From NCBI GenBank assembly GCA_963785725.1, contig CAWAWS010000006.1, forward strand, positions 224,001 to 288,000: a DNA stretch of 64,000 nt. Reading direction: 5' to 3'. The translations under genes were made by a program, and so were the position numbers. Source of the stretch: an uncultured delta proteobacterium (GTDB lineage Bacteria > Myxococcota_A > Polyangia > Palsa-1104). Below are positions 1-64,000 of the stretch, one piece after another (the stretch's first letter is position 1; every line of letters begins with the position of its first letter). The notes under the pieces were generated by a model. That model searched no databases. It worked only from the letters and a program-made list of their open reading frames with translations, and was not told the origin of the DNA.

Positions 1-1134
1 CGCCGTCGCCGCCTCGACTTCGCACTGGCGGCGATGGCCCCGCGTGGGCTCGACAGCCTCGACGAGCGCGTGCGCGACGCTTTGCGCATCGGCGCCTATC
101 AGATCCTCTTCTTGCGCGTGCCGGCTCACGCTGCCGTCGATGATGCCGTCGGCGCCATCAAGCGCGTGCGCGGACAGAAGCTGGCCAACTTCGCCAACGC
201 GCTCTTGCGCCGCCTCGATCGCGACGGTGAGCCGCCGCCGCCGCGGGATCCGCTCGTCGCGCTCGCGATCGTCGAGTCGGCGCCCGATTGGCTCGTCGCC
301 GACGCCGTCGCGCGCTTCGGGCTCGACGAGGCGCGCGCGTATTTGGCGTCGCTGAACGTGCCGGCGCCGATGTGGCTGCGCGTCAACACGCTGAAGTCCA
401 CCCGCGAGCAGGCGATGGAGGCGCTCGCCGTCGAGCGGCCGGGCGCGACGTTGACGGCGTCGCCGGCGCTCGCCGAAGCCTTTCGCATCGACGGCGGCGG
501 CGATCCCTCGGCGTCACGCGCGTTCTTGGACGGGCTCGTCTCGCCGCAAGATCTGGCGGCGCAACGCGTGGCACATCTCGTCGATCCGCAGCCGGGCGAG
601 CGCATCCTCGACGCCTGCGCCGGCGTGGGCGGCAAGTCGGCGCATCTGGCGGCGCTCGCCGGCGATCGCGCGCGCATCGACAGCGCCGACGTCTCCGAAC
701 GCAAGCTCGACCTCGGCCGCGAGCTCAGCCGTCGCCTCGGCGTCACGTCGACGACCGCCATCGCCTGCGACCTCACCGACGCCGCGGCGCCGCTGGCTCA
801 CGCTTACGATCGGCTGCTCCTCGACGCGCCGTGCAGCGGGCTCGGCGTGTTGCGGCGCCATCCCGAGGCCAAGTGGCGCCGTCAGCCCGAAGATCGCGCC
901 GAGCTGGCCGCTCTGCAGGCGCGGCTCGTCGACGCGCTGGCGCCGCGCGTGAAGCCGGGCGGCGTCCTGGTCTACTCCGTGTGCACGTACAGTGACGAGG
1001 AGGGCCCGTTGCAGCTGCGCCGGCTGCTGGCGAAACATCCGCAGTTTACCGTCGAGGGCGAGCCGCTCGTCACCTGGCCGCATCGCGACGACGCGGACGC
1101 GTTCTACGCCGTGCGTTTACGCCGCACGCACTGA
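1..1134 (+). CDS. rsmB: 16S rRNA m5C967 methyltransferase RsmB/Sun (5' end outside window)
   Basis: NusB-like N-terminus (LRIGAYQIL, FANALLR), SAM motif ILDACAGVGGKS, catalytic DAPCSG and YSVCT motifs; frame is open from base 1. Confidence 0.93.
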   Translation, partial: RRRRLDFALAAMAPRGLDSLDERVRDALRIGAYQILFLRVPAHAAVDDAVGAIKRVRGQKLANFANALLRRLDRDGEPPPPRDPLVALAIVESAPDWLVADAVARFGLDEARAYLASLNVPAPMWLRVNTLKSTREQAMEALAVERPGATLTASPALAEAFRIDGGGDPSASRAFLDGLVSPQDLAAQRVAHLVDPQPGERILDACAGVGGKSAHLAALAGDRARIDSADVSERKLDLGRELSRRLGVTSTTAIACDLTDAAAPLAHAYDRLLLDAPCSGLGVLRRHPEAKWRRQPEDRAELAALQARLVDALAPRVKPGGVLVYSVCTYSDEEGPLQLRRLLAKHPQFTVEGEPLVTWPHRDDADAFYAVRLRRTH

Positions 1135-1273
1135 GCTGGCCGAGCGCGGCTTGCGCCAAGCGTCGCGGTCGCGCGCGCCGAGCGCTTACTCTGCCGTGCG
1201 TTTACGCCGCGCGAGGTGACGACGGGACGCCTTTTACCCTGTGCGCGCGCGCTCGGCGCACTAGAATGTCGGC

Positions 1274-1948
1274 ATGCATCGCCCCATCAAGATCGCGCCG
1301 TCGATCCTGAGCGCGGACTTCGGTCGCCTCGCCGACGAAGTGCGCGCCATCGGCAGCGCCGACTACGTTCACGTCGACGTCATGGACGGCCACTTCGTTC
1401 CCAACTTGACCATCGGGCCCATGGTCGTCGCCGCCATTCGCAAGGCGACGTCGCTGCCGCTCGATGTGCACCTCATGATCGAGGAGCCGACGCGCTACAT
1501 CGACGACTTCGCCAAGGCCGGCGCCGATCTGATCGGCGTGCACGAAGAGGCCTGCATCCACTTGCATCGCGCCGTGCAGCAGATCAAGCACGCCGGGAAG
1601 CGCGCGTCGGTGACGCTCAATCCGCACACGCCGTGGGAGCACATCCGCTACGTGCTGCAAGACGTCGATCAAGTGCTCATCATGTCGGTCAATCCGGGCT
1701 TCGGCGGGCAGTCGTTCATCCCCAATGTGCTGCCCAAGATTCGCGAGCTGCGCGCCGAAATCCTCGCCCGCGGCCTCGACGTCGACATCGAGGTCGACGG
1801 CGGCATCAAAGTCGACAACATCGCGACCGTCGCCGAGGCCGGCGCCAACGTCTTCGTCGCCGGCAGCGCCGTCTTCGAACGCCCCGACTACAACGGCACC
1901 ATCGCCGCCCTCCGCCGCAACGCCGAAGCCGCGCTCGCCCGCAGCTAA
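1274..1948 (+). CDS. rpe: Ribulose-phosphate 3-epimerase
   Basis: [46 protein letters not shown] motifs. Confidence 0.97.
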
Positions 1949-2166
1949 TTTTCGATCGGCTACTGCACCTGGGGTACGCGCCGGCGCTTCGCGCGTGCGC
2001 CCGCGATAAGTCTCCGGACGATCTGCCCGACTCGAAGATGGCCGACTCCGACGGAGCGACGCCACGCGCGCGCACCGCGCGCCCGCGTGGCCTCGCCGGC
2101 GGGCAAACGGCCGCTCGCGCGGATATTCGCCGTCATCCGGCGCGAGCTGCGCGGCGCCGCTAAGCC

Positions 2167-3653
2167 CAATGCCGTTCGGATAAGGTGGAGCGTCGGCGAG
2201 GTCATGGTGCCGGTTTGGGGCGCTTGCGGTTGTAGCTGGACATCTTGATCTTCACTTCCCGAGGCAGAACGCGGCCTGTGCGACGCTCGGGGAGCACCAA
2301 AAGCCTGAGCCGACGGGCCAACTCGTCGAGCTGTTTGGGGATGGCGCCCGGCGGCGAGTTCGAGCACCAGATCCACTCATCTCGAATGAGATCGAGCGCG
2401 TTGATGAAGCTGATGCGCGTGGGCGCCACTCCAACCTCGTCGGCCACGCGCTCGATCTCCAAGCGGATCAGGTTGTACGCCAGCGCGATCCCCCAGAGCT
2501 CTTGTCTGATTCCCGCTGGCGTTCGACTCCGAATGCACTCTTCTCGCGCCAGCAAGTGCGTCTTGACCTCGTCGTAGGCGAGCTCGATTTCCCAGCGCTC
2601 ATGGTAGAGCTCGATGACCTCGTCCGCTGGATATTGCTCGGCGTCTACCAGCGACGTCAGCAGCGTCGATGGACGGAAGCCGCGGCGTTGATAGCGGACC
2701 GCACGCAGGCTGACTGTCGCGGGCAGCTCGGGCGTCTCCTTTCGCGCTTCTCGCGATAGTGGGATTTCGACTAGATGATCGCCTTTGCCGAGCATCTTTA
2801 CGATCTTCACCGGAGTCCGCGACTTGAGGCGCGTCAGGAAGTGCTTCTCTTTGCCGCTAGCGCGAAGTTGAACCAGCGACGGCAACGGTGCACCTCGGTC
2901 GACCAGCGTCAACGAATGTTCGGGCACTTCGCGCCACAGCTCATTGGCGAGCGTCACTTCGCCGGTCGCGTAGCTCGCGAAACGAAAGGCCGAGAGGATA
3001 TGCGAACGCGCGGCCATCAGCCCGACGATACGAACCATCGGATAACCGCTCATCCCGTGTTGAGCACCCGCGGATTGTCCGCCGAATTCTGCGCGGTTAT
3101 CGACGGAGTCAGGCACACGTAAAGTCGTGCCGTCGTATACGTAAACGCTCAGCTCGCGCCATCGATGGCGCTCGGCGCTGCGCGCCGACCATTCGGCAGC
3201 GGTGGAATGGAACAAATAGGCGAGAGGCTCCTCACCGAGTCGCTGGCGAGCCTCGGCGATCGCGCTCTTAGCCACCAGCCTTCCCGTCGCGCTGGGCAGA
3301 CACAGGTCCAGGCTCGCGACGACGCGTTCGATGGCGCGATTGCGAAACAGCGCCATGCCCAGGACAATCCACAGCACCTGCACGGCCGGCAGCCGTCGCT
3401 TGCGCAGCGTTGCGACGCCGGTTGCGGCCAGTGCCTCTTCAAGCTGCACCGGGTTGAGGTGGCGGGTGAAATTCTCGAACGAATCCGGCGTCGCTCGGAC
3501 TGCCGTGTACTGTAGGGCGCCTTCGAGTAGCATGCGATTGCACCAGGGATGATCGCTGAATCCTGATCTCCTCAGCGCCGCGCGCTACTTTCTGCGGAGC
3601 GCTATTCAAAAACCCCGCAGCGACGATCACTTGCAGCTATCCGATCGGCATTG
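2167..3653 (-). mobile_element. IS4-family insertion sequence, 1487 bp
   Basis: Terminal IRs CAATGCCGTTCGGATA (2167-2182) and TATCCGATCGGCATTG (3638-3653) match at 15/16; 10-bp direct repeat CCGCTAAGCC at 2157-2166 and 3654-3663; encodes a single transposase. Confidence 0.95.
2202..3533 (-). CDS. IS4-family DDE transposase
   Basis: DGTT, DRG and YHERWEIELAYDEVK (YREK) motifs; N-terminal RKRRLP segment typical of IS4. Confidence 0.95.
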   Translation of the reverse strand: MLLEGALQYTAVRATPDSFENFTRHLNPVQLEEALAATGVATLRKRRLPAVQVLWIVLGMALFRNRAIERVVASLDLCLPSATGRLVAKSAIAEARQRLGEEPLAYLFHSTAAEWSARSAERHRWRELSVYVYDGTTLRVPDSVDNRAEFGGQSAGAQHGMSGYPMVRIVGLMAARSHILSAFRFASYATGEVTLANELWREVPEHSLTLVDRGAPLPSLVQLRASGKEKHFLTRLKSRTPVKIVKMLGKGDHLVEIPLSREARKETPELPATVSLRAVRYQRRGFRPSTLLTSLVDAEQYPADEVIELYHERWEIELAYDEVKTHLLAREECIRSRTPAGIRQELWGIALAYNLIRLEIERVADEVGVAPTRISFINALDLIRDEWIWCSNSPPGAIPKQLDELARRLRLLVLPERRTGRVLPREVKIKMSSYNRKRPKPAP

Positions 3654-3660
3654 CCGCTAA

Positions 3661-3892
3661 GCCGCGACCGCCGACCGCCCGCCGCGACGGCCGACCGTGC
3701 GCCGCGACCGCGCGCCGCGACCACCGACCGCCCGCCGCGACCGCCGACCGCCCGTCGCGACCGCCGACCGCGCGCCGCGACAACCGACCGCCCGCCGCGA
3801 CAACCGACCGCGCGCCGCGACAACCGACCGCCCGCCGCGACGGCCGACCGCCCGCCGCGACCGCCCGGCGCGACCGCCGACCGCCCGCCGCG
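3661..3892. repeat. Tandem repeat of ~20-bp unit (CNNCCGACCGCSCGCCGCGA), about 11 imperfect copies
   Basis: Read directly, e.g. CAACCGACCGCCCGCCGCGA / CAACCGACCGCGCGCCGCGA in register from 3721 to 3860. Confidence 0.9.
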
Positions 3893-4219
3893 GCAGCCGC
3901 GCGGCCGTCCACGCCGCCGCAAGCTCGCCGCCGATTCGCACGCCGCGCCCGCCGGCGGTCGGCGGGCGCCATCAGTCGGCGACGTCGCGGCGGCGCGCCC
4001 GCCTCCGTCGCGCCGAAGCAGTCGCCCGCTCGGCGGAAGCGCGCGGGCGACCGGTGGTCGCGCGCGCTTCCGCCCCGTCGTGCCGGCCATCGGCGGATCG
4101 CGCAACAGCACGCAAGGCTTATCGCGGGCTCGGTCTCGCAGCGCCGACGTTCGCCCCCAAGCTCAGCCGACCCAGCCGGTGCCGTGTCCGCGTCGCCCGC
4201 CGTTCACCCGCAGCGGCCG

Positions 4220-4711
4220 TTACGGCACGTCATTCGACCGGACGATTTCCCGCTTCGCCCCGTCATGTCCATCGAAGAGCCGGCGATGGAACGCGTACGA
4301 CCGCCGATCCTCGACCCCGCGCGTGTAGTACCCCGCGACCCAGTCCAGCAGCGGCGCCAGCATGCGTTCCTGCAGCTCCGCCGAGCCATACTTGTGCGGC
4401 TCCCAAGGCCGCCGCCGATTATTGGCGACACACGCCTCGCACCCCGGGTTCAGGAACAGCAGCTCCGTCGCTCGCGGCAGCGCCGCCGCCGCCAGATCGC
4501 CGTCGCAGCCTTCGATCACCCAGCGCGCGTGCGCACCGACGAATGCGGCCAAGTCGGCGTGCGCCGCTTCCGTCGGACGCGGCACCGCGATCTGCCGCGG
4601 CTCCCAGACGATGCCGTCGAGCTCCAGCCGCGCCAGCCCGTGCGCGCGCTCGAGCTCCGTCGCCAGCGTCGACTTGCCCGATCCCGAATTGCCGATGATG
4701 ACGATTCGCAT
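4220..4711 (-). CDS. P-loop kinase, adenylate/shikimate-kinase-like (FlaR-like)
   Basis: MRIVIIGNSGSGKST Walker A, LDGIVW and WVIEG motifs. Confidence 0.8.
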   Translation of the reverse strand: MRIVIIGNSGSGKSTLATELERAHGLARLELDGIVWEPRQIAVPRPTEAAHADLAAFVGAHARWVIEGCDGDLAAAALPRATELLFLNPGCEACVANNRRRPWEPHKYGSAELQERMLAPLLDWVAGYYTRGVEDRRSYAFHRRLFDGHDGAKREIVRSNDVP

Positions 4712-4739
4712 CGCCTGCGAAATGCCGTGAAAACGCGAG

Positions 4740-5378
4740 CTAGAAGTCGCCGAACAGCTGCGTAATACGGACGTCGAGCGCGCTCGCCACCTTGAACAGC
4801 GACGACACCGACGCCGACGATTCGGCGCGTTCGATCTGCGACAGCAACGAGACCGACAGCTTGGTCCGCCGCGACATCTGCTTCAGCGTCAACCCGCGCG
4901 TCTTGCGCAGCTCGCGAATATTGCGCCCGATGGTCTGGTGCAGCTCGTCCTCCTTGCGGAGAACGAGGCCCTTCTTCTTCGCGATGCGCTCGATGACCGC
5001 GCGGAACTCGTCGACGGAGAACGGCTTCTTGATGTACGCCGAGACGTCATGCTCGATCGACGCCGTCGCCGTCTCCAGCGACGGGTACCCGGTCAGGATG
5101 ATGACGGCGACGTCGTCATCCTGCTTACGGATCATCCCGAGCAAATCAATCCCCGACAGCTTCGGCATCATCAGGTCGACGATGCAGACGTGGTAGTCGC
5201 CGCCCTTGAGCGTCTCGACTACCTGCGTCGGGTCATTGATTGTCGTGACGTTGTACCCGTCGTGGGTGAGGAAATCCTCGAGGTACTCGCAGACATCTTT
5301 GTCGTCATCGACGACGAGGAGATTCAATTGCGAAGACAACGGCCCCCCGGCCACGCCGCCAGGCGCTGGTTGTTCCAA
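4740..5378 (-). CDS. Response regulator: receiver domain plus C-terminal XRE helix-turn-helix (start uncertain)
   Basis: LLVVDDD, DLMMP, TG and KP receiver motifs, then IRELRKTRGLTLKQMS...LSQIER XRE HTH. Confidence 0.9.
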   Translation of the reverse strand: MEQPAPGGVAGGPLSSQLNLLVVDDDKDVCEYLEDFLTHDGYNVTTINDPTQVVETLKGGDYHVCIVDLMMPKLSGIDLLGMIRKQDDDVAVIILTGYPSLETATASIEHDVSAYIKKPFSVDEFRAVIERIAKKKGLVLRKEDELHQTIGRNIRELRKTRGLTLKQMSRRTKLSVSLLSQIERAESSASVSSLFKVASALDVRITQLFGDF

Positions 5379-5386
5379 TGCAAGTA

Positions 5387-5461
<75 letters not shown>

Positions 5462-5475
5462 AATGAAGCCCCCAG

Positions 5476-5504
5476 TACCTAGCCCGACACTGTGTGCTTG
5501 TCAA
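5476..5504 (-). promoter_or_regulatory. Possible sigma70 promoter for tRNA-Pro and the downstream regulator
   Basis: Perfect TTGACA (minus strand, 5499-5504), 17-nt spacer, weak -10 TAGGTA. Confidence 0.45.
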
Positions 5505-5854
5505 CGGGATTAGAGATTTTTCCGCAACTAGCAGCGCTGCGTTCGACCTCGATTCGGATATTCGCACATTTACGCGAGCGCGTCACACTCCGTCGCCGCG
5601 ACCAGGTTGCACACAAACACGCCGACATGCGTCAAAGACCGACGTCAGCGACGGGAAGCATAGCCATGCGCATCGCGAAACGAAGGGGAATCATCTATGT
5701 GGTCCCGGCTCCCGATCTGGGGGGCTAGGCCCCAGTCGTCTCTTTAATTTGTCAATGATTCCGATAGCTGAGACGGGCGCGTCCATTGCAGAGCTGGTCC
5801 GGCACCATGGTCCCCAACCGTCGACTCCGCGAGAACCTCGCCAATGCCGAACGA

Positions 5855-8641
5855 ATGGCAAAGCGGCGCAGTTCATTTGAGGATCAAGCAACCGTCGTAC
5901 CTATGGAAGATGTAGTGCCCGAGGAGACGCGGCCAGGCCGGCTGCGCGACTTTGCGGCCGATCTAGATGTATCCGAATCCGGCATCGAGCTGGGAACGGC
6001 CGATATCGACATCAGCGATCTGACCGGTCAGGCGGATCTGTTGAAGACCACGGCGCATCGGACGCAAAAGCGGCCGCAGCCGAAGAAGCGGTCCAAGGCG
6101 CTGTTCGACTTCGGCGATGACGACCAGACGCGCATCGACCCGTCGCAGGATCCCGATGTCGAAGTCTTGGCCGTCGAAGAGCGCCGCGAGCCGGCCCCGC
6201 GCGTCGTCCAGGCGCGCAAGCTGCCGCTCGAAGAGCTCGCGCCGCCGCGCAAGCCGCCGCTGCCGCACTTCGCGGCGCCGACGCCGGCGCGCAAGCCGCC
6301 GCAGCGCGAGGTCGAGGAAGTCGAAGAGTTCCGCTCCGAGAAGTCGGTCGTGTCGCGCATCGTCATGTCGGTGGTGGCGGCGCTGCCGTCGGCCATTCGC
6401 AAGGCGGTCGACAAGACGGGCGCGCATCAGCTGCCGAAGAAGCAGGCGCCGGCGGCGGACGACGGCCACGCGGAAGACAAGCGCGCGACGCAGACCAGCC
6501 CCGACGCCAGCGCCTGGCGCGAGATGCGCACGTCGCCGATCTTCGACGGTTTGCCCAACGAGGCGCTGCGTGACGCGCTGATGTCCAATGACGCCCAGGT
6601 GTTGCGCGTGGTGCGTGACTCGCTGGTGTCGATCGACGGCGCCGTCGGTTTGGTGCGCTCGGGCCAGGTGGCGCTCGGTCGCTTCACCGAGGAGTCGCTC
6701 GCCGACGAGCGCAAGGCGGCGGCGGTGTTCGCGGCGGCGGCGGCCAAGAAATACGGCAACAGCCACGAGAAGAAGGAGCGCAAGCGGCGCAACGAGGTCG
6801 GTCCGCTCATTCGCTTGGCCGAGCAGAACCTGGCCACGTTCGAAGAGGGCGACATCGTCGAGACCGCGGTCGGCTCGGCCAACCACTCGACGCTCGCCGT
6901 CTACAGCGTCACGCCGGCGGTCGTCATCGTCATCGCCCGCGCGCGCGTCGACTTGTGGCGGCGCATCTATCCGTTCATGGCCGACCGCTTCCGGCGTGCC
7001 GGCGCGGCTGCGCGCGCGAAAGTGGAGGCCACCGACGGCGCGAAGTCGGCCGTGGCCGACTTCTTCATCCGCCATGGCCTGTCGGTGTCGCTGACGTTGC
7101 GCGTGCGCAAGCTCGACGCCTGCATCGAGTGCAAGGCCTGCGAGATCGCCTGCGAAGATCGCTACGGCGTCAAGCGTCTATCGATCAATGGACGCATCCT
7201 CGGCAACCTCGACTTCGTCGACGCCTGCCACACCTGCACCGACGCGCGCTGCATCGATCCCTGCAACTTCGACGCGATCTCGTTCGACGTGCAGCGCAAA
7301 GAGATCCTCATCAAGGAAGACGCGTGCACCGGCTGCACGTTGTGCGCGACGGCGTGCCCTTACAACGCCATCGAGATGCACGAGATGGACGAAGCGCCGC
7401 TCTTGAAGCTGCGCCTGACGAAAGAGAAGAAGCTCGACTTCGGCGAGGGCACGGCGCGCAAAGCCAAGCTGCGTCGTATCGCGTCGAAGTGCGATCACTG
7501 CGCGTTCTACGAGGATCAGGCGTGCGTGACGGCCTGCCCGACCGGCGCGCTGCTCGAGATCATGCCGTCGGACGCGGTGACGCAGCTGCCGGAGCAGGCG
7601 CGCGCGTCGGCCAAGGCCGGCTTCGATCGCACCGTCGCCATCGACGTCAACTCGGTCAACCAGTCGCAGGCGTTCCACAAGGGCGGCATGCGCGATCTGC
7701 CCGACCTCGGGCGCGCGCGGGCCAAGCGCGGCAAGCTGTCGCTGCCGGTGTGGTGGACGCTGGGCGTGGGCGCGTTCCTGCTGTCGTGCGTCGAGATCGC
7801 GCTGCGCCTCTGGCTACCGCGGTACTCGATGGCGTATCTGATGAACACGCTGGTCGAAGGCATCGAGCCCGATCTGGCGCTGGCGCGCGTCAACTACGCG
7901 CCGGGCTGCGAGCTCGCCGTCGACTTCGGCTACGCGGGCACGGCCATGATGATGAGCGGCCTCGCCTACGTCTGGCGCCGGCGCTTCAGCTTCATGCGCA
8001 ACGTCGGCTCCTTGCGCAGCTGGTTCGAGTGGCACGTCTTGACCGGCGTCATCGGACCGGCGTTCATCCTCTTGCACTCGGTGGCCAAGCTCGACAACTG
8101 GGTCTCGCTCGGCTTCTGGAGCATGATCATCACGGTCGCCTCGGGCTTGCTCGGCCGCTACTTCATGACGCAGCTGGAAGAGCGCGCGTCGACGGCAGGC
8201 GTGGAGACGCTCGACATCGATCGCAAGCTGGCCGTGCTGCGTGGCGCGCATCCGGGCGTGCGCGCGGCCGACGTCTGGTACGAAGCCTATCAGCGACGGC
8301 TCGCGAACTTCGAGAAGCGGCTCGGCGGCACGGCGCAAGCGCCGACGTTCTTGGGCTCGCTGGCGACGCTTTGGTACGTCATCAAAGACGACGCCATGCG
8401 CGGACGGCGGCTGCGTCAGCTCAAGAGCCAGCTGCGCAAGACCGTGCACGGCCGCAACACCCGTAGCGTTCGCAAGCAAGCGGCAGTGCTGGCGCACCGG
8501 CTGGCGCTGATGGAGCGGAGGCGCGTCGTGTTGCCGCGTCTCGAGCCGCTGTTCAATCAATGGAAGGCGGTGCACATCCCGATGTCGGTCGTGATGACGG
8601 TGATTACTACCATCCACGTCGTCATCGAATTGCGCCGCTGA
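5855..8641 (+). CDS. Fusion protein: low-complexity N-terminus, degenerate cNMP-binding-like region, 4x[4Fe-4S] ferredoxin domain, and multi-pass membrane domain with four His
   Basis: CIECKACEIAC, CHTCTDARCIDPC, CTGCTLCATACP, CDHC..CVTACP (DmsB/NrfC-type pattern); hydrophobic helices with H-x13-H pairs (HVLTGVIGPAFILLH, HIPMSVVMTVITTIH); ATG 5855 chosen as start; the cNMP-like call is weak. Confidence 0.8.
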   Translation: MAKRRSSFEDQATVVPMEDVVPEETRPGRLRDFAADLDVSESGIELGTADIDISDLTGQADLLKTTAHRTQKRPQPKKRSKALFDFGDDDQTRIDPSQDPDVEVLAVEERREPAPRVVQARKLPLEELAPPRKPPLPHFAAPTPARKPPQREVEEVEEFRSEKSVVSRIVMSVVAALPSAIRKAVDKTGAHQLPKKQAPAADDGHAEDKRATQTSPDASAWREMRTSPIFDGLPNEALRDALMSNDAQVLRVVRDSLVSIDGAVGLVRSGQVALGRFTEESLADERKAAAVFAAAAAKKYGNSHEKKERKRRNEVGPLIRLAEQNLATFEEGDIVETAVGSANHSTLAVYSVTPAVVIVIARARVDLWRRIYPFMADRFRRAGAAARAKVEATDGAKSAVADFFIRHGLSVSLTLRVRKLDACIECKACEIACEDRYGVKRLSINGRILGNLDFVDACHTCTDARCIDPCNFDAISFDVQRKEILIKEDACTGCTLCATACPYNAIEMHEMDEAPLLKLRLTKEKKLDFGEGTARKAKLRRIASKCDHCAFYEDQACVTACPTGALLEIMPSDAVTQLPEQARASAKAGFDRTVAIDVNSVNQSQAFHKGGMRDLPDLGRARAKRGKLSLPVWWTLGVGAFLLSCVEIALRLWLPRYSMAYLMNTLVEGIEPDLALARVNYAPGCELAVDFGYAGTAMMMSGLAYVWRRRFSFMRNVGSLRSWFEWHVLTGVIGPAFILLHSVAKLDNWVSLGFWSMIITVASGLLGRYFMTQLEERASTAGVETLDIDRKLAVLRGAHPGVRAADVWYEAYQRRLANFEKRLGGTAQAPTFLGSLATLWYVIKDDAMRGRRLRQLKSQLRKTVHGRNTRSVRKQAAVLAHRLALMERRRVVLPRLEPLFNQWKAVHIPMSVVMTVITTIHVVIELRR

Positions 8642-8681
8642 CGCTCTTGTCTCGGTCCGCTTTCTAAGCGACGATACGGCC

Positions 8682-11117
8682 GTGCCTCGCCTTCGGCTGG
8701 TAGTCGTGACTGCGCTCTTGCTGGTCCCGGCGCTCGCCAGGGCCGATTTCTTCTCCACCTCGCCCGGGCCGCTGGCTCAGGTCCACGCCAACATCGACAG
8801 CAAGGACCACTGCACCGACTGCCACACGAGCGGACGCGAGCTCGCCGCCGAGAAGTGCATCAAGTGCCACGAGCCGATCGGCGAGCGGCAGCGCGAGCGC
8901 AAAGGCGTGCACGCGTCGCCCAAAGCGCTCGGCAAGCCGTGCGAGCTGTGCCACACCGACCACAAAGGGCGGAACAAGAACATCCTCGGCTTCGAGTTCT
9001 TCGGCGGGCGCGAGAAGTTCGATCACAACCTGCTGACGCCGTTCCAGCTCGAAGGCAAGCATCAGACGACCAAGTGCAACGACTGCCATAAAGACAAGAC
9101 GGCGTCGGGGACGTTCACGTATCTGAAGGCGCCGACGGCGTGCGCCAGCTGCCACAACAATCCGCACGGCGACTTGCACGAGAAGCTGCGCAACTGCGAG
9201 CGCTGCCACGATGCGCGCTCGTGGAAGATGAAGGACGACGCGCAGTTCGATCACGACCGCGACACGCGCTATCCGCTCGAGAAGAAGCACGAGCCGGTCA
9301 AGTGCGCGGCCTGCCACGCGACGACGAAGTCGGGGCAGCCGCCGAATGCGAAAGCGCCGATTCCGGCGCTGACTCCGGCCGGCTATCAGAAGATGACGTT
9401 CCGCTGGCCGACGTGGGGCTTCGATTGCCAGCCGTGCCACGACAACGTGCACGGGACGTCGCTGTTCGGGACGAAGTCGTGCAAGAGCTGCCACTCGGCC
9501 AAGGTCGAGTTCACCAAGATCTTCTTCGACCACAACAAGCGCACGCGCTTCCCGCTCGACGGTGAGCACGCCGATACCAAGAAGGCGACGTGCTACTCCT
9601 GCCATCCGAAAGAGCTCAAGGGCAAGCCGTCGATGCGCTGCGACGGCTGCCATCAGGACGTGCACAAAGGGCGGTTCGCGAAGGCGTCCAACGGCAACGA
9701 CTGCGGCAGCTGCCACACGGCGGTCAATTGGCCGACGGATTTGAAGTTCGATCACAACACGCGCACCAAGTTCCCGCTCACGGGCGCGCACGCCAACGCC
9801 GATTGCCGCGCCTGCCATCGCGGCAAAGGGCCGGCCGAGTGGGAGAACGTCTCGTCGCTGGTGACGCGCTCGGGGCGCGAGCAAAAGGTCGCCTGCATGG
9901 GCTGCCACCAGCACGAGAACGTGCACAAGAAGCAGTATCCGAACGAGCGCTGCCTCGAGTGCCACAAGATGGCCGGCATCGTCGACACCAAGCCGCGCGC
10001 CATCAACGAGTTCCACGGGCCCAACTCGCGCTTCCCGCTGACCGAAGGGCACAAAGGCGTCGCCTGCGAGAAGTGCCATCCCGGCAACGTCTTCAAGAAG
10101 GACATGACGCTGCAGTGCGGTCCGACGTGCCATCCCGACGAGCTGCACAAAGGGACGCTCGGCAAAGACTGCTTGAGCTGCCACTCGGGCGGCCGGTGGG
10201 AAGCGCGCCTCTTCGATCACGACACGAAGACGAAGTGGCCGCTCGTCGGCAACCACAAGGACGTCACCTGCGAGGCCTGCCATCCGCGGCGCGACTTCGC
10301 CAACAACCGCGGCAAGAGCACCACTTGCTACAACTGCCACTCCAAGGACGACGCGCACAACGGGCAGCTCGGCCATCGCTGCGAGACATGCCATTCGCCC
10401 GACGGCAAAGTGGCGTTCGACCACAACGATCCCGAGTTCAGCGACTGGCCGCTCCTCGGCAAGCACAAGAAGGTCAAGTGCAACGAGTGCCATAAGTCGA
10501 TCGAGTTCAAGCCGACGCCGCGCGAGTGCGGCGGCTGCCACGGCGAGCCCGCCGTGCATCGCGGCCAGCTCGGCACGTTGTGCGCGTCCTGCCACGTCAA
10601 CGACGACTGGAAGATCATCCACACCGGCCACGACGTGCCGACGCCGCGCTTCGGCGGCGCGCACGACCGCGTGCCGTGTGTGTCGTGCCATCCGGGCGGC
10701 CGCTTGCTCGGCGGCACGGGGCAGCTGTGCATCACCTGCCATCGCAACGACGACATCCACCACAACGGGCTCGGGCCGCGCTGCGGCGAGTGCCACACGC
10801 AGCAGTCGTGGGCGGCGGCGCACTTCGAGCACACGCGCGTCGGCTGCGAGCTGACCGGCAGCCATCGCCTGTTGCCGTGCGTGGGCTGCCACATCGGCGG
10901 CAACTTCGTCGCGCTGGCGACGGACTGCGTCGCCTGCCACCGTAAAGACGCCGTGCGCGGCGGTGCCGCATACGCCGCGTCTCTCAAACAGGCCGGCAAT
11001 GCGGCCATCATCGCGACTCACGCCATGTTCCCTCAGTGCGGCAGCTGCCACAACACGATCTTCTGGGGAACGACGTCTTCGCGTCTCGCCGGCGGTCGCG
11101 AGTCGGTGTGCCGATGA
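8682..11117 (+). CDS. Secreted multiheme cytochrome c, about 30 hemes
   Basis: Sec signal ending ALARA; 29 CxxCH plus one CGPTCH counted by eye; recurring FDH..FPLxGxH modules. Confidence 0.95.
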   Translation: MPRLRLVVVTALLLVPALARADFFSTSPGPLAQVHANIDSKDHCTDCHTSGRELAAEKCIKCHEPIGERQRERKGVHASPKALGKPCELCHTDHKGRNKNILGFEFFGGREKFDHNLLTPFQLEGKHQTTKCNDCHKDKTASGTFTYLKAPTACASCHNNPHGDLHEKLRNCERCHDARSWKMKDDAQFDHDRDTRYPLEKKHEPVKCAACHATTKSGQPPNAKAPIPALTPAGYQKMTFRWPTWGFDCQPCHDNVHGTSLFGTKSCKSCHSAKVEFTKIFFDHNKRTRFPLDGEHADTKKATCYSCHPKELKGKPSMRCDGCHQDVHKGRFAKASNGNDCGSCHTAVNWPTDLKFDHNTRTKFPLTGAHANADCRACHRGKGPAEWENVSSLVTRSGREQKVACMGCHQHENVHKKQYPNERCLECHKMAGIVDTKPRAINEFHGPNSRFPLTEGHKGVACEKCHPGNVFKKDMTLQCGPTCHPDELHKGTLGKDCLSCHSGGRWEARLFDHDTKTKWPLVGNHKDVTCEACHPRRDFANNRGKSTTCYNCHSKDDAHNGQLGHRCETCHSPDGKVAFDHNDPEFSDWPLLGKHKKVKCNECHKSIEFKPTPRECGGCHGEPAVHRGQLGTLCASCHVNDDWKIIHTGHDVPTPRFGGAHDRVPCVSCHPGGRLLGGTGQLCITCHRNDDIHHNGLGPRCGECHTQQSWAAAHFEHTRVGCELTGSHRLLPCVGCHIGGNFVALATDCVACHRKDAVRGGAAYAASLKQAGNAAIIATHAMFPQCGSCHNTIFWGTTSSRLAGGRESVCR

Positions 11118-12770
11118 TCCGTCGGCTCCTGCGCTTCGTGCCGCTGCTGTTGGTCTTGTTGCCGACGGCGGCGCGCGCGCAGGATCTGAAAGATCGCTTC
11201 AACATCAAGCTGTCGTTGACCGGCATGTACGAGACGGAGCAAGAGGGCGAGCTGCCGGCGGCCTATGCGCGCACGCAGCCGACGACCGGCGGCAACGGCG
11301 TGGGCCAGGTGTCGTCGCCGTTCCAGCTCGGCTACGGCGAGCTGCGCGCGGTCATCGACGGGCGGCGGCTGCCCGGCAACTTCGATCTGCACATCGACGC
11401 GCGCGTACGGCTGACCGGCCCCTACTCGATCGACGACGCCACCGTCGGCAATCAGCCCATCACCGCCCGCGGCTACTTGGGCGGCAGCGAATACGACCTG
11501 CGTTCGGCCTGGGTGCGACGACGCGGCGAGAGCTGGGACTTCGGCCTCGGCCGCATGATCGTGTCCGAGGCCGACGCCCTGCGCATCGACGGCGCGCGAT
11601 TATGGTGGCGCATGGCGAAACACTGGGACGCCAGCTTGTACGCCGGCGGCTACGGCGATCCCTATTCGCGCTCGCTCAACGACGACTATTCGGGCGGCTT
11701 CGCCGCGGCCGGCGGCGGCGACGCGACGTACACGTACGATAAGATCTGGGGCTCGTTCAGCGTCAACGGCGCCTACTTCAGCGGCAACGACGACGGCGGC
11801 CCGATCGTCATCAACGCCGACGGCTCCATCGCCCCCGGCAAGCCGACGCGCGAGAAGCCGCGCACCTGGCTCACGTGGACCGACTTCATCCGCATCGCGT
11901 CGTGGCTCGACCTGTTCACTGATGTCGTCGTCGACGCGTCGGGCGAGGCGGGCGCGCAGCTCACGCGGCTCGACGCGCTGGCCACGATTCGCGCCGGCTC
12001 GCACCTGACGTTCCGCCTCGGCTACGATCACCTGTCGGCGTTCGCGATCGAAATGTGGCTGACCAAGCTGCTCACCGATCGCTCGCAGGTCGTCGCCAAC
12101 ACCATCGAGAACAACTTGACGGTCGAGCGCACCTCGCGCGACGAAGGCCGCGGCCAGGTCGATTCTCGCGTTCGGCAAATTCTCGGTCAACGGCGAAGGC
12201 CGCGTGCGCAAACGCGCGCTCGTCTCGCTCACCGACGACACGCAGTTCACCAACCAGGGCAAACAGGTCGCGCCCGGCTTCGCCTGGGACGCGACGCTCG
12301 GCGTGCACGATCGCGGCTCGCTCGCCGGCTTTCGCGAGGGCTTGTGGGCGATGTACTTGAGCGACTATCGCGCCAACAGCTTCCTCGTCGGCTTCGACCT
12401 CGGCCGCAGCTTCTGGGACGAGAAGCTCACCATCGACTTCGCGTTCTTGTACGCCAAGACCAAAGACGACGACTCGGGCAAAGGCACGCCCGTCGCCAAC
12501 ATGCCGACCTTGCCCATCGCCTGCAACACGGCGACGTATCTGACGATCAACTCGACCTGCTACGGCACGCGCAACGGCGCCGAGTACGAGACCGGCATCA
12601 CCATCGGCGGCTCGCCGTTCAACCACTGGTATGCGTTCGTCGACTATCGGCTCGTCGTCGACAAGACCGACGGCAACATCGCCAACGCCGCGGGCACGAC
12701 GACGCCGGCGCTGCCCGAGCCGACGATCCTGACGCACGTGCTGCTCCTGCGGCTCGAAGCGCGTTACTGA
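11114..12770 (+). CDS. Putative outer-membrane beta-barrel/porin, ~551 aa once a +1 frameshift at ~12163 is removed
   Basis: Signal peptide ending AARA; alternating amphipathic strands; C-terminal LLLRLEARY; ATGA overlap with the cytochrome; deleting one T in GATTCTC joins the two ORFs (QVDLAFGKFSVNGEGRVRKR). Confidence 0.8.
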
Positions 12771-15094
12771 AGCGGGAGCTCGACGATGAAGGAGGCGCCT
12801 TCGCCTTCGACGTCGCAGGCGCTGACGGTGCCGCCGTGCGCTTCGACGATGCGGCGCACGATGTAGAGGCCGAGCCCGAGCCCGCCGTAGTGGCGCGCGG
12901 AGACGGCGCGCTCGAAGCGTTCGAAGATGCGCCCGCGCTCGGCCGGCTCGACGCCGATGCCGTGGTCGCGCACTTGTAATTGCGCGCGCTGCCCGTCGGA
13001 GTCGACGCGCACGACGACCGGCTTGCCGGCGCCGTATTTGAGCGCGTTCGACAACAGGTTGGTCGCCACTTGCTCGAGCCGCGCGCGATCCCAGTGGCCG
13101 CCCAAGGCCGGCGCCGGCGCTTCGACGGCGATGGTGCAGCCGGCGCGGCGGGCGTCGTCGCCGAGCGCGCGCACGGCGTCCTGCGCGACGGCCACGAGGT
13201 CGGTCGGCTCGCGCTGCAGCTCGAGCCGACCGGAGTGCACGCGCGAGACGTCGAGCAGCGAGTCGACGAGCCGGCTCAGCCGCCGCGTCTGCCGCTCGGC
13301 CGTCTCCAGCGCCTGCCGCAAGAACGCCGTCGGCGCCTCCTCGCCGATCGCCAGCACGCTCTGCACCGCCAGCTGCAGCGACGTCACCGGCGTGCGCAGC
13401 TCGTGCGACGCCACCGACAGGAACTCGTCGCGCGAGGCCACCGCCGCCACCGACTGCTGATAGAGCCGCTGGTTGTCGATGGCCAACGCCGCGCGCTGCG
13501 CCAGATCGATCGCAATCGCCAAGTCCTCGTCGTCGTAGTGGCGGCGGTGATCTTGCGCGGCGAAGCACATCGCGCCCAGCGTCTGGCCGCGCACGCGCAA
13601 CGGCGCCAGCATGTAGGCGCCGCAGCCGATCTCGCGCAGCGTCGTGCCGTTGGACGGGAAGCTGATGGCGAGCACCGGCCGGCCGCCGCGCCCGGTCAAT
13701 TCGTCGTCGGTGATCTCGTTGTAGATGAGCGGCTCGCCGCGGGCGATGACGCGCGCGACGCCGCGGTCGCTGCCGGGCGCGACCTGCAAGCGGCGCATCT
13801 TGGCGACGTGCGTCGGATCGCGATGGTGGGCGGCGGCGCTGACAATGGTGCCGTTGTCGTCGACGAGGAAGATGATGCACCAGTCGCCCAAGAACGGCAC
13901 CGACAGGCGCGCCAAGCCGTCGAGAGGCGTGTCGTCTTCGACGGGACCGCCGAGCAGCTTGGACGCGGCCGCCAAGAAGCCGGCGCGGCGGCTCGAGCGG
14001 CGCTCGGCGGTGACGTCGCGAAAGCTCCACACGCGACCGACGGCGCGCCCGTCGACGCGCTGCGGCCGCGAGTCGCGCTCGAGGATGCGGCCGTCGCGCA
14101 GCTCGAGCACGTCGTGGCTCGAGGCTTCCGGCTCGGCGTAGAGCGCGTGCACCTTCTCGACGAACTTCGCCGGATCGCGGAGCTGCTGCGCGGCATGGAC
14201 GAGCGCGCGCGAGTCGTCGATGTCGGCGATGAGCTCCTGCGGGATGTTCCACAGCTGCAAGAAGCGCTGGTTGTAGCCGACGATGTGCGCCTCGGAGTCG
14301 ACCACCAACACGGCGTCGTTGATCGACTCCAGCGTCGCCCGCAACAGCGAGACCGACGTGGTGACTTCGTCTTCGGCGCGCACGCTGTCGGTGATGTCGA
14401 GCGCGACGCCGGTGGCGCCGATGGGCCGGCCGCCGTCGTCGAGAATCGGCGACCAGCTCGTCTGCCACGAGGAGCCGAAGCGGCGCGTGTGGTCGACCAT
14501 CGAGAAGCGCTCGCCCGCGAGCGCGCGGCGGACGTGCGACAAAAGCTCGGGCTCGTCGCGCCAGAGCGAGAACACGCTGTGGCCGACGGCGTCGCCGGGC
14601 GCCTGCCCGATCGCTTGCAAGCCGCGGCCTTGCGACAGCGTGAAGCGGCCGGTCGCGTCGACCGCGAACAGGATGATCGGCGCATGATCGATCACTTGCA
14701 GGAGGCGCGACTCGGCGGCGCGCAAGGCTTCGGTGGTGACCTGGGCGTCGGTGACGTCGATCATGAAGCCGCCGACGCGCGGCTCGCCTTCGCGCTCGAG
14801 CGCGTGCAGCTCGGTGCGAAACCAGCGCACGCCGTCATCGGCGCCGACCAGGCGATGCTCGATGCGGCGCGGCTCGTGGTCGCGGCCGACGGCGAGGAGC
14901 GCGCTGATGAAGCGGTCGCTGTCCTCGGCGTGCAGCGCGGTCGACAACAGCTCGCGCCCGGTCGTGACGAGACCGAGGCCGAGCCGCGCCACCGCGCCGC
15001 CCGACAGCGCCGTGACCCGCAGCGGCGCCAGCGCCGCCTCGAAGACGACGGCGTCGGCGAGCGCCAGGATCTGCAGCGCCGGATCCGAGTTCAC
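12764..15094 (-). CDS. Cytoplasmic PAS-PAS-PAS-GAF sensor histidine kinase
   Basis: SHELRTP H-box, NLLSNALKY N-box, DHGIG and GLGLGL G-boxes; PAS/GAF-like segments; GTG start overlaps upstream stop (GTGA). Confidence 0.92.
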   Translation of the reverse strand: MNSDPALQILALADAVVFEAALAPLRVTALSGGAVARLGLGLVTTGRELLSTALHAEDSDRFISALLAVGRDHEPRRIEHRLVGADDGVRWFRTELHALEREGEPRVGGFMIDVTDAQVTTEALRAAESRLLQVIDHAPIILFAVDATGRFTLSQGRGLQAIGQAPGDAVGHSVFSLWRDEPELLSHVRRALAGERFSMVDHTRRFGSSWQTSWSPILDDGGRPIGATGVALDITDSVRAEDEVTTSVSLLRATLESINDAVLVVDSEAHIVGYNQRFLQLWNIPQELIADIDDSRALVHAAQQLRDPAKFVEKVHALYAEPEASSHDVLELRDGRILERDSRPQRVDGRAVGRVWSFRDVTAERRSSRRAGFLAAASKLLGGPVEDDTPLDGLARLSVPFLGDWCIIFLVDDNGTIVSAAAHHRDPTHVAKMRRLQVAPGSDRGVARVIARGEPLIYNEITDDELTGRGGRPVLAISFPSNGTTLREIGCGAYMLAPLRVRGQTLGAMCFAAQDHRRHYDDEDLAIAIDLAQRAALAIDNQRLYQQSVAAVASRDEFLSVASHELRTPVTSLQLAVQSVLAIGEEAPTAFLRQALETAERQTRRLSRLVDSLLDVSRVHSGRLELQREPTDLVAVAQDAVRALGDDARRAGCTIAVEAPAPALGGHWDRARLEQVATNLLSNALKYGAGKPVVVRVDSDGQRAQLQVRDHGIGVEPAERGRIFERFERAVSARHYGGLGLGLYIVRRIVEAHGGTVSACDVEGEGASFIVELPLQ

Positions 15095-15474
15095 CGTGGC
15101 GCCGAAGCGAGCCCGGAGCGGCAGAAGCGGGCCACGACGTCGATGAGGTGATTGAGCTCGAAGGGCTTGGCCAGGATGGCGGCCGGTGACAGCGCCTTGG
15201 TCGACTGCTCGAGCCGGCCCGCGCCCGACACGACGACGATGGGCACTTTTTGCAGCCGCGCTTCCGCGGCCATGATCGCGCCCAATTCCCAGCCGTTCAT
15301 TTCCGGCATCATGAGGTCGAGCAGGAGCACGCACGGCAGGGTGTCACGCATGTGCGCCAGCGCTTCCATGCCGTTGGCCGCTTCGACGACCGCGAACCCT
15401 TTGATGCGCAAGATGGCCGCCAGGTCGGCACGAATGTCCTCGTCATCTTCTGCGATCAAGACGCCACCCGCCAT
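15091..15474 (-). CDS. Single-domain response regulator
   Basis: IAEDD, LDLMMP, SG and AKPF motifs. Confidence 0.92.
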   Translation of the reverse strand: MAGGVLIAEDDEDIRADLAAILRIKGFAVVEAANGMEALAHMRDTLPCVLLLDLMMPEMNGWELGAIMAAEARLQKVPIVVVSGAGRLEQSTKALSPAAILAKPFELNHLIDVVARFCRSGLASAPR

Positions 15475-15550
15475 TGCCGACCCCCAGCTAAGAAGTATAC
15501 ACGGCTGCGCCGGAGACGCCGGTCACCGGCAGATCTCGCAGTGTCAGCAG

Positions 15551-18232
15551 TCAGACGAAGCGGATGCGTCGCGCGGCCACGTCGAGCAGCAAAAAGAGCA
15601 GCGCCGCCCACAGCGCCCACGGCCACAGCTCGCGATGGTAGATGACGCGCTGGCGTCCTGGGTCGAAGCGCTGCGCCGGCGTCGGCGCCGTGCGTCCGCC
15701 GGTGACTTGTGCCACTCGCTCGAGCAGCGCCGTGTCGGGCGGCAGGGCCGCGAATTCGCGCGGATAGGGCAGCGACAGCGCGCCCGCCGACTCGGCGACG
15801 ACGGCGCCGTTCTGCTTGTGCAGCGCGCGTAGCCAGAAGGCGCCGTAGCGATCGGGCGCGAACGTGGCCTCGTAGTGGCCGGGCGCGGTCTCGGCCATCG
15901 TCAGCTCGCGCTTGTCCGCCGGCCGCGCCGGGTCGATGACTTGCAGCGTCGTGTCCAGACCCGAGACGAACTTGTCGTCGGCGCCGATGGCGTCGACGGC
16001 GACGTGGGCGAGCGGCGGATCGACCTCGCTCGACAATTCGAAGCTGCGGCCGCTCGTCGAGGAAGTGGCCGAGTGGCGCATCGTCGAGCGCACCAAGTGC
16101 GCCCAGAATTTGCCGTAGCCGGGCCACTTCAGCCAATTGACGGCCCAGCGGTTCTTGACGTCGCTCGTGAACGCCGCCGCCTGGCCGAGCCCGACGCGCC
16201 AGCGCGCCAAGATAGGCTCGCCCAAGTCGCTGACGAGGATGACGTCGCTGAGCGGCTTCGGCTTCGTCGACACGTAGCCGCGCAAGGGCGGCGCCTCGCC
16301 GATGTCGACGCCTTCGAGCAGCTCGGCGCGCTTCTGCACGTGCACGCCGACCTGCTCCTCGACGAGCGCGTTGCGCGCGACCTCGGTCGTCTCCTTCGTG
16401 AAGATGCGCGGGATGCTCTCGGCCGACTGCGTGAAGTAAAAGCGCCCGCCGCCGCGCTCGGCGATCATCGTGAGCAGCGTCTTGTCGGCCTCGGCGCCGA
16501 CGCCGACGGCGCTGATCGTGATCTTGTGCTCGGCCATCTCGTCGACCAGCTCGCGGATGCCTTCGTAACTCGCCTGCCCGTCGGTCAAGAGAATGACGTG
16601 CTTGAGCTTGGCGTGCGCCGGATCGAGCTCGTCGTAGGCCTCTTTCAGCGCCGGCAAGATGTTGGTGCCGCCGCCCGCTTGCAGCCGCGCGATGTCGCCG
16701 GCGATGCGCACGCGATTGGCCGCGCGCTGCAGCCTGACGATCGCCGTCGGCTGCGAGTCGAAGGCGATGACGCCGATGAGATCGTCGGCGCCGAGCAGCT
16801 CCGCCGTCGCCTTCGAGGCGTCCTTGGCCAGCTCCAGCTTCTCGCCCGTCATCGAGCCCGAGCGATCGATCACCAACGCCAGCGCCAGACCCGGCTGATC
16901 GCGCTTCTTCTCGGTCTCGAAGCGCACCGGCAAGATCTTCTCCAGCTTCGAGCCGGTGTAGCCGCCGGCGCCGAAGCTGTTCTCGCCGCCGGCCATGATG
17001 AACCCACCGCCGAGGTCGCGCACGTAGCTCTCGATCGCCGTCATCTGGGCCGGTCCGACGAACGTCTGCGCCACGTCCGACAAGATCACGAGATCGTAGG
17101 CCGCCAAGTCGCGCGGCGACGTCGGCAAGCCGTAGCTCGAGCGCACGTCGACGTCGATGTTCTCGCGCTTCAACGCGTTGGCCAGATACGACGCCGCCTG
17201 CGGCTCGCCTTCGACGTAGAGCACGCGCGGCTTGCCTTGCACCGCCAGCGACGCCACCGCCGCGTTGTTGCCCGCGAAGTGATCGGCGAGCGGCTTGCCC
17301 GGCGCCGCCGCCAGCTGCACCTTGAACGTCGTGAAGCCCGCCTGCGCGACCTCCGCCTTCCACTTCACGACATTCGGTCCCGCTTGCAGTTGGACGACCT
17401 TGCGGCCTTCGAGCGGGTTGACGTATTCGTCGCGATAGAGCGTCAGCGCCACGGTTTGCGGCGTCGTCGAGTCGATCTCGGCCGCGACCTCGAAGGGCGC
17501 GCCCATCTTCACGTCGTTCGGCAGCGTCAACGCGCGCACGAGCACTTCGGGCTCGCTGTCGGCGCGCGCGGCGATGACGTCGACGCGCACGCCGCGCTTG
17601 GCCGCCTCCGCTGCCTCGGCCGCGAGGTCACCCTCGGTCTCGTTGCCGTCGGAGACGATGAGCGCGCGCTTGATCGTGCCCGGCGGAAAGAGGCCGTAGG
17701 CCAGCGACAGCGCCGACGCGAGGTCACTGCCGTCGCCGTCATGGCGCGCGAGCGCGTCGGCCGGCAGCGGCACGCCGTCGGGCGGCAGCGGAATCAGCCG
17801 TGGATGCAGGCCGAAGGTCACCAGCATCAGCCGATCGTCGCCGTGGCGAGCGGCGCGCGTCTCCTCGATCGCGGCGCGCGCCGAGGCCAGCTGGGCGTCG
17901 CGAATGGAGGCCGAGACGTCGACGAGCAGCACCGTCGCCACCGTGCGCCGCTCGCCGACCGTCGACGGCCGCGCCAGCGCCAGCGCCAGGCAGGACACGA
18001 GCAGCATGCGCAAGACCGCCGACAGCCGCTGCTGCGCCGCCCGCAAGTCGACGAGCGACAGCCACAGCGTCGCGCCGACGAGCGGCAGGAGCGCGAGGAT
18101 GAAGAGCGCGCGCGGCCGCAAGAGCTCGACCGGCCCGATGCTGACGAGCTCGCGCCCACGCGTCGACCAGGCGATCGCCACCGCGATCGCGCCCATCAGC
18201 GCCAGCGTGATCGTCGCCCGCAGCCACTTCAT
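15551..18232 (-). CDS. Membrane-anchored protein with two VWA domains and a glutamine-amidotransferase-like middle domain
   Basis: MIDAS motifs DVSAS and DRSGS; LTDG; GGGFIMAGGENSFGAGGY; N- and C-terminal TM helices; ATGA overlap with upstream gene. Confidence 0.85.
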   Translation of the reverse strand: MKWLRATITLALMGAIAVAIAWSTRGRELVSIGPVELLRPRALFILALLPLVGATLWLSLVDLRAAQQRLSAVLRMLLVSCLALALARPSTVGERRTVATVLLVDVSASIRDAQLASARAAIEETRAARHGDDRLMLVTFGLHPRLIPLPPDGVPLPADALARHDGDGSDLASALSLAYGLFPPGTIKRALIVSDGNETEGDLAAEAAEAAKRGVRVDVIAARADSEPEVLVRALTLPNDVKMGAPFEVAAEIDSTTPQTVALTLYRDEYVNPLEGRKVVQLQAGPNVVKWKAEVAQAGFTTFKVQLAAAPGKPLADHFAGNNAAVASLAVQGKPRVLYVEGEPQAASYLANALKRENIDVDVRSSYGLPTSPRDLAAYDLVILSDVAQTFVGPAQMTAIESYVRDLGGGFIMAGGENSFGAGGYTGSKLEKILPVRFETEKKRDQPGLALALVIDRSGSMTGEKLELAKDASKATAELLGADDLIGVIAFDSQPTAIVRLQRAANRVRIAGDIARLQAGGGTNILPALKEAYDELDPAHAKLKHVILLTDGQASYEGIRELVDEMAEHKITISAVGVGAEADKTLLTMIAERGGGRFYFTQSAESIPRIFTKETTEVARNALVEEQVGVHVQKRAELLEGVDIGEAPPLRGYVSTKPKPLSDVILVSDLGEPILARWRVGLGQAAAFTSDVKNRWAVNWLKWPGYGKFWAHLVRSTMRHSATSSTSGRSFELSSEVDPPLAHVAVDAIGADDKFVSGLDTTLQVIDPARPADKRELTMAETAPGHYEATFAPDRYGAFWLRALHKQNGAVVAESAGALSLPYPREFAALPPDTALLERVAQVTGGRTAPTPAQRFDPGRQRVIYHRELWPWALWAALLFLLLDVAARRIRFV

Positions 18233-20109
18233 ACGGTCACGCGCCGGTTGTAGGTCCACCACTCGATGAGCGCGAGCAACAGCGCCGCCAGCACGAGGTA
18301 GCCCCAGATTTCGCGGCGCACGCCGAGGCGGCCGGGCTCGGGCGCGGCCAGCGCTTTGCCGTCGACGCTGAGCGTGTGATTGGGCGCGATGGCCGATTCG
18401 TGCGCGTCGGCCAAGTTCGCCGCCAGCTGGCGCGGCGTCTGGCCGGGCGCGCCGACGCTGTAAAAGCCGACGTGGCGGCCGAGGTAGCTGGCGCGCCCGT
18501 CGTGCACCGGCGCCTCCGCGTGCTCGCCGTCGGGCGCTTGCACGGCCAGTGACGTCGCGCCCGGCGGCGCCGGCAGTCGCCACGTGTGCCCGGTCGCGTA
18601 CGACGCCAAGAGGCCGCCTTCGCTGCCCGCGAACCAGTCGAGCGCGTTGATGAGCAAGATGGGAAAGGCCACGCGCAACGGCAAGTCCGAACGCTGCAGC
18701 TCGAAGCCGAACGCCACCGTCTTGCGCCCGTCTTTCTCTCGCGCGATGATAATTGGCTGCTTGAAGCTCGACGCCACCGCCACATCGCCCGGCGACAGCG
18801 CGAAGGTCGAGGCCTTGGCGATATTCAGATCCTTGAGCGCCACCCAGCGCATGAGCGGATGGCTCGCGGTCGTCTCGGTCACGACCGGCCCGTCGACGCT
18901 GCCGCGCACGGTGAACGGCGCGCCTTCGCCGTGCGGATCGAGCCACAGCGCGTGCGTGCGCGGCTTTTGGTCGGCCGGCGGCGTGAAGCCGTCGAGGATG
19001 ACCGCGTCGTATTTCGCCGTCGCTGCCGCATCCCACGCGGCGGGCGCGATCTTGTCGACGTCGAGGTTCTGGTCGAGCAGGAGCGCGCCCTCCAAGAACA
19101 GATCGCCGCTCGAGACCAAGAGCACCTTCTGCTTGCGCCGCTCGGGCAAGAGCGCGTAGGCCGTGTCGTCGAGCGGCAAGGCGTCGTGCGCGTCGGTCAG
19201 CGTCGCCACCAGCCGCGCGCCATCGCCGGCCAGGTCGGGATAGATGCGCTGCACGCGCGCGCCCGCCGCCAACGTCAGCTTCTGCGACTCGACGACCTCG
19301 CCATCCTCTTGCAGCTGTAAGGTTACCGTCGACGGCTGCGCGCGGAAGCTCTGCACCTCGATCAAGACTTCGTAGGCCGTCTGGTTCGCCTGATAGCGCC
19401 GCACGGCGAAGGCGGTGATGCCGACGTTGTCGCCGCTCGTGCCGACGGGGACGTAGCGCAAGTCGACGCCGGCGAGCGCGCGCACGCCGCGGGCGAGCTC
19501 GGTCGCGTCCCAGGCGCCGTCGCCGAGGAGGACCAGCGTCGGTCGCGCGCGGCCGCGCAAGGCGTCGCCGGCGAGCTCGAGCGCGCGCGCGACGTCGGCC
19601 GCGGTGTCGTCGGCGCGCAAGCTGTCGATGGCGTGGCCGAGCTCGCGGTCGTCGCGCGTCATGCCGCCGACCGGCGCCGGCCGCGCGTCCATGGCCACGA
19701 CCATCGCTTCGTCGTCGCCGGCGAGCGCGCGCACCAGCTGCTGCGCTTGTTTTTGCGCGGCTTGCAGGCGGGTCAGACCGCCGCCGCCGTCGGTCGCCTG
19801 CATCGACGCCGAGGTGTCGACGACGAACACGATCGATCGGCCGTGCTGCGACGCCGCCAGCCGCGGATCGGCCAGCGCCGACAGCAAGAGCAGCAGCAAG
19901 ATCAGCTGAATCGCCAGCGAGATGAGGCGACGCAGCTTCTTCCACAGCGCCGTCGACTGCGACTCCGACAGGACGCGGCGCCACAAGTCGGCGAACGGCA
20001 CCTCGAGCCGCCGCCGGCGCAGCTTGAGCAGATAGAGCGCGACCAGCGCGCTGGCGCCCGCGGCCAGCGCCGGCCCGAGCACCGACAGCGGTGCGCCGCC
20101 GATGATCAC
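18229..20109 (-). CDS. BatA-like N-terminal domain plus VWA membrane protein (start approximate)
   Basis: LYLLKLRRR...ALADP BatA-like segment, DTSASM MIDAS, C-terminal TM ending IEWW. Confidence 0.82.
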   Translation of the reverse strand: MIIGGAPLSVLGPALAAGASALVALYLLKLRRRRLEVPFADLWRRVLSESQSTALWKKLRRLISLAIQLILLLLLLSALADPRLAASQHGRSIVFVVDTSASMQATDGGGGLTRLQAAQKQAQQLVRALAGDDEAMVVAMDARPAPVGGMTRDDRELGHAIDSLRADDTAADVARALELAGDALRGRARPTLVLLGDGAWDATELARGVRALAGVDLRYVPVGTSGDNVGITAFAVRRYQANQTAYEVLIEVQSFRAQPSTVTLQLQEDGEVVESQKLTLAAGARVQRIYPDLAGDGARLVATLTDAHDALPLDDTAYALLPERRKQKVLLVSSGDLFLEGALLLDQNLDVDKIAPAAWDAAATAKYDAVILDGFTPPADQKPRTHALWLDPHGEGAPFTVRGSVDGPVVTETTASHPLMRWVALKDLNIAKASTFALSPGDVAVASSFKQPIIIAREKDGRKTVAFGFELQRSDLPLRVAFPILLINALDWFAGSEGGLLASYATGHTWRLPAPPGATSLAVQAPDGEHAEAPVHDGRASYLGRHVGFYSVGAPGQTPRQLAANLADAHESAIAPNHTLSVDGKALAAPEPGRLGVRREIWGYLVLAALLLALIEWWTYNRRVTV

Positions 20110-20140
20110 GACGCGCTCACGCCCGACATCAGGCCGGGAA

Positions 20141-21010
20141 TCACGAGAGGAATCCGCCTTCGCGAAACATCCGCAGGACCAGGTCTTCGAACGGAATGGC
20201 GACGTCGGCGCGGTAATACGGAATCGCGCGCGCGCCGCAAAAGGCCTCCAGCTGCGCGCAATATTCGGCGTGCGCGCGGGCAAACGCCGCCAATTGCCGC
20301 TCGGACACCGTCACCTCCCGCGACTCGCCCGACTCGACGTCGACGAGCTCGAGGTCGCCGCGCAAGGTCGGCTTGGCCTCGGCCTCCGACCACACCTGCA
20401 GCACGGTCGGCTCGAAGCGGTGATAGCGCAGGAGATTGAGCCCCTCTTCGTAGCCGGCCGGATCGTAAAAATCGCTGATGACGATGGCCAGGCCGCGCCG
20501 CTTCGTCTGGTGCACGAACGACTCGAGCGCGCGCGACAGCTCGGTTTTGCCTCGCGGCTCGAGCGCCGTCAGAAATTGGAAGACCTTGAAGATCTGCGCC
20601 TTGCCGCGCGTCGCCGGCAGCCGCTCATTCTCGGCGCCGCCGCCGAACGGCACGATGCTGACGCGATCGAGCTTGGCCAGGCCGATATACGCTAATGCCG
20701 CGCAAAGCCGTTCGGCATAATCGAGTTTTCCATTGCTGCGCATCGACGCCGAGGCATCGAGGAGAATATAGATATGCAGATCTTCTTCTTCCTCGAACAA
20801 GCGCAGCAAGAGCTTGTCGAGGCGACCGTAGACCGACCAGTCGAGATAGCGTAGATCGTCGCCGGCGGCGTAGTTGCGATGGTCGGCGAACTCCACGCCC
20901 GAGCCGGTCTTGCGCGAGCGGCGCTCGGCGCGAATACGGCCTACGAATACCTTTTTTGCGACGACATAAAGGTATTCCAGTTTCTTCAGAAACGATTCGT
21001 CGAATTCCAT
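20141..21010 (-). CDS. DUF58 family protein
   Basis: GSGVEFADHRNYAAGDDLRYLDW, DASASM and ISDF motifs; adjacent to MoxR. Confidence 0.92.
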   Translation of the reverse strand: MEFDESFLKKLEYLYVVAKKVFVGRIRAERRSRKTGSGVEFADHRNYAAGDDLRYLDWSVYGRLDKLLLRLFEEEEDLHIYILLDASASMRSNGKLDYAERLCAALAYIGLAKLDRVSIVPFGGGAENERLPATRGKAQIFKVFQFLTALEPRGKTELSRALESFVHQTKRRGLAIVISDFYDPAGYEEGLNLLRYHRFEPTVLQVWSEAEAKPTLRGDLELVDVESGESREVTVSERQLAAFARAHAEYCAQLEAFCGARAIPYYRADVAIPFEDLVLRMFREGGFLS

Positions 21011-22006
<996 letters not shown>

Positions 22007-22049
22007 GGGTGGATACTTTAGCAAGAAGCTGGGGATGGGCACGTCGATA

Positions 22050-22600
22050 GAAGAGAGCAGAGGATCGGTGCGGCAGGGATCACGCCCGTTGCTCCAACAT
22101 CATGGTCGCTGGCTCAGACAGTCCTCGCCGCAGTTTCACGTCGCTGACGCGACGAGAAACAGCGGCTGTGGAACTCGCCAGCGACCATGATGTTTCCGCT
22201 GTCGCCCCTGTGCGACTGCTGTCGAGCCCGAAGGAGCCTCGCCATCCACGGGGGGAATAGGGCTGCGGTCACGCGCTCGGTCTGACCCGGGCTCGTACGC
22301 GCCGCCGGCAGCGAGCAGCCCAATGCTCAGCCGCTGGGGCCAAAGACGCTGGTCGTCTGACCCAAGGATCCACGCCAAGCCACGATGGGGCCGGCACACT
22401 CGGTGCGGGTGGCGCCGCGTCCTTCTTGTCCGCGCGCAGGCGGAGCGCGGCACGAACAGGCACGACCCGCATCACACCACAGGCTCAGAAGCGAGAGCGC
22501 CGACGTCAGCGCACTGGGCGCGCAGACGAGCACGGACAAGAAGGATGCGGTGACAGGACCCGCCTCCACCGCGCCCCCCATCGTGACTTGGCCTCCGCGC
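22050..22600. other. Highly structured intergenic element (candidate ncRNA or palindromic element)
   Basis: Nested inverted repeats 22096-22113/22177-22194 (18/18), 22127-22144/22149-22166, 22374-22390/22576-22592 (16/17), 22415-22432/22533-22550 (17/18); no convincing ORF. Confidence 0.6.
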
Positions 22601-22609
22601 GAGCAGCGC

Positions 22610-23692
22610 CTACGCGATAGCGAAATCCAACGCCCCCGCCGCCTTCAGCGCATCCAGCAGCGCCTTCGCGCCGAACGCTTGCGACGGCGTCAGCGCGCCC
22701 GTCGCTGCAAAGCCGTCGGCGGCCGCTCGCACCGCGCACTCGACCGCCGCCGCCGCCGTGAAATCATAGCCGTCGCCGCACGTCACCCACGTTCTCGCGA
22801 CCTTTCCAGCCCGCGCCGCCTCGGCCACGACCGCGCACTTCGCCCGCGCTCGCTCGGCGTCGCTCGGCCCTTCCGGCAGCGACTGAATCCAGCGTTCGGC
22901 CAGCTTCTTCGCCGGGCCCCAAGCCAGCGCCTTCGACGCCACGCCGACCACCGGCAACATCGCCGCCGCCGCCGCCGGCAGCGCCACGTAGGTGCGCAGA
23001 TTGCGCGTGCCGGTCGAGCGCGGCGCCGTCGCCAAGTCGCCCCAGGGGATCGACACCGTCGCGCGCGCGCCGAGCGGCGCCGGAAACGGCGCCTGCCAGC
23101 GCGCCGCGCCCACCCGCTCGTGCCGGTATTGCCCGTCGACGAACGCCAACCCGCCCGAGTCGGCGTGCTCGATCGCCGAGCGCGTCGTGCCCTGCGTCGC
23201 GCGCCCGCCGAACTTGATGGCGATCTTGACGTCGTCGGGCGCGCCGCCGACGGCCTCGGCCGCCAGCGCCGCCGCGCAATCGGTCGGCACGACGTCGAAA
23301 CCGACCGCGTTGACGAGCGCCACGCCGCGCTTCTTGGCCTCGGCATCGCGCTCGTGCGTCTGCATCATGTAGTTGGCCTCGCCGGTGATATCGAGGTAAT
23401 GCCGACCCGCCGCCAACGCCGCCTCGCGCACCGGCGCACCCAAGCGCGCGAACGGGCCGGCGCACGCGAGCACGACTTTGCCGCGCGCCACGACCGCTTG
23501 CAGCTGCGCCGCGTCGTCGAGCGCGGCCGTGAGCACCTGCGGCTGCTGCGTCAGCGACGCCGCCAGCCGCGTCAGCCGCGGGCGATCGCGCCCGGCGATG
23601 GCGAAGCTGACCTTGCGGCGCACCAGCTCCGCGCAGACGAGACGGCCGGTGAATCCAGTGGCGCCATAGACGACGACGGCAAAATCGGACAT
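22610..23692 (-). CDS. Saccharopine-dehydrogenase-like NAD(P)-binding oxidoreductase
   Basis: VYGATGFTG, AGR, CAGPF, YLDITGE and GFDVVPTD motifs. Confidence 0.88.
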   Translation of the reverse strand: MSDFAVVVYGATGFTGRLVCAELVRRKVSFAIAGRDRPRLTRLAASLTQQPQVLTAALDDAAQLQAVVARGKVVLACAGPFARLGAPVREAALAAGRHYLDITGEANYMMQTHERDAEAKKRGVALVNAVGFDVVPTDCAAALAAEAVGGAPDDVKIAIKFGGRATQGTTRSAIEHADSGGLAFVDGQYRHERVGAARWQAPFPAPLGARATVSIPWGDLATAPRSTGTRNLRTYVALPAAAAAMLPVVGVASKALAWGPAKKLAERWIQSLPEGPSDAERARAKCAVVAEAARAGKVARTWVTCGDGYDFTAAAAVECAVRAAADGFAATGALTPSQAFGAKALLDALKAAGALDFAIA

Positions 23693-23706
23693 GGGCGCAG
23701 CCTACT

Positions 23707-25642
23707 TCATTCGCGCGGCTTGATGAGCTGGAAGTAGCGCTTGATGAAGTAGCGATAACCGGGCGGCACGCGCTCCTTCGACATGACCTCTTCGACCACC
23801 GCCGTGTAGTCGCCGTAAACGCGCTTGTAGCCCGTCGAGGCGAAGCCTTTTTCGGCCGACCCCAGAGATCGTCTGGCTGCGCGACGGTCCGGCGCCTTGC
23901 GCGCCCTCGACGCGCGTGTCGTGCCGCTTGCCGCCGAGCGTGGTCGCGTCGCCCATGAGGTTCGCGTCGTGCTCTTTGCCGATGCCGTCGCCGCCGGGCA
24001 GCTCTTGGCCCGGCCCTTTGCCGCTCGGCCCCGGCTTTTCCTGCCCCGGCCCTGGTCCCATCGGCAGCGGCAACAGCAGCATCGTGTCCGACTTCCCGCC
24101 GTTTTCGCCGAGGATGAGCGTGTCCGACTTGCCGCCGGCGTGCTGATTGAACTCGCGTAGCCGCTCGTCGCCTTTGTCGCCCTTGCCTTTGCCGCCTTTG
24201 CCGTTCGCCTGCTGCTGCGACTGCTCTTGGCCTTGCCCGTCTTTGCCTTGACCGCTTTGGCCGTTACGCCCCTGCGACGACTTGCCCGCGCGCCGCAGCA
24301 CCTCCTTGATCTCGGCGATCTGCATCTGCGCGCGGCCTTGATTGCCGAGCTTCGTCATCTCGCTCTGCATCTGCCGCATCTGCTCGGCCAGCTGCTGCAG
24401 CGCCTGCGGCGACAGCTTCTGTCGCAGCTGCTCGGCGGCGCGCTCCATCTCGCGCTGCAGCCGCTGCAGCTGCCGCTGCTGCTCGGCGCGCTGCTGCTTT
24501 TCGCGCTCGAGCCGCTGCAGCTCCCGCTGATTGCGCTGCAATTTACGCTGCAGCTCCTCGTCCTTCGGCCGCTCGGCCAACTCCTTCTTGAGCCGCCGCT
24601 CCTCGTCCCGCAGCTTCTGCTCTTCTGCTTGCTGCTTCTTCTCTTCCGCCGATTTTTCCTGCTGCTTCGCCGCCTCTTCGAGCGCGCGCGCCATCTCCTC
24701 GCGCTGCTGCTGCTCGAACTTCGAATCCGGCTTGGGCTCGTTGGCGCGCGCTTCGGCCTCGGCGGCCAGCTTCTGCAGCTCCTTTTGCGCCTTGGCCGGG
24801 TCGTCCTCTTGCAGCGCGCGTCCTGTCTCCGCCAGCTTCTTCGACTTCGCCAGCTCCGTGCCCGCTTTGCGCAGCTTCTGCTTCAGCTCGTCGAGCTGCC
24901 CGTCGCTGGCGCGCAAATATTGGTTCTCGAGCTGCGCCAGCTTGTCGAAGGCCTGTTTGCGCGTCAGCTCCTCGGCGTCGATCTGCTGCAGCAGCTGATT
25001 GAGCTCGTTCGCCAGCTGCTTCGTGTCCTCGTCGCCGCTCTGCGCTGCCTGCGCCGCCAGCGCCGCCGCCGCTTGCCGCTCGGGCTCGAGCAGCGCGCGG
25101 TCGACCGTCAGCCGCGGCGGCAACGGCGGCAGCGCGGCGAGCTTGGCGTGCGTCGGAAACTGCAGCAGCGCCACCAACGCCGCCACCGTGCCGACGACGG
25201 CCGCCGCGCCCAGCGCTTCCGGCCGCTGCCACGGCGCGGCGCGGCGCGGCTCGACCGTGCGCGCGGCCGCTTCGGCGTCGGCGATGGCGGCGAGCATGAA
25301 CGGCGTCGGCGCGGCCTCGGCGGCGAAGGCCAGCGCCGAGCGCAGTCGATCGTGGAGGCCGTGCGTGCGATCGATCGCCAACGCCGCGCGATCGAGCGGA
25401 ATCCGCCGCAACGCCCGCTCGAGCGCGCCGGCGACGACGACGAGCAGCGCCACCAGGCCCGCCATGAGGAGGCCGCGCTGGCCGAAGACGCGCAGGCGCC
25501 ACAGATAGACCGCGCCCAGCATCAGCGTCGCCGCGACGACCGCCGCGCGCGCGCCACCGTCGAGCGCCGCTTGCAGTCGCAAACGCCGGCGCACCGAGCG
25601 GAGCGGGCTCGCGAACGTCATGCGCTTCAGTATGTCCGTCAT
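23707..25642 (-). CDS. Membrane-anchored long coiled-coil protein of the kind found near MoxR/VWA operons; +1 frameshift at ~23865
   Basis: N-terminal TM helices, Q/E/K-rich coiled coil, Gly-rich tail; removing one base restores GSAEKGFASTGYKRVY...VPPGYRYFIKRYFQLIKPRE*. Confidence 0.75.
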
Positions 25643-26998
25643 CCGCTGAAGTTCCAGCCGCGCACGAGCAGCGTCGGGCAGACGTACCAGGCGTCGCCGA
25701 GGCCGCCGGCGACGAGCGTGCGCGCGCGGCTGGCGCCGCCGAGGCGGCGGCCGGCGTCGAGCAGCGACTCGGTCCAGCGCTGGTTGGCGGCGGCGCCGGT
25801 GAGGCGGCCGTTTTCGATGTGCCAGACGCCGTCGCGGGTCATGCCGGTCATGAGCGCGCGGCGCGTGTCGAGCAGGCCGTTGACGTAGTGAAAGCGCGAG
25901 ATGTAGAGGCCGCGTTCGACGCGCGACACCAGCTCGTCGACGGTGGCGTCGCCGCCGGCGAGCATCAAATGTTGCGGCGCCGGTCCGCCGTCGGCGAAGT
26001 CGTCGGCGATGGAGGCGGCGTGGCCCGTCGACGCGGCGCCGGCGTGCGCGGCGGTGGCGCGATCGTAGACCACGGCGCGCGCGATGCCACCGTCGAGAAA
26101 CGTGACGCGCCGGCGCGGCGTGCCTTCGGCGTCGAAGGGCGCGCTCGGGCAGCCGTCCTCGCCGCTCGTGGCGTCGTCGTAGAGTGTGAGCGCGCCGGTG
26201 ATCGCCTCGCCGATGCGGCCGGCCAGCGCCGACGAGCCGTCCTCCAAGCTGCGCGCGCCGAGCGACGTCAGCGCCAGCCACTCGAGCAGCTCGGCGACCG
26301 CGTGCGGCTCGAGCACGACGTCGTATTCGCCGGGCGCCAGCGGCGACGGCGCGCGGGAACGAGCCGCGCGCGCGATGGTGTCGTCGACGAGCGCCTCGTG
26401 ATCGCCCGTGACGTCGGCGAAGCTGCGGCCGTCGCGCGAGCGGCGTCCGCTTCCGCGATCGTCGCTGGCGATGAGGTCGAAGCGCGCCCGCGTCGTCGCG
26501 TGCACGCGGCGCGCGCCCGCCGACGTGGCGACGGCGAGGGTCGTCGTGCCGGTCGCGCACGAGCCGGCCGCGGTCATGCCTGCTTTGGCGCAGGCGGTGA
26601 AGGCGTGACCGACGGCGGCCGCGCGCGCCTCGGCGGTGACGTTGGCGGTGGCGGCGTCGAACGCAGCCGCATGCGGCGCGACGGCTTCGGCGCCGTCGGC
26701 AAAGCCGGCCACCTCCGCTTCCGGCAGCGCCGCCGCCAGCCCGCGCGCGCGACCGAGCGCCGCCGCCAACGCCGCGTCGTCGACGGCGTTGACGCGCGCC
26801 GCGCCCACGCGCCGGCCGAGGGCGACGCGCGCCTGCACCGTCTGGTCGACGACGTCGCTGGTTTGCGTCACGCGCGAGCCGGCGAAGCGCGTCGTGCCCG
26901 CGCGACCGCCGTGATACGACAGCTCGGCCGCGCCGCCGAAGCGGGCGATCGCGCGTGCCAGCCGCTCCAAGAATCTCGTCGCCGCCGTGGTCGCTCAC
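25639..26998 (-). CDS. TldE/PmbA-family protein; +1 frameshift at ~26972 near the start
   Basis: PGEYDVVLEP, FDAEG, STGHA and TGMTRDG motifs; GTG at 26998 overlaps the tldD stop and joins the frame if one base of GAGATTC is removed. Confidence 0.85.
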
Positions 26999-28467
26999 GT
27001 GCCGCTCCCGACGGTGACGCCGGCGAAGCGCGCGGGCGGGCAGCCGTGACCGACGGCCATGAGCTGCATCGGGTCGCCTTTGCCGCAGCTCGTGAGGCCC
27101 CACATGCGAAAGCTGGCGGGATTGCCGACGGCGTCGCAGCTCTGCCAAAAACGCGGCGTGCTGCCGCCGTAAACGGGGTTCTTCAGGATGCGCGTGCGCT
27201 TGCCGCCTTTGATCTCCCAGGCGATCTCGCAGCCGAACTGGAAATTGAGCCGTAAATCGTCGATCGACCAGCTCTTGTTGTTGCCCATCACGACGCCGTC
27301 GCGGGTGTCGGCGATGAGCTCGTCGAGCGACGGGCCGCGCGGATCGGGCTCGAGTGAGACGTTGATCATGCGCACGATGGGGAAGCGGTGCCAGGCTTCG
27401 GCGCGCAGGCAGCCGCCCGAGCGCGGCAGGCCGAGTCGCGCGGCGGTCTCGCGCGACGTCAGGTAGCCGACGAACTGCCCGCGGGCGACGAGCGGCGTGC
27501 GCGTCGCGGGCACGCCTTCGTCGTCCCAGCCGAAGCTGCCGAGTGCGCCCGCCGTCGTCGCGTCGGCGCTCAAGTTGACCCGCTGCGAGCCGTAGCGGAA
27601 GCGGCCCAGGCGATCGGGCGTCAGGAACGACGCGCCGGCGAGCGAGACCTCGTCGCCGAACGCGCGATCGCTCTCGGTCGGATGGCCGCACGACTCGTGG
27701 ATCTGCAGGGCCAGCTGCGTCGTGTCGAGGATGACGTGGGTGGCGCCGGCCGGGCAGGGCGGTGCCGTCAAGAGCGCGCAGGCTTCGTCGGCAAGCGGCG
27801 CCGCGTGGCCGACCAAGTCGAAGCCGGTGACGACCTCGAAGCCGCCGGCCGCGACGCCGCCGTCGAGCTCCATCGGATACGAGCGGTGCGCCACTTCGTC
27901 ACCTTCGCCGACGGTGACCTTCATGCCGCAGCCGGCGTAGCTGATGAGCTGCGTGACGTAGCTGCCGTCGGAGGTGGCGAGCGCTTTGTCTTGGCGGCGG
28001 GCGCTGACGTGAGCGCTGGCGCTGCGGATGCGCGCGCCGGCGGCGGCGCGCAGGGCGTCGGTGGCGGCCGAGAGCAGCGCCAATTTGTCGGCGAGCGGCA
28101 CGGCGAAGGCGTCGACGGCGACGGGCGTGGCCCAATGGCCGCGCTGCGGCTCCTCTTCGGCCAAGCCGACGGGCGCGCGGTTGACGGCGGCGGCGGCGCG
28201 GGCGACGGCGAGCGCGGCGTCGGCGGCCTCGTGCAGCGCCGCGGCATCATTGCGATCGCCGGCACGAGCCGCAAATCCCCAGGCGCCGCCGTTGGGCCCG
28301 ACGACGAGGACGCGCACGCCGAAGCCGGACGAGCTGGCGCGAAAGTGGCGTTCGACGCGGCCGTCGCGCACGGCCAGCTGCTCGCGTTCGTCGACGACGT
28401 GGCGGGCATCGGCAAAGGTGGCACCGCGGCGACGCATGTGCGCCACGGCATCGACAAGGAGGCTCAC
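26995..28467 (-). CDS. tldD: TldD-family metalloprotease
   Basis: IHESCGHPTE zinc motif, WDDEG, PIVRMIN, CGKGDP; start could also be ATG 28485. Confidence 0.92.
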   Translation of the reverse strand: MSLLVDAVAHMRRRGATFADARHVVDEREQLAVRDGRVERHFRASSSGFGVRVLVVGPNGGAWGFAARAGDRNDAAALHEAADAALAVARAAAAVNRAPVGLAEEEPQRGHWATPVAVDAFAVPLADKLALLSAATDALRAAAGARIRSASAHVSARRQDKALATSDGSYVTQLISYAGCGMKVTVGEGDEVAHRSYPMELDGGVAAGGFEVVTGFDLVGHAAPLADEACALLTAPPCPAGATHVILDTTQLALQIHESCGHPTESDRAFGDEVSLAGASFLTPDRLGRFRYGSQRVNLSADATTAGALGSFGWDDEGVPATRTPLVARGQFVGYLTSRETAARLGLPRSGGCLRAEAWHRFPIVRMINVSLEPDPRGPSLDELIADTRDGVVMGNNKSWSIDDLRLNFQFGCEIAWEIKGGKRTRILKNPVYGGSTPRFWQSCDAVGNPASFRMWGLTSCGKGDPMQLMAVGHGCPPARFAGVTVGSGT

Positions 28468-28513
28468 GCCGCGCGAGGTTAGCATGATAAGATGGGACGG
28501 CCTCGGAGGCTCG

Positions 28514-30106
28514 ATGATTCGCTTAGGACTACGGCGCGCAGCGCTCGCGACGCTGCTGATTCTCGCCGGTTGTGACAGCCCGCCGCCCGTCGGCAGCGCG
28601 CACGCGGCCCTGGTCGCCGGCTGCAACGTCGACGCCGACTGCATCGCCGCCTACGGCTCCACGCTCGGCGCGTCGGCGACGGTGACCTGCAACCAGACGA
28701 CGCACGTCTGCGACGTGGTGACCACGACGGCCTGCGCCGGCGACGGCGACTGCGACGACAATAATCCGTGCACGATCGACACCTGCACCGGCACCGTGTG
28801 CGCGAACACGCCGACGATCGGCCTCGGCTGCTGCCTGACGGCCGCGACCTGCCTCGGCGCCAACGGCTGCCAGACCGCGGTCTGCTCCGACTCCGAGTGC
28901 GGCTTCGTGGCCAAGAGCGGCGGCACCGGCTGCTGCAACGTCGGCAGCGACTGCGCCGGCACCGCGACGTGCACCGCCAACACCTGCAGCTGCCCCGCCG
29001 GTAAAACCTACTGTCCAACGGTCGGCTGCGTCAGCGGCAGCGCCTGCTGCGTCAACGCCGATTGCAGCGGCGGCAACGTCTGCAGCGACGGCAGCTGCGT
29101 ATGCCCCGCCGGCGACAAATCGTGCGGCGCCACCTGCGTGCCGACGAGCGGCTGCTGCAGCGCCGCCGAATGCACCGTCGGCAACGGCTGCCAGTCCGCG
29201 ACCTGCTCGTCGGCCGGCGTCTGCGGCGTCACCAGCAGCGGCGGCGCCGGCTGCTGCAACGGCAACACCGACTGCGGCGGCGGCTCCACCTGCGACACGG
29301 CGAGCAACCGCTGCGTCTGCGGCGGCGGCCAGAAATTGTGTGCCGGCGCGACGCCCGGCGCCGACGTGTGCACGAGCGGCTGCTGCACGGCCAGCGATTG
29401 CGCCGCGATTCCCAACGGCACCGTCACCTGCGACACGTCGACGCACACCTGTGTCGCCGGCTCGTGTGACGCCACGTTCCACATTTGTAGCGGCGCCTGC
29501 GTCAGCAACGGCAGCGTCAACAGCTGCGGCGCGACGTCGTGCACCGCCTGCCCGGCCGGCGACTCGTGCCAGACGCCGGCGTGCAACGCGTCGACGAGCT
29601 GCGGCTTCGTCGCGTCGGGCCCGTCGCCGTGCTGCAACACGCTCACCGATTGCGTCGCCGCCAACAGCTGCCAAGTGCCGAGCGCCTGCAACGCCACCAC
29701 CAATCGCTGCAAATTCACCGGCAAGACCGGCGTCAGCGGCTGCTGCACGACCGCCACCGACTGCGCGCTGCCGAGCGACGCCTGCCTCGAGCGCACCTGC
29801 GTCGCCAACCAGTGCGGCACGGCGCCCATCAGCGGCTGCACCGACGACGGCGGCATCGCGCCCGACATGCTGAGCCCGCGCGACATGGCCGCGCACGACG
29901 CCTCGGTCGATCTCAGCGTGCCCGATCTGGCGCTGCCCGGCGCCGATCTCGGCAAGTCGACGACGCCCGATCTGGCCGGGCTGTCGCTGAGCGGCGGCGG
30001 TGGTTGCGCCGTCGCCGGCCATGACGCGGCGCCGCCCTGGGCGGCGTTGGCGTTGGCCCTCGCACTCGCACTGTCAGCGTTCGCCCGCCGCCGCCGAACC
30101 CAATGA
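28514..30106 (+). CDS. Cys-rich surface protein with N-terminal lipobox and MYXO-CTERM (TraA-like)
   Basis: GGAGG RBS; LAGC lipobox; repeated CC-x4-C modules; PDL/PDM linker; GGGCAVAG, hydrophobic helix and RRRR tail. Confidence 0.85.
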   Translation: MIRLGLRRAALATLLILAGCDSPPPVGSAHAALVAGCNVDADCIAAYGSTLGASATVTCNQTTHVCDVVTTTACAGDGDCDDNNPCTIDTCTGTVCANTPTIGLGCCLTAATCLGANGCQTAVCSDSECGFVAKSGGTGCCNVGSDCAGTATCTANTCSCPAGKTYCPTVGCVSGSACCVNADCSGGNVCSDGSCVCPAGDKSCGATCVPTSGCCSAAECTVGNGCQSATCSSAGVCGVTSSGGAGCCNGNTDCGGGSTCDTASNRCVCGGGQKLCAGATPGADVCTSGCCTASDCAAIPNGTVTCDTSTHTCVAGSCDATFHICSGACVSNGSVNSCGATSCTACPAGDSCQTPACNASTSCGFVASGPSPCCNTLTDCVAANSCQVPSACNATTNRCKFTGKTGVSGCCTTATDCALPSDACLERTCVANQCGTAPISGCTDDGGIAPDMLSPRDMAAHDASVDLSVPDLALPGADLGKSTTPDLAGLSLSGGGGCAVAGHDAAPPWAALALALALALSAFARRRRTQ

Positions 30107-31863
30107 GCCGATCTCTCGTCGCTAAATTCACCGTCGCCGCCGCCGTCCTCTTTGCGTCCGCCGCCGCGTACGCGCAGAGCGCCGCCTTCGACGCCCAGCA
30201 GTTCCATCCGTCGGCCACGTCGAATGGCTATCTCGGCGTCGACGGCGCCTTCGTGGCGCCGCACCTCGGCTACTCGGTCGGCATCTACGACAGCTACGCG
30301 CACGACGCGCTCGTCCTGCGCGCGCCGGTCGCCGAGCCGCTGGTGACGACGCAGCTGGCCGGCGATCTCGTGGCCAGCTTCGCCGTCCTCAATCGGCTCG
30401 AGCTCGGCATCGATCTGCCGTTCGGCTATCAACGTTATTACGTGACGCCGTCGTTCTTGCCGTCGCTGAAGTCGGTCGGCCTCGGCGATCTGCGGCTCGA
30501 GCTGAAGGCGCTGTTGTGGGCGCCCGACGTCGCCGGCCAGCGCTTCGGCTTGAGCGTCGTCGCCGGCGCCAGCGCGCCCAGCGGCAACACGACCATGTTC
30601 CTCGGCCAAGACGGCTGGACCGGCCGCTTCCGCCTCGTCGGCGAATGGCGTAGCAGCCTGTTGTCGGTCGCCATCAACTTCGGCGCCGTCGTGCGCAGCG
30701 ATCGCGACTTCGGCGACTTGCACGTCGGCACGCAGCTCGTCTGGGGCGTCGGCGCCGCGGTGCCGTTGCCGCTCGGCTTCGCCCTCCTCGGCGAGGCGCG
30801 CGGCCTCATCGGCGTCGGCCTGCCGAACGGCGCCTCGTTGACGCGCGCCGAGGCGCCCGCCGAATTGACCGTGGGCGCCCGCTGGCGCGCCAAGCTCGGC
30901 CTCGAGCTCATCGTCGCCGGTGGCACCGGCTTGTCGCGCGGCTACGGCACGCCCGACGGTCGCCTCATCGGCGGCATTCGCTACACGTCGCCCGAGCGCG
31001 CGCCCAAAGCGCCCGAGCGCGACCGCGACAACGACGGCGTCTTCGATCGCGACGACAAGTGCCCGAGCGAGCCCGGCCCGGCCAGCAACGGCGGCTGCCC
31101 GCTGCCTGCCGACAGCGATGGCGACGGCGTCCCCGATCGCGACGACAAGTGCCCGAACGAGCCGGGCGCGCGCGACAACGGCGGCTGCCCCGACCTCGAC
31201 AGCGACGGCGACAACGTCGTCGATCGGCTCGACAAGTGCCCCAACGAAGTCGGCCCGGCCGCCAATCACGGCTGCCCGCTCGCCGATCGCGACCGCGACG
31301 GCGTGCCCGACGGCAGCGATCGCTGCCCCGACAAAGCCGGCCCCATCGAGAACCAAGGCTGCCCCGACTTCGACAGCGACGGCGACGGCCTCGTCGATCG
31401 CCTCGACAAGTGCCCGTTCGATCCCGAGACGTACAACGGCGTCGCCGACGAGGACGGCTGCCCCGATCAGCCGGCGGCGCTGGCGGCGTGGACCGCCGAT
31501 CGCATCGCCATCTTCGAGCCCATCTTGTTCGTGAACGACGGCAGCATCGTCGACAAACGCAGCATGAAGCTGCTCGGAATCATCGCCCGCCTCATGAACC
31601 TGCACGCCGAGGTCTTGAAGTTCCGCGTCGAAGGTCACATGGACAACAAAGGCGCGGGCCTGACGCTGCTCGAGCTGTCGCGCGCGCGCGCCGCCAGTGT
31701 CCGTCGCTGGCTCATCGATGTCGGCCACGTCGACGGCCGCCGCTTGACGGCGCAAGGCTTCGGCGCCGACAAGCCCGTCGCCGACAATCGCGACTTCATC
31801 GGCCGCGCCAAGAACCGCCGCATCGACTTCGTCATCATCCAGAAGCTCGACAGCGGCCCGTAA
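30103..31863 (+). CDS. Beta-barrel plus thrombospondin type-3 repeats plus OmpA-like domain (TraB-like)
   Basis: Signal peptide; GLGDLRL barrel motif; five DxDxDxVxDxxDxCP-type repeats; EGHMD, LSRARAASV and NRRIDF OmpA motifs; ATGA overlap with upstream gene. Confidence 0.9.
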   Translation: MSRSLVAKFTVAAAVLFASAAAYAQSAAFDAQQFHPSATSNGYLGVDGAFVAPHLGYSVGIYDSYAHDALVLRAPVAEPLVTTQLAGDLVASFAVLNRLELGIDLPFGYQRYYVTPSFLPSLKSVGLGDLRLELKALLWAPDVAGQRFGLSVVAGASAPSGNTTMFLGQDGWTGRFRLVGEWRSSLLSVAINFGAVVRSDRDFGDLHVGTQLVWGVGAAVPLPLGFALLGEARGLIGVGLPNGASLTRAEAPAELTVGARWRAKLGLELIVAGGTGLSRGYGTPDGRLIGGIRYTSPERAPKAPERDRDNDGVFDRDDKCPSEPGPASNGGCPLPADSDGDGVPDRDDKCPNEPGARDNGGCPDLDSDGDNVVDRLDKCPNEVGPAANHGCPLADRDRDGVPDGSDRCPDKAGPIENQGCPDFDSDGDGLVDRLDKCPFDPETYNGVADEDGCPDQPAALAAWTADRIAIFEPILFVNDGSIVDKRSMKLLGIIARLMNLHAEVLKFRVEGHMDNKGAGLTLLELSRARAASVRRWLIDVGHVDGRRLTAQGFGADKPVADNRDFIGRAKNRRIDFVIIQKLDSGP

Positions 31864-32022
31864 AAACCCGAGCGAAACGCGTGCGCGGTCACGAACGGCG
31901 GGCGCCGCTTTTTATTCACGGTTTCCGTCGCGGCACCGACTTTTTTGCGCGGTATCGTTCGCGACAATCTGTTTGCGCGCTTTTCGCTGGCGCGTTCGTA
32001 AGACCTGTTCACACTGAAGCCA

Positions 32023-32439
32023 ATGCAATATTTGTTGATGACGTTGGCGCTCGCGACGGCTCCCCTCTCGGCTCACGCGGACGCCTGCTCGACAGTGCGC
32101 GGCTACTTCGCAGCGCTCGATCGTCAGGACTTCAACTCGGCGATCGCGATGACGAACGGTAAAGCGCAGTCGAGCACGTCGCATATGGTCGAGGACTTGA
32201 AGCGCCAGGCGGCGAAGAATCACGCCCGCGTCGAGGTCAAGGTCAAGCGGCTCGACGTCTCGGCGGCGCAGCACGCCGAGGCGCGCGGCGTGCCGGTACC
32301 GGTGGCGTTTCACATCGACGTCGTCGGCCACAAGTTCTGCTTCCATAAAGTGGCGCGGCAGCTCGATGGCCAGGCGCGCTTCTTCGTCGACCCCGCGGGC
32401 TCGGGTCGCATCGTCGCCATCGAAGGCTCGCTCGAATAG
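32023..32439 (+). CDS. Hypothetical secreted protein
   Basis: Signal-peptide-like N-terminus ending AHA; typical codon usage. Confidence 0.65.
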   Translation: MQYLLMTLALATAPLSAHADACSTVRGYFAALDRQDFNSAIAMTNGKAQSSTSHMVEDLKRQAAKNHARVEVKVKRLDVSAAQHAEARGVPVPVAFHIDVVGHKFCFHKVARQLDGQARFFVDPAGSGRIVAIEGSLE

Positions 32440-32635
32440 CTCGCCCGCGTCGCGCGCGACCTGAGCGCGCGCGGCGGGCATTTCGTGATCGATCGCACCT
32501 CGCTGTGCGCTCGATCGCGGCTGTTGGAGACAGCTGTCGGCATTCAGAACAGCTTGACTGTCGCGTAAACGGCCGTGCGGCTCGGTTTTGCGACGGTCCA
32601 GCGGTTGCAGAGAGCGGTGCGTGGAGGTTCTCATC

Positions 32636-33010
32636 ATGCGCTACGCTCGCCGCTCGCTTCTCGCCGCTTTCGCCCTCGTCGCCGGCTGCGCTCACGTCGA
32701 CTACCAAGGTCAGTCCACCGTCCCCAAATCCGCGCCCGTCCCGATCGTGAGCGCCGCGCCGGCGCGCGCGCATCACGCGCTCGGGCGCATTGCCGTCGAG
32801 AAAATCGTGGGCGAGAACTTGGAGATGATGCTGGCGCGGCTCGGGCAAGAGGGCGCCAAGCGCGGCTGCGACGTCGTCGTGTGCAACGTCAACAACGCCA
32901 TCGTCGACGGCGTGCAGTCGAGCGATCCCACCGGCGTGCGCTACTTCTCGACCTACGACGGCAATCGCGTGCCCGACGGCGTCTTCGGCGAGTGCGAGGC
33001 GTTCCAATAG
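32636..33010 (+). CDS. Hypothetical lipoprotein
   Basis: GGAGG RBS; VAGC lipobox. Confidence 0.7.
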   Translation: MRYARRSLLAAFALVAGCAHVDYQGQSTVPKSAPVPIVSAAPARAHHALGRIAVEKIVGENLEMMLARLGQEGAKRGCDVVVCNVNNAIVDGVQSSDPTGVRYFSTYDGNRVPDGVFGECEAFQ

Positions 33011-33317
33011 TCGCACGCACGCTCGTCGCTTGCCGCGCGCCGCCGATATGGCCAACTCAACTTCAGCGGGCTGATCGAAGGTCGGCGGCTGCTGAGCTCG
33101 GCAGGCCTCGCGACCGCAGGTGGTCGTGCCGCTCAGGCTGACGATCCCGAGGCAGCGAATCGGGCTTCAAACCCCGACGACCTTTACGACGCGGGCCGTT
33201 CACGGACCGCCCTACCGACCGAAATCCACGATGTTTCAGAGGCTGGGCTTCGGCACCGGCCCCTCGTCGCGATCTGCCACGCGGTGCTACGCTCATAGCC
33301 TCAAACAGGGGGACACC

Positions 33318-34049
33318 ATGAAACATCGTATGCGCTGGGCGCTTGCCTGTGTCTTGGTTGTGGCTGCGTGCAAGGGGGCGGAGCAGCTCGACCCGACCGA
33401 ACGGTACGCAGCCGTCGTCAGCCCGCGTGGTGGCGGCTCACCGCCTGGCGCCGGTGGTGCACCCGGTGGCGGCGGTCCAGCCGGTCCCGGCTCACCGCCT
33501 GGCGCTGGTGGTCCACCCGGTGGCGGCGGTCCACCTGGTGGCGGCGGTCCACCCGGTGGCGGCGGTCCACCCGCTTCGACTTCGCCGACGCGAACCTTCA
33601 ATAACTCGTCAATAACGGTTGCCGGGCTCTTCTGCGGCGTCACCAGCGCCAGCTATGACGGTCAGCTTTGCGCGGGCGCCGGTGGCACCTGCGGCTTCGC
33701 CGGCGGCAAGTCGGCTTGCGAAACGGCGTGTAACTCGACGACGGCTCATCTGTGCGCGGCGAGCGAAGTCGCGCAGTCGATGCAGGTCGGTATGTCCGCG
33801 ACCATCGGGGCCGCAATCGGCAGCGGCGGCGCCGCCTGGATCTTTGCGGGCGGCGTCGGCGACGTCCCCAGCGGCGGCGGCGGTTCGGGTGGCGGCGGCG
33901 GGAGCTTCGTCGCACCCGTTCAGCGCGACTGCAACTACTTCAGCGACAACACGACCTCGTCGTACGGTGTCGCTTTGACCGGCGGCAGCAGCGTTGCGCC
34001 AACTTCACGCTCATGCAGCGTCGCTGCGTCCATCGCCTGCTGCGACTGA
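33318..34049 (+). CDS. Lipoprotein with Gly/Pro repeats and Cys-rich C-terminal domain
   Basis: AGGGGG RBS; VAAC lipobox; GGGPPG repeats; C-terminal HLC..W..DC..SC..ACCD. Confidence 0.7.
   Translation: MKHRMRWALACVLVVAACKGAEQLDPTERYAAVVSPRGGGSPPGAGGAPGGGGPAGPGSPPGAGGPPGGGGPPGGGGPPGGGGPPASTSPTRTFNNSSITVAGLFCGVTSASYDGQLCAGAGGTCGFAGGKSACETACNSTTAHLCAASEVAQSMQVGMSATIGAAIGSGGAAWIFAGGVGDVPSGGGGSGGGGGSFVAPVQRDCNYFSDNTTSSYGVALTGGSSVAPTSRSCSVAASIACCD
33428..33573 (+). repeat. Coding 18-bp tandem repeat (CCACCCGGTGGCGGCGGT; PPGGGG)
   Basis: Read directly inside the 33318-34049 CDS. Confidence 0.8.
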
Positions 34050-34138
34050 CAAGACCGATCGCGCGCTGGGCTGAAGCTCGCCGTACGGCCGAGCGCATGC
34101 TGCTTGCGACGCGTCCGGGCCGCGGCCAACCTAAACGG

Positions 34139-35227
34139 GTGAACGAACACGCTCATCCCGCGCGCTGGTGGCACGCCGAGCCCGACGGCAAGCTCGTCTG
34201 CACGTTGTGCCCGCGCTTCTGTCGCCTCGGCGACGGCCAAGCCGGCTTCTGCTTCATCCGCAAGAACGAGGGCGGCGCGCTGGTGTCGCTCGGCTACGGC
34301 CGCACGACCGGCTTCGCCGTCGATCCCATCGAGAAAAAGCCGCTCAACCACTTCTTGCCGGGCACGTCGATCCTCAGCTTCGGCACCGCCGGCTGCAACC
34401 TGGGCTGCAAGTTCTGCCAGAACTGGGACATCAGCAAAGCGCGCCTCGACGACACGCAGTCCGCGCCCGTCACGCCCACGGAAGTGGTCGACCTCGCCGT
34501 CGCCCAAGGCTGTCCGTCGATCGCCATGACCTACAACGACCCGGTCATCTGGGCCGAGTTCGCCGTCGACATCGCTCGCGTCGCGCGCGCTCGCGGCGTG
34601 CGCTCGGTGCTGGTTCGGCCGGCTACGTCACGCGAAGAGGCGCGCGGCGAGCTCTACGCCGACATCGACGCCACCAACATCGACCTCAAGGCCTTCACCG
34701 ACGACTTCTACCATCGCGTGACGTTCGCGCACCTGCAGCCGGTGCTGGAGACGCTGCGCTGGCTGAAGCGCGAGACCAACGTGTGGCTGGAGATCACGAA
34801 CCTCATGATCCCCGGTCTCAACGACAGCGAGGCGGAGACGAAGCAGCTGTGCGAGTGGATCGGCGCCGAGCTGGGCGATCGGGTGCCGCTGCATTTCACG
34901 GCGTTTCATCCCGACTTCAAGCTGCGCGATCGGCCGCCGACGCCGCCGGCGACGCTGGTGCGCGCGCGACAGCTGGCACACGAGATCGGCTTACGCCACG
35001 TCTACACCGGCAATATTCGCGATCGACAGGGCGGCACGACGTTCTGTACCGACTGCGGCGCCGCCGTCATCGCGCGCGACGGCTACGCCATCGATCCGGT
35101 GGGCCTCGTCGCGGTCGGCGGCGTCGGCCGCTGCGCCGCTTGCCACGCGCCGGTCGACGGCGTGTTCGACCTGCCGCTGGCCGCGTCGCCCGGCCGCCGT
35201 CGCAGCCTCGGCCTCGTCACCAGCTGA
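34139..35227 (+). CDS. amrS: AmmeMemoRadiSam system radical SAM enzyme
   Basis: CTLCPRFC, DPIEKKPLNHF, GCNLGCKFCQNWDIS, TYNDP, NIDLK, FHPDF and YTGN motifs. Confidence 0.92.
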   Translation: MNEHAHPARWWHAEPDGKLVCTLCPRFCRLGDGQAGFCFIRKNEGGALVSLGYGRTTGFAVDPIEKKPLNHFLPGTSILSFGTAGCNLGCKFCQNWDISKARLDDTQSAPVTPTEVVDLAVAQGCPSIAMTYNDPVIWAEFAVDIARVARARGVRSVLVRPATSREEARGELYADIDATNIDLKAFTDDFYHRVTFAHLQPVLETLRWLKRETNVWLEITNLMIPGLNDSEAETKQLCEWIGAELGDRVPLHFTAFHPDFKLRDRPPTPPATLVRARQLAHEIGLRHVYTGNIRDRQGGTTFCTDCGAAVIARDGYAIDPVGLVAVGGVGRCAACHAPVDGVFDLPLAASPGRRRSLGLVTS

Positions 35228-35235
35228 ACGCGCCG

Positions 35236-37044
35236 CTACTGCGCGAAATCGAGCCGCTTGCGCACGGTCTCGTTCGGCGGAATGAAGACCGGCAGCGTGC
35301 GCGTAATCTTGAACTCGGGGTTCGTCAACACGACCACGTGCTTGCCGGCGGGCAGCTTGGCGCTCACGGGCGTCGGCCCGTGGTCGACGCCGTCGATGGT
35401 CACGCGACACCACGGGCTCGACGCGAGCAGCAGCGTGCCTTCGCCCGCGAGCTTGGCCGGCGCCACCGGCGGCGTCGGCGTCGTCGGCTTCTTGACCGGC
35501 TGAATCGGCGCCAGCGGCTTGGCCTTCACGTGCACCGGCGCAGCGGCGACCTTGTGCGGCTTGTCCGTCTTCGCATCGGTCGTCGGCGTCGCTTTCGGGA
35601 CGATGTTCGCCGGCTGCTCGCTGTTCGCCGGCTTGGCCGGCGTCGTCGTCACGCCATTCGGGCCCGGCAGCTCGTTGTCGTTAGCCTTCGCGACGACCGG
35701 CGGCGGCGCCGGCAGCTCGATCACGGCCGGCGCGCGCCCGCGCAGCCACGCGATCGAACCGCCGATCAGCAGCAGCGCCGCGATCACGCTCGGCCAGAGC
35801 CACACGCGTTTGCGCGGCACGACGTCGACCGTCGCGGCCACGCGCGCCTCGGCCGGCATCATCCGCGTCTCGACTTCGGCCACCGCGTCGACGTGCGCGC
35901 GAAACGCCGCGCGCTCCGCCGCCAGCCGCTCGGCGTCGCGCGCCTGCGTGTCTTCGCTCGGCTCGTCGTCTTCGTCGTCGGCGAGCGAGTCGAGCTGCAG
36001 CGTCTCCAGGTGCTCGCCGAGCGACTTGCCCTTGGCCTGCGCGTCCTGCCAGGCCTCGATCTTGTGACCGAACAGCTCGGCCATGTACGACGTCAACGCG
36101 ATCGGCGACACGTGCAGCCGATCGGCGCGCACCAACGCCTCCAAGTCGACCTGCATGTCGCGCGCGGTCTGATAGCGCGCCTCTTTCTCCTTCGCCAGCG
36201 CGCGCATGACGATCGCTTCCAGCTCCGGCGGATACTGCGGCTCGTACTCCGTCGGCGGCGCCACCGAGCCTTCGACGATCTGCTTCAAGACCTCGAAGTC
36301 GCTCTTGCCTTGGAACAGCCGCCGCCCCAGCGTCAGCTCGTACAGCATGATGCCGAGCGAAAAAATATCGCTGCGGCGATCGAGCGCCTCGCCGCGACCT
36401 TGCTCGGGCGACATATACGGCACCTTGCCTTTGAGCGTGCCGAAGCGCGTCTCGCCGTAGCGGTTCGAGGCTTTGGCGATGCCGAAATCGAGCAGCTTGA
36501 CCGCGCCATCGTAGGTGACGATGACGTTTTGCGGCGTCACGTCGCGGTGCACGATCTCGAGCGGCTTGCCGTCGAACCCCACTTTTTCGTGCGCGTAATG
36601 CAGCCCTGACGCCAACCCGATGACGATGTTGAGCGCGTGCTCGATCGGCAGCCGCTGCTCTTTGTGCTGCACCGCTTTGGAGATCGAGCGCACGTCCTCG
36701 CCGTGCAGATACTCCATGGCGATGAAGTAGTTCCCCTCGACGACGCCGACGTCATACATCTGCACGACGTTGGGATGCTGCAGCGTGGCTGCGATGCGCG
36801 CCTCGTCGAGGAACATCTCGACGAAGTCGGTCTTCGTCGCCAGCTGCGGCAAGATCCGCTTGATGACGACCATCTTCTGAAAGCCGGGCAGACCGGAGAC
36901 GCGCGCCAAGAAGATCTCGGCCATGCCGCCCGTCGCCAGGCGCTTGATGATCTCGTATTTGCCGAGCCGCGTTCCGACGCCGACGTCACCGGCGCCGGCG
37001 GCGACAGGCGTTCCCTTCAGCGACGGAGGGCGGGATCCGACCAC
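35236..37044 (-). CDS. Transmembrane Ser/Thr protein kinase with C-terminal PEGA-like domain
   Basis: GGMAEIF, VVIK, HRDVTPQN, DFGIAK, YMSPEQ; TM helix; Pro-rich linker; VTIDG..GPTP..LPAGKH; start inferred. Confidence 0.92.
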   Translation of the reverse strand: MVGSRPPSLKGTPVAAGAGDVGVGTRLGKYEIIKRLATGGMAEIFLARVSGLPGFQKMVVIKRILPQLATKTDFVEMFLDEARIAATLQHPNVVQMYDVGVVEGNYFIAMEYLHGEDVRSISKAVQHKEQRLPIEHALNIVIGLASGLHYAHEKVGFDGKPLEIVHRDVTPQNVIVTYDGAVKLLDFGIAKASNRYGETRFGTLKGKVPYMSPEQGRGEALDRRSDIFSLGIMLYELTLGRRLFQGKSDFEVLKQIVEGSVAPPTEYEPQYPPELEAIVMRALAKEKEARYQTARDMQVDLEALVRADRLHVSPIALTSYMAELFGHKIEAWQDAQAKGKSLGEHLETLQLDSLADDEDDEPSEDTQARDAERLAAERAAFRAHVDAVAEVETRMMPAEARVAATVDVVPRKRVWLWPSVIAALLLIGGSIAWLRGRAPAVIELPAPPPVVAKANDNELPGPNGVTTTPAKPANSEQPANIVPKATPTTDAKTDKPHKVAAAPVHVKAKPLAPIQPVKKPTTPTPPVAPAKLAGEGTLLLASSPWCRVTIDGVDHGPTPVSAKLPAGKHVVVLTNPEFKITRTLPVFIPPNETVRKRLDFAQ

Positions 37045-37072
37045 GTCAACGAGGGTATCACGTTCGTCACCC

Positions 37073-38062
37073 TCACTGCCATTTCGGCCACGTGTTTCCG
37101 TCGGGGCAGCCGCAATCGGCGGGATCGGGATCTTCGTTGTCGACGTTGCCCTTCGACGGGCCGCCGTAACCCCAGCAGTAGCAAGGGATACCGGAGCCGG
37201 CGATGCCATCGCTGCAGACGATGAAGTCTTCGGGGCTGCCCTTCGTCGCCGGGCAGTCGTTGGATTCGCAGTCGGCCATGCTGCCGCCGTGGGCGATGGC
37301 GAAGGCGGTGCAGGCGGCCAGCGCCTCGGTGTCGTTGTAGGTGCCGAGCGGCGCGCAGTCGTAATAGGTCTCGCCGACGCCGTCCGAGTGCGCGGGCTGG
37401 CAACTGCCGGTCGCCGCCGCTTTGCCGTTGTCGCAGCAGCCGTTGCCGGGGCATTCGCAGCCGTCGGTGTCGCTGCCGGTGCCGCTGTTGCAGTCGAAGT
37501 GGCCGCTGGCGCAGGTGTACATGCAGGCGCCGTCGGCACATATGCGCCCGGAATTATCGGAGGCGATGCTGCACACGACGCCGCATGCGCCGCAGTTGAT
37601 GACGCTCGTAATCTCGTCGCAGCCGCCGTCGTAGGTGCCCATCGTCATGTCCGGCGACGGGGGCGCGGCCGAGAGCGTGAGATCGAAGCAGACGTCGGCG
37701 CGGGCGCTCAAGTTCGCCGGCGTGCAGGCTTGGCCGAGCGGCATCGTGCCGGCGCTGTCGGAGAACGTAGTCAGCTCGAGCGTGTAGTGGCCGGGCGGCA
37801 CCTGCATCGTGATCGTCTGATCGGCGTTGAAGCTCGTCGACATGATGGGCGTGCCGGCGCCGGCAGCGACGGCAGCGCCGTTGCATTCGACGCTCGGCGC
37901 ATAGACGTCGAGACGCAAGAGCTCGGCACCCGTGACGAGCGAGCTGGGCCCGCCCATCTGCATGCACGCGCGCTTGACGCCATCGGTGCCACAGCCGATG
38001 AGACCTACAGTGGCGACGACAGCGACGGTGAGGATACGCGGAAACACGACTACGTCAGTCAC
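37073..38062 (-). CDS. Cys-rich lipoprotein
   Basis: LIGC lipobox; NCGACGVVC, DCN..DGCE and other Cys motifs. Confidence 0.8.
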   Translation of the reverse strand: MTDVVVFPRILTVAVVATVGLIGCGTDGVKRACMQMGGPSSLVTGAELLRLDVYAPSVECNGAAVAAGAGTPIMSTSFNADQTITMQVPPGHYTLELTTFSDSAGTMPLGQACTPANLSARADVCFDLTLSAAPPSPDMTMGTYDGGCDEITSVINCGACGVVCSIASDNSGRICADGACMYTCASGHFDCNSGTGSDTDGCECPGNGCCDNGKAAATGSCQPAHSDGVGETYYDCAPLGTYNDTEALAACTAFAIAHGGSMADCESNDCPATKGSPEDFIVCSDGIAGSGIPCYCWGYGGPSKGNVDNEDPDPADCGCPDGNTWPKWQ

Positions 38063-38089
38063 GATACCATGATACGATTTTCAGCAGCA

Positions 38090-38965
38090 ATGGTTCGTTC
38101 GCGTGTTCGTTTGGCGCTGTTGTGGGTTCTTTGTCTCGTCTTCCTCAGTAGCGAGGCGCGCGCGGCGATCGAGAGCGATCTGGTGCAGCGCGGCGTCTCT
38201 GCTTACAACGACTTGCAGTACGCGCGCGCCATCACGCTGCTGCATCAAGCGCTGGAAGAGACGCTGACGCGCGAGGAAAAGCTGGTCACGTTTCAGACGC
38301 TGGCCTTCGCGCACGTGGCGCTGAACGATGCGCCCTCCGCGCAGCACGACTTCGAGAATTTGTTGCGCATCGACGCCGCTTTTCAGCTCGATCGCACGAT
38401 CTCGCCGCGCGTGCGCGCGGTGTTCGAGTCGGCGCGCGCCCGCGTGGCGACGGGCGAAGACGGCAACGGCGGCGCCATCACGTCGCTGCCGACGGTCACG
38501 CCGCGCGTCGATTGGGGCGCGACGACGCACGCGCAGGCGGGCCATTCGCTCACGGTGCAGCTGTCGCATCCGGGCGGCGTCGCGGCGCGCGCGCAGCTGT
38601 TCTATCGCACCCGCGGTCAGCTCGTGTTCTCGTCGGTGTCGGCGCCGGCGGGCGGGCAGGGCCACTTCTTCTTCACGCTGCCGGGCTCGGCCGTGCAAGC
38701 GCCGGCGCTCGAGTATTACCTCGTCATCCTCGACGAGAGCGGCTCCTCGGTCGCGCAGGCGGGCACGCTCGGGCAGCCGCTCGTCGTCGACGTGCCCGGT
38801 CACGTCAAGCCGCTCTATGCGCGCGGCTGGTTTTGGGGCGTCGTCGGCGGCGCGGCGCTCGTCGCCGCCGGCGTGGTCACGGCGGCCGTGCTCGCGTCGG
38901 AGTCGTCGCGCTCGACGGCGGCCACGATCGTCATTCATCCGACGTCGCTGCACGTCGCGTTCTGA
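38090..38965 (+). CDS. Secreted TPR-like protein with C-terminal membrane segment
   Basis: Signal peptide ending ARA; TPR-like helices; SPRV motif; PLYARGWFWGVVGG TM segment. Confidence 0.72.
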   Translation: MVRSRVRLALLWVLCLVFLSSEARAAIESDLVQRGVSAYNDLQYARAITLLHQALEETLTREEKLVTFQTLAFAHVALNDAPSAQHDFENLLRIDAAFQLDRTISPRVRAVFESARARVATGEDGNGGAITSLPTVTPRVDWGATTHAQAGHSLTVQLSHPGGVAARAQLFYRTRGQLVFSSVSAPAGGQGHFFFTLPGSAVQAPALEYYLVILDESGSSVAQAGTLGQPLVVDVPGHVKPLYARGWFWGVVGGAALVAAGVVTAAVLASESSRSTAATIVIHPTSLHVAF

Positions 38966-39009
38966 TTCCGCCGGAAGCGCCGCGCATTCTGCGGTAGTCT
39001 TCGCCGGCC

Positions 39010-40292
39010 ATGGCCAAGAAATACGAGACCCCGAAAGGTACGCGCGACTTCCTGCCGGCGGACATGAAGACCCGCCGCGCCGTCTTCGATCGCCTGCGTA
39101 AATACTTCGAGCTCTATGGGTTCGAAGAGCTGGATACGCCCGCGTTCGAATACCTCGAAGTGCTGACGGTGAAATCGGGGACGCAGGCGGAGAACGAAAT
39201 CTACTCCTTCGTCGACAAGGGCGATCGCAAGCTCGGCTTGCGCTTCGATCTCGACGTCGTCGACGGGGCGCGTGGCCGCCGCGCACACCGAGCTGCCGCG
39301 TCCGTTCTATCGCTATCAGATCGCCAAAGTGTGGCGCTACGATCGTCCGCAGGCCGGCCGCTATCGCGAGTTCTACCAGGCCGACGCCGACATCATCGGC
39401 TCTTACTCGACGGACTGCGAAGTCGATCTGTTGTTGATGGCGACCGAGGTCTTGCAAGGCTTCGAGCTCGGCGACTATCAGCTGGTCATCAACAACCGCA
39501 AGATCCTGGAAGCGCAGGTGCGCGTGTCGGGCATTCCGCCGGAGAAGAAGGCGGACGCGCTGCGGGCGCTCGACAAGCTGCTCAAGATCGGCAAAGACGG
39601 CATGAAAGAGGAGTTCGGCCGTTACGGCTTGTCGGACGCGCAGTTCGATGCGTTCTACAACGTCATCGTCGTCGAGTCGCTCGACGAAGTGGCCGGCCGC
39701 GTCGCCGGCGACGAGCAGGGGCAAAAGGGCGTCGCCGAGCTGCGCGAAATCTTCGCCAAGGCCGAGCGGCTCGGCTTCGCCGACAAGCTGAAGTTCGACT
39801 GGACGCTGGTGCGCGGCCTCGACTACTACACCGGGCCCGTCTTCGAGGCGCAGGCCAAGACGACGTCCGGCTTCGGCAGCTTCGCCGGCGGCGGCCGCTA
39901 CGACGATTCTCGTCGGCCTGTACGGCGGTCAGCCGCAAGGCGCCGTCGGTCTGTCCTTCGGCCTCGAGCGGCTCATCGGGCTCATCGAGGAGCGCGGCGG
40001 CGCCAAGGACGCGCTCGAGCCGCCGCTGCTCGTGGCGCCGCTCGACGACGCGCAGTTCGAGGCCGCCGAGCGGCTGGCGTTGGCCTTGCGCCGCGCCGGC
40101 ATCGCGACGCGGTTATTGCCGGCGACCAAGCGCGAGAAGGTCTTCAAGTATTCGACGGCAGCGGGCTTGCCGCGCATCGTCCTCGTCGGCGCCGAGGAGG
40201 CGGCCAGCGGCATGTTCGCGCTGCGGCAGGCCGGCGGCGCCGAGCAGCGGCTCGGGCAGGCGGAGCTGATCGCGGCGCTGCTGGCGCGGTGA
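39010..40292 (+). CDS. hisS: Histidyl-tRNA synthetase, interrupted by +1 frameshifts at ~39253 and ~39907
   Basis: PKGTRDFLP, LRFDL, RYDRPQAGRYREFYQ, LVRGLDYYTG, GGGRYD and GLSFGLERL motifs spread over three frames. Confidence 0.93.
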
Positions 40293-40323
40293 AGCAACTT
40301 TCGTGAACGGATGGCGATAAAGG

Positions 40324-40375
40324 GGAGGGTGGTCGGGGGTTTTTACCCAGCCTGGGGCAGAGCCCACCATCCTCC
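40324..40375. terminator. Hairpin between convergent genes, possible terminator
   Basis: GGAGGGTGGT (40324-40333) pairs with ACCATCCTCC (40366-40375); inner GGGT/ACCC stem; no clear U-tract. Confidence 0.4.
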
Positions 40376-40472
40376 GGAATCGATCGTCGGTCGTTGAATG
40401 TCGAGCGAGGCGGCGGCGACCTCGCGCCGGCGGAAGGACGCGCGCGCGTGACGCGAGCGCGCGGGAGATGCG

Positions 40473-41537
40473 CTACTTCTGCGGTCCGGCGGCGATGATC
40501 TCTTGCGCCATCTTGTCCGCGATCACTTCCGGCTGCGCCTCTTCCACGCGCGAGCGGTCGATGATGTTGGCGATGGTGTCGTAGATTTCGATCGTCTTCT
40601 TGCGCGCCTTCGTCGCGTCGTAACCGGCGTACTCCGCGGCCACGTTGATGAGGCCGCCGCCGTTGATGACGTAGTCGGGCGCGTACCAAATGCCGCGCGC
40701 CCGCAGCGCCGCGCCGACGGCGGGCGTGCGCAGCTGATTGTTGGCCGCACCGGCGACCGCCTTCGTCTTCAGCTTGGGCACGACCGCTTCGGTCAACGCG
40801 CCACCGAGCGCGCACGGCGCCAAGATGTCGCACTCGACTTCCAGGATCTTGTCGACGTCGACGACGGCGGCGCCCAATTCGGTGGCGATGGCGGCGCGGC
40901 GCGTGGCATCGACGTCGCAGATCGTCAAGCGCGCGCCGGCGTGGTGCAGCTCGCGCGCGAGGTGCGCGCCGACGTGACCGACGCCTTGCACGGCGATGTG
41001 CAGCCCCTTCAAGTCGGGCTTGTCGAAGATCTTGTGCGCGATCGCTTCGATGCCGCGACGCACGCCGAGCGCCGTGAACGGCGACGGGTCACCCGAGCCG
41101 CCCTTTTCCGGCGACGTGCCGAGGACGTGCTTCGTCATCGTGCGCACGACGTCCATGTCGGTCGGGCTGGTGCCCGAATCCTCGGTCGTGATGTAGCGGC
41201 CGCCCAAGCGATCGACGAACTGGCCGAACGCGCGGAACAGCGCCGCGCGCTTCTCGACCGACCACGTCGGCAGGTCGCGCGGCGCGATGATGACCGCTTT
41301 GCCACCACCGTGCGGCAGGCGCGCCGAGGCCGCTTTGTAGCTCATGCCTTGCGCGAGGCGGGTCACGTCGTCGATGGCCGCGGCCTCGGTTTCGTACGGG
41401 TAGATGCGCGTGCCGCCGATGCCGGGGCCCAAGCGCGTCGAGTGAATGCCGACGATGGCGCGCAGCCCGGACGCCGCGTCGAAGCCGAAGCACAGCTCGC
41501 CGTAACCCAGATGCGAAAGCGTCTCGAAGATGTCCAC
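40473..41537 (-). CDS. Glu/Leu/Phe/Val dehydrogenase (leucine-dehydrogenase-like)
   Basis: GGTR, GMSYK, GGGKAVI, SGDPSPFTALG, QGVGHVG, GAANNQL and NGGG motifs. Confidence 0.93.
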   Translation of the reverse strand: MDIFETLSHLGYGELCFGFDAASGLRAIVGIHSTRLGPGIGGTRIYPYETEAAAIDDVTRLAQGMSYKAASARLPHGGGKAVIIAPRDLPTWSVEKRAALFRAFGQFVDRLGGRYITTEDSGTSPTDMDVVRTMTKHVLGTSPEKGGSGDPSPFTALGVRRGIEAIAHKIFDKPDLKGLHIAVQGVGHVGAHLARELHHAGARLTICDVDATRRAAIATELGAAVVDVDKILEVECDILAPCALGGALTEAVVPKLKTKAVAGAANNQLRTPAVGAALRARGIWYAPDYVINGGGLINVAAEYAGYDATKARKKTIEIYDTIANIIDRSRVEEAQPEVIADKMAQEIIAAGPQK

Positions 41538-41635
41538 GAAGTCCTCCTGCCGTTGCTCGCGTGGCTGCGCGAGGCCAAGGCGGCGTGGTTATAACGACGA
41601 CGCCCGCGCGTAGCAACGAAAATGCTCGTGATACG

Positions 41636-42838
41636 ATGGAGTTGGTGGCGCGTTGCGTCAGGCAGCTCGAGGCGGTGGCGCGGTCGGCGATCGCCGCTTG
41701 CGACGGCGGCGCGCGGGTCGCGGCGGCGCTGGCGGGATCGCGCCGGCGTTACGCCGCGGTGTGGGCCGTCGGCAAAGCGGCGGCCTCGATGGCGGCGGCG
41801 GCGGCGCGCGAATCCGGTGACGCGTTCGTCGTCGATGCCACGGTCGCCGGCCACCCGCTGCCGGACGCGCGCAGCGTGGCCGCGGCCGAGCGGCTGCTGG
41901 CGGCGGCGCGCGCCGTGCCGGCCGACGCGCGCGCTCTCTTGCTGCTGTCGGGCGGCGCGTCGTCGCTGGTGGCGGCGCCCGTCGACGGTCTGACGCTCGC
42001 GGATTTGCGGGCGACGACGGCGGCGCTCATGCACGCGGGCGCGCCGATCGGCGACATCAACATCGTGCGCCGTCATCTGACGCGGCTCGGTGGCGGCAAG
42101 CTGGCGGCGGCCTGCGCCGGGGCGCTCGACGTGCTCGCGCTGTCCGATGTCGGCGGCGACGATCCGGCGACCGTCGCGGCGACGATCGGCTCGGGTCCGG
42201 CGTCGCCCGAGCCGGCGTCGCGCGCGGCCGCGTTGGCGATCGCCCGTCGCTGCGCTGCGCCGGCCGCGGCCTTGCGCGCGCTCGACGGCGCGGGCGCCGA
42301 GAATCCGCGCGCCGACCATCCGGCCTTCGCGCGCGGCAGCTATCGCATCCTGGCGTCGCCGCGAACGCTGCTGCAAGAGGCCGTTCGCGCCGCCGCGGCA
42401 GCTGGATTCGCGGTGATCGAACGGTCACACCTCGTCGCCGGTGACGTCGGCGAGCTCGCGGCCGAGCTCGTCCGCGCGACGGCGACGTTGGCGCGCGGCC
42501 AGTGCTTCGTCGCCGTCGGTGAGCCGACCGTGCGCGTCGCCGGCGACGGACGGGGCGGACGCGCGCAGCATCTGGCGTTGACGCTGGTGCCCGCGCTCGA
42601 CGGCGGCGACTGCGCGTTCGTCGCCGTCGGCTCCGACGGTCGCGATGGCCCGACGGACGCAGCCGGCGCCGCCGTCGACGGGCAGACCGCCGCCGCGCTC
42701 GCCGCGCAAGGCCGCGACGTCGCCGCCGCGCTCGCCCGTTGCGACAGCTCCGCCGCGCTCGCTGCCGTCACCACCACGATCGCGAGCTGGCCGACGGGCA
42801 CGAACCTGACCGACTTGTACCTTCTGGCGCGCGCATGA
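41636..42838 (+). CDS. MOFRL-family glycerate 2-kinase-like protein
   Basis: GKAA, GHPLP, LLSGGASSL, SDVGGDD, IGSGP, GRGGR, DGRDG and TGTNLTD motifs. Confidence 0.88.
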   Translation: MELVARCVRQLEAVARSAIAACDGGARVAAALAGSRRRYAAVWAVGKAAASMAAAAARESGDAFVVDATVAGHPLPDARSVAAAERLLAAARAVPADARALLLLSGGASSLVAAPVDGLTLADLRATTAALMHAGAPIGDINIVRRHLTRLGGGKLAAACAGALDVLALSDVGGDDPATVAATIGSGPASPEPASRAAALAIARRCAAPAAALRALDGAGAENPRADHPAFARGSYRILASPRTLLQEAVRAAAAAGFAVIERSHLVAGDVGELAAELVRATATLARGQCFVAVGEPTVRVAGDGRGGRAQHLALTLVPALDGGDCAFVAVGSDGRDGPTDAAGAAVDGQTAAALAAQGRDVAAALARCDSSAALAAVTTTIASWPTGTNLTDLYLLARA

Positions 42839-42855
42839 GGTAGTGTTCGCGCCGC

Positions 42856-43699
42856 GTGTGGACCATCCTCCGCGTCTTGACTTGGACCGAGCAGCGCTTC
42901 AACGAGCGTGGCTTGGGAACGCCGCGCCTCGACGCGCAGGTGCTCTTGGCGCACGTGCTGCAAAAAGATCGCGTCTATCTCTACACGCACTTCGATCAGC
43001 CGCTGCAGCCGCCGGAGTTGGCCGCCTATCGCGCGCTCATCCAGCGTCGGCTCGCGGGTGAGCCGGTGGCCTATCTCGTCGGCACCAAGGAGTTTCGTTC
43101 GCTCGAGCTGCACGTCGACGCGCGCGTGCTGGTGCCGCGGCCCGATACCGAGACGCTCGTCGACGTGGCGCTGGCGCTCGTCGGTGACGAAGGGCGCGTG
43201 GTCGACATCGGCACCGGCTCGGGCGCGATCGCGCTGGCGCTCAAGCACGCGCGGCCGGCGTTGGACGTGCTGGCGGTCGATCGCTCGCCGGATGCGGCGA
43301 CGGTGGCGCGTGCGAACGCCGCGCGGCTGGCGCTGGCCGTCGACGTCGTCGAGGGCGATCTGCTGGCGCCGGTCGTGGCGCGCGGGCCGTTCGCGCTCGT
43401 CGTGTCGAACCCGCCGTACATTCCGAGCGGCGACATCGCCGCGCTCGCCGTCGAAGTGCGCAACGAGCCGCGCGCCGCGCTCGACGGCGGTCGCGACGGG
43501 CTCGACTTCGTGCGCCGGCTCATCGTCGACGCGCCGCCGCTGCTCGTGCCCGGCGGTGCGCTGGCGCTCGAGATTCGGCGCCGGCCAAGCGGCGACGGTC
43601 GCCGCGCTCTTCGCCGCCGACGGCCGCTACGATCCTGCCGAAGTCACCAAGGACTTGGGCGGCGTCGAGCGCGTCGTCGCCGCCCGTCTGAAGTCGTAG
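42856..43699 (+). CDS. prmC: Release-factor glutamine methyltransferase PrmC/HemK; +1 frameshift at ~43574
   Basis: GEPVAY, LVPRPDTE, DIGTGSG, VSNPPY and ALDGG motifs; C-terminus EIGAGQA...KDLGGVERVV restored by deleting one T. Confidence 0.93.
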
Positions 43700-43806
43700 T
43701 CGCAGTAACAAGTTGTGGCGGCGGCTGCGCGACTCGAAGAATTTGGCGTGAAGGGATGCCGCCTGCCGGCCGGAGATTCGCGGCCGACGCAGGCGATGGC
43801 GAGACT

Positions 43807-45627
43807 TCAGTCGGCCTTGGTCTTATCGGCCGTCGGCTGGCGGCTGACCGCGGCCGGCTGCGCGCGCAGCCATGCCGCCGCGCGCGGACGCGTGAGCGCG
43901 CCCTCGATGTCGTTGACGTAGCGATGCGACAGCTCTTCCATCAGCCCGCGCGCCCGCGGCTCGTCGCCAGCCCGCGCCGTCGCCAGCGCCAACGCCATGC
44001 GCAACGTCGGCCGCGTCGCCGTCGGCAGCTCCGCCGTCGCCGCTTGGTCGTCGCCGTTGCGGGCCGCGATCCAGCCCTTCAACGCCGTCGCCTTCTGCCC
44101 GGCGTGCGCGTCGCCGGCGAGCTTGAGCGCCACGCCCATCTCCTCGGCGCGCGCGTTCGCCAGCTGTCGCTCGCCGATGGCGCCGAGCACCATCGCGCGC
44201 ACGTGCAGCGCCTCCGTCGACAGCCGGCGCCGCTCGGTCTCGGCCATGACCTGCGCCGTCTCCGGCGCCTCCAACGCCTGCCGCGCTTGCCGCAGCGACT
44301 GCCCCGACTCCGACAGCGCGCCGCGATCGAGCTCGACGCGCGCCAGCTCCACGAGCGCGTCCGCTTGATCGCCCGGCCGCTTCGTCTTGCCCGCCAGATC
44401 GGCCTCGGCCGCCAACGCGCGCTCGCAATCGCCGCCGCGCCCGTCGAAGAGCCAGCTGCGCGCCTCGCGCATCGCGCCCTCGTGATGCGTGGCCGGATCG
44501 TCGTTCGCGATCATCGTGGCGTAGGCGCGCCGCGCCTCTTTGCCTTTGCCCGCGAACAACAGCGCGTCGCCCAGCGCCGACTCGGCCACGACGAAGCCGG
44601 GCTCGAGCGTCAACGCGCGCTTGGCCTGCGTCACCGCCTCGTCGACTTCGTTGCGCCGCAAAGCCAGCTGCGACATCAACACCGCGGCGTTGGGCTCTTT
44701 GGGCGCCAGCTCGCCGTAGGTTTTCAGCGCCGCCAGCGCGTCATCCATGCGGTTGTCGTCGGCCAGCGCCAGCGCCAGCATGCCGTACGCGGCCGGATAC
44801 TTGGCGTCGAGCTCGGTCGCCTTCTGCAGATCGGCCACGGCGCCGTCGAGATCGCCGCCCGCCGTCTGCTTGAACACGCCGCGCGCCACCCGCGCGCGCG
44901 CGTCGCCCGGCAGCGTGACCACCAGCTGATCGTAGGCCTTCTTCGCGTCGGCCGTGCGCGCCTGCACCATCGCGCGGTAGCCTTCGATGAACAGCCGCTC
45001 GCCCGCCGACGCCTTCTTCGCCAGCTCCGACGCGCGCGTCAGCTCTTTGACCGCTACATCCGGCGCCACCGCCTGCGCCAACAGATAATGGGCGAACGCC
45101 AGGGTCTCCTCTTTGGCGATGGCGTCACCGCAGCTCTTGCGCGCGCTCGCCATGTGCCGACCGTCGACGGCGTTGGCGCATGTCGTCACCGCCTGCGCGA
45201 CCTCCATGCTGTGCGTCGCCAGCGTCAGTCGCGCCGGTCCCGGCGGCGCCGCGCTCACGACCGGCGGTGGCGCCGGCCGATTCTGCGGCGGCGGATAGCC
45301 CGGCTGCGGCTGCCCGTAGCCCGGTTGCGGCGGCGGATAGCCGTTCTGCGGATAGCCCTGCTGCGACTGTCCGTAGCCTGGTTGCGGCGGCGGATAGCCA
45401 TAGCCCTGCTGCGGCGGCGGATAGCCGTTCGGCTGGGCATTTTGTGGCGGCGGATAGCCGTTTTGCGGATACCCACTCGGTTGCTGCTGCTGCGGACGAT
45501 TCTGCGGCTGCGCGTATCCGGCCGGCGGCGGCTGCGGATACGGCTGCTGCGAATCGCTATTCTGCTGCGCTTGCGCCGACGCGATCGCCGGCAACGCGAG
45601 CGTGAGAGCCAGCCACGACACGCGCAT
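43807..45627 (-). CDS. Secreted TPR protein with N-terminal GYPPPQ repeats
   Basis: GGGAGG RBS; signal peptide; P/Q/Y/G-rich repeats; TPR-like helical repeats. Confidence 0.8.
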
Positions 45628-45784
45628 GGTCACCTCCCGTGACGTCGAAGATCCTGAACTACTAGACGACGCTTGGCTACACGCAAGATCACACTGCATA
45701 CAACTGCACTCAAATTTCCCTCCTGCAAGTGGTGACGACGGGCAAACCTTGACGCTGCACGCCGGCTGGGGCAGCGTTTTGCCC

Positions 45785-47305
45785 GTGTCACAGCCTGAAA
45801 ACAACTCTCGCGCCGTCTCCGCTGGACGCGGCCTGCTCTTCATCACCGGCGCCAAGCTGTGGTTCATGGTCGCCGGCTACGTCGTGCAGTTCGCGCTGCC
45901 GCGGGCGCTCGGCTCGCCGGCCAGCTACGGCATCTGGGTCATCGTGCTGAGCGTCCTGTCGCCCGTGAACAACGTCATGGTGACCGCGACGATCCAAGGC
46001 GTCTCGAAATTCACCTCCGAGGTCGAATCGCGGCGGCCGGCGGTTTTACGCGCGGCGTTGAAGCTGCAAGCGCTGCTCGGCGGCGGCGTGGCGCTGGCGC
46101 TGTTCCTGCTCGCGCCGGTCATCGCCAACTTCGAGCACGACCCGTCGCTGACGCCGTATCTGCAGCTGGCGCCGGGCGTCGCCTTGGCCTACTCGATCTA
46201 CGCCGTCTTCGTCGGCGCCGCCAACGGCCGCAAGGAGTTCCAGAAGCAGGCCGGCCTCGACGTCACGTTCTCGACCCTGCGCTGTATCTTCATCGTCGGC
46301 GCCGCCGCGCTCACCCATTCGGCGCTGGCGTCGGTGGGCGGCTTCGTCGGCGCCGCCGTCGTCATCGCCTTCGTCTCCTTCTTCGTCGTCGGCATGGGCG
46401 GCCGCGTCACCGAATCCTTCGATCTCAAGCTGCTCGGCCGCTTCTTCAGCGGCGTCGCCTTCTACTTACTCATCGTCAATTTGCTCATGTTCACCGACGG
46501 CCTCTTGTTGAAGCGCATCGTGTCCGAGTGGGCGACGCAGCGGCAGCTCATCGATCCCGCCGTTTACGCCAACGAGCAGGCCGGCTTCTACGGCGCCGTG
46601 CAGAACATCGCGCGCATCCCGTATCAGCTCATCCTCGCGGTCACGTTCATCATCTTCCCGCTAGTCGCCAAGTCGACGTTCGACGCCGACATCGAGCGCA
46701 CCCGCGGCTACGTCCGCACCACCATGCGCTACTCGCTAGTCGTGGCCGCGCTCATCGCCGCCGCGCTCGCCGCGCGCCCCGACGCGACGCTCAAGCTGTT
46801 CTACAAGCCCGAATACGTCGCCGGCGCGCGCGCCTTGGCGCCTTTGCTCATCGGCTACGTCTTCTTCTCGCTCTTCAACATCGCCGGCACCATCATCAAC
46901 GGCTCCGGCCGCACCCTGCCGACGACGATCATCGGCGTCGTCACGCTCGCCATCACCGTCGCCGCCGAGTGGATCGGCATCCGCTTCGCGCTCGACACCG
47001 GCGCCGATCCGCTCTTCTTCGCCGCCTGCGCCACCGCCGCGGCGATGGGCTTCGGCCTCGTCTTGTCAGGGTTGTACTTGATGCGCGTGTTCGGCGCGTT
47101 CATGCCGCTTCTGACCGTCGTGCGCGTCGCGGTCGCTTACGCCGTCGCCGCCGCCGTCGGCTGGGCTTGGACGCGCAGCGGCTTCATGCCCGGCAAAGTC
47201 GGCACGCTCGTCTCCGCGTCGGTCTGCGGCTTGGCCTTCCTCGTCACCTGCGTCGTCACCGGCGAGCTCAGCCCGTCCGCGCTCAAGCAGCTACGCAAAC
47301 GTTGA
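45785..47305 (+). CDS. MOP-superfamily (Wzx/MATE-like) flippase or exporter
   Basis: About 14 hydrophobic helices; [10 protein letters not shown] and AGFYGA motifs typical of polysaccharide-export flippases. Confidence 0.8.
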
Positions 47306-47306
47306 T

Positions 47307-47849
47307 TCAGTTGGAGGCGGTGACCTCGCGGAGCTTGGCGCGCTGCTCGGCGGTCAAGCTGTGGTGGAAATGCTCGAAGTCGTCGCTGATCTCGACGCTA
47401 CCGACGAGCGTCTCGACGTGGGCGCGATCGAACGGCTCCTGTCCGACGGCCGCCAGCGCGTCCGCCAAGCTCGCCGGCTCGACCCAATTGCGCGCCCGCT
47501 CCATGACTTCGTCGAACAGCTGCTGCTGCCGCTGATTCAGCTCGAGCGCGCCGGCGACGTCTCGGCGCGGCGCCCGCGCGGTCGAACGAACGATCGGGGC
47601 CGCGCCGCCCGACGCGATGTTGCGGCGCAGGCTCGGCACGTCGGCTTCGCGCTGCCAGCGCTGCCACGAGCGCCGGAAACGGCCGCCGCGCGCCGGGAAG
47701 TCGTCGTCGGGCGCGCCGAGATCGATGGGTCCGCCGCGGAAACGACGCCGGCGATGGCAGCCGTCGCCGTGCGCCCACGCGTGATACATGCGCCAGCGGA
47801 ACAGCATTTTGGCGACGAAGATGGTGCTCAAGATGAACAGAATGGTCAT
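47307..47849 (-). CDS. Hypothetical protein with N-terminal TM and Spy/CpxP-like helical tail
   Basis: LELNQRQ and LTAEQRAKL (LTxxQ-like) motifs. Confidence 0.55.
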   Translation of the reverse strand: MTILFILSTIFVAKMLFRWRMYHAWAHGDGCHRRRRFRGGPIDLGAPDDDFPARGGRFRRSWQRWQREADVPSLRRNIASGGAAPIVRSTARAPRRDVAGALELNQRQQQLFDEVMERARNWVEPASLADALAAVGQEPFDRAHVETLVGSVEISDDFEHFHHSLTAEQRAKLREVTASN

Positions 47850-47971
47850 GGCGGAAAGCCTCCCTGACACCTCAAGCTGCGACCGCCGCGTAAACGTTAA
47901 ATGCCGCGCGCGTAAAGTTTTGTAAATTTCCCAAAAGTTGCGCCGCGACCACATGTCGGTACCGTAGAAGA

Positions 47972-48421
47972 ATGCGGATTCTCCCGTTTCTGCTGCTCGC
48001 CGCCGTGCTTCCCGGCTGTTTGTCGGGCATGGGCTATTCGACCGCCGATCAGGTCCTCAACGCCGCGCGCGAGTACAACCAAGACGTGCGCTGGGGCCGC
48101 TACGATCAGGCCGCCGATCACATCCCGAAGGACGAGCGCGAACGCTACGTAGAGCGACGAACGGCGCTCGAGGACAACCTCGAGATCGCCGACTTCGAGC
48201 TGGTGAACATCGTCATCGACAAGAAGAAGTCGACGGCCGTCGCCCGCGTCGAATACACCTGGACGCTCAAAGACCAAGGAATCGTAAAGAAAACGACGAC
48301 CAAGCAGTCCTGGGAGAAGCAGGGCCAAGCTTGGGTAGTGGCAAAAGAGACGCGTGTTAAGGGGAGCCCACTCGTGCTGTTCGACGAGCCCGCGAAGGAC
48401 CCCGTAAAGACCGCCCAGTAG
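47972..48421 (+). CDS. Hypothetical lipoprotein
   Basis: LPGC lipobox; YNQDVRWGRY segment. Confidence 0.75.
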   Translation: MRILPFLLLAAVLPGCLSGMGYSTADQVLNAAREYNQDVRWGRYDQAADHIPKDERERYVERRTALEDNLEIADFELVNIVIDKKKSTAVARVEYTWTLKDQGIVKKTTTKQSWEKQGQAWVVAKETRVKGSPLVLFDEPAKDPVKTAQ

Positions 48422-48455
48422 CTCTTCTTTCCGCTATAATTACGGCCGGTTTCTC

Positions 48456-51400
48456 TTGGCCAACGACTCCCTCGACTTCGTGCAGCGAGGCAAAGTCTCC
48501 ATCGTCCGGCGCCAATACGCCGAGGCCGTGAAGATTTGCCGCCTCGGACTCCTCGGCCAGCCGTCGCTGCTCGAGGGGCGATTGGTGCTGGGCATGGCGT
48601 TGACCGCGCTCGGCCGCTGGGACGAAGTGCTGGCCGAGATGCGCGTGGCGCTCGAGACCGACGCCAACTCGGCGCTGGCGTGGCTGCTCAAAGGCGAAGC
48701 GCTCGTCGGCAAAGGCGATTACGTGCAGGCCGAGGCGACGCTCAAGCGCGCCAAGGAGCTCGATCCGTCGAACAGCAAGGCCGATCAGCTGTTACAAGAA
48801 ATCGCCACGGCGCGCGCGGCCGGCTTCGAAGGGCTGCCGGCGGAGCCGACCGACACCAAGGTTTATCCGGCGCGCGTCTCGGGCGGCACCGATCCCGATC
48901 TCGGCAACGTCATCGTGCCCATGCCGATGGATCGCGGCGAGCTCGTCAAAGTTCCCGACGAATCCGAAGATCCGTCGATCGAATACGACGAGCCCGAAGA
49001 CGCGACCGAGGTCGATCACGACCCGTCGAAGCGCAATCGCGTGCAGAAGAAGCGCGACAAGAACGGCAAGCCGTCGTCGGTGCTGGTCGACTTCAACGAG
49101 AGCGAAGACACCGTCGAGGATTCGCAAGTGGCGACGGAAACGTTCCGCCCGCCGGTGCGCGACAAAGGCATCGGCTTCGACGGGCCGGCGACGGCGACGA
49201 AGGATTTCGGGCGCGCGCCGCCGCGGCCGTCGAAGTCGCACTCGGCGCCGACGGGCGTCGGGCGCAAGTCGGCGCAGCGCGAGGCGGTCGTCGATCCCGA
49301 CCAGAACGAAGAAGACACGCGCGACGAAGAGGACTCGACGCTGACGCCGGCCGAGGTCATGCGCGCGCGCCGTTTACCGTCGCTGGCGAGCGATCATGGG
49401 ACGGGCACGGGCTCGGGACGGCGCGCCGTCGACGATCTGCCCGATCAATCGGAGCCGTCGATTGTCCTCAATTCCAACGATCTCATCGCCGAAGATCCCT
49501 CGCGCGAAGGATTTCCGCGTGGCTTTGCGCCGACGTTCGAGACCGAAGACTCCGAGGACGAGCAGACGCGGCAGCGCCGGCAAAAGCAGGTCGACGAGCA
49601 CGCCGGGACGACGCCGGAGGCGCCGGAGCCGGTGCTGGCGCGGCAGCGGCCGCGCGCGTTCGATCCCATCGGCCGGCCGCAGCCGTCGTTCCCGCGCAAC
49701 TCGCAGGAAGTCGCCACCGAGATGCGCGGCGACGGCGGCGTCTTCAACCAGGCGTACGGCTACGAAGGCGGCAACGGCGAGGAGCCGGGCGTCGTGCGGG
49801 TGCCGGTGTCACGGCGCGCGCCGCGGTCGACCGTGATGGTGCGCGGCAACGAGGATGGCTCGTGGTACGAGCGGCCGCGACGCGGGCTGGCGCTGTTGTT
49901 GACGGCGCTGATCGCGGTCATCGCCGTCGGTGTCGCGACCGGCCTATTGGTGCGCGAGTGGCGCATGCGAGCGCGCGTGGCGCGACGGCACGAGCTGGCG
50001 CGACAGAAGCTGGCGTCGGGCAATTACCCCGGCTTTCAAGCGGCCGAGCTGCTCTATCGCCAGATCCTGGCCGAGCGTGAAGACGGCGAAGCGCGGGCGA
50101 TGCGGGCGCGCGTGCTGGCGCAGATGGCGTTCGAGTTCGGCGACGCGCCCGACCCGGCGCAGCGCGCGGTGGCGACGCTCGGCGACGACGCAGCCTCGAC
50201 CTGCGCCGACAAGAAGCCGGGCTGTGAAGACGCGGCCGAGGCGCGCGTCTACTTGGCGATGGCGCGCGGCGAGCTCGATCGCGCCGAGCGCTTGGCGCAG
50301 GCGCTGCGCCGCAAATTCGCCGACGGCGCGTCGGCCTATCTGGCGGGGCGCGCGGAGTTGCTGCTCGAGCGGCCCGATCCGGCGGGCGACGCGCTGCGGG
50401 CGGCGGCCGACGCCGATCCGCGCAATCCGCTGGTGCTGCACGGCCTCGGCTTGGCTGAAGCGGCGGGGCGTCACGACGAGCGCGCCTTCGACGCCTATCG
50501 CCGCGCGCTCGACGCCAATCCCAACCACATCGCGACCATCGTCGATCGCGCGCTCTTGCAGGTCGATCGCGGCGTCGATCGCGATGCGGCGCGGGTGGCG
50601 CTCGAGAACGTCGTCGGCAAGTTCGGCGGCGATTCGTCGCCGAGTCAGCTGGCGCGCGCGTTCTTGGGGCTGGCCGAGCTCGACTTGGCGCGCGGCGACA
50701 TGGAGCCGGCGCGGCGCGAGCTCAATCAAGCGGCGGCGCGCCGGCGCGAAGGCGACGCCATGCTGTCCGAAGATCTGGCGCAAGCCTTCGCCAACGCCTA
50801 CATGCTCGACGAGGCCGAGCGCGAGGCCAAGCGCGCCATCGCCGCCGCCGGTCGCTTGACGCCGAAGCTGACGCTGGCCGAAGTGGCGCTCCGGCGCGCG
50901 CGGCCGCAGCAGGCGCTGGCGGTCATCGAAGAGGCGGGCACGTCGCGGCCCGAGGCGCTGGTGATGCGCGCGTTGGCGTCGCTGATGCTCGGTCGCAAGG
51001 AGTCGGCGCGGCTCGATGCCGAAGCGGCCTTGCGCGTCGAGCCCGAGCTCGTGACCGCGAAGGTGGCGCTGGCGCGCGTCGACATCGCCGACGGTCATCC
51101 CGAGCGCGCGCAGAAGTCGCTCGACGCGCTCGAGCGCATGCCGCAAAAGACGCCCGAAGTCGCGGCCGCGCTGGGGATGGTCTACGTCGCCGAGAAGGTG
51201 CCCGATCGCGCGTTGTGGTGGTTCAAAGAGGCGCTCAAGCGCGAGCCGCTCGACATCGAGGCGCGGCTCATGCGCGCCAAGCTCTATCACGACGCCGGCC
51301 AGTTCGACGCCGCGCGCGAGGAGCTGAAGCTGGTGTTGGCGACGAACGCCGGTTACGCGCCGGCGCGCCGCGAGCTGGCGCAGCTGGCGCTCGACGCCGG

Positions 51401-52319
51401 CGACGCCGTGGCCGCGCGCGACGAGCTGGACGCGCTGCTCGCCACCGACGACAACGTCGATCTCGACACTTTGTTGACGGCGGTCAAGGCGCATCTGTTG
51501 ATGGGCGACGGCGCGGGCGCCGAAGAGCGCATCGTGCGCGCGCAAAAGCTGCCGACGGCGGTGACGGCGGCCGAGGAGCTCATCAACCTGCAGGGCCGCG
51601 CGCTCTTGGCCGAGCACAAAGCGGCTGACGCGGCGGCCTTCTTGCGCAAGGCGATCCCGCAAGCGACGCATGGCGAGACGGTGGCGACGCTGATGGAGGC
51701 CTATCTCGATCTCGATCAGCCGGACAAGGCGCAGGAAGTCGTCGTGAAATTGGCGCCGTTGAAGACGCGCGGTGGCGTCGAGATCTTGGTGTCGCGGGCG
51801 CGGCTGGCCGTCGAGCGCGGGCACGATTCGGTGGCCGAAGGCTTCGCGCAAGAGGCGCTGGCGCGGCTGCGCGGACCCCGGGCGCCGCGCGCGCTCAAGG
51901 CCGAGGCGTACATGGTGCTCGGTCGCGCGCAGTACGATCAGGGCAATTTCCGCCCGGCGCTGAAGTCGCTCAAGACGGCGACGGAGCTCGATCCGCGGTC
52001 GGCGCGCGCTTGGTATCACCTCTCGCTCGTCGAGGAAGATCTGAAGATGCTGCCCGATGCGCGCGCGGCCATGGAGTCGGCGGTGAAGTGCGATCCGCAG
52101 CTGGCCGAGGCCTACTACTACCTCGGTCGCCTGCGCGCGGCGGCGAGTGACGCGACGTCGGTCGAGGCCTATCAGAAGTACGTGGAGCTGGCGCCCAAAG
52201 GTCCGTTCGCGACCGAAGTGCGGCAGGCGCTCAAGGATGGCCCCACCGTCGCGCCGGCGACTCCGCCCGCGGCTACGCCGACCAATTCTCGGCTTCGAAA
52301 GCTTCGCCGGGGACGATGA
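48456..52319 (+). CDS. Large TPR protein: N-terminal TPRs, acidic disordered linker, one TM helix, long TPR array
   Basis: TPR-like repeats (ELDP, AYYYLG, YVELAP); TM LALLLTALIAVIAVGVATGLLV; TATAAT upstream at 48436-48441. Confidence 0.85.
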   Translation: MANDSLDFVQRGKVSIVRRQYAEAVKICRLGLLGQPSLLEGRLVLGMALTALGRWDEVLAEMRVALETDANSALAWLLKGEALVGKGDYVQAEATLKRAKELDPSNSKADQLLQEIATARAAGFEGLPAEPTDTKVYPARVSGGTDPDLGNVIVPMPMDRGELVKVPDESEDPSIEYDEPEDATEVDHDPSKRNRVQKKRDKNGKPSSVLVDFNESEDTVEDSQVATETFRPPVRDKGIGFDGPATATKDFGRAPPRPSKSHSAPTGVGRKSAQREAVVDPDQNEEDTRDEEDSTLTPAEVMRARRLPSLASDHGTGTGSGRRAVDDLPDQSEPSIVLNSNDLIAEDPSREGFPRGFAPTFETEDSEDEQTRQRRQKQVDEHAGTTPEAPEPVLARQRPRAFDPIGRPQPSFPRNSQEVATEMRGDGGVFNQAYGYEGGNGEEPGVVRVPVSRRAPRSTVMVRGNEDGSWYERPRRGLALLLTALIAVIAVGVATGLLVREWRMRARVARRHELARQKLASGNYPGFQAAELLYRQILAEREDGEARAMRARVLAQMAFEFGDAPDPAQRAVATLGDDAASTCADKKPGCEDAAEARVYLAMARGELDRAERLAQALRRKFADGASAYLAGRAELLLERPDPAGDALRAAADADPRNPLVLHGLGLAEAAGRHDERAFDAYRRALDANPNHIATIVDRALLQVDRGVDRDAARVALENVVGKFGGDSSPSQLARAFLGLAELDLARGDMEPARRELNQAAARRREGDAMLSEDLAQAFANAYMLDEAEREAKRAIAAAGRLTPKLTLAEVALRRARPQQALAVIEEAGTSRPEALVMRALASLMLGRKESARLDAEAALRVEPELVTAKVALARVDIADGHPERAQKSLDALERMPQKTPEVAAALGMVYVAEKVPDRALWWFKEALKREPLDIEARLMRAKLYHDAGQFDAAREELKLVLATNAGYAPARRELAQLALDAGDAVAARDELDALLATDDNVDLDTLLTAVKAHLLMGDGAGAEERIVRAQKLPTAVTAAEELINLQGRALLAEHKAADAAAFLRKAIPQATHGETVATLMEAYLDLDQPDKAQEVVVKLAPLKTRGGVEILVSRARLAVERGHDSVAEGFAQEALARLRGPRAPRALKAEAYMVLGRAQYDQGNFRPALKSLKTATELDPRSARAWYHLSLVEEDLKMLPDARAAMESAVKCDPQLAEAYYYLGRLRAAASDATSVEAYQKYVELAPKGPFATEVRQALKDGPTVAPATPPAATPTNSRLRKLRRGR

Positions 52320-54403
52320 GCTCGACGCCGCCGTCGGCCGGATAGCGCGCCAACGGCGCATCGCCCGTCGCGAAGAGGTGGAAGCTGAGGCTCAGCCGCT
52401 CGCCGGCGACGACGCCGAGGCGCGCGAACGGTGCGGCCAACTCCAGCGTCTTGCCGCGCGCGGACGGGCCGCCGCGATCGCGCTCGGCGAAGACGCCGTT
52501 GGCCTCTTCGTCGATGCGCACCGACGGCATCGCCGTCGTCGAGGCGCAGGCGCAGGCGGCGCTGGCCGACGGCGATCTCGATCGCCAGGCGCGCCGTCGC
52601 CAGCTCCGGCGCGCGACCGTCGCTCGGCTCGAGGCGCACGAACAGCCGCTCGCGGTCGAAGCCGAACAAGATCGTCGCCACCAGCGGGGAATCGGCCATC
52701 GCGGCGCCGCGCGGCACGCGGTAACGGCCCGCGCCCTGCCAGTCGTAGAAGCCGTGACCGCCGATGCGCGGGTGAATGAAGGCGAACGGCGCGCTGATGA
52801 CGCTGTCGGGCGCCATCCCCAGCTGCGCGACCGGATCCTCGAGCTCGTGCGGCACGCGCAGGCCCATCGCTTGATAGGCGCCGGCCAAATGCGCGCGAAA
52901 CAGCTGATCGAAGAGCGCGTCTTCCATCGAGGTGAACGGCGCGCCGAACCACCAGAACCAGTCGCTGCCTTCGGCGGCGAGCAGGCGCTCGTGCGCGGCG
53001 GCGCGGGCCTCGCCGTCGAGCCCTTCGGCGACGGCGCGGCTAAAGCGGCTGCGCGCGCGGCCGAGCAACTCCCAGGCGCGATTCTTCACCGGGTCGGCGA
53101 TCCAGATGTGAAAGTCGGAGTCGATCCACGAGCCCGAGTGCAGCCGCGACAGGTTACGTCGCGTCGGCGCTTGGTGCAGATGCTGCTCGATGCTCGCCGA
53201 GGCCAGCTGGCCATCGTTCGACAGCGCGCCGAACAGCGTGCGCAAGAACGGCTCGCCGTAGCCGGCGTACGATTCCCACGGGTTTTCGCCGTCGAGGAAG
53301 ATGGGCACGAGCGCGGGCTCGTGCGCCGGCGCGTGCGACTGCTCGGCGGCGGCGCGCGAACGGCCCAAGAGGTCCTGCACTGCGGCCTCGGCGCTGCCGT
53401 GCATGTAGGCGAAGCCGATCTTGTCGCTCAGCTCGCGATCGCGGAAGAGGAGGTCGACGCCGTTGCAGCGCCACGGCTGATAGAGAGCGCCGCGGCCGAG
53501 GTCGTGGTCGACGGAGCGCCACAAGTTGCCTTCGTCGGTGGCGAGCCAGCCGATGCCGGCGTCGGCGTAGAGCGCGAGCGCCTCGGGCGAGACCGAGCCT
53601 TCGGGCGGCCACATGCCGCGCGGCTTGTGGCCGAACGCCGCTTCGTGCGCGACTCTGGCTTTGGCGATCTGCAGCGCGCCGTCGTCGGGATGGGCGAACT
53701 CGGGCGGCAGCGTCGCGTGCGGCATGGCCCGGCGCGCATGCTCGGTGTCGACGAGCAGCGGCACGATCGGATGGTAAAACGGCGACGACGAGATCTCGAT
53801 CTGCCCGCGCTCCTCCAATTTGCGATAGAGCGGCAGCACGCGGGCACAGGCCGCCCGCTGCTTTTCCACGACCGTCGCCAGATCTTGCCGTGAATAGCCG
53901 CGCTGCTTGTGCTCGAGCGCCGCGACTTCGGCGTCGTTCTCGCGCGCCGCGAAGCCGAGCCAGCCCAAGTTGAACAGCACCGTCAGATCGCGGACGTCAC
54001 CGTCGGAGAAGCGCGCCTTGCCTTCGCGCATCGAGAGCAGCTCGCCGTAACGCGGATGGCGGCGCACGTGGCGATCCCACGGCAGCGAGAAGAAGCGCTC
54101 GACGGCAAACGCGCGCTCGACGTCGTTCCACGACTCCAGCTCGGCGATGCGCAGCCACTCGTCTTCGTGACCGGGTTTGCCGGCGGCGACGTCTTGCAGC
54201 TGCTGCACCAGCGACGGCACGAAGTTCACCGTCAGCCGAATGCGCTCGTACTCGTCGAGCAGCCGCGCCACGTCGAGGTAGCCGCGCGCGCCGTGCAGCC
54301 GCACCCACGGCAACAGCGCCCGGCCGCTGCGCGGGTCGACATATTGCGGCTGGTGCATGTGGAGCAGGAAGACGACGTTCGCCGAACGACCGGCGGCGCT
54401 CAC
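52273..54403 (-). CDS. Glycoside hydrolase family 57 (amylopullulanase-like); +1 frameshift at ~52540
   Basis: [31 protein letters not shown] and AEGSDWFWW motifs; GTGA overlap with glgC. Confidence 0.9.
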
Positions 54404-55668
54404 TCGAACTTGTAGCCCTTGGGGACGACGACGATGCCGTCGGAGATCGTGAAGCGGCGCGCGTCGGCCTCGGCGTCGTAGCCGATCTCGGTGTGCGGCG
54501 GGACGTGCACGCCTTTGTCGATGATCGCCTTGCGAATGCGGCAGTAGCGGCCGATCTCGACGTTGTCGAGGATGAGCGACTCCTCGACGTACGCGAAGCT
54601 GTTGATGCGCACCTGCGGCGACAAGACCGTGCGATCGATGCGTCCGCCGGAGATGATGCAGCCTTCGGACACGAGCGAGTCGGTGGCGATGCCCATGCGC
54701 GAGTGGCCCGAGCCGTCGCCGGGATCGGCGAACACGAACTTGGCCGGCGGCAAGGGGCGCGTCCACGTGCGCAGCGGCCAGCGCGGGTTGTAGAGGTCGA
54801 AGTCGGGCACGACCTGCGTCAGATCCATGTTCGCCTGCCAGTAGGCGCCGATGGTCCCGACGTCGCGCCAGTAGCCGCGCTCGTTGGGGTGCGATCCCGG
54901 GATCTCGTTCTGCGAGAAGTCGTAGACGTAGACGTCACGGCCGCGCGCCACCATCTCCGGCAGGATGTTGCGGCCGAAGTCGTGCGCGCTGTTGCCGCTG
55001 GCGTCGCGCGCCAATTCCTCGACGAGCGCGCCGGTCTGGAACACGTAGTTACCCATCGACGCCAGCGCCCAGCCGGGACGACCGGGCATCTCGCGCGGAT
55101 GCGCCGGCTTCTCGTCGAAGGTGACGACCTTGCCGCGATCGTCGACCTCGATGACGCCGAACGCCGTCGCCTCGGCCACCGGCACGGGAATCGCCGCCAC
55201 CGTCGCATCGGCGCGCGACTCGAGGTGCGCGTCGACCATCTGGCGCACGTCCATCTTGTACATGTGGTCGCCGCCGAAGACCGCGACGTGATCGGGATTC
55301 TCGTCGGTGATGACGTTGAGCGACTGATGGATGGCGTCGGCCGAGCCCTTGAACCACGAGCCGCCGGTGCGCTGCTGCGCGGGCACGACCTCGACGTACA
55401 GATCGAGAAACGCCGGCAAACGCCAGCCGCGCGCGATATGCGTGTTCAGCGAGTCCGACTTGTACTGCGTCAGCACCTTGATCTGCAGCAGCCCCGAGTT
55501 GACGAAGTTCGACAACACGAAGTCGATGAGCCGATAACGCCCGGCCATCGGCACCGCCGGCTTGGCGCGATCGGCCGTCAGCGGCCAGAGGCGACGGCCT
55601 TCGCCGCCGGCGAGAACGATGGCGAGCACATGGGCTCGATGCGAGTGCGAGCTGAACGGAGTCGGCAT
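54400..55668 (-). CDS. glgC: Glucose-1-phosphate adenylyltransferase
   Basis: [34 protein letters not shown] and YWRDVGT motifs. Confidence 0.96.
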
Positions 55669-55682
55669 GTCGACCGCGTAGC

Positions 55683-57191
55683 TTAGTGTTTGAAGTAGTA
55701 AATCGCCATACCCGCCGATGCGAGCACCAGCATAAGCACGACGACCACGACCGCCACTTGGGTCGTCGCCGGCTTGCGCTTGGGCTTGGTCGACGCGGGC
55801 GCGTCCTGCACCATCGCCGACAGCCGGCCGCTCGTTTGCATCGAGGTCGGCTTCGGCTGCGTCACCGGCAGCGACGGTGGAGTCGGCGTCGGCGGGCGGC
55901 GGCGCTCTTGCGTCGGCTGCTCGCCGCCGCCGTCGCCTTCGAGCAGCTGCTCGAGACCGTGCGAGCCGGTGTCGTCCTTGTTCTCTTTGGCGAACGGATC
56001 TTTGCGTCGTTTGCCGTCGCCGGCGCCGTTACGGCCGGGGCTGGCCGCTTTGCGCTGCTCGGCCGGCGCGTCGTCGGCCCAGCCGCGCGTGTCGACGAAC
56101 AGACCCGGATCGAGCGGCGCGTCACCGACCGATCCCGGCGTCGGCGACTGCTGCTGCGAGCCCGGCTCGGGCTCGCCCAGCTCTTCGAGCGACGTGAACT
56201 TCAGGATCTCTTCGTTGATCAGCGTGTCGATCAGGTTACCGACGGGCTGCGCTTTGGGCTGCGTCCGCTGTTTCTCGCGCAGACACGACGCCACCAGCTG
56301 CTCGATGTCGCGCGACGTGACCTTGAGCCGCTGCGAAAAGAGGAACTGCGCCAGCGCATCCTGCAGATCGCCCGCGCTCTGGAAACGCTGGCTGACATCG
56401 CGCGCCAACGCCTTGCGCACGATCTGCTCGAGCTCGCCCGACACTTCGGGATTTTGCGGCGAAATCGGCGGCACTTTGGCCTGCCGCACCAACTCTACCG
56501 TCTGATAATCGGTCTCGCCGTAGAAGAGGCGCTTGCCCGTCAACAGCTCGTACAACAGGATGCCGACGGCGAAAATATCGGCGCGCCGATCGACCTCTTT
56601 GCCCGACGCCGCTTCCGGCGACAGGTACGAGAACTTGCCTTTGACGACGCCCGGATCGGTCGACTCGAGCTGCGACGTCGCCTTGGCGAGGCCGAAGTCC
56701 ACCAGCTTCACCTCGCCGCGCTTACTGACGAGGATGTTCGGCGGCGAGATATCGCGGTGGACGATGCCGAGCTCGCGGCCGTTCTCGGGATCGATGGCGT
56801 CGTGCGCGTACTGCAAGCCCTTGCACACTTCCATCATGATGTAGATGGTGTGCGCGACGGTCATGCGCGCCGACTGACGCCGCATCGACTCGATCAGCGT
56901 CTTCATGTTGGCGCCGTCGACGAACTCCATGACGATGAAATAGGCGGTGTCCGCCATTCCAATGTCGAAGACGCCGACGATGTTCGCGTGCTGCAGGTGC
57001 ATCGACACGCGCGCCTCGTCGAGGAACATCGAGACGAACTTTTTGTTCTTCGTGAGGTTGGGCAGAATGCGCTTGATCGCGACGGACTTCTTCAGTCCGC
57101 CGACGGCGCTTTCCGCCACGCCACGGTAGACCTCCGCCATGCCGCCGGCGTCGATCTTGTCCGTGATTCTGTATCGCTGGTTATCGGGCAT
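55683..57191 (-). CDS. Ser/Thr protein kinase with C-terminal TM anchor
   Basis: [30 protein letters not shown] motifs; terminal hydrophobic helix. Confidence 0.93.
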
Positions 57192-57267
57192 CCGCGCGCT
57201 GCCGAGCGGATCGATCATAACATGGGAGGCGGGTGAAGCAAAAGGGCGCCGTCAGCTGCAATCGATC

Positions 57268-57315
57268 TTCTGTGGGGGCTTCTGTGGTGGCTCCCGTGAC
57301 GGCTTCCGTGGCGGG
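57268..57315. repeat. Four imperfect 12-bp tandem repeats (TTCTGTGGNGGC-like)
   Basis: ttctgtgggggc ttctgtggtggc tcccgtgacggc ttccgtggcggg. Confidence 0.55.
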
Positions 57316-57333
57316 GTGGGGCCGGGGCAACTT

Positions 57334-57777
57334 TTAATCCTCCGACCCTCCGCCGAGCTCTTCGCCCCCGCCGATCTCGTCGCGGGAGACGCTGCCCGAA
57401 CGGCCGGCCGCCTGAGCTTGCGTAGCCTCTTCCTTTTCGCGCTCTTCCTTGCAGTCGATGCACAGCGTCGTGACCGGTCGGGCCAATAGACGCTTGAAGC
57501 CGATGGTCTCGGCGCAGTCCTCGCACTCGTCGATGATGCCTTCGTCGAGCCGGCGGAGCGAGCCGTCGATCTTGCCGAGGAGGAACTTCTCGCGGTCGCG
57601 CAAGCGCAGCTCGGTCGAGAAGATCTCCTCTTCCATGGATTCGTCGATAGAGTCGCGGCCGATATTGCGTTCGCGATTCATACTGAATTGCAGTCCGTCC
57701 TTCGCGTTCTCGATCAAGCGGGCGCGTTCGGCCTCGAGCACCGTGCGCAATTGCGTTTTCTGGCTCTCGTTGAGCAT
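57334..57777 (-). CDS. dksA: DksA/TraR-family C4 zinc-finger RNA polymerase-binding protein
   Basis: Coiled coil with DSIDES tip; CEDC..IGFKRLLARPVTTLCIDC zinc finger. Confidence 0.88.
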   Translation of the reverse strand: MLNESQKTQLRTVLEAERARLIENAKDGLQFSMNRERNIGRDSIDESMEEEIFSTELRLRDREKFLLGKIDGSLRRLDEGIIDECEDCAETIGFKRLLARPVTTLCIDCKEEREKEEATQAQAAGRSGSVSRDEIGGGEELGGGSED

Positions 57778-57900
57778 GACCCCCAGGATATAGAGCGCCG
57801 CCGAGCACAGTCAACGACTCATACGTCTGGTTTTGCACACACATGGGATAAGCAAGCATGAACGTACACGCGGCCTTATGTTCGTCGGGCGTGTGCGGCG

Positions 57901-58350
57901 TTGAGTAAGGCGTTCACCAAAGAGGGCGACGGCGGCGGCGAAGAGACCGTGCTTCCCGTCGACGAATGGCCGGCGGGCGTGAAGAACTACGTGACGCCCG
58001 CGGGGATGGCCGCGCTGCGCGCCGCGATCGAGTCGACGAGCGACGCTCGGCGCAAAGCGGCGCTGGTGCAGCGGCTCGAAGCCGCCGAAGTCATAGACCC
58101 GTCTAGCTTTGTGGCGGACGGTGACGGGCGCGCGCGCTTCGGCGCGACCATCACGATCGAAGACGACGACGGCCACGCGCGCGACGTGCGGATCGTCGGT
58201 GTCGATGAAGCGGCGCCGGCGCGCGGCTGGGTCAGCTGGCGCTCGCCGATCGCGCGCGCTCTGCTTGGCCGCGCGGTCGGCGAGACGACGACGCTGCGCA
58301 CGCCCGCCGGCACGCAAGAGCTGACGCTGATCCAAATTCGCTACGAGTAG
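57901..58350 (+). CDS. GreA/GreB-family protein with shortened coiled coil
   Basis: MSKAFTKE, NYVTPAG, RFGATI, IVGVDEA and [13 protein letters not shown] motifs. Confidence 0.85.
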
Positions 58351-58437
58351 CGCGCGAAAAGAGAACCTTCGCCGCGACCGCGGTTGCGACCGGAGCGAAA
58401 GCGATTGCCGAGAATGAAGTGAGCGGTGAAGCGGGGA

Positions 58438-59656
<1,219 letters not shown>

Positions 59657-59743
59657 CACGAACCATTCTTCCACAGCAAGGTTGCCTGCGCCAGCGCAAC
59701 TTTCGGCACACAATGCGCGCCGTCAGCAGATATAATGCAGTGC

Positions 59744-60553
59744 GTGAAAGTGTTGCTGATCACGTTGACCCCCGAGCGCGCGGCTGCGGAGCCCGAATCG
59801 CCAGCGTCCGCGCTGCGCGATCTAGGCTGCGATGTTCGCTCATTCGGCTTTGATCTCGGCTTCGACGAAGACGACTTGAGCAAAGATCCACCGCAAGTGC
59901 TCGTCCTGGACGCGCGCGAACGGCTGGAGATGGCTTATGCCACGCTCAAAACGCTCCGCGAGCTCCCACCTTTGCAGTCGACGCCGGTGTTGGTGGCGGT
60001 GACGACGCAGCGTCTGTCGTCGCTCGATTTTCGCGCCGGCGACGACTTCATCCTGGTCCCGGTCGTACCGGCGGAGCTGTATGCCCGCCTACGACAGCTG
60101 GACTGGCGCTTCGCGGCGTTCAGCGCCGCCGATCGGGTCAAGGTCGGCGATCTGGAGATCGATGTGAGCGGCTACGAGGCCCATGTCCGCGATCGCAAGC
60201 TCGATCTGACGCACCAAGAGTTCGAGCTCTTGAAGTTCCTGGCGACCAATCGCGGCAAGGTCTGGACGCGCGAGCAGCTGCTCGCCAAAGTCTGGGGCTA
60301 CCGCTACTTCGGCGGCACGCGCACGGTCGACATTCACGTGCGTCGCCTGCGCGCCAAGCTCGGCTCGCCCGCCGATTCGATGATCGAGACCGTCCGCAAC
60401 GTCGGCTACAAGCTGGTCGATCCCGTCGTCGGCGCGCCCGAAGCCGGCGCTCGGCCGCGTGGTCGAGTAGTCACACACCCGCCGCGAACGCGACAAGCTG
60501 CGCATGGTTGGATGCGCGCCGGCGATGTCGCGCAAATCAGTCAGGAACGATGA
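59744..60553 (+). CDS. OmpR-family regulator with degenerate receiver and GlnR-like winged helix
   Basis: LTHQEFELL, VWGYRYFGGTRTVDIHVRRLRAKLG, IETVRNVGY; receiver lacks the usual DD and KP motifs. Confidence 0.85.
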   Translation: MKVLLITLTPERAAAEPESPASALRDLGCDVRSFGFDLGFDEDDLSKDPPQVLVLDARERLEMAYATLKTLRELPPLQSTPVLVAVTTQRLSSLDFRAGDDFILVPVVPAELYARLRQLDWRFAAFSAADRVKVGDLEIDVSGYEAHVRDRKLDLTHQEFELLKFLATNRGKVWTREQLLAKVWGYRYFGGTRTVDIHVRRLRAKLGSPADSMIETVRNVGYKLVDPVVGAPEAGARPRGRVVTHPPRTRQAAHGWMRAGDVAQISQER

Positions 60554-61085
60554 AGTCGAGGGCGCGGCAGTGGGGCGCGTCGAAGGTGCCGTCGATGGTG
60601 ACGGCGTCGACGGCGAAGTGCAGGCTGCCGTCGACCATGCCGGCGCCGGCGATGACCGTGCCGCCGTCGAGGTCGTAGCCGCCGTATTGGTCGTCGTCGA
60701 CCGTGAGCGTGGCCGAGCCGCTGCCGCCGAGCGTGCCGTCGAGATCGGGGCCGCGCCGTGCGCTGACTTCGGTGCTCATCGCGCCGGTGCCGCGGTCGTG
60801 AAAGAGGAAGCTCAGCGTGTCCAGCCCGGCCGCCGGCTGCGCGCAGTCGAACGCCGGATCGACGGCCGTGACGACCAGATACGTGCCCGGCGGCCCGTCG
60901 TCATTGAGCGGCTGCACGTAGAAGCTGTACCAAGCGGCCATCGGACGAACCCGCCCAGCAACGGTGAGCGTGAGCGTGGCCCCGCTGATGTCGCTGACGG
61001 CACTCAGGTCTGCGGGTGTGACAGAGTCCGCGTGGCACCCAGAAAGACCGAGCGCGATCGCGCAGGCGACGCCGAATTCGCGCAC
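60537..61085 (-). CDS. Hypothetical lipoprotein
   Basis: LSGC lipobox; beta-rich body ending GTFDAPHC. Confidence 0.65.
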   Translation of the reverse strand: MREFGVACAIALGLSGCHADSVTPADLSAVSDISGATLTLTVAGRVRPMAAWYSFYVQPLNDDGPPGTYLVVTAVDPAFDCAQPAAGLDTLSFLFHDRGTGAMSTEVSARRGPDLDGTLGGSGSATLTVDDDQYGGYDLDGGTVIAGAGMVDGSLHFAVDAVTIDGTFDAPHCRALDFIVPD

Positions 61086-61122
61086 CGACGGACCATAGCA
61101 CGCCACTAGCATGGGAGATTTG

Positions 61123-62538
61123 ATGAAGCGCGCCGTCCTCGTTTTACTCTTCGGCTTCGGCTGCAGCGTCGGCGGCTGCTCCTCGCATGATGGCGGAACG
61201 CCGGTCGGCGGCGGCGGCGGCACGGCCGGCGGCGGCGGCAGCGGTGGCAGCGGCACCGGCGGCGGCGGCGCGGTCGACGGCGGCAGCGGCGACGGTGGCA
61301 CGGTCGGCGATCCGACGACGAATCCGCCGCCGGGCGGCGTCTACCCCATCGATCACATCATCATTCACGTCAAAGAGAACCATACGTTCGACAACTACTT
61401 CGGGACATTCCCGGGCGCCGAAGGCACGCAGATCGCGCAGACGTCGACGGGGCCGGTCGCCGTCGGACGGCCGCCGGTGCTGATGACGCGCGATCTCTGC
61501 CACACGCACGACTGCGCGCTCACCGATTGGGATCACGGCGCGCTCGATCATTGGGATCTCGGTGACAGCGAGAACACGGCGCACGATCAGCTCAACTTCG
61601 CGCAATATATCGAAGCGGACATCCCCAATTATTGGCAGTACGCGCGCAACTTCGGGCTCGCCGATCACTTCTTCGCCGGCATGCTCGGGCCCTCGTTTCC
61701 CGGCCATCTGTTCACGCTGTCGGCGCAGGCGGGCTGGGCGCTCGGCAACCCGGTGCCGCCGACGGGCTCGCTGGTGCCGCAGATCTTTTGGGGCTGCGAC
61801 GACGCCAGCGGCACGGCGCTGTCGACGCTCGATCACGGCACGTGCACGATCGCGACGAACTCGCCCTGCTTCGACTACCCGACCATCGTCGACAACTTGC
61901 CCAAAGGTCTGACGTGGAAGTTCTACGGCTCGTCGCTGCCGCCGGCGATCGGCGAGATCTGGTCGATGTTCGACGCCATCCAGCACATTCGCATGAGCGC
62001 CGAGTGGCAGGCCAACGTCGTCGACAACTCGGAGTTCGACAGCGACGCCGACGCGGGCACGCTGCCGAACATCGCCTTCCTCGTCGACCAGGATCTGGCC
62101 AGCGAGCATCCGCCGCTCAACATTTGCGACGGCGAGAACTGGACCGTCGCGCACATGAACCACGTCATGGCCAACAGCGACTTGTGGGCGCGCACGGCGA
62201 TCTTGATGACGTGGGACGACTTCGGCGGCTGGTACGACCACGTGCCGCCGCCGAAGCAGTACGGCTGCGACGAGGATCAGCCGTACGGTCTCGGCTTCCG
62301 CTTGCCGCTCATCGTCGTGTCGCCGTATGCGAAGCCGGGCGTGTACTCGCGGGTGTCGAGCCACGCGTCGATCCCGAAGTTCGTCGAGCGCGTGTTCGGG
62401 CTGCCGTCGCTGTCGTCGCAGGATCCGGCGGCGCAGGATGGTCCCGGCACCGACGACTTGACCGCCGCCTTCGACTGGACGCAGCCGCCGTTGCCGCCCT
62501 TGCCGCTGACGACGCGCAGCTGCACCGGCCAGCGCTAG
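61123..62538 (+). CDS. Phosphoesterase-family (phospholipase C / acid phosphatase-like) probable lipoprotein
   Basis: KENHTFDNYFG, GPSFPGH, SEHP, TWDDFGGWYDHV and GFRLPLIVVSPYAK motifs. Confidence 0.9.
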   Translation: MKRAVLVLLFGFGCSVGGCSSHDGGTPVGGGGGTAGGGGSGGSGTGGGGAVDGGSGDGGTVGDPTTNPPPGGVYPIDHIIIHVKENHTFDNYFGTFPGAEGTQIAQTSTGPVAVGRPPVLMTRDLCHTHDCALTDWDHGALDHWDLGDSENTAHDQLNFAQYIEADIPNYWQYARNFGLADHFFAGMLGPSFPGHLFTLSAQAGWALGNPVPPTGSLVPQIFWGCDDASGTALSTLDHGTCTIATNSPCFDYPTIVDNLPKGLTWKFYGSSLPPAIGEIWSMFDAIQHIRMSAEWQANVVDNSEFDSDADAGTLPNIAFLVDQDLASEHPPLNICDGENWTVAHMNHVMANSDLWARTAILMTWDDFGGWYDHVPPPKQYGCDEDQPYGLGFRLPLIVVSPYAKPGVYSRVSSHASIPKFVERVFGLPSLSSQDPAAQDGPGTDDLTAAFDWTQPPLPPLPLTTRSCTGQR

Positions 62539-62566
62539 CCTCTACAGCCGCTACCGATTCCGCCGA

Positions 62567-63601
62567 TTACGGATGGGCCGCGCCGAGGTCGGGCGTCGGC
62601 TTGGCCGCGGCCGGCGTCTTCGTCGACCCGGCCGACGGCGGCGTCGTCGCGGGCGGCGTCGGCTCCTTCTTCGGCGGCGGCGCTGGCTCGCAGACCGGAC
62701 GCGCCAAGAGCAGCTTCAGCTTGGCGTCGACTTCGGCTTGCGCGGCGTCGATCTTGGCCAGATCGGCGTCGAGCTTGGCGTCGTGGGTCGAGCGCTCGCT
62801 GCGGTTGCGCGCGATCGTCTCGTCGAGCGCGTGCAGGCTGGCCGGCAGCATCTTGAGCGCCGTCAGATCGCTCGACAGCGACGACAACCCCTTTTGCACC
62901 AGCGCCGTCTGCTCTTGAATCTGCTTCGTCGTCTCGTCGCTGCGCAGAAGATAGCTGTTGACGATCTTGCCCTGTTTATCGAGCGCCGAGTTCATCGTCG
63001 TCATCATCTCGCGCGCCTTTTCCTGCTCTTCGGGCGGCAGCTTGTCGACGAGCGCGCGAATGTCGCCGGCGGTCGACTGAATCGACGCCAAGTTGCGCTT
63101 TTGCTCGGCGAGCACGCCCTGCTCTTCCGACGTCGCCAGCGCCAAGTGGCAGAACTGCAGCATCTGCAGCGCGCGCTCGGAGGCTCGCTTGTCGACGTCC
63201 AAGTAGATGTAGAGACCGCCGGCGGCCAGCAGCAAGAGGAGCGTGCCACCGACGATGGCGAAGAAGCGCAGCGGGCTTTGGCGCGTGCGCTCGAGGGCGG
63301 CGCGCAGCCGTTCGGCGAGCGGCTTCTCGTGATCCTGCTTGCGCGCGCGGACGAGGACGAGCGCTTTTTCGGCGTTGGACGCGGCGGCCAACAGCACGAC
63401 GACGATGGTGACGACGGCGAACCACGGCTGGCGCGACTGAATGCGCTGCGCGACCGTGGCTTGGCGCGCCTCGACCTCGCCCAACGTGACCGGCTGGCCG
63501 TCGATGAGGCAGCGATCGTTGTCGTACTGGATGTGGCCGGGTCCGCTGCAGCCGGCCAGGCCGACGACGAGGAGCGCGACGCTGAACGCGCGACGAATCA
63601 T
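62567..63601 (-). CDS. Hypothetical lipobox-bearing membrane protein with coiled coil and Pro-rich tail
   Basis: LAGC lipobox, two further hydrophobic helices, heptad-rich region. Confidence 0.7.
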   Translation of the reverse strand: MIRRAFSVALLVVGLAGCSGPGHIQYDNDRCLIDGQPVTLGEVEARQATVAQRIQSRQPWFAVVTIVVVLLAAASNAEKALVLVRARKQDHEKPLAERLRAALERTRQSPLRFFAIVGGTLLLLLAAGGLYIYLDVDKRASERALQMLQFCHLALATSEEQGVLAEQKRNLASIQSTAGDIRALVDKLPPEEQEKAREMMTTMNSALDKQGKIVNSYLLRSDETTKQIQEQTALVQKGLSSLSSDLTALKMLPASLHALDETIARNRSERSTHDAKLDADLAKIDAAQAEVDAKLKLLLARPVCEPAPPPKKEPTPPATTPPSAGSTKTPAAAKPTPDLGAAHP

Positions 63602-63630
63602 GGCGTGGATGATAGCAGCCCGATTCGAGG

Positions 63631-64000
63631 TTAGTGCGTGACGACGCCGGGAAGCTCGGGCGCCGCGTCGTTGCTGCCGCGCTTGGGCGCGATGTACGAC
63701 GTCAGCTCGAGCGCGCAGCGGCCGAGATCGGTGTCGGCTTCGAGGCGCAAGAGCGGGCGATCGCGATCGTCGCCGAGGAAGATCGTCAGCTTGCGCGCGG
63801 CCGGCTGCGTCCGCGCGCGGCCGTTGTCCTCGATGCGCGTGGCCACGCCCTCGATGCGAATGGCCGCGCGCGCCGGACCCTCGCCGTCGCGGTCGAGATG
63901 CACGCTCACGCCGCGCTTGACGTCGAGCTTGACGCGCCACAAGGCGGCGCCGTCGAGGACGTCGAGATCGATCTGCTGCCCGTCGAGCAACGGCAGCGCC
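63631..64000 (-). CDS. C-terminal part of a hypothetical protein (possibly DUF3108-like), 5' end outside window
   Basis: Open frame to window edge; IFLGDDRDRPLLRLEADTDLG beta-rich tail. Confidence 0.5.
   Translation of the reverse strand, partial: ALPLLDGQQIDLDVLDGAALWRVKLDVKRGVSVHLDRDGEGPARAAIRIEGVATRIEDNGRARTQPAARKLTIFLGDDRDRPLLRLEADTDLGRCALELTSYIAPKRGSNDAAPELPGVVTH

Follow-up and report, generated by a model that had tools for sequence, protein, structure and literature searches.

Characterised conduits, such as Mtr, Omc and Pio, draw on the quinone pool via separate inner-membrane cytochromes and shuttles. In MtrAB, PioAB and MtoAB, a gene for a 10-heme cytochrome precedes a barrel gene, and the barrel, which in the MtrB type has 26 strands, presumably encloses the cytochrome. 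Ferric reductases and NADPH oxidases do not use quinone; their five-helix membrane domain (PF01794) binds two transmembrane hemes by two His pairs, located on helices three and five (TM3 and TM5), and is accompanied by a FAD/NADPH dehydrogenase domain. A further class has been described from genomes. PCC3 and PCC4 clusters encode an inner-membrane protein (IMP) defined by five helices, two WX3HX13H motifs and an SGXXG motif (He, Barco, Emerson, Roden 2017; PMC5566968). The same study notes a likeness of the IMP to ferric reductase/NADPH oxidase and proposes that its motifs mark a quinone-active cytochrome b (PMC5566968). The PCC3 clusters of Proteobacteria are predicted, with putative function (He 2017, PMC5566968; Hoover et al. 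2023, PMC9900912). They combine the IMP with a 21-27-heme periplasmic cytochrome, a 10-35-heme extracellular cytochrome and a large barrel, predicted to have 22 strands in Leptothrix cholodnii, and are proposed to span the whole envelope. In PCC4 subgroup II, a PF13247-type Fe-S gene lies directly upstream of the IMP gene (the Oceanospirillum beijerinckii annotation merges the two into one), a separate extracellular cytochrome is absent, and 4-, 5- and 10-heme periplasmic cytochromes occur with further redox genes (PMC5566968). Finally, flavoprotein-linked PCC3-like clusters, such as that on the Emticicia oligotrophica plasmid NC_018749.1, have a two-cluster ferredoxin/TrxR-like flavoprotein beside or fused to the IMP, and at least two cytochromes of variable heme number.

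The window analysed here, a stretch of 64,000 nt, contains three co-oriented genes (A, B and C; Table 1) that, judging from their sequences, likely form a compact variant of the predicted PCC3/PCC4 conduits. The coordinates bear out the arrangement given in the preliminary description: A ends at 8641, B starts after a 40-bp gap at 8682, and the ATGA at 11114-11117 joins the stop of B to the start of C. The start codon of A is uncertain, with an alternative TTG upstream at 5786. A scan of the locus for promoters and terminators gave counts at shuffle level (1 vs 0.7; 7 vs 5.7).

Table 1. Coordinates of genes, domains and the frameshift in the window
Feature	Position	Strand	Description
Gene A	5855..8641	+	928 aa: variable N-terminal region, cNMP-like domain, Fe-S domain, membrane domain
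cNMP-binding-like domain (gene A)	6491..7027	+	~aa 213-391; with helical insert
Ferredoxin domain (gene A)	7121..7537	+	aa 423-561; 16 Cys, four predicted [4Fe-4S]; Pfam, conservation
Five-helix membrane domain (gene A)	7736..8638	+	WxxxHx13H x2, SGxxG; conservation, topology, model helices
Gene B	8682..11117	+	Secreted cytochrome, 811 aa; 30 c-heme motifs
Gene C	11114..12770	+	Predicted outer-membrane beta-barrel, ~550 aa, frameshifted in assembly
+1 frameshift (gene C)	12163..12164	+	One extra base in TT

Protein A joins Fe-S and membrane modules, as first proposed. The 16 Fe-S cysteines form four ferredoxin-type motifs and are nearly invariant among 103 aligned A homologs (15 positions in 103/103, one in 101/103). 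Pfam Fer4_7, Fer4_11 and other Fer4-type profiles score over their cut-offs, Fer4_11 (PF13247) with 28.6 bits against 26.2. In the membrane domain, the WxxxHx13H motifs lie on TM3 (H727/H741) and TM5 (H907/H921), with SGxxG on TM4; the four histidines are invariant in all 103 homologs, and 100 of them keep the full motif set. Topology and the structure model place the His pairs at opposite membrane sides and the Fe-S part in the cytoplasm, so that A is predicted to hold two b hemes stacked across the inner membrane. Pfam Ferric_reduct (PF01794) does not match the membrane domain, an FAD motif is found in none of the 103 homologs, and Pfam FAD/NAD(P)H dehydrogenase domains are absent from A. 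A word-index search for stand-alone IMPs returned nearly exclusively fragments of A. The cNMP-like domain is modelled as a beta-roll plus helices. It matches distant homologs weakly by profile (E 4e-4, probability 35%); among four of these scanned against Pfam cNMP_binding, one scores above the cut-off and one more below it. This degenerate domain lacks a conserved Arg at the position of the phosphate-binding cassette, so A probably does not bind cNMP.

Gene B encodes the secreted cytochrome of about 30 hemes noted at the outset: a signal peptide precedes 29 CxxCH and one CxxxCH motifs in 811 aa, a density of 26 aa per heme in roughly three-heme repeats. This number is far beyond chance; of the genome's 57,090 six-frame ORFs, just 11 reach three CxxCH motifs, and the runner-up has 13. 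B also contains 29 conserved histidines outside the motifs and, near its C-terminus, two extra cysteines that may form a disulfide. In the family, the heme count is nearly fixed at 30 (30 motifs in 19 of 22 proteins, 29 in two and 31 in one; 30 in all seven complete metagenome copies), with an identity of ~33% between two subgroups. The decaheme profile TIGR03508 scores 27.5 bits on B, vs a cut-off of 192.2. The N-terminus matches small cytochromes adjoining stand-alone IMPs that have no barrel (E 6e-8). When B was scored by segments for a possible origin from two joined cytochromes, one of 23 hemes and one of a second type, hemes 1-6 clearly matched the N-terminus of the 23-heme type, and the C-terminal segments favoured the other type no more than slightly (58 vs 47 bits in one example).

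Gene C had been described as one product with a signal peptide and a beta-barrel-type end (LLLRLEARY). Both features stand, but they lie in two successive frames, so that the assembly does not encode a single product. The change of frame is seen in the alignment of homologs and against the proteins of two related loci (L001 and L002). Since C is intact in relatives, and overlapping contigs of runs X1 and X3 each have one base fewer at 12163, the frameshift is probably an assembly error. A frameshift-rich assembly was considered and rejected: in a comparison of neighbouring genes with their counterparts at three related loci, C alone changes frame. The barrel fold itself is supported by a structure model of the intact homolog P0121, which forms a 22-strand barrel without plug (pLDDT 84). 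In fold comparisons, this model comes closest to TonB-dependent transporters of 22 strands, matching their barrel parts (Z ~17, rmsd 5-6 Å, 355-390 aligned residues). MtrB (6r2q_B) ranks 32nd (Z 13.6, rmsd 6.7, 358 aligned), a generic barrel likeness, and Foldseek retrieves generic barrels only. Passages of PMC12545173 offer no support for the strand number. Searches of Pfam, NCBIfam and PDB sequences give no match to C, and ten distant barrel proteins have no informative names. As the modelled barrel is plug-less, its lumen must be filled by something else.

The three genes travel together. Among 301 genomes of the phylum, the 23 that carry fused A are also those that carry full-length C, counted with a barrel profile built partly on rows from 15 of these 23, which as kin are not independent; a full-length barrel match, or a same-type fused A linked to one, was found in none of the other 278 genomes searched. 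B lies directly upstream of C in 23/23 carriers and, among 16 metagenome loci, in all 14 that extend far enough upstream. A-B-C is contiguous in 17 carriers, across two distant subgroups, and A stands apart from B-C in five. The relatives are labelled Polyangia/Myxococcales. The cluster has a single multiheme gene in the window, as it does at each of the 22 further genome loci inspected. Neighbouring translations read as housekeeping genes in both subgroups (rpe/tRNA-Pro; rpsB-tsf-pyrH-frr). A two-heme lipoprotein is encoded upstream in some relatives only.

With PCC3, A shares the IMP motifs and five helices, here as a fused domain, B the character of a large repeat-rich periplasmic cytochrome (>20 hemes, ~26 aa per heme) and C that of a large barrel, a likeness of B and C in described features and across taxa (Proteobacteria vs Polyangia/Myxococcales). 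A differs from the PCC3 IMP in that a cNMP-like domain and a ferredoxin of four clusters are fused to it, and a single 30-heme cytochrome replaces the periplasmic and extracellular pair. With PCC4 subgroup II, A-B-C shares an Fe-S part of PF13247 type joined to the IMP and the lack of a separate cytochrome outside the cell. A-B-C is not a strict PCC3 cluster because it has no separate extracellular cytochrome, and not a PCC4 cluster because it lacks the 4-, 5- and 10-heme set; the further redox genes of PCC4 are also missing from the operon. Emticicia oligotrophica has an IMP homologous to A (E 3e-15), a 23-heme cytochrome 30% identical to B over ~620 aa and a barrel distantly related to C (profile E 4e-14), but the IMPs of such flavoprotein-linked clusters form a clade separate from A (support 0.94). 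MtrAB and PioAB, the comparison first drawn, share the order of cytochrome and barrel genes; the predicted PCC3/PCC4 clusters are the closer kind. A-B-C differs from the MtrAB group by 30 hemes instead of 10, by 22 predicted strands instead of 26 and by its own inner-membrane module. From ferric reductases and NADPH oxidases, A differs by lacking the dehydrogenase domain and by its coupling to a cytochrome wire. PDB sequence searches with B, C and the membrane domain of A give no significant match, and Atlas matches are unnamed clusters only. Literature searches on multiheme-porin clusters in Polyangia, or on a 30-heme cytochrome with a porin in myxobacteria, found no paper; among the matches listed, none on Myxococcota multiheme/porin extracellular electron transfer concerns A-B-C, and only He 2017 has the HX13H motif. 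In experimental terms, the view that the system is uncharacterised stands. It is nevertheless less unprecedented than it was first taken to be, since a genome study of 2017 already described clusters of this kind and the family of the membrane domain.

The reading that we favour, by a modest degree over its negation, is that A-B-C acts as a wire that bypasses quinone and connects Fe-S carriers in the cytoplasm with the cell surface. It draws on cofactor motifs, signal peptides, gene order and conservation, and on predicted folds of A and C. Electrons would enter at the four predicted [4Fe-4S] clusters of A, cross the inner membrane through two putative b hemes and pass along the 30 c hemes of B, a single cytochrome spanning the periplasm, whose N-terminus may dock on A and whose C-terminal end may enter and plug the predicted barrel. 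The partner of A would be a soluble cytoplasmic carrier rather than quinone, either a ferredoxin or a separately encoded ferredoxin/TrxR-like flavoprotein. Outward flow is favoured by analogy with the membrane domains of NADPH oxidase and ferric reductase, cytoplasmic reducing power being dumped on, or delivered to, an extracellular acceptor. The conduit across two membranes proposed earlier is upheld in its architecture (diheme-b-type/Fe-S protein, 30-heme cytochrome, plug-less barrel, co-occurrence), and checks of the three refuting outcomes named with it (no suitable barrel, no joint conservation, a match to a characterised complex) did not overturn it; that electrons flow along it, in which direction and from which cytoplasmic donor, is what we infer. 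Support comes from the invariant TM3/TM5 His pairs with Fe-S clusters fused on the cytoplasmic side, from the plug-less barrel, the co-occurrence of A and C, the adjacency of B and C and the near-fixed heme number, and from the flavoprotein in related clusters and in the host genome (C4:16089-17567), which also has cytochrome c maturation genes. The reading is weakened by the five genomes with A apart, the broken C of the assembly, the lack of PDB relatives and of a Ferric_reduct match, and the quinone-active interpretation of the same motifs (PMC5566968). Close flavoprotein orthologs occur in 8/8 same-class carriers, which may reflect kinship alone, and a match at E 1e-40 is missing from 11 of the 15 distant-subgroup genomes, so the flavoprotein is no more than a candidate for the cytoplasmic donor.

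That interpretation leads to the best-surviving alternative, a rather unlikely one, in which the quinone pool is the redox partner of the membrane domain, as in the PCC3/PCC4 model, the Fe-S part is a side branch for reverse electron transport or regulation, and flow is inward (from Fe(II) or humics) or outward. The operon contains no catalytic or NAD(P)H-binding donor domain, and two matches to heme-copper oxidase subunit I in the host genome could take inward electrons. However, the fusion and near-invariance of the 16 cysteines, the repeated pairing of an NAD(P)-binding flavoprotein with the membrane protein in related clusters and the TM3/TM5 arrangement of non-quinone enzymes speak against it. 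A sensing or low-flux role is improbable: A-B-C would serve surface or prey redox sensing, reductive iron/copper uptake or superoxide production, with the cNMP-like domain and a Thr-motif tail as regulators. The housekeeping surroundings in both subgroups, the host oxidases and the retention of the cNMP-like domain fit such a role, but none of the three proteins matches a signalling output domain in profile searches, no metal-uptake genes are seen adjoining the cluster in the window, and thirty hemes would be costly for a sensor. It is very improbable that A is an independent membrane ferredoxin, merely often adjacent to a porin-cytochrome pair fed by other carriers, as its separation in five carriers might suggest, given the contiguity in 17 carriers across distant subgroups, the 278 genomes without barrel or linked A, and the match of the B N-terminus to cytochromes beside barrel-less IMPs.

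A more specific form of the wire is put forward tentatively, as something we would sooner doubt than assert: a minimal three-protein circuit, passed on vertically in soil myxobacteria for which electroactivity is not known, in which length-locked B acts as a molecular ruler through the periplasm and the outer membrane and is connected directly, with no quinone or periplasmic shuttle in between, to the ferredoxin/NAD(P)H pool of the cytoplasm. If the wire exists, the predicted PCC3/PCC4 class would have no simpler test case than this three-gene path from cytoplasmic Fe-S clusters to the surface, which could settle whether the inner-membrane protein of that class is quinone-linked. It would also represent a natural wire of fixed length, perhaps ~25-30 nm when scaled from triheme-repeat structures, and a compact part for bioelectrochemistry. 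For uncultured soil myxobacteria, it would be a sign of redox chemistry at the cell surface.

Protein A (928 aa) holds 16 cysteines in four ferredoxin motifs, in agreement with the four [4Fe-4S] clusters attributed to it in the preliminary description, whose three genes, 40-bp gap and ATGA overlap are likewise confirmed. In the AlphaFold2 model of residues 206–928 (pLDDT 89.5, pTM 0.82), a beta-roll and a ferredoxin domain accompany five predicted membrane helices; of these helices, two reach far into the cytoplasm. Charge distribution places the N-terminus, the Fe-S domain and a long loop inside. H727/H741 on TM3 and H907/H921 on TM5, spaced as WxxxHx13H, and SGxxG on TM4 are the motifs that He et al. 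used for IMP, the inner-membrane protein found in PCC3/PCC4 porin-cytochrome clusters (PMC5566968); the four histidines and SG..G are invariant in all 103 homologs. These authors drew a parallel between the IMP domain and both ferric reductase and NADPH oxidase and proposed that it has two b hemes and quinone activity; in PCC4, a PF13247 Fe-S gene lies upstream of IMP and is annotated as fused in one genome (PMC5566968). Domain searches and the homolog alignment revealed no flavin or NAD(P) site in A. By sequence, its N-terminal domain is a degenerate cNMP-like one.

Protein B (811 aa) has a signal peptide and, close to the count first proposed, 29 CxxCH motifs plus one CxxxCH, in roughly three-heme repeats with 26 aa per heme; its 29 conserved non-motif histidines are consistent with bis-His ligation. 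Among 22 aligned copies trimmed to the last 30 motifs (untrimmed ORFs count 29–32), the motif count is 30 in 19, 29 in two and 31 in one; 30 also occur in three further genome copies and in all seven complete metagenome copies. Cytochromes of related clusters inspected here bear 9–40 hemes, and those of PCC3 vary (21–27 and 10–35 in parts of PMC9900912). At its N-terminus, B matches both periplasmic cytochromes of the 23-heme type and small cytochromes associated with IMPs. Residues 621–740, its most conserved stretch, may contact the barrel.

The reading of C as one ORF does not hold, the frame shifting at TT (12163–12164). The overlapping public runs compared are soil metagenomes, and two of their contigs lack one base there (X1: 183 bases, one other letter, one gap; X3: 1.5 kb, about 90% alike). 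Once the extra base is removed, the reading fits the homolog columns of the alignment; C is intact in close relatives, and comparison with three related loci confines the frame change to C among neighbouring genes. The shift most likely stems from an assembly error and, with lower probability, from a strain-level mutation. The model of P0121, an intact homolog about 60% identical to C, has a pLDDT of 84, 22 strands by count and no plug. Its best structural matches are barrel parts of TonB-dependent transporters (Z 17–18, tied), whereas MtrB scores lower (Z 13.6). A formula with assumed shear numbers gives a backbone diameter of about 40 Å for 22 strands versus 48 Å for 26; the predicted C barrel is narrower than MtrB and has the strand number of a predicted PCC3 porin. 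The family is broad, with 657 clusters at 50% identity for E up to 0.001 and 143 up to 1e-30, and no Pfam family was found for its members.

Features at the A-B-C locus and at compared loci (window coordinates unless a locus, L, or a contig of the window's own genome, G000, is named)
Feature	Location	Strand	Remarks
Gene A	5855–8641	+	Fe-S/membrane fusion
Gene B	8682–11117	+	cytochrome
Gene C	11114–12770	+	barrel
Receiver + XRE-type HTH regulator	4740–5461	-	divergent from A; position kept in relatives, up to 96% identity
tRNA-Pro(CGG)	beside the 4740–5461 regulator		divergent from A; position kept in relatives
PAS/GAF-like histidine kinase	12764–15334		converges on C
Transposase-like ORF	2202–3533	-	between rpe and response regulator; IS4-type by reading of translation; not seen at same place in L002 or L003
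MoxR-type ATPase, DUF58-like and vWA genes	15551–22042	-	by reading of translations; downstream, kept in relatives
Two-heme lipoprotein gene	L002:7846–8541; L004:7862–8605; L115:492–1226; L118:1043–1720
Stand-alone flavoprotein	G000:C4:16089–17567 (L094)
Second cluster type	L105:6273–15999; L104		same class; PCC4-like
Candidate multiheme-plus-barrel cluster	G000:C5:40507–46524 (L095)		10, 10–12 and 13 hemes; barrel-like gene a weak match to C profile (E 3.5e-6)
Candidate multiheme-plus-barrel cluster	G000:C16:196356–199129 (L096)		13 hemes

Electrons would pass from a cytoplasmic carrier to the four [4Fe-4S] clusters and two b hemes of A, then through the 30 c hemes of B to the cell surface. 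The motifs, gene order and conservation behind this path are established, its folds are predicted, and the cofactors, the contacts and the direction of flow are inferred. That A-B-C forms such a path without quinone is the reading we lean towards, by a modest measure. A quinone-linked conduit in the PCC3 style, for which the quinone activity proposed for IMP would speak, is distinctly less probable; according to part of one source, PCC3 function was still without a test in 2025 (10.1101/2025.02.27.639646). A role in sensing or at low flux appears slightly less probable again. Independence of A from B-C is improbable: A lies elsewhere in five of the 23 genomes with full-length C, but the three genes are contiguous in 17 and split at contig ends in one.

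The favoured cytoplasm-to-surface path draws on this co-occurrence. A is matched in 25 of 301 genomes from the phylum (23 full Fe-S/IMP fusions, one Fe-S only, one IMP only), and the barrel profile, to which 15 of the 23 full-length-C genomes gave rows, matches 46: 23 over the full length, at E no higher than 4e-94, and 23 in part, at E no lower than 2e-12. Full-length C and the full A fusion occur in the same 23 genomes, and B adjoins C in all of them; these co-occurrences are not independent events because the carriers form two related groups. In 16 metagenome loci, B precedes C wherever upstream DNA is present (14/14) and A precedes B wherever there is enough room (5/5). Directly upstream of A, some close relatives encode a lipoprotein that combines a flexible linker with two heme motifs (CxxCH, CxxxxCH) and is a candidate for an optional cap at the surface. 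The window, L001 and L003 lack it, and tblastn gave no match in the window's own genome.

The IMP profile matches 93 of the 301 genomes. At inspected loci outside the A-B-C type, IMP usually accompanies a ferredoxin/TrxR-like flavoprotein, a distantly related barrel and two cytochromes, one with 21–36 hemes and one with 9–14; an Emticicia plasmid likewise carries IMP, flavoprotein, cytochrome and barrel. In a tree of 50 sequences (those under 180 aa excluded), IMPs of flavoprotein-linked clusters form a clade apart from two A subgroups. The window's genome encodes, unlinked to A-B-C, a stand-alone membrane-anchored two-cluster flavoprotein of this ferredoxin/TrxR-like kind. Among 301 genomes searched, its close orthologs occur in exactly the eight same-class A-B-C carriers (8/8), and 11 of 15 distant carriers gave no match; it is a candidate, not an established, electron donor to A.

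The N-terminal tail of A (5855–6300) has acidic Thr motifs like those in the C-terminal tails of flavoprotein orthologs (L098–L103, L106); the L105 flavoprotein carries, as a fusion, what we take to be FHA-like repeats. Phospho-threonine control is possible. In the L105/L104 type, an intact double-cNMP, four-cluster Fe-S and IMP fusion adjoins a second fusion, made of FHA, 7-heme and flavoprotein parts, as well as divergent cytochromes with 15 and 9 hemes. Plasmid-borne short IMP homologs (L054, L055, L057) follow 2Fe-2S/FNR-like proteins, with a 7-heme cytochrome next in two of the three, among copper-resistance genes.

The host's nearest relatives are MAGs labelled Polyangia or Myxococcales. 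Its genome (8.9 Mb, 88% complete) carries cytochrome c maturation genes and two matches to heme-copper oxidase subunit I.

A-B-C would work like PCC3/PCC4, yet misses one defining feature of each. No paper on the three-gene form was found in the literature searched, which covered He 2017 apart from Supplementary Figure 4 and the Table 4 body. A lake survey describes, in part of its text, many unclassified multiheme clusters in Myxococcota, and its supplements may include this form (10.1101/2022.03.26.485925). The A-B-C locus contributes a single cytochrome with a nearly fixed number of 30 hemes, together with strict co-occurrence of the three genes.
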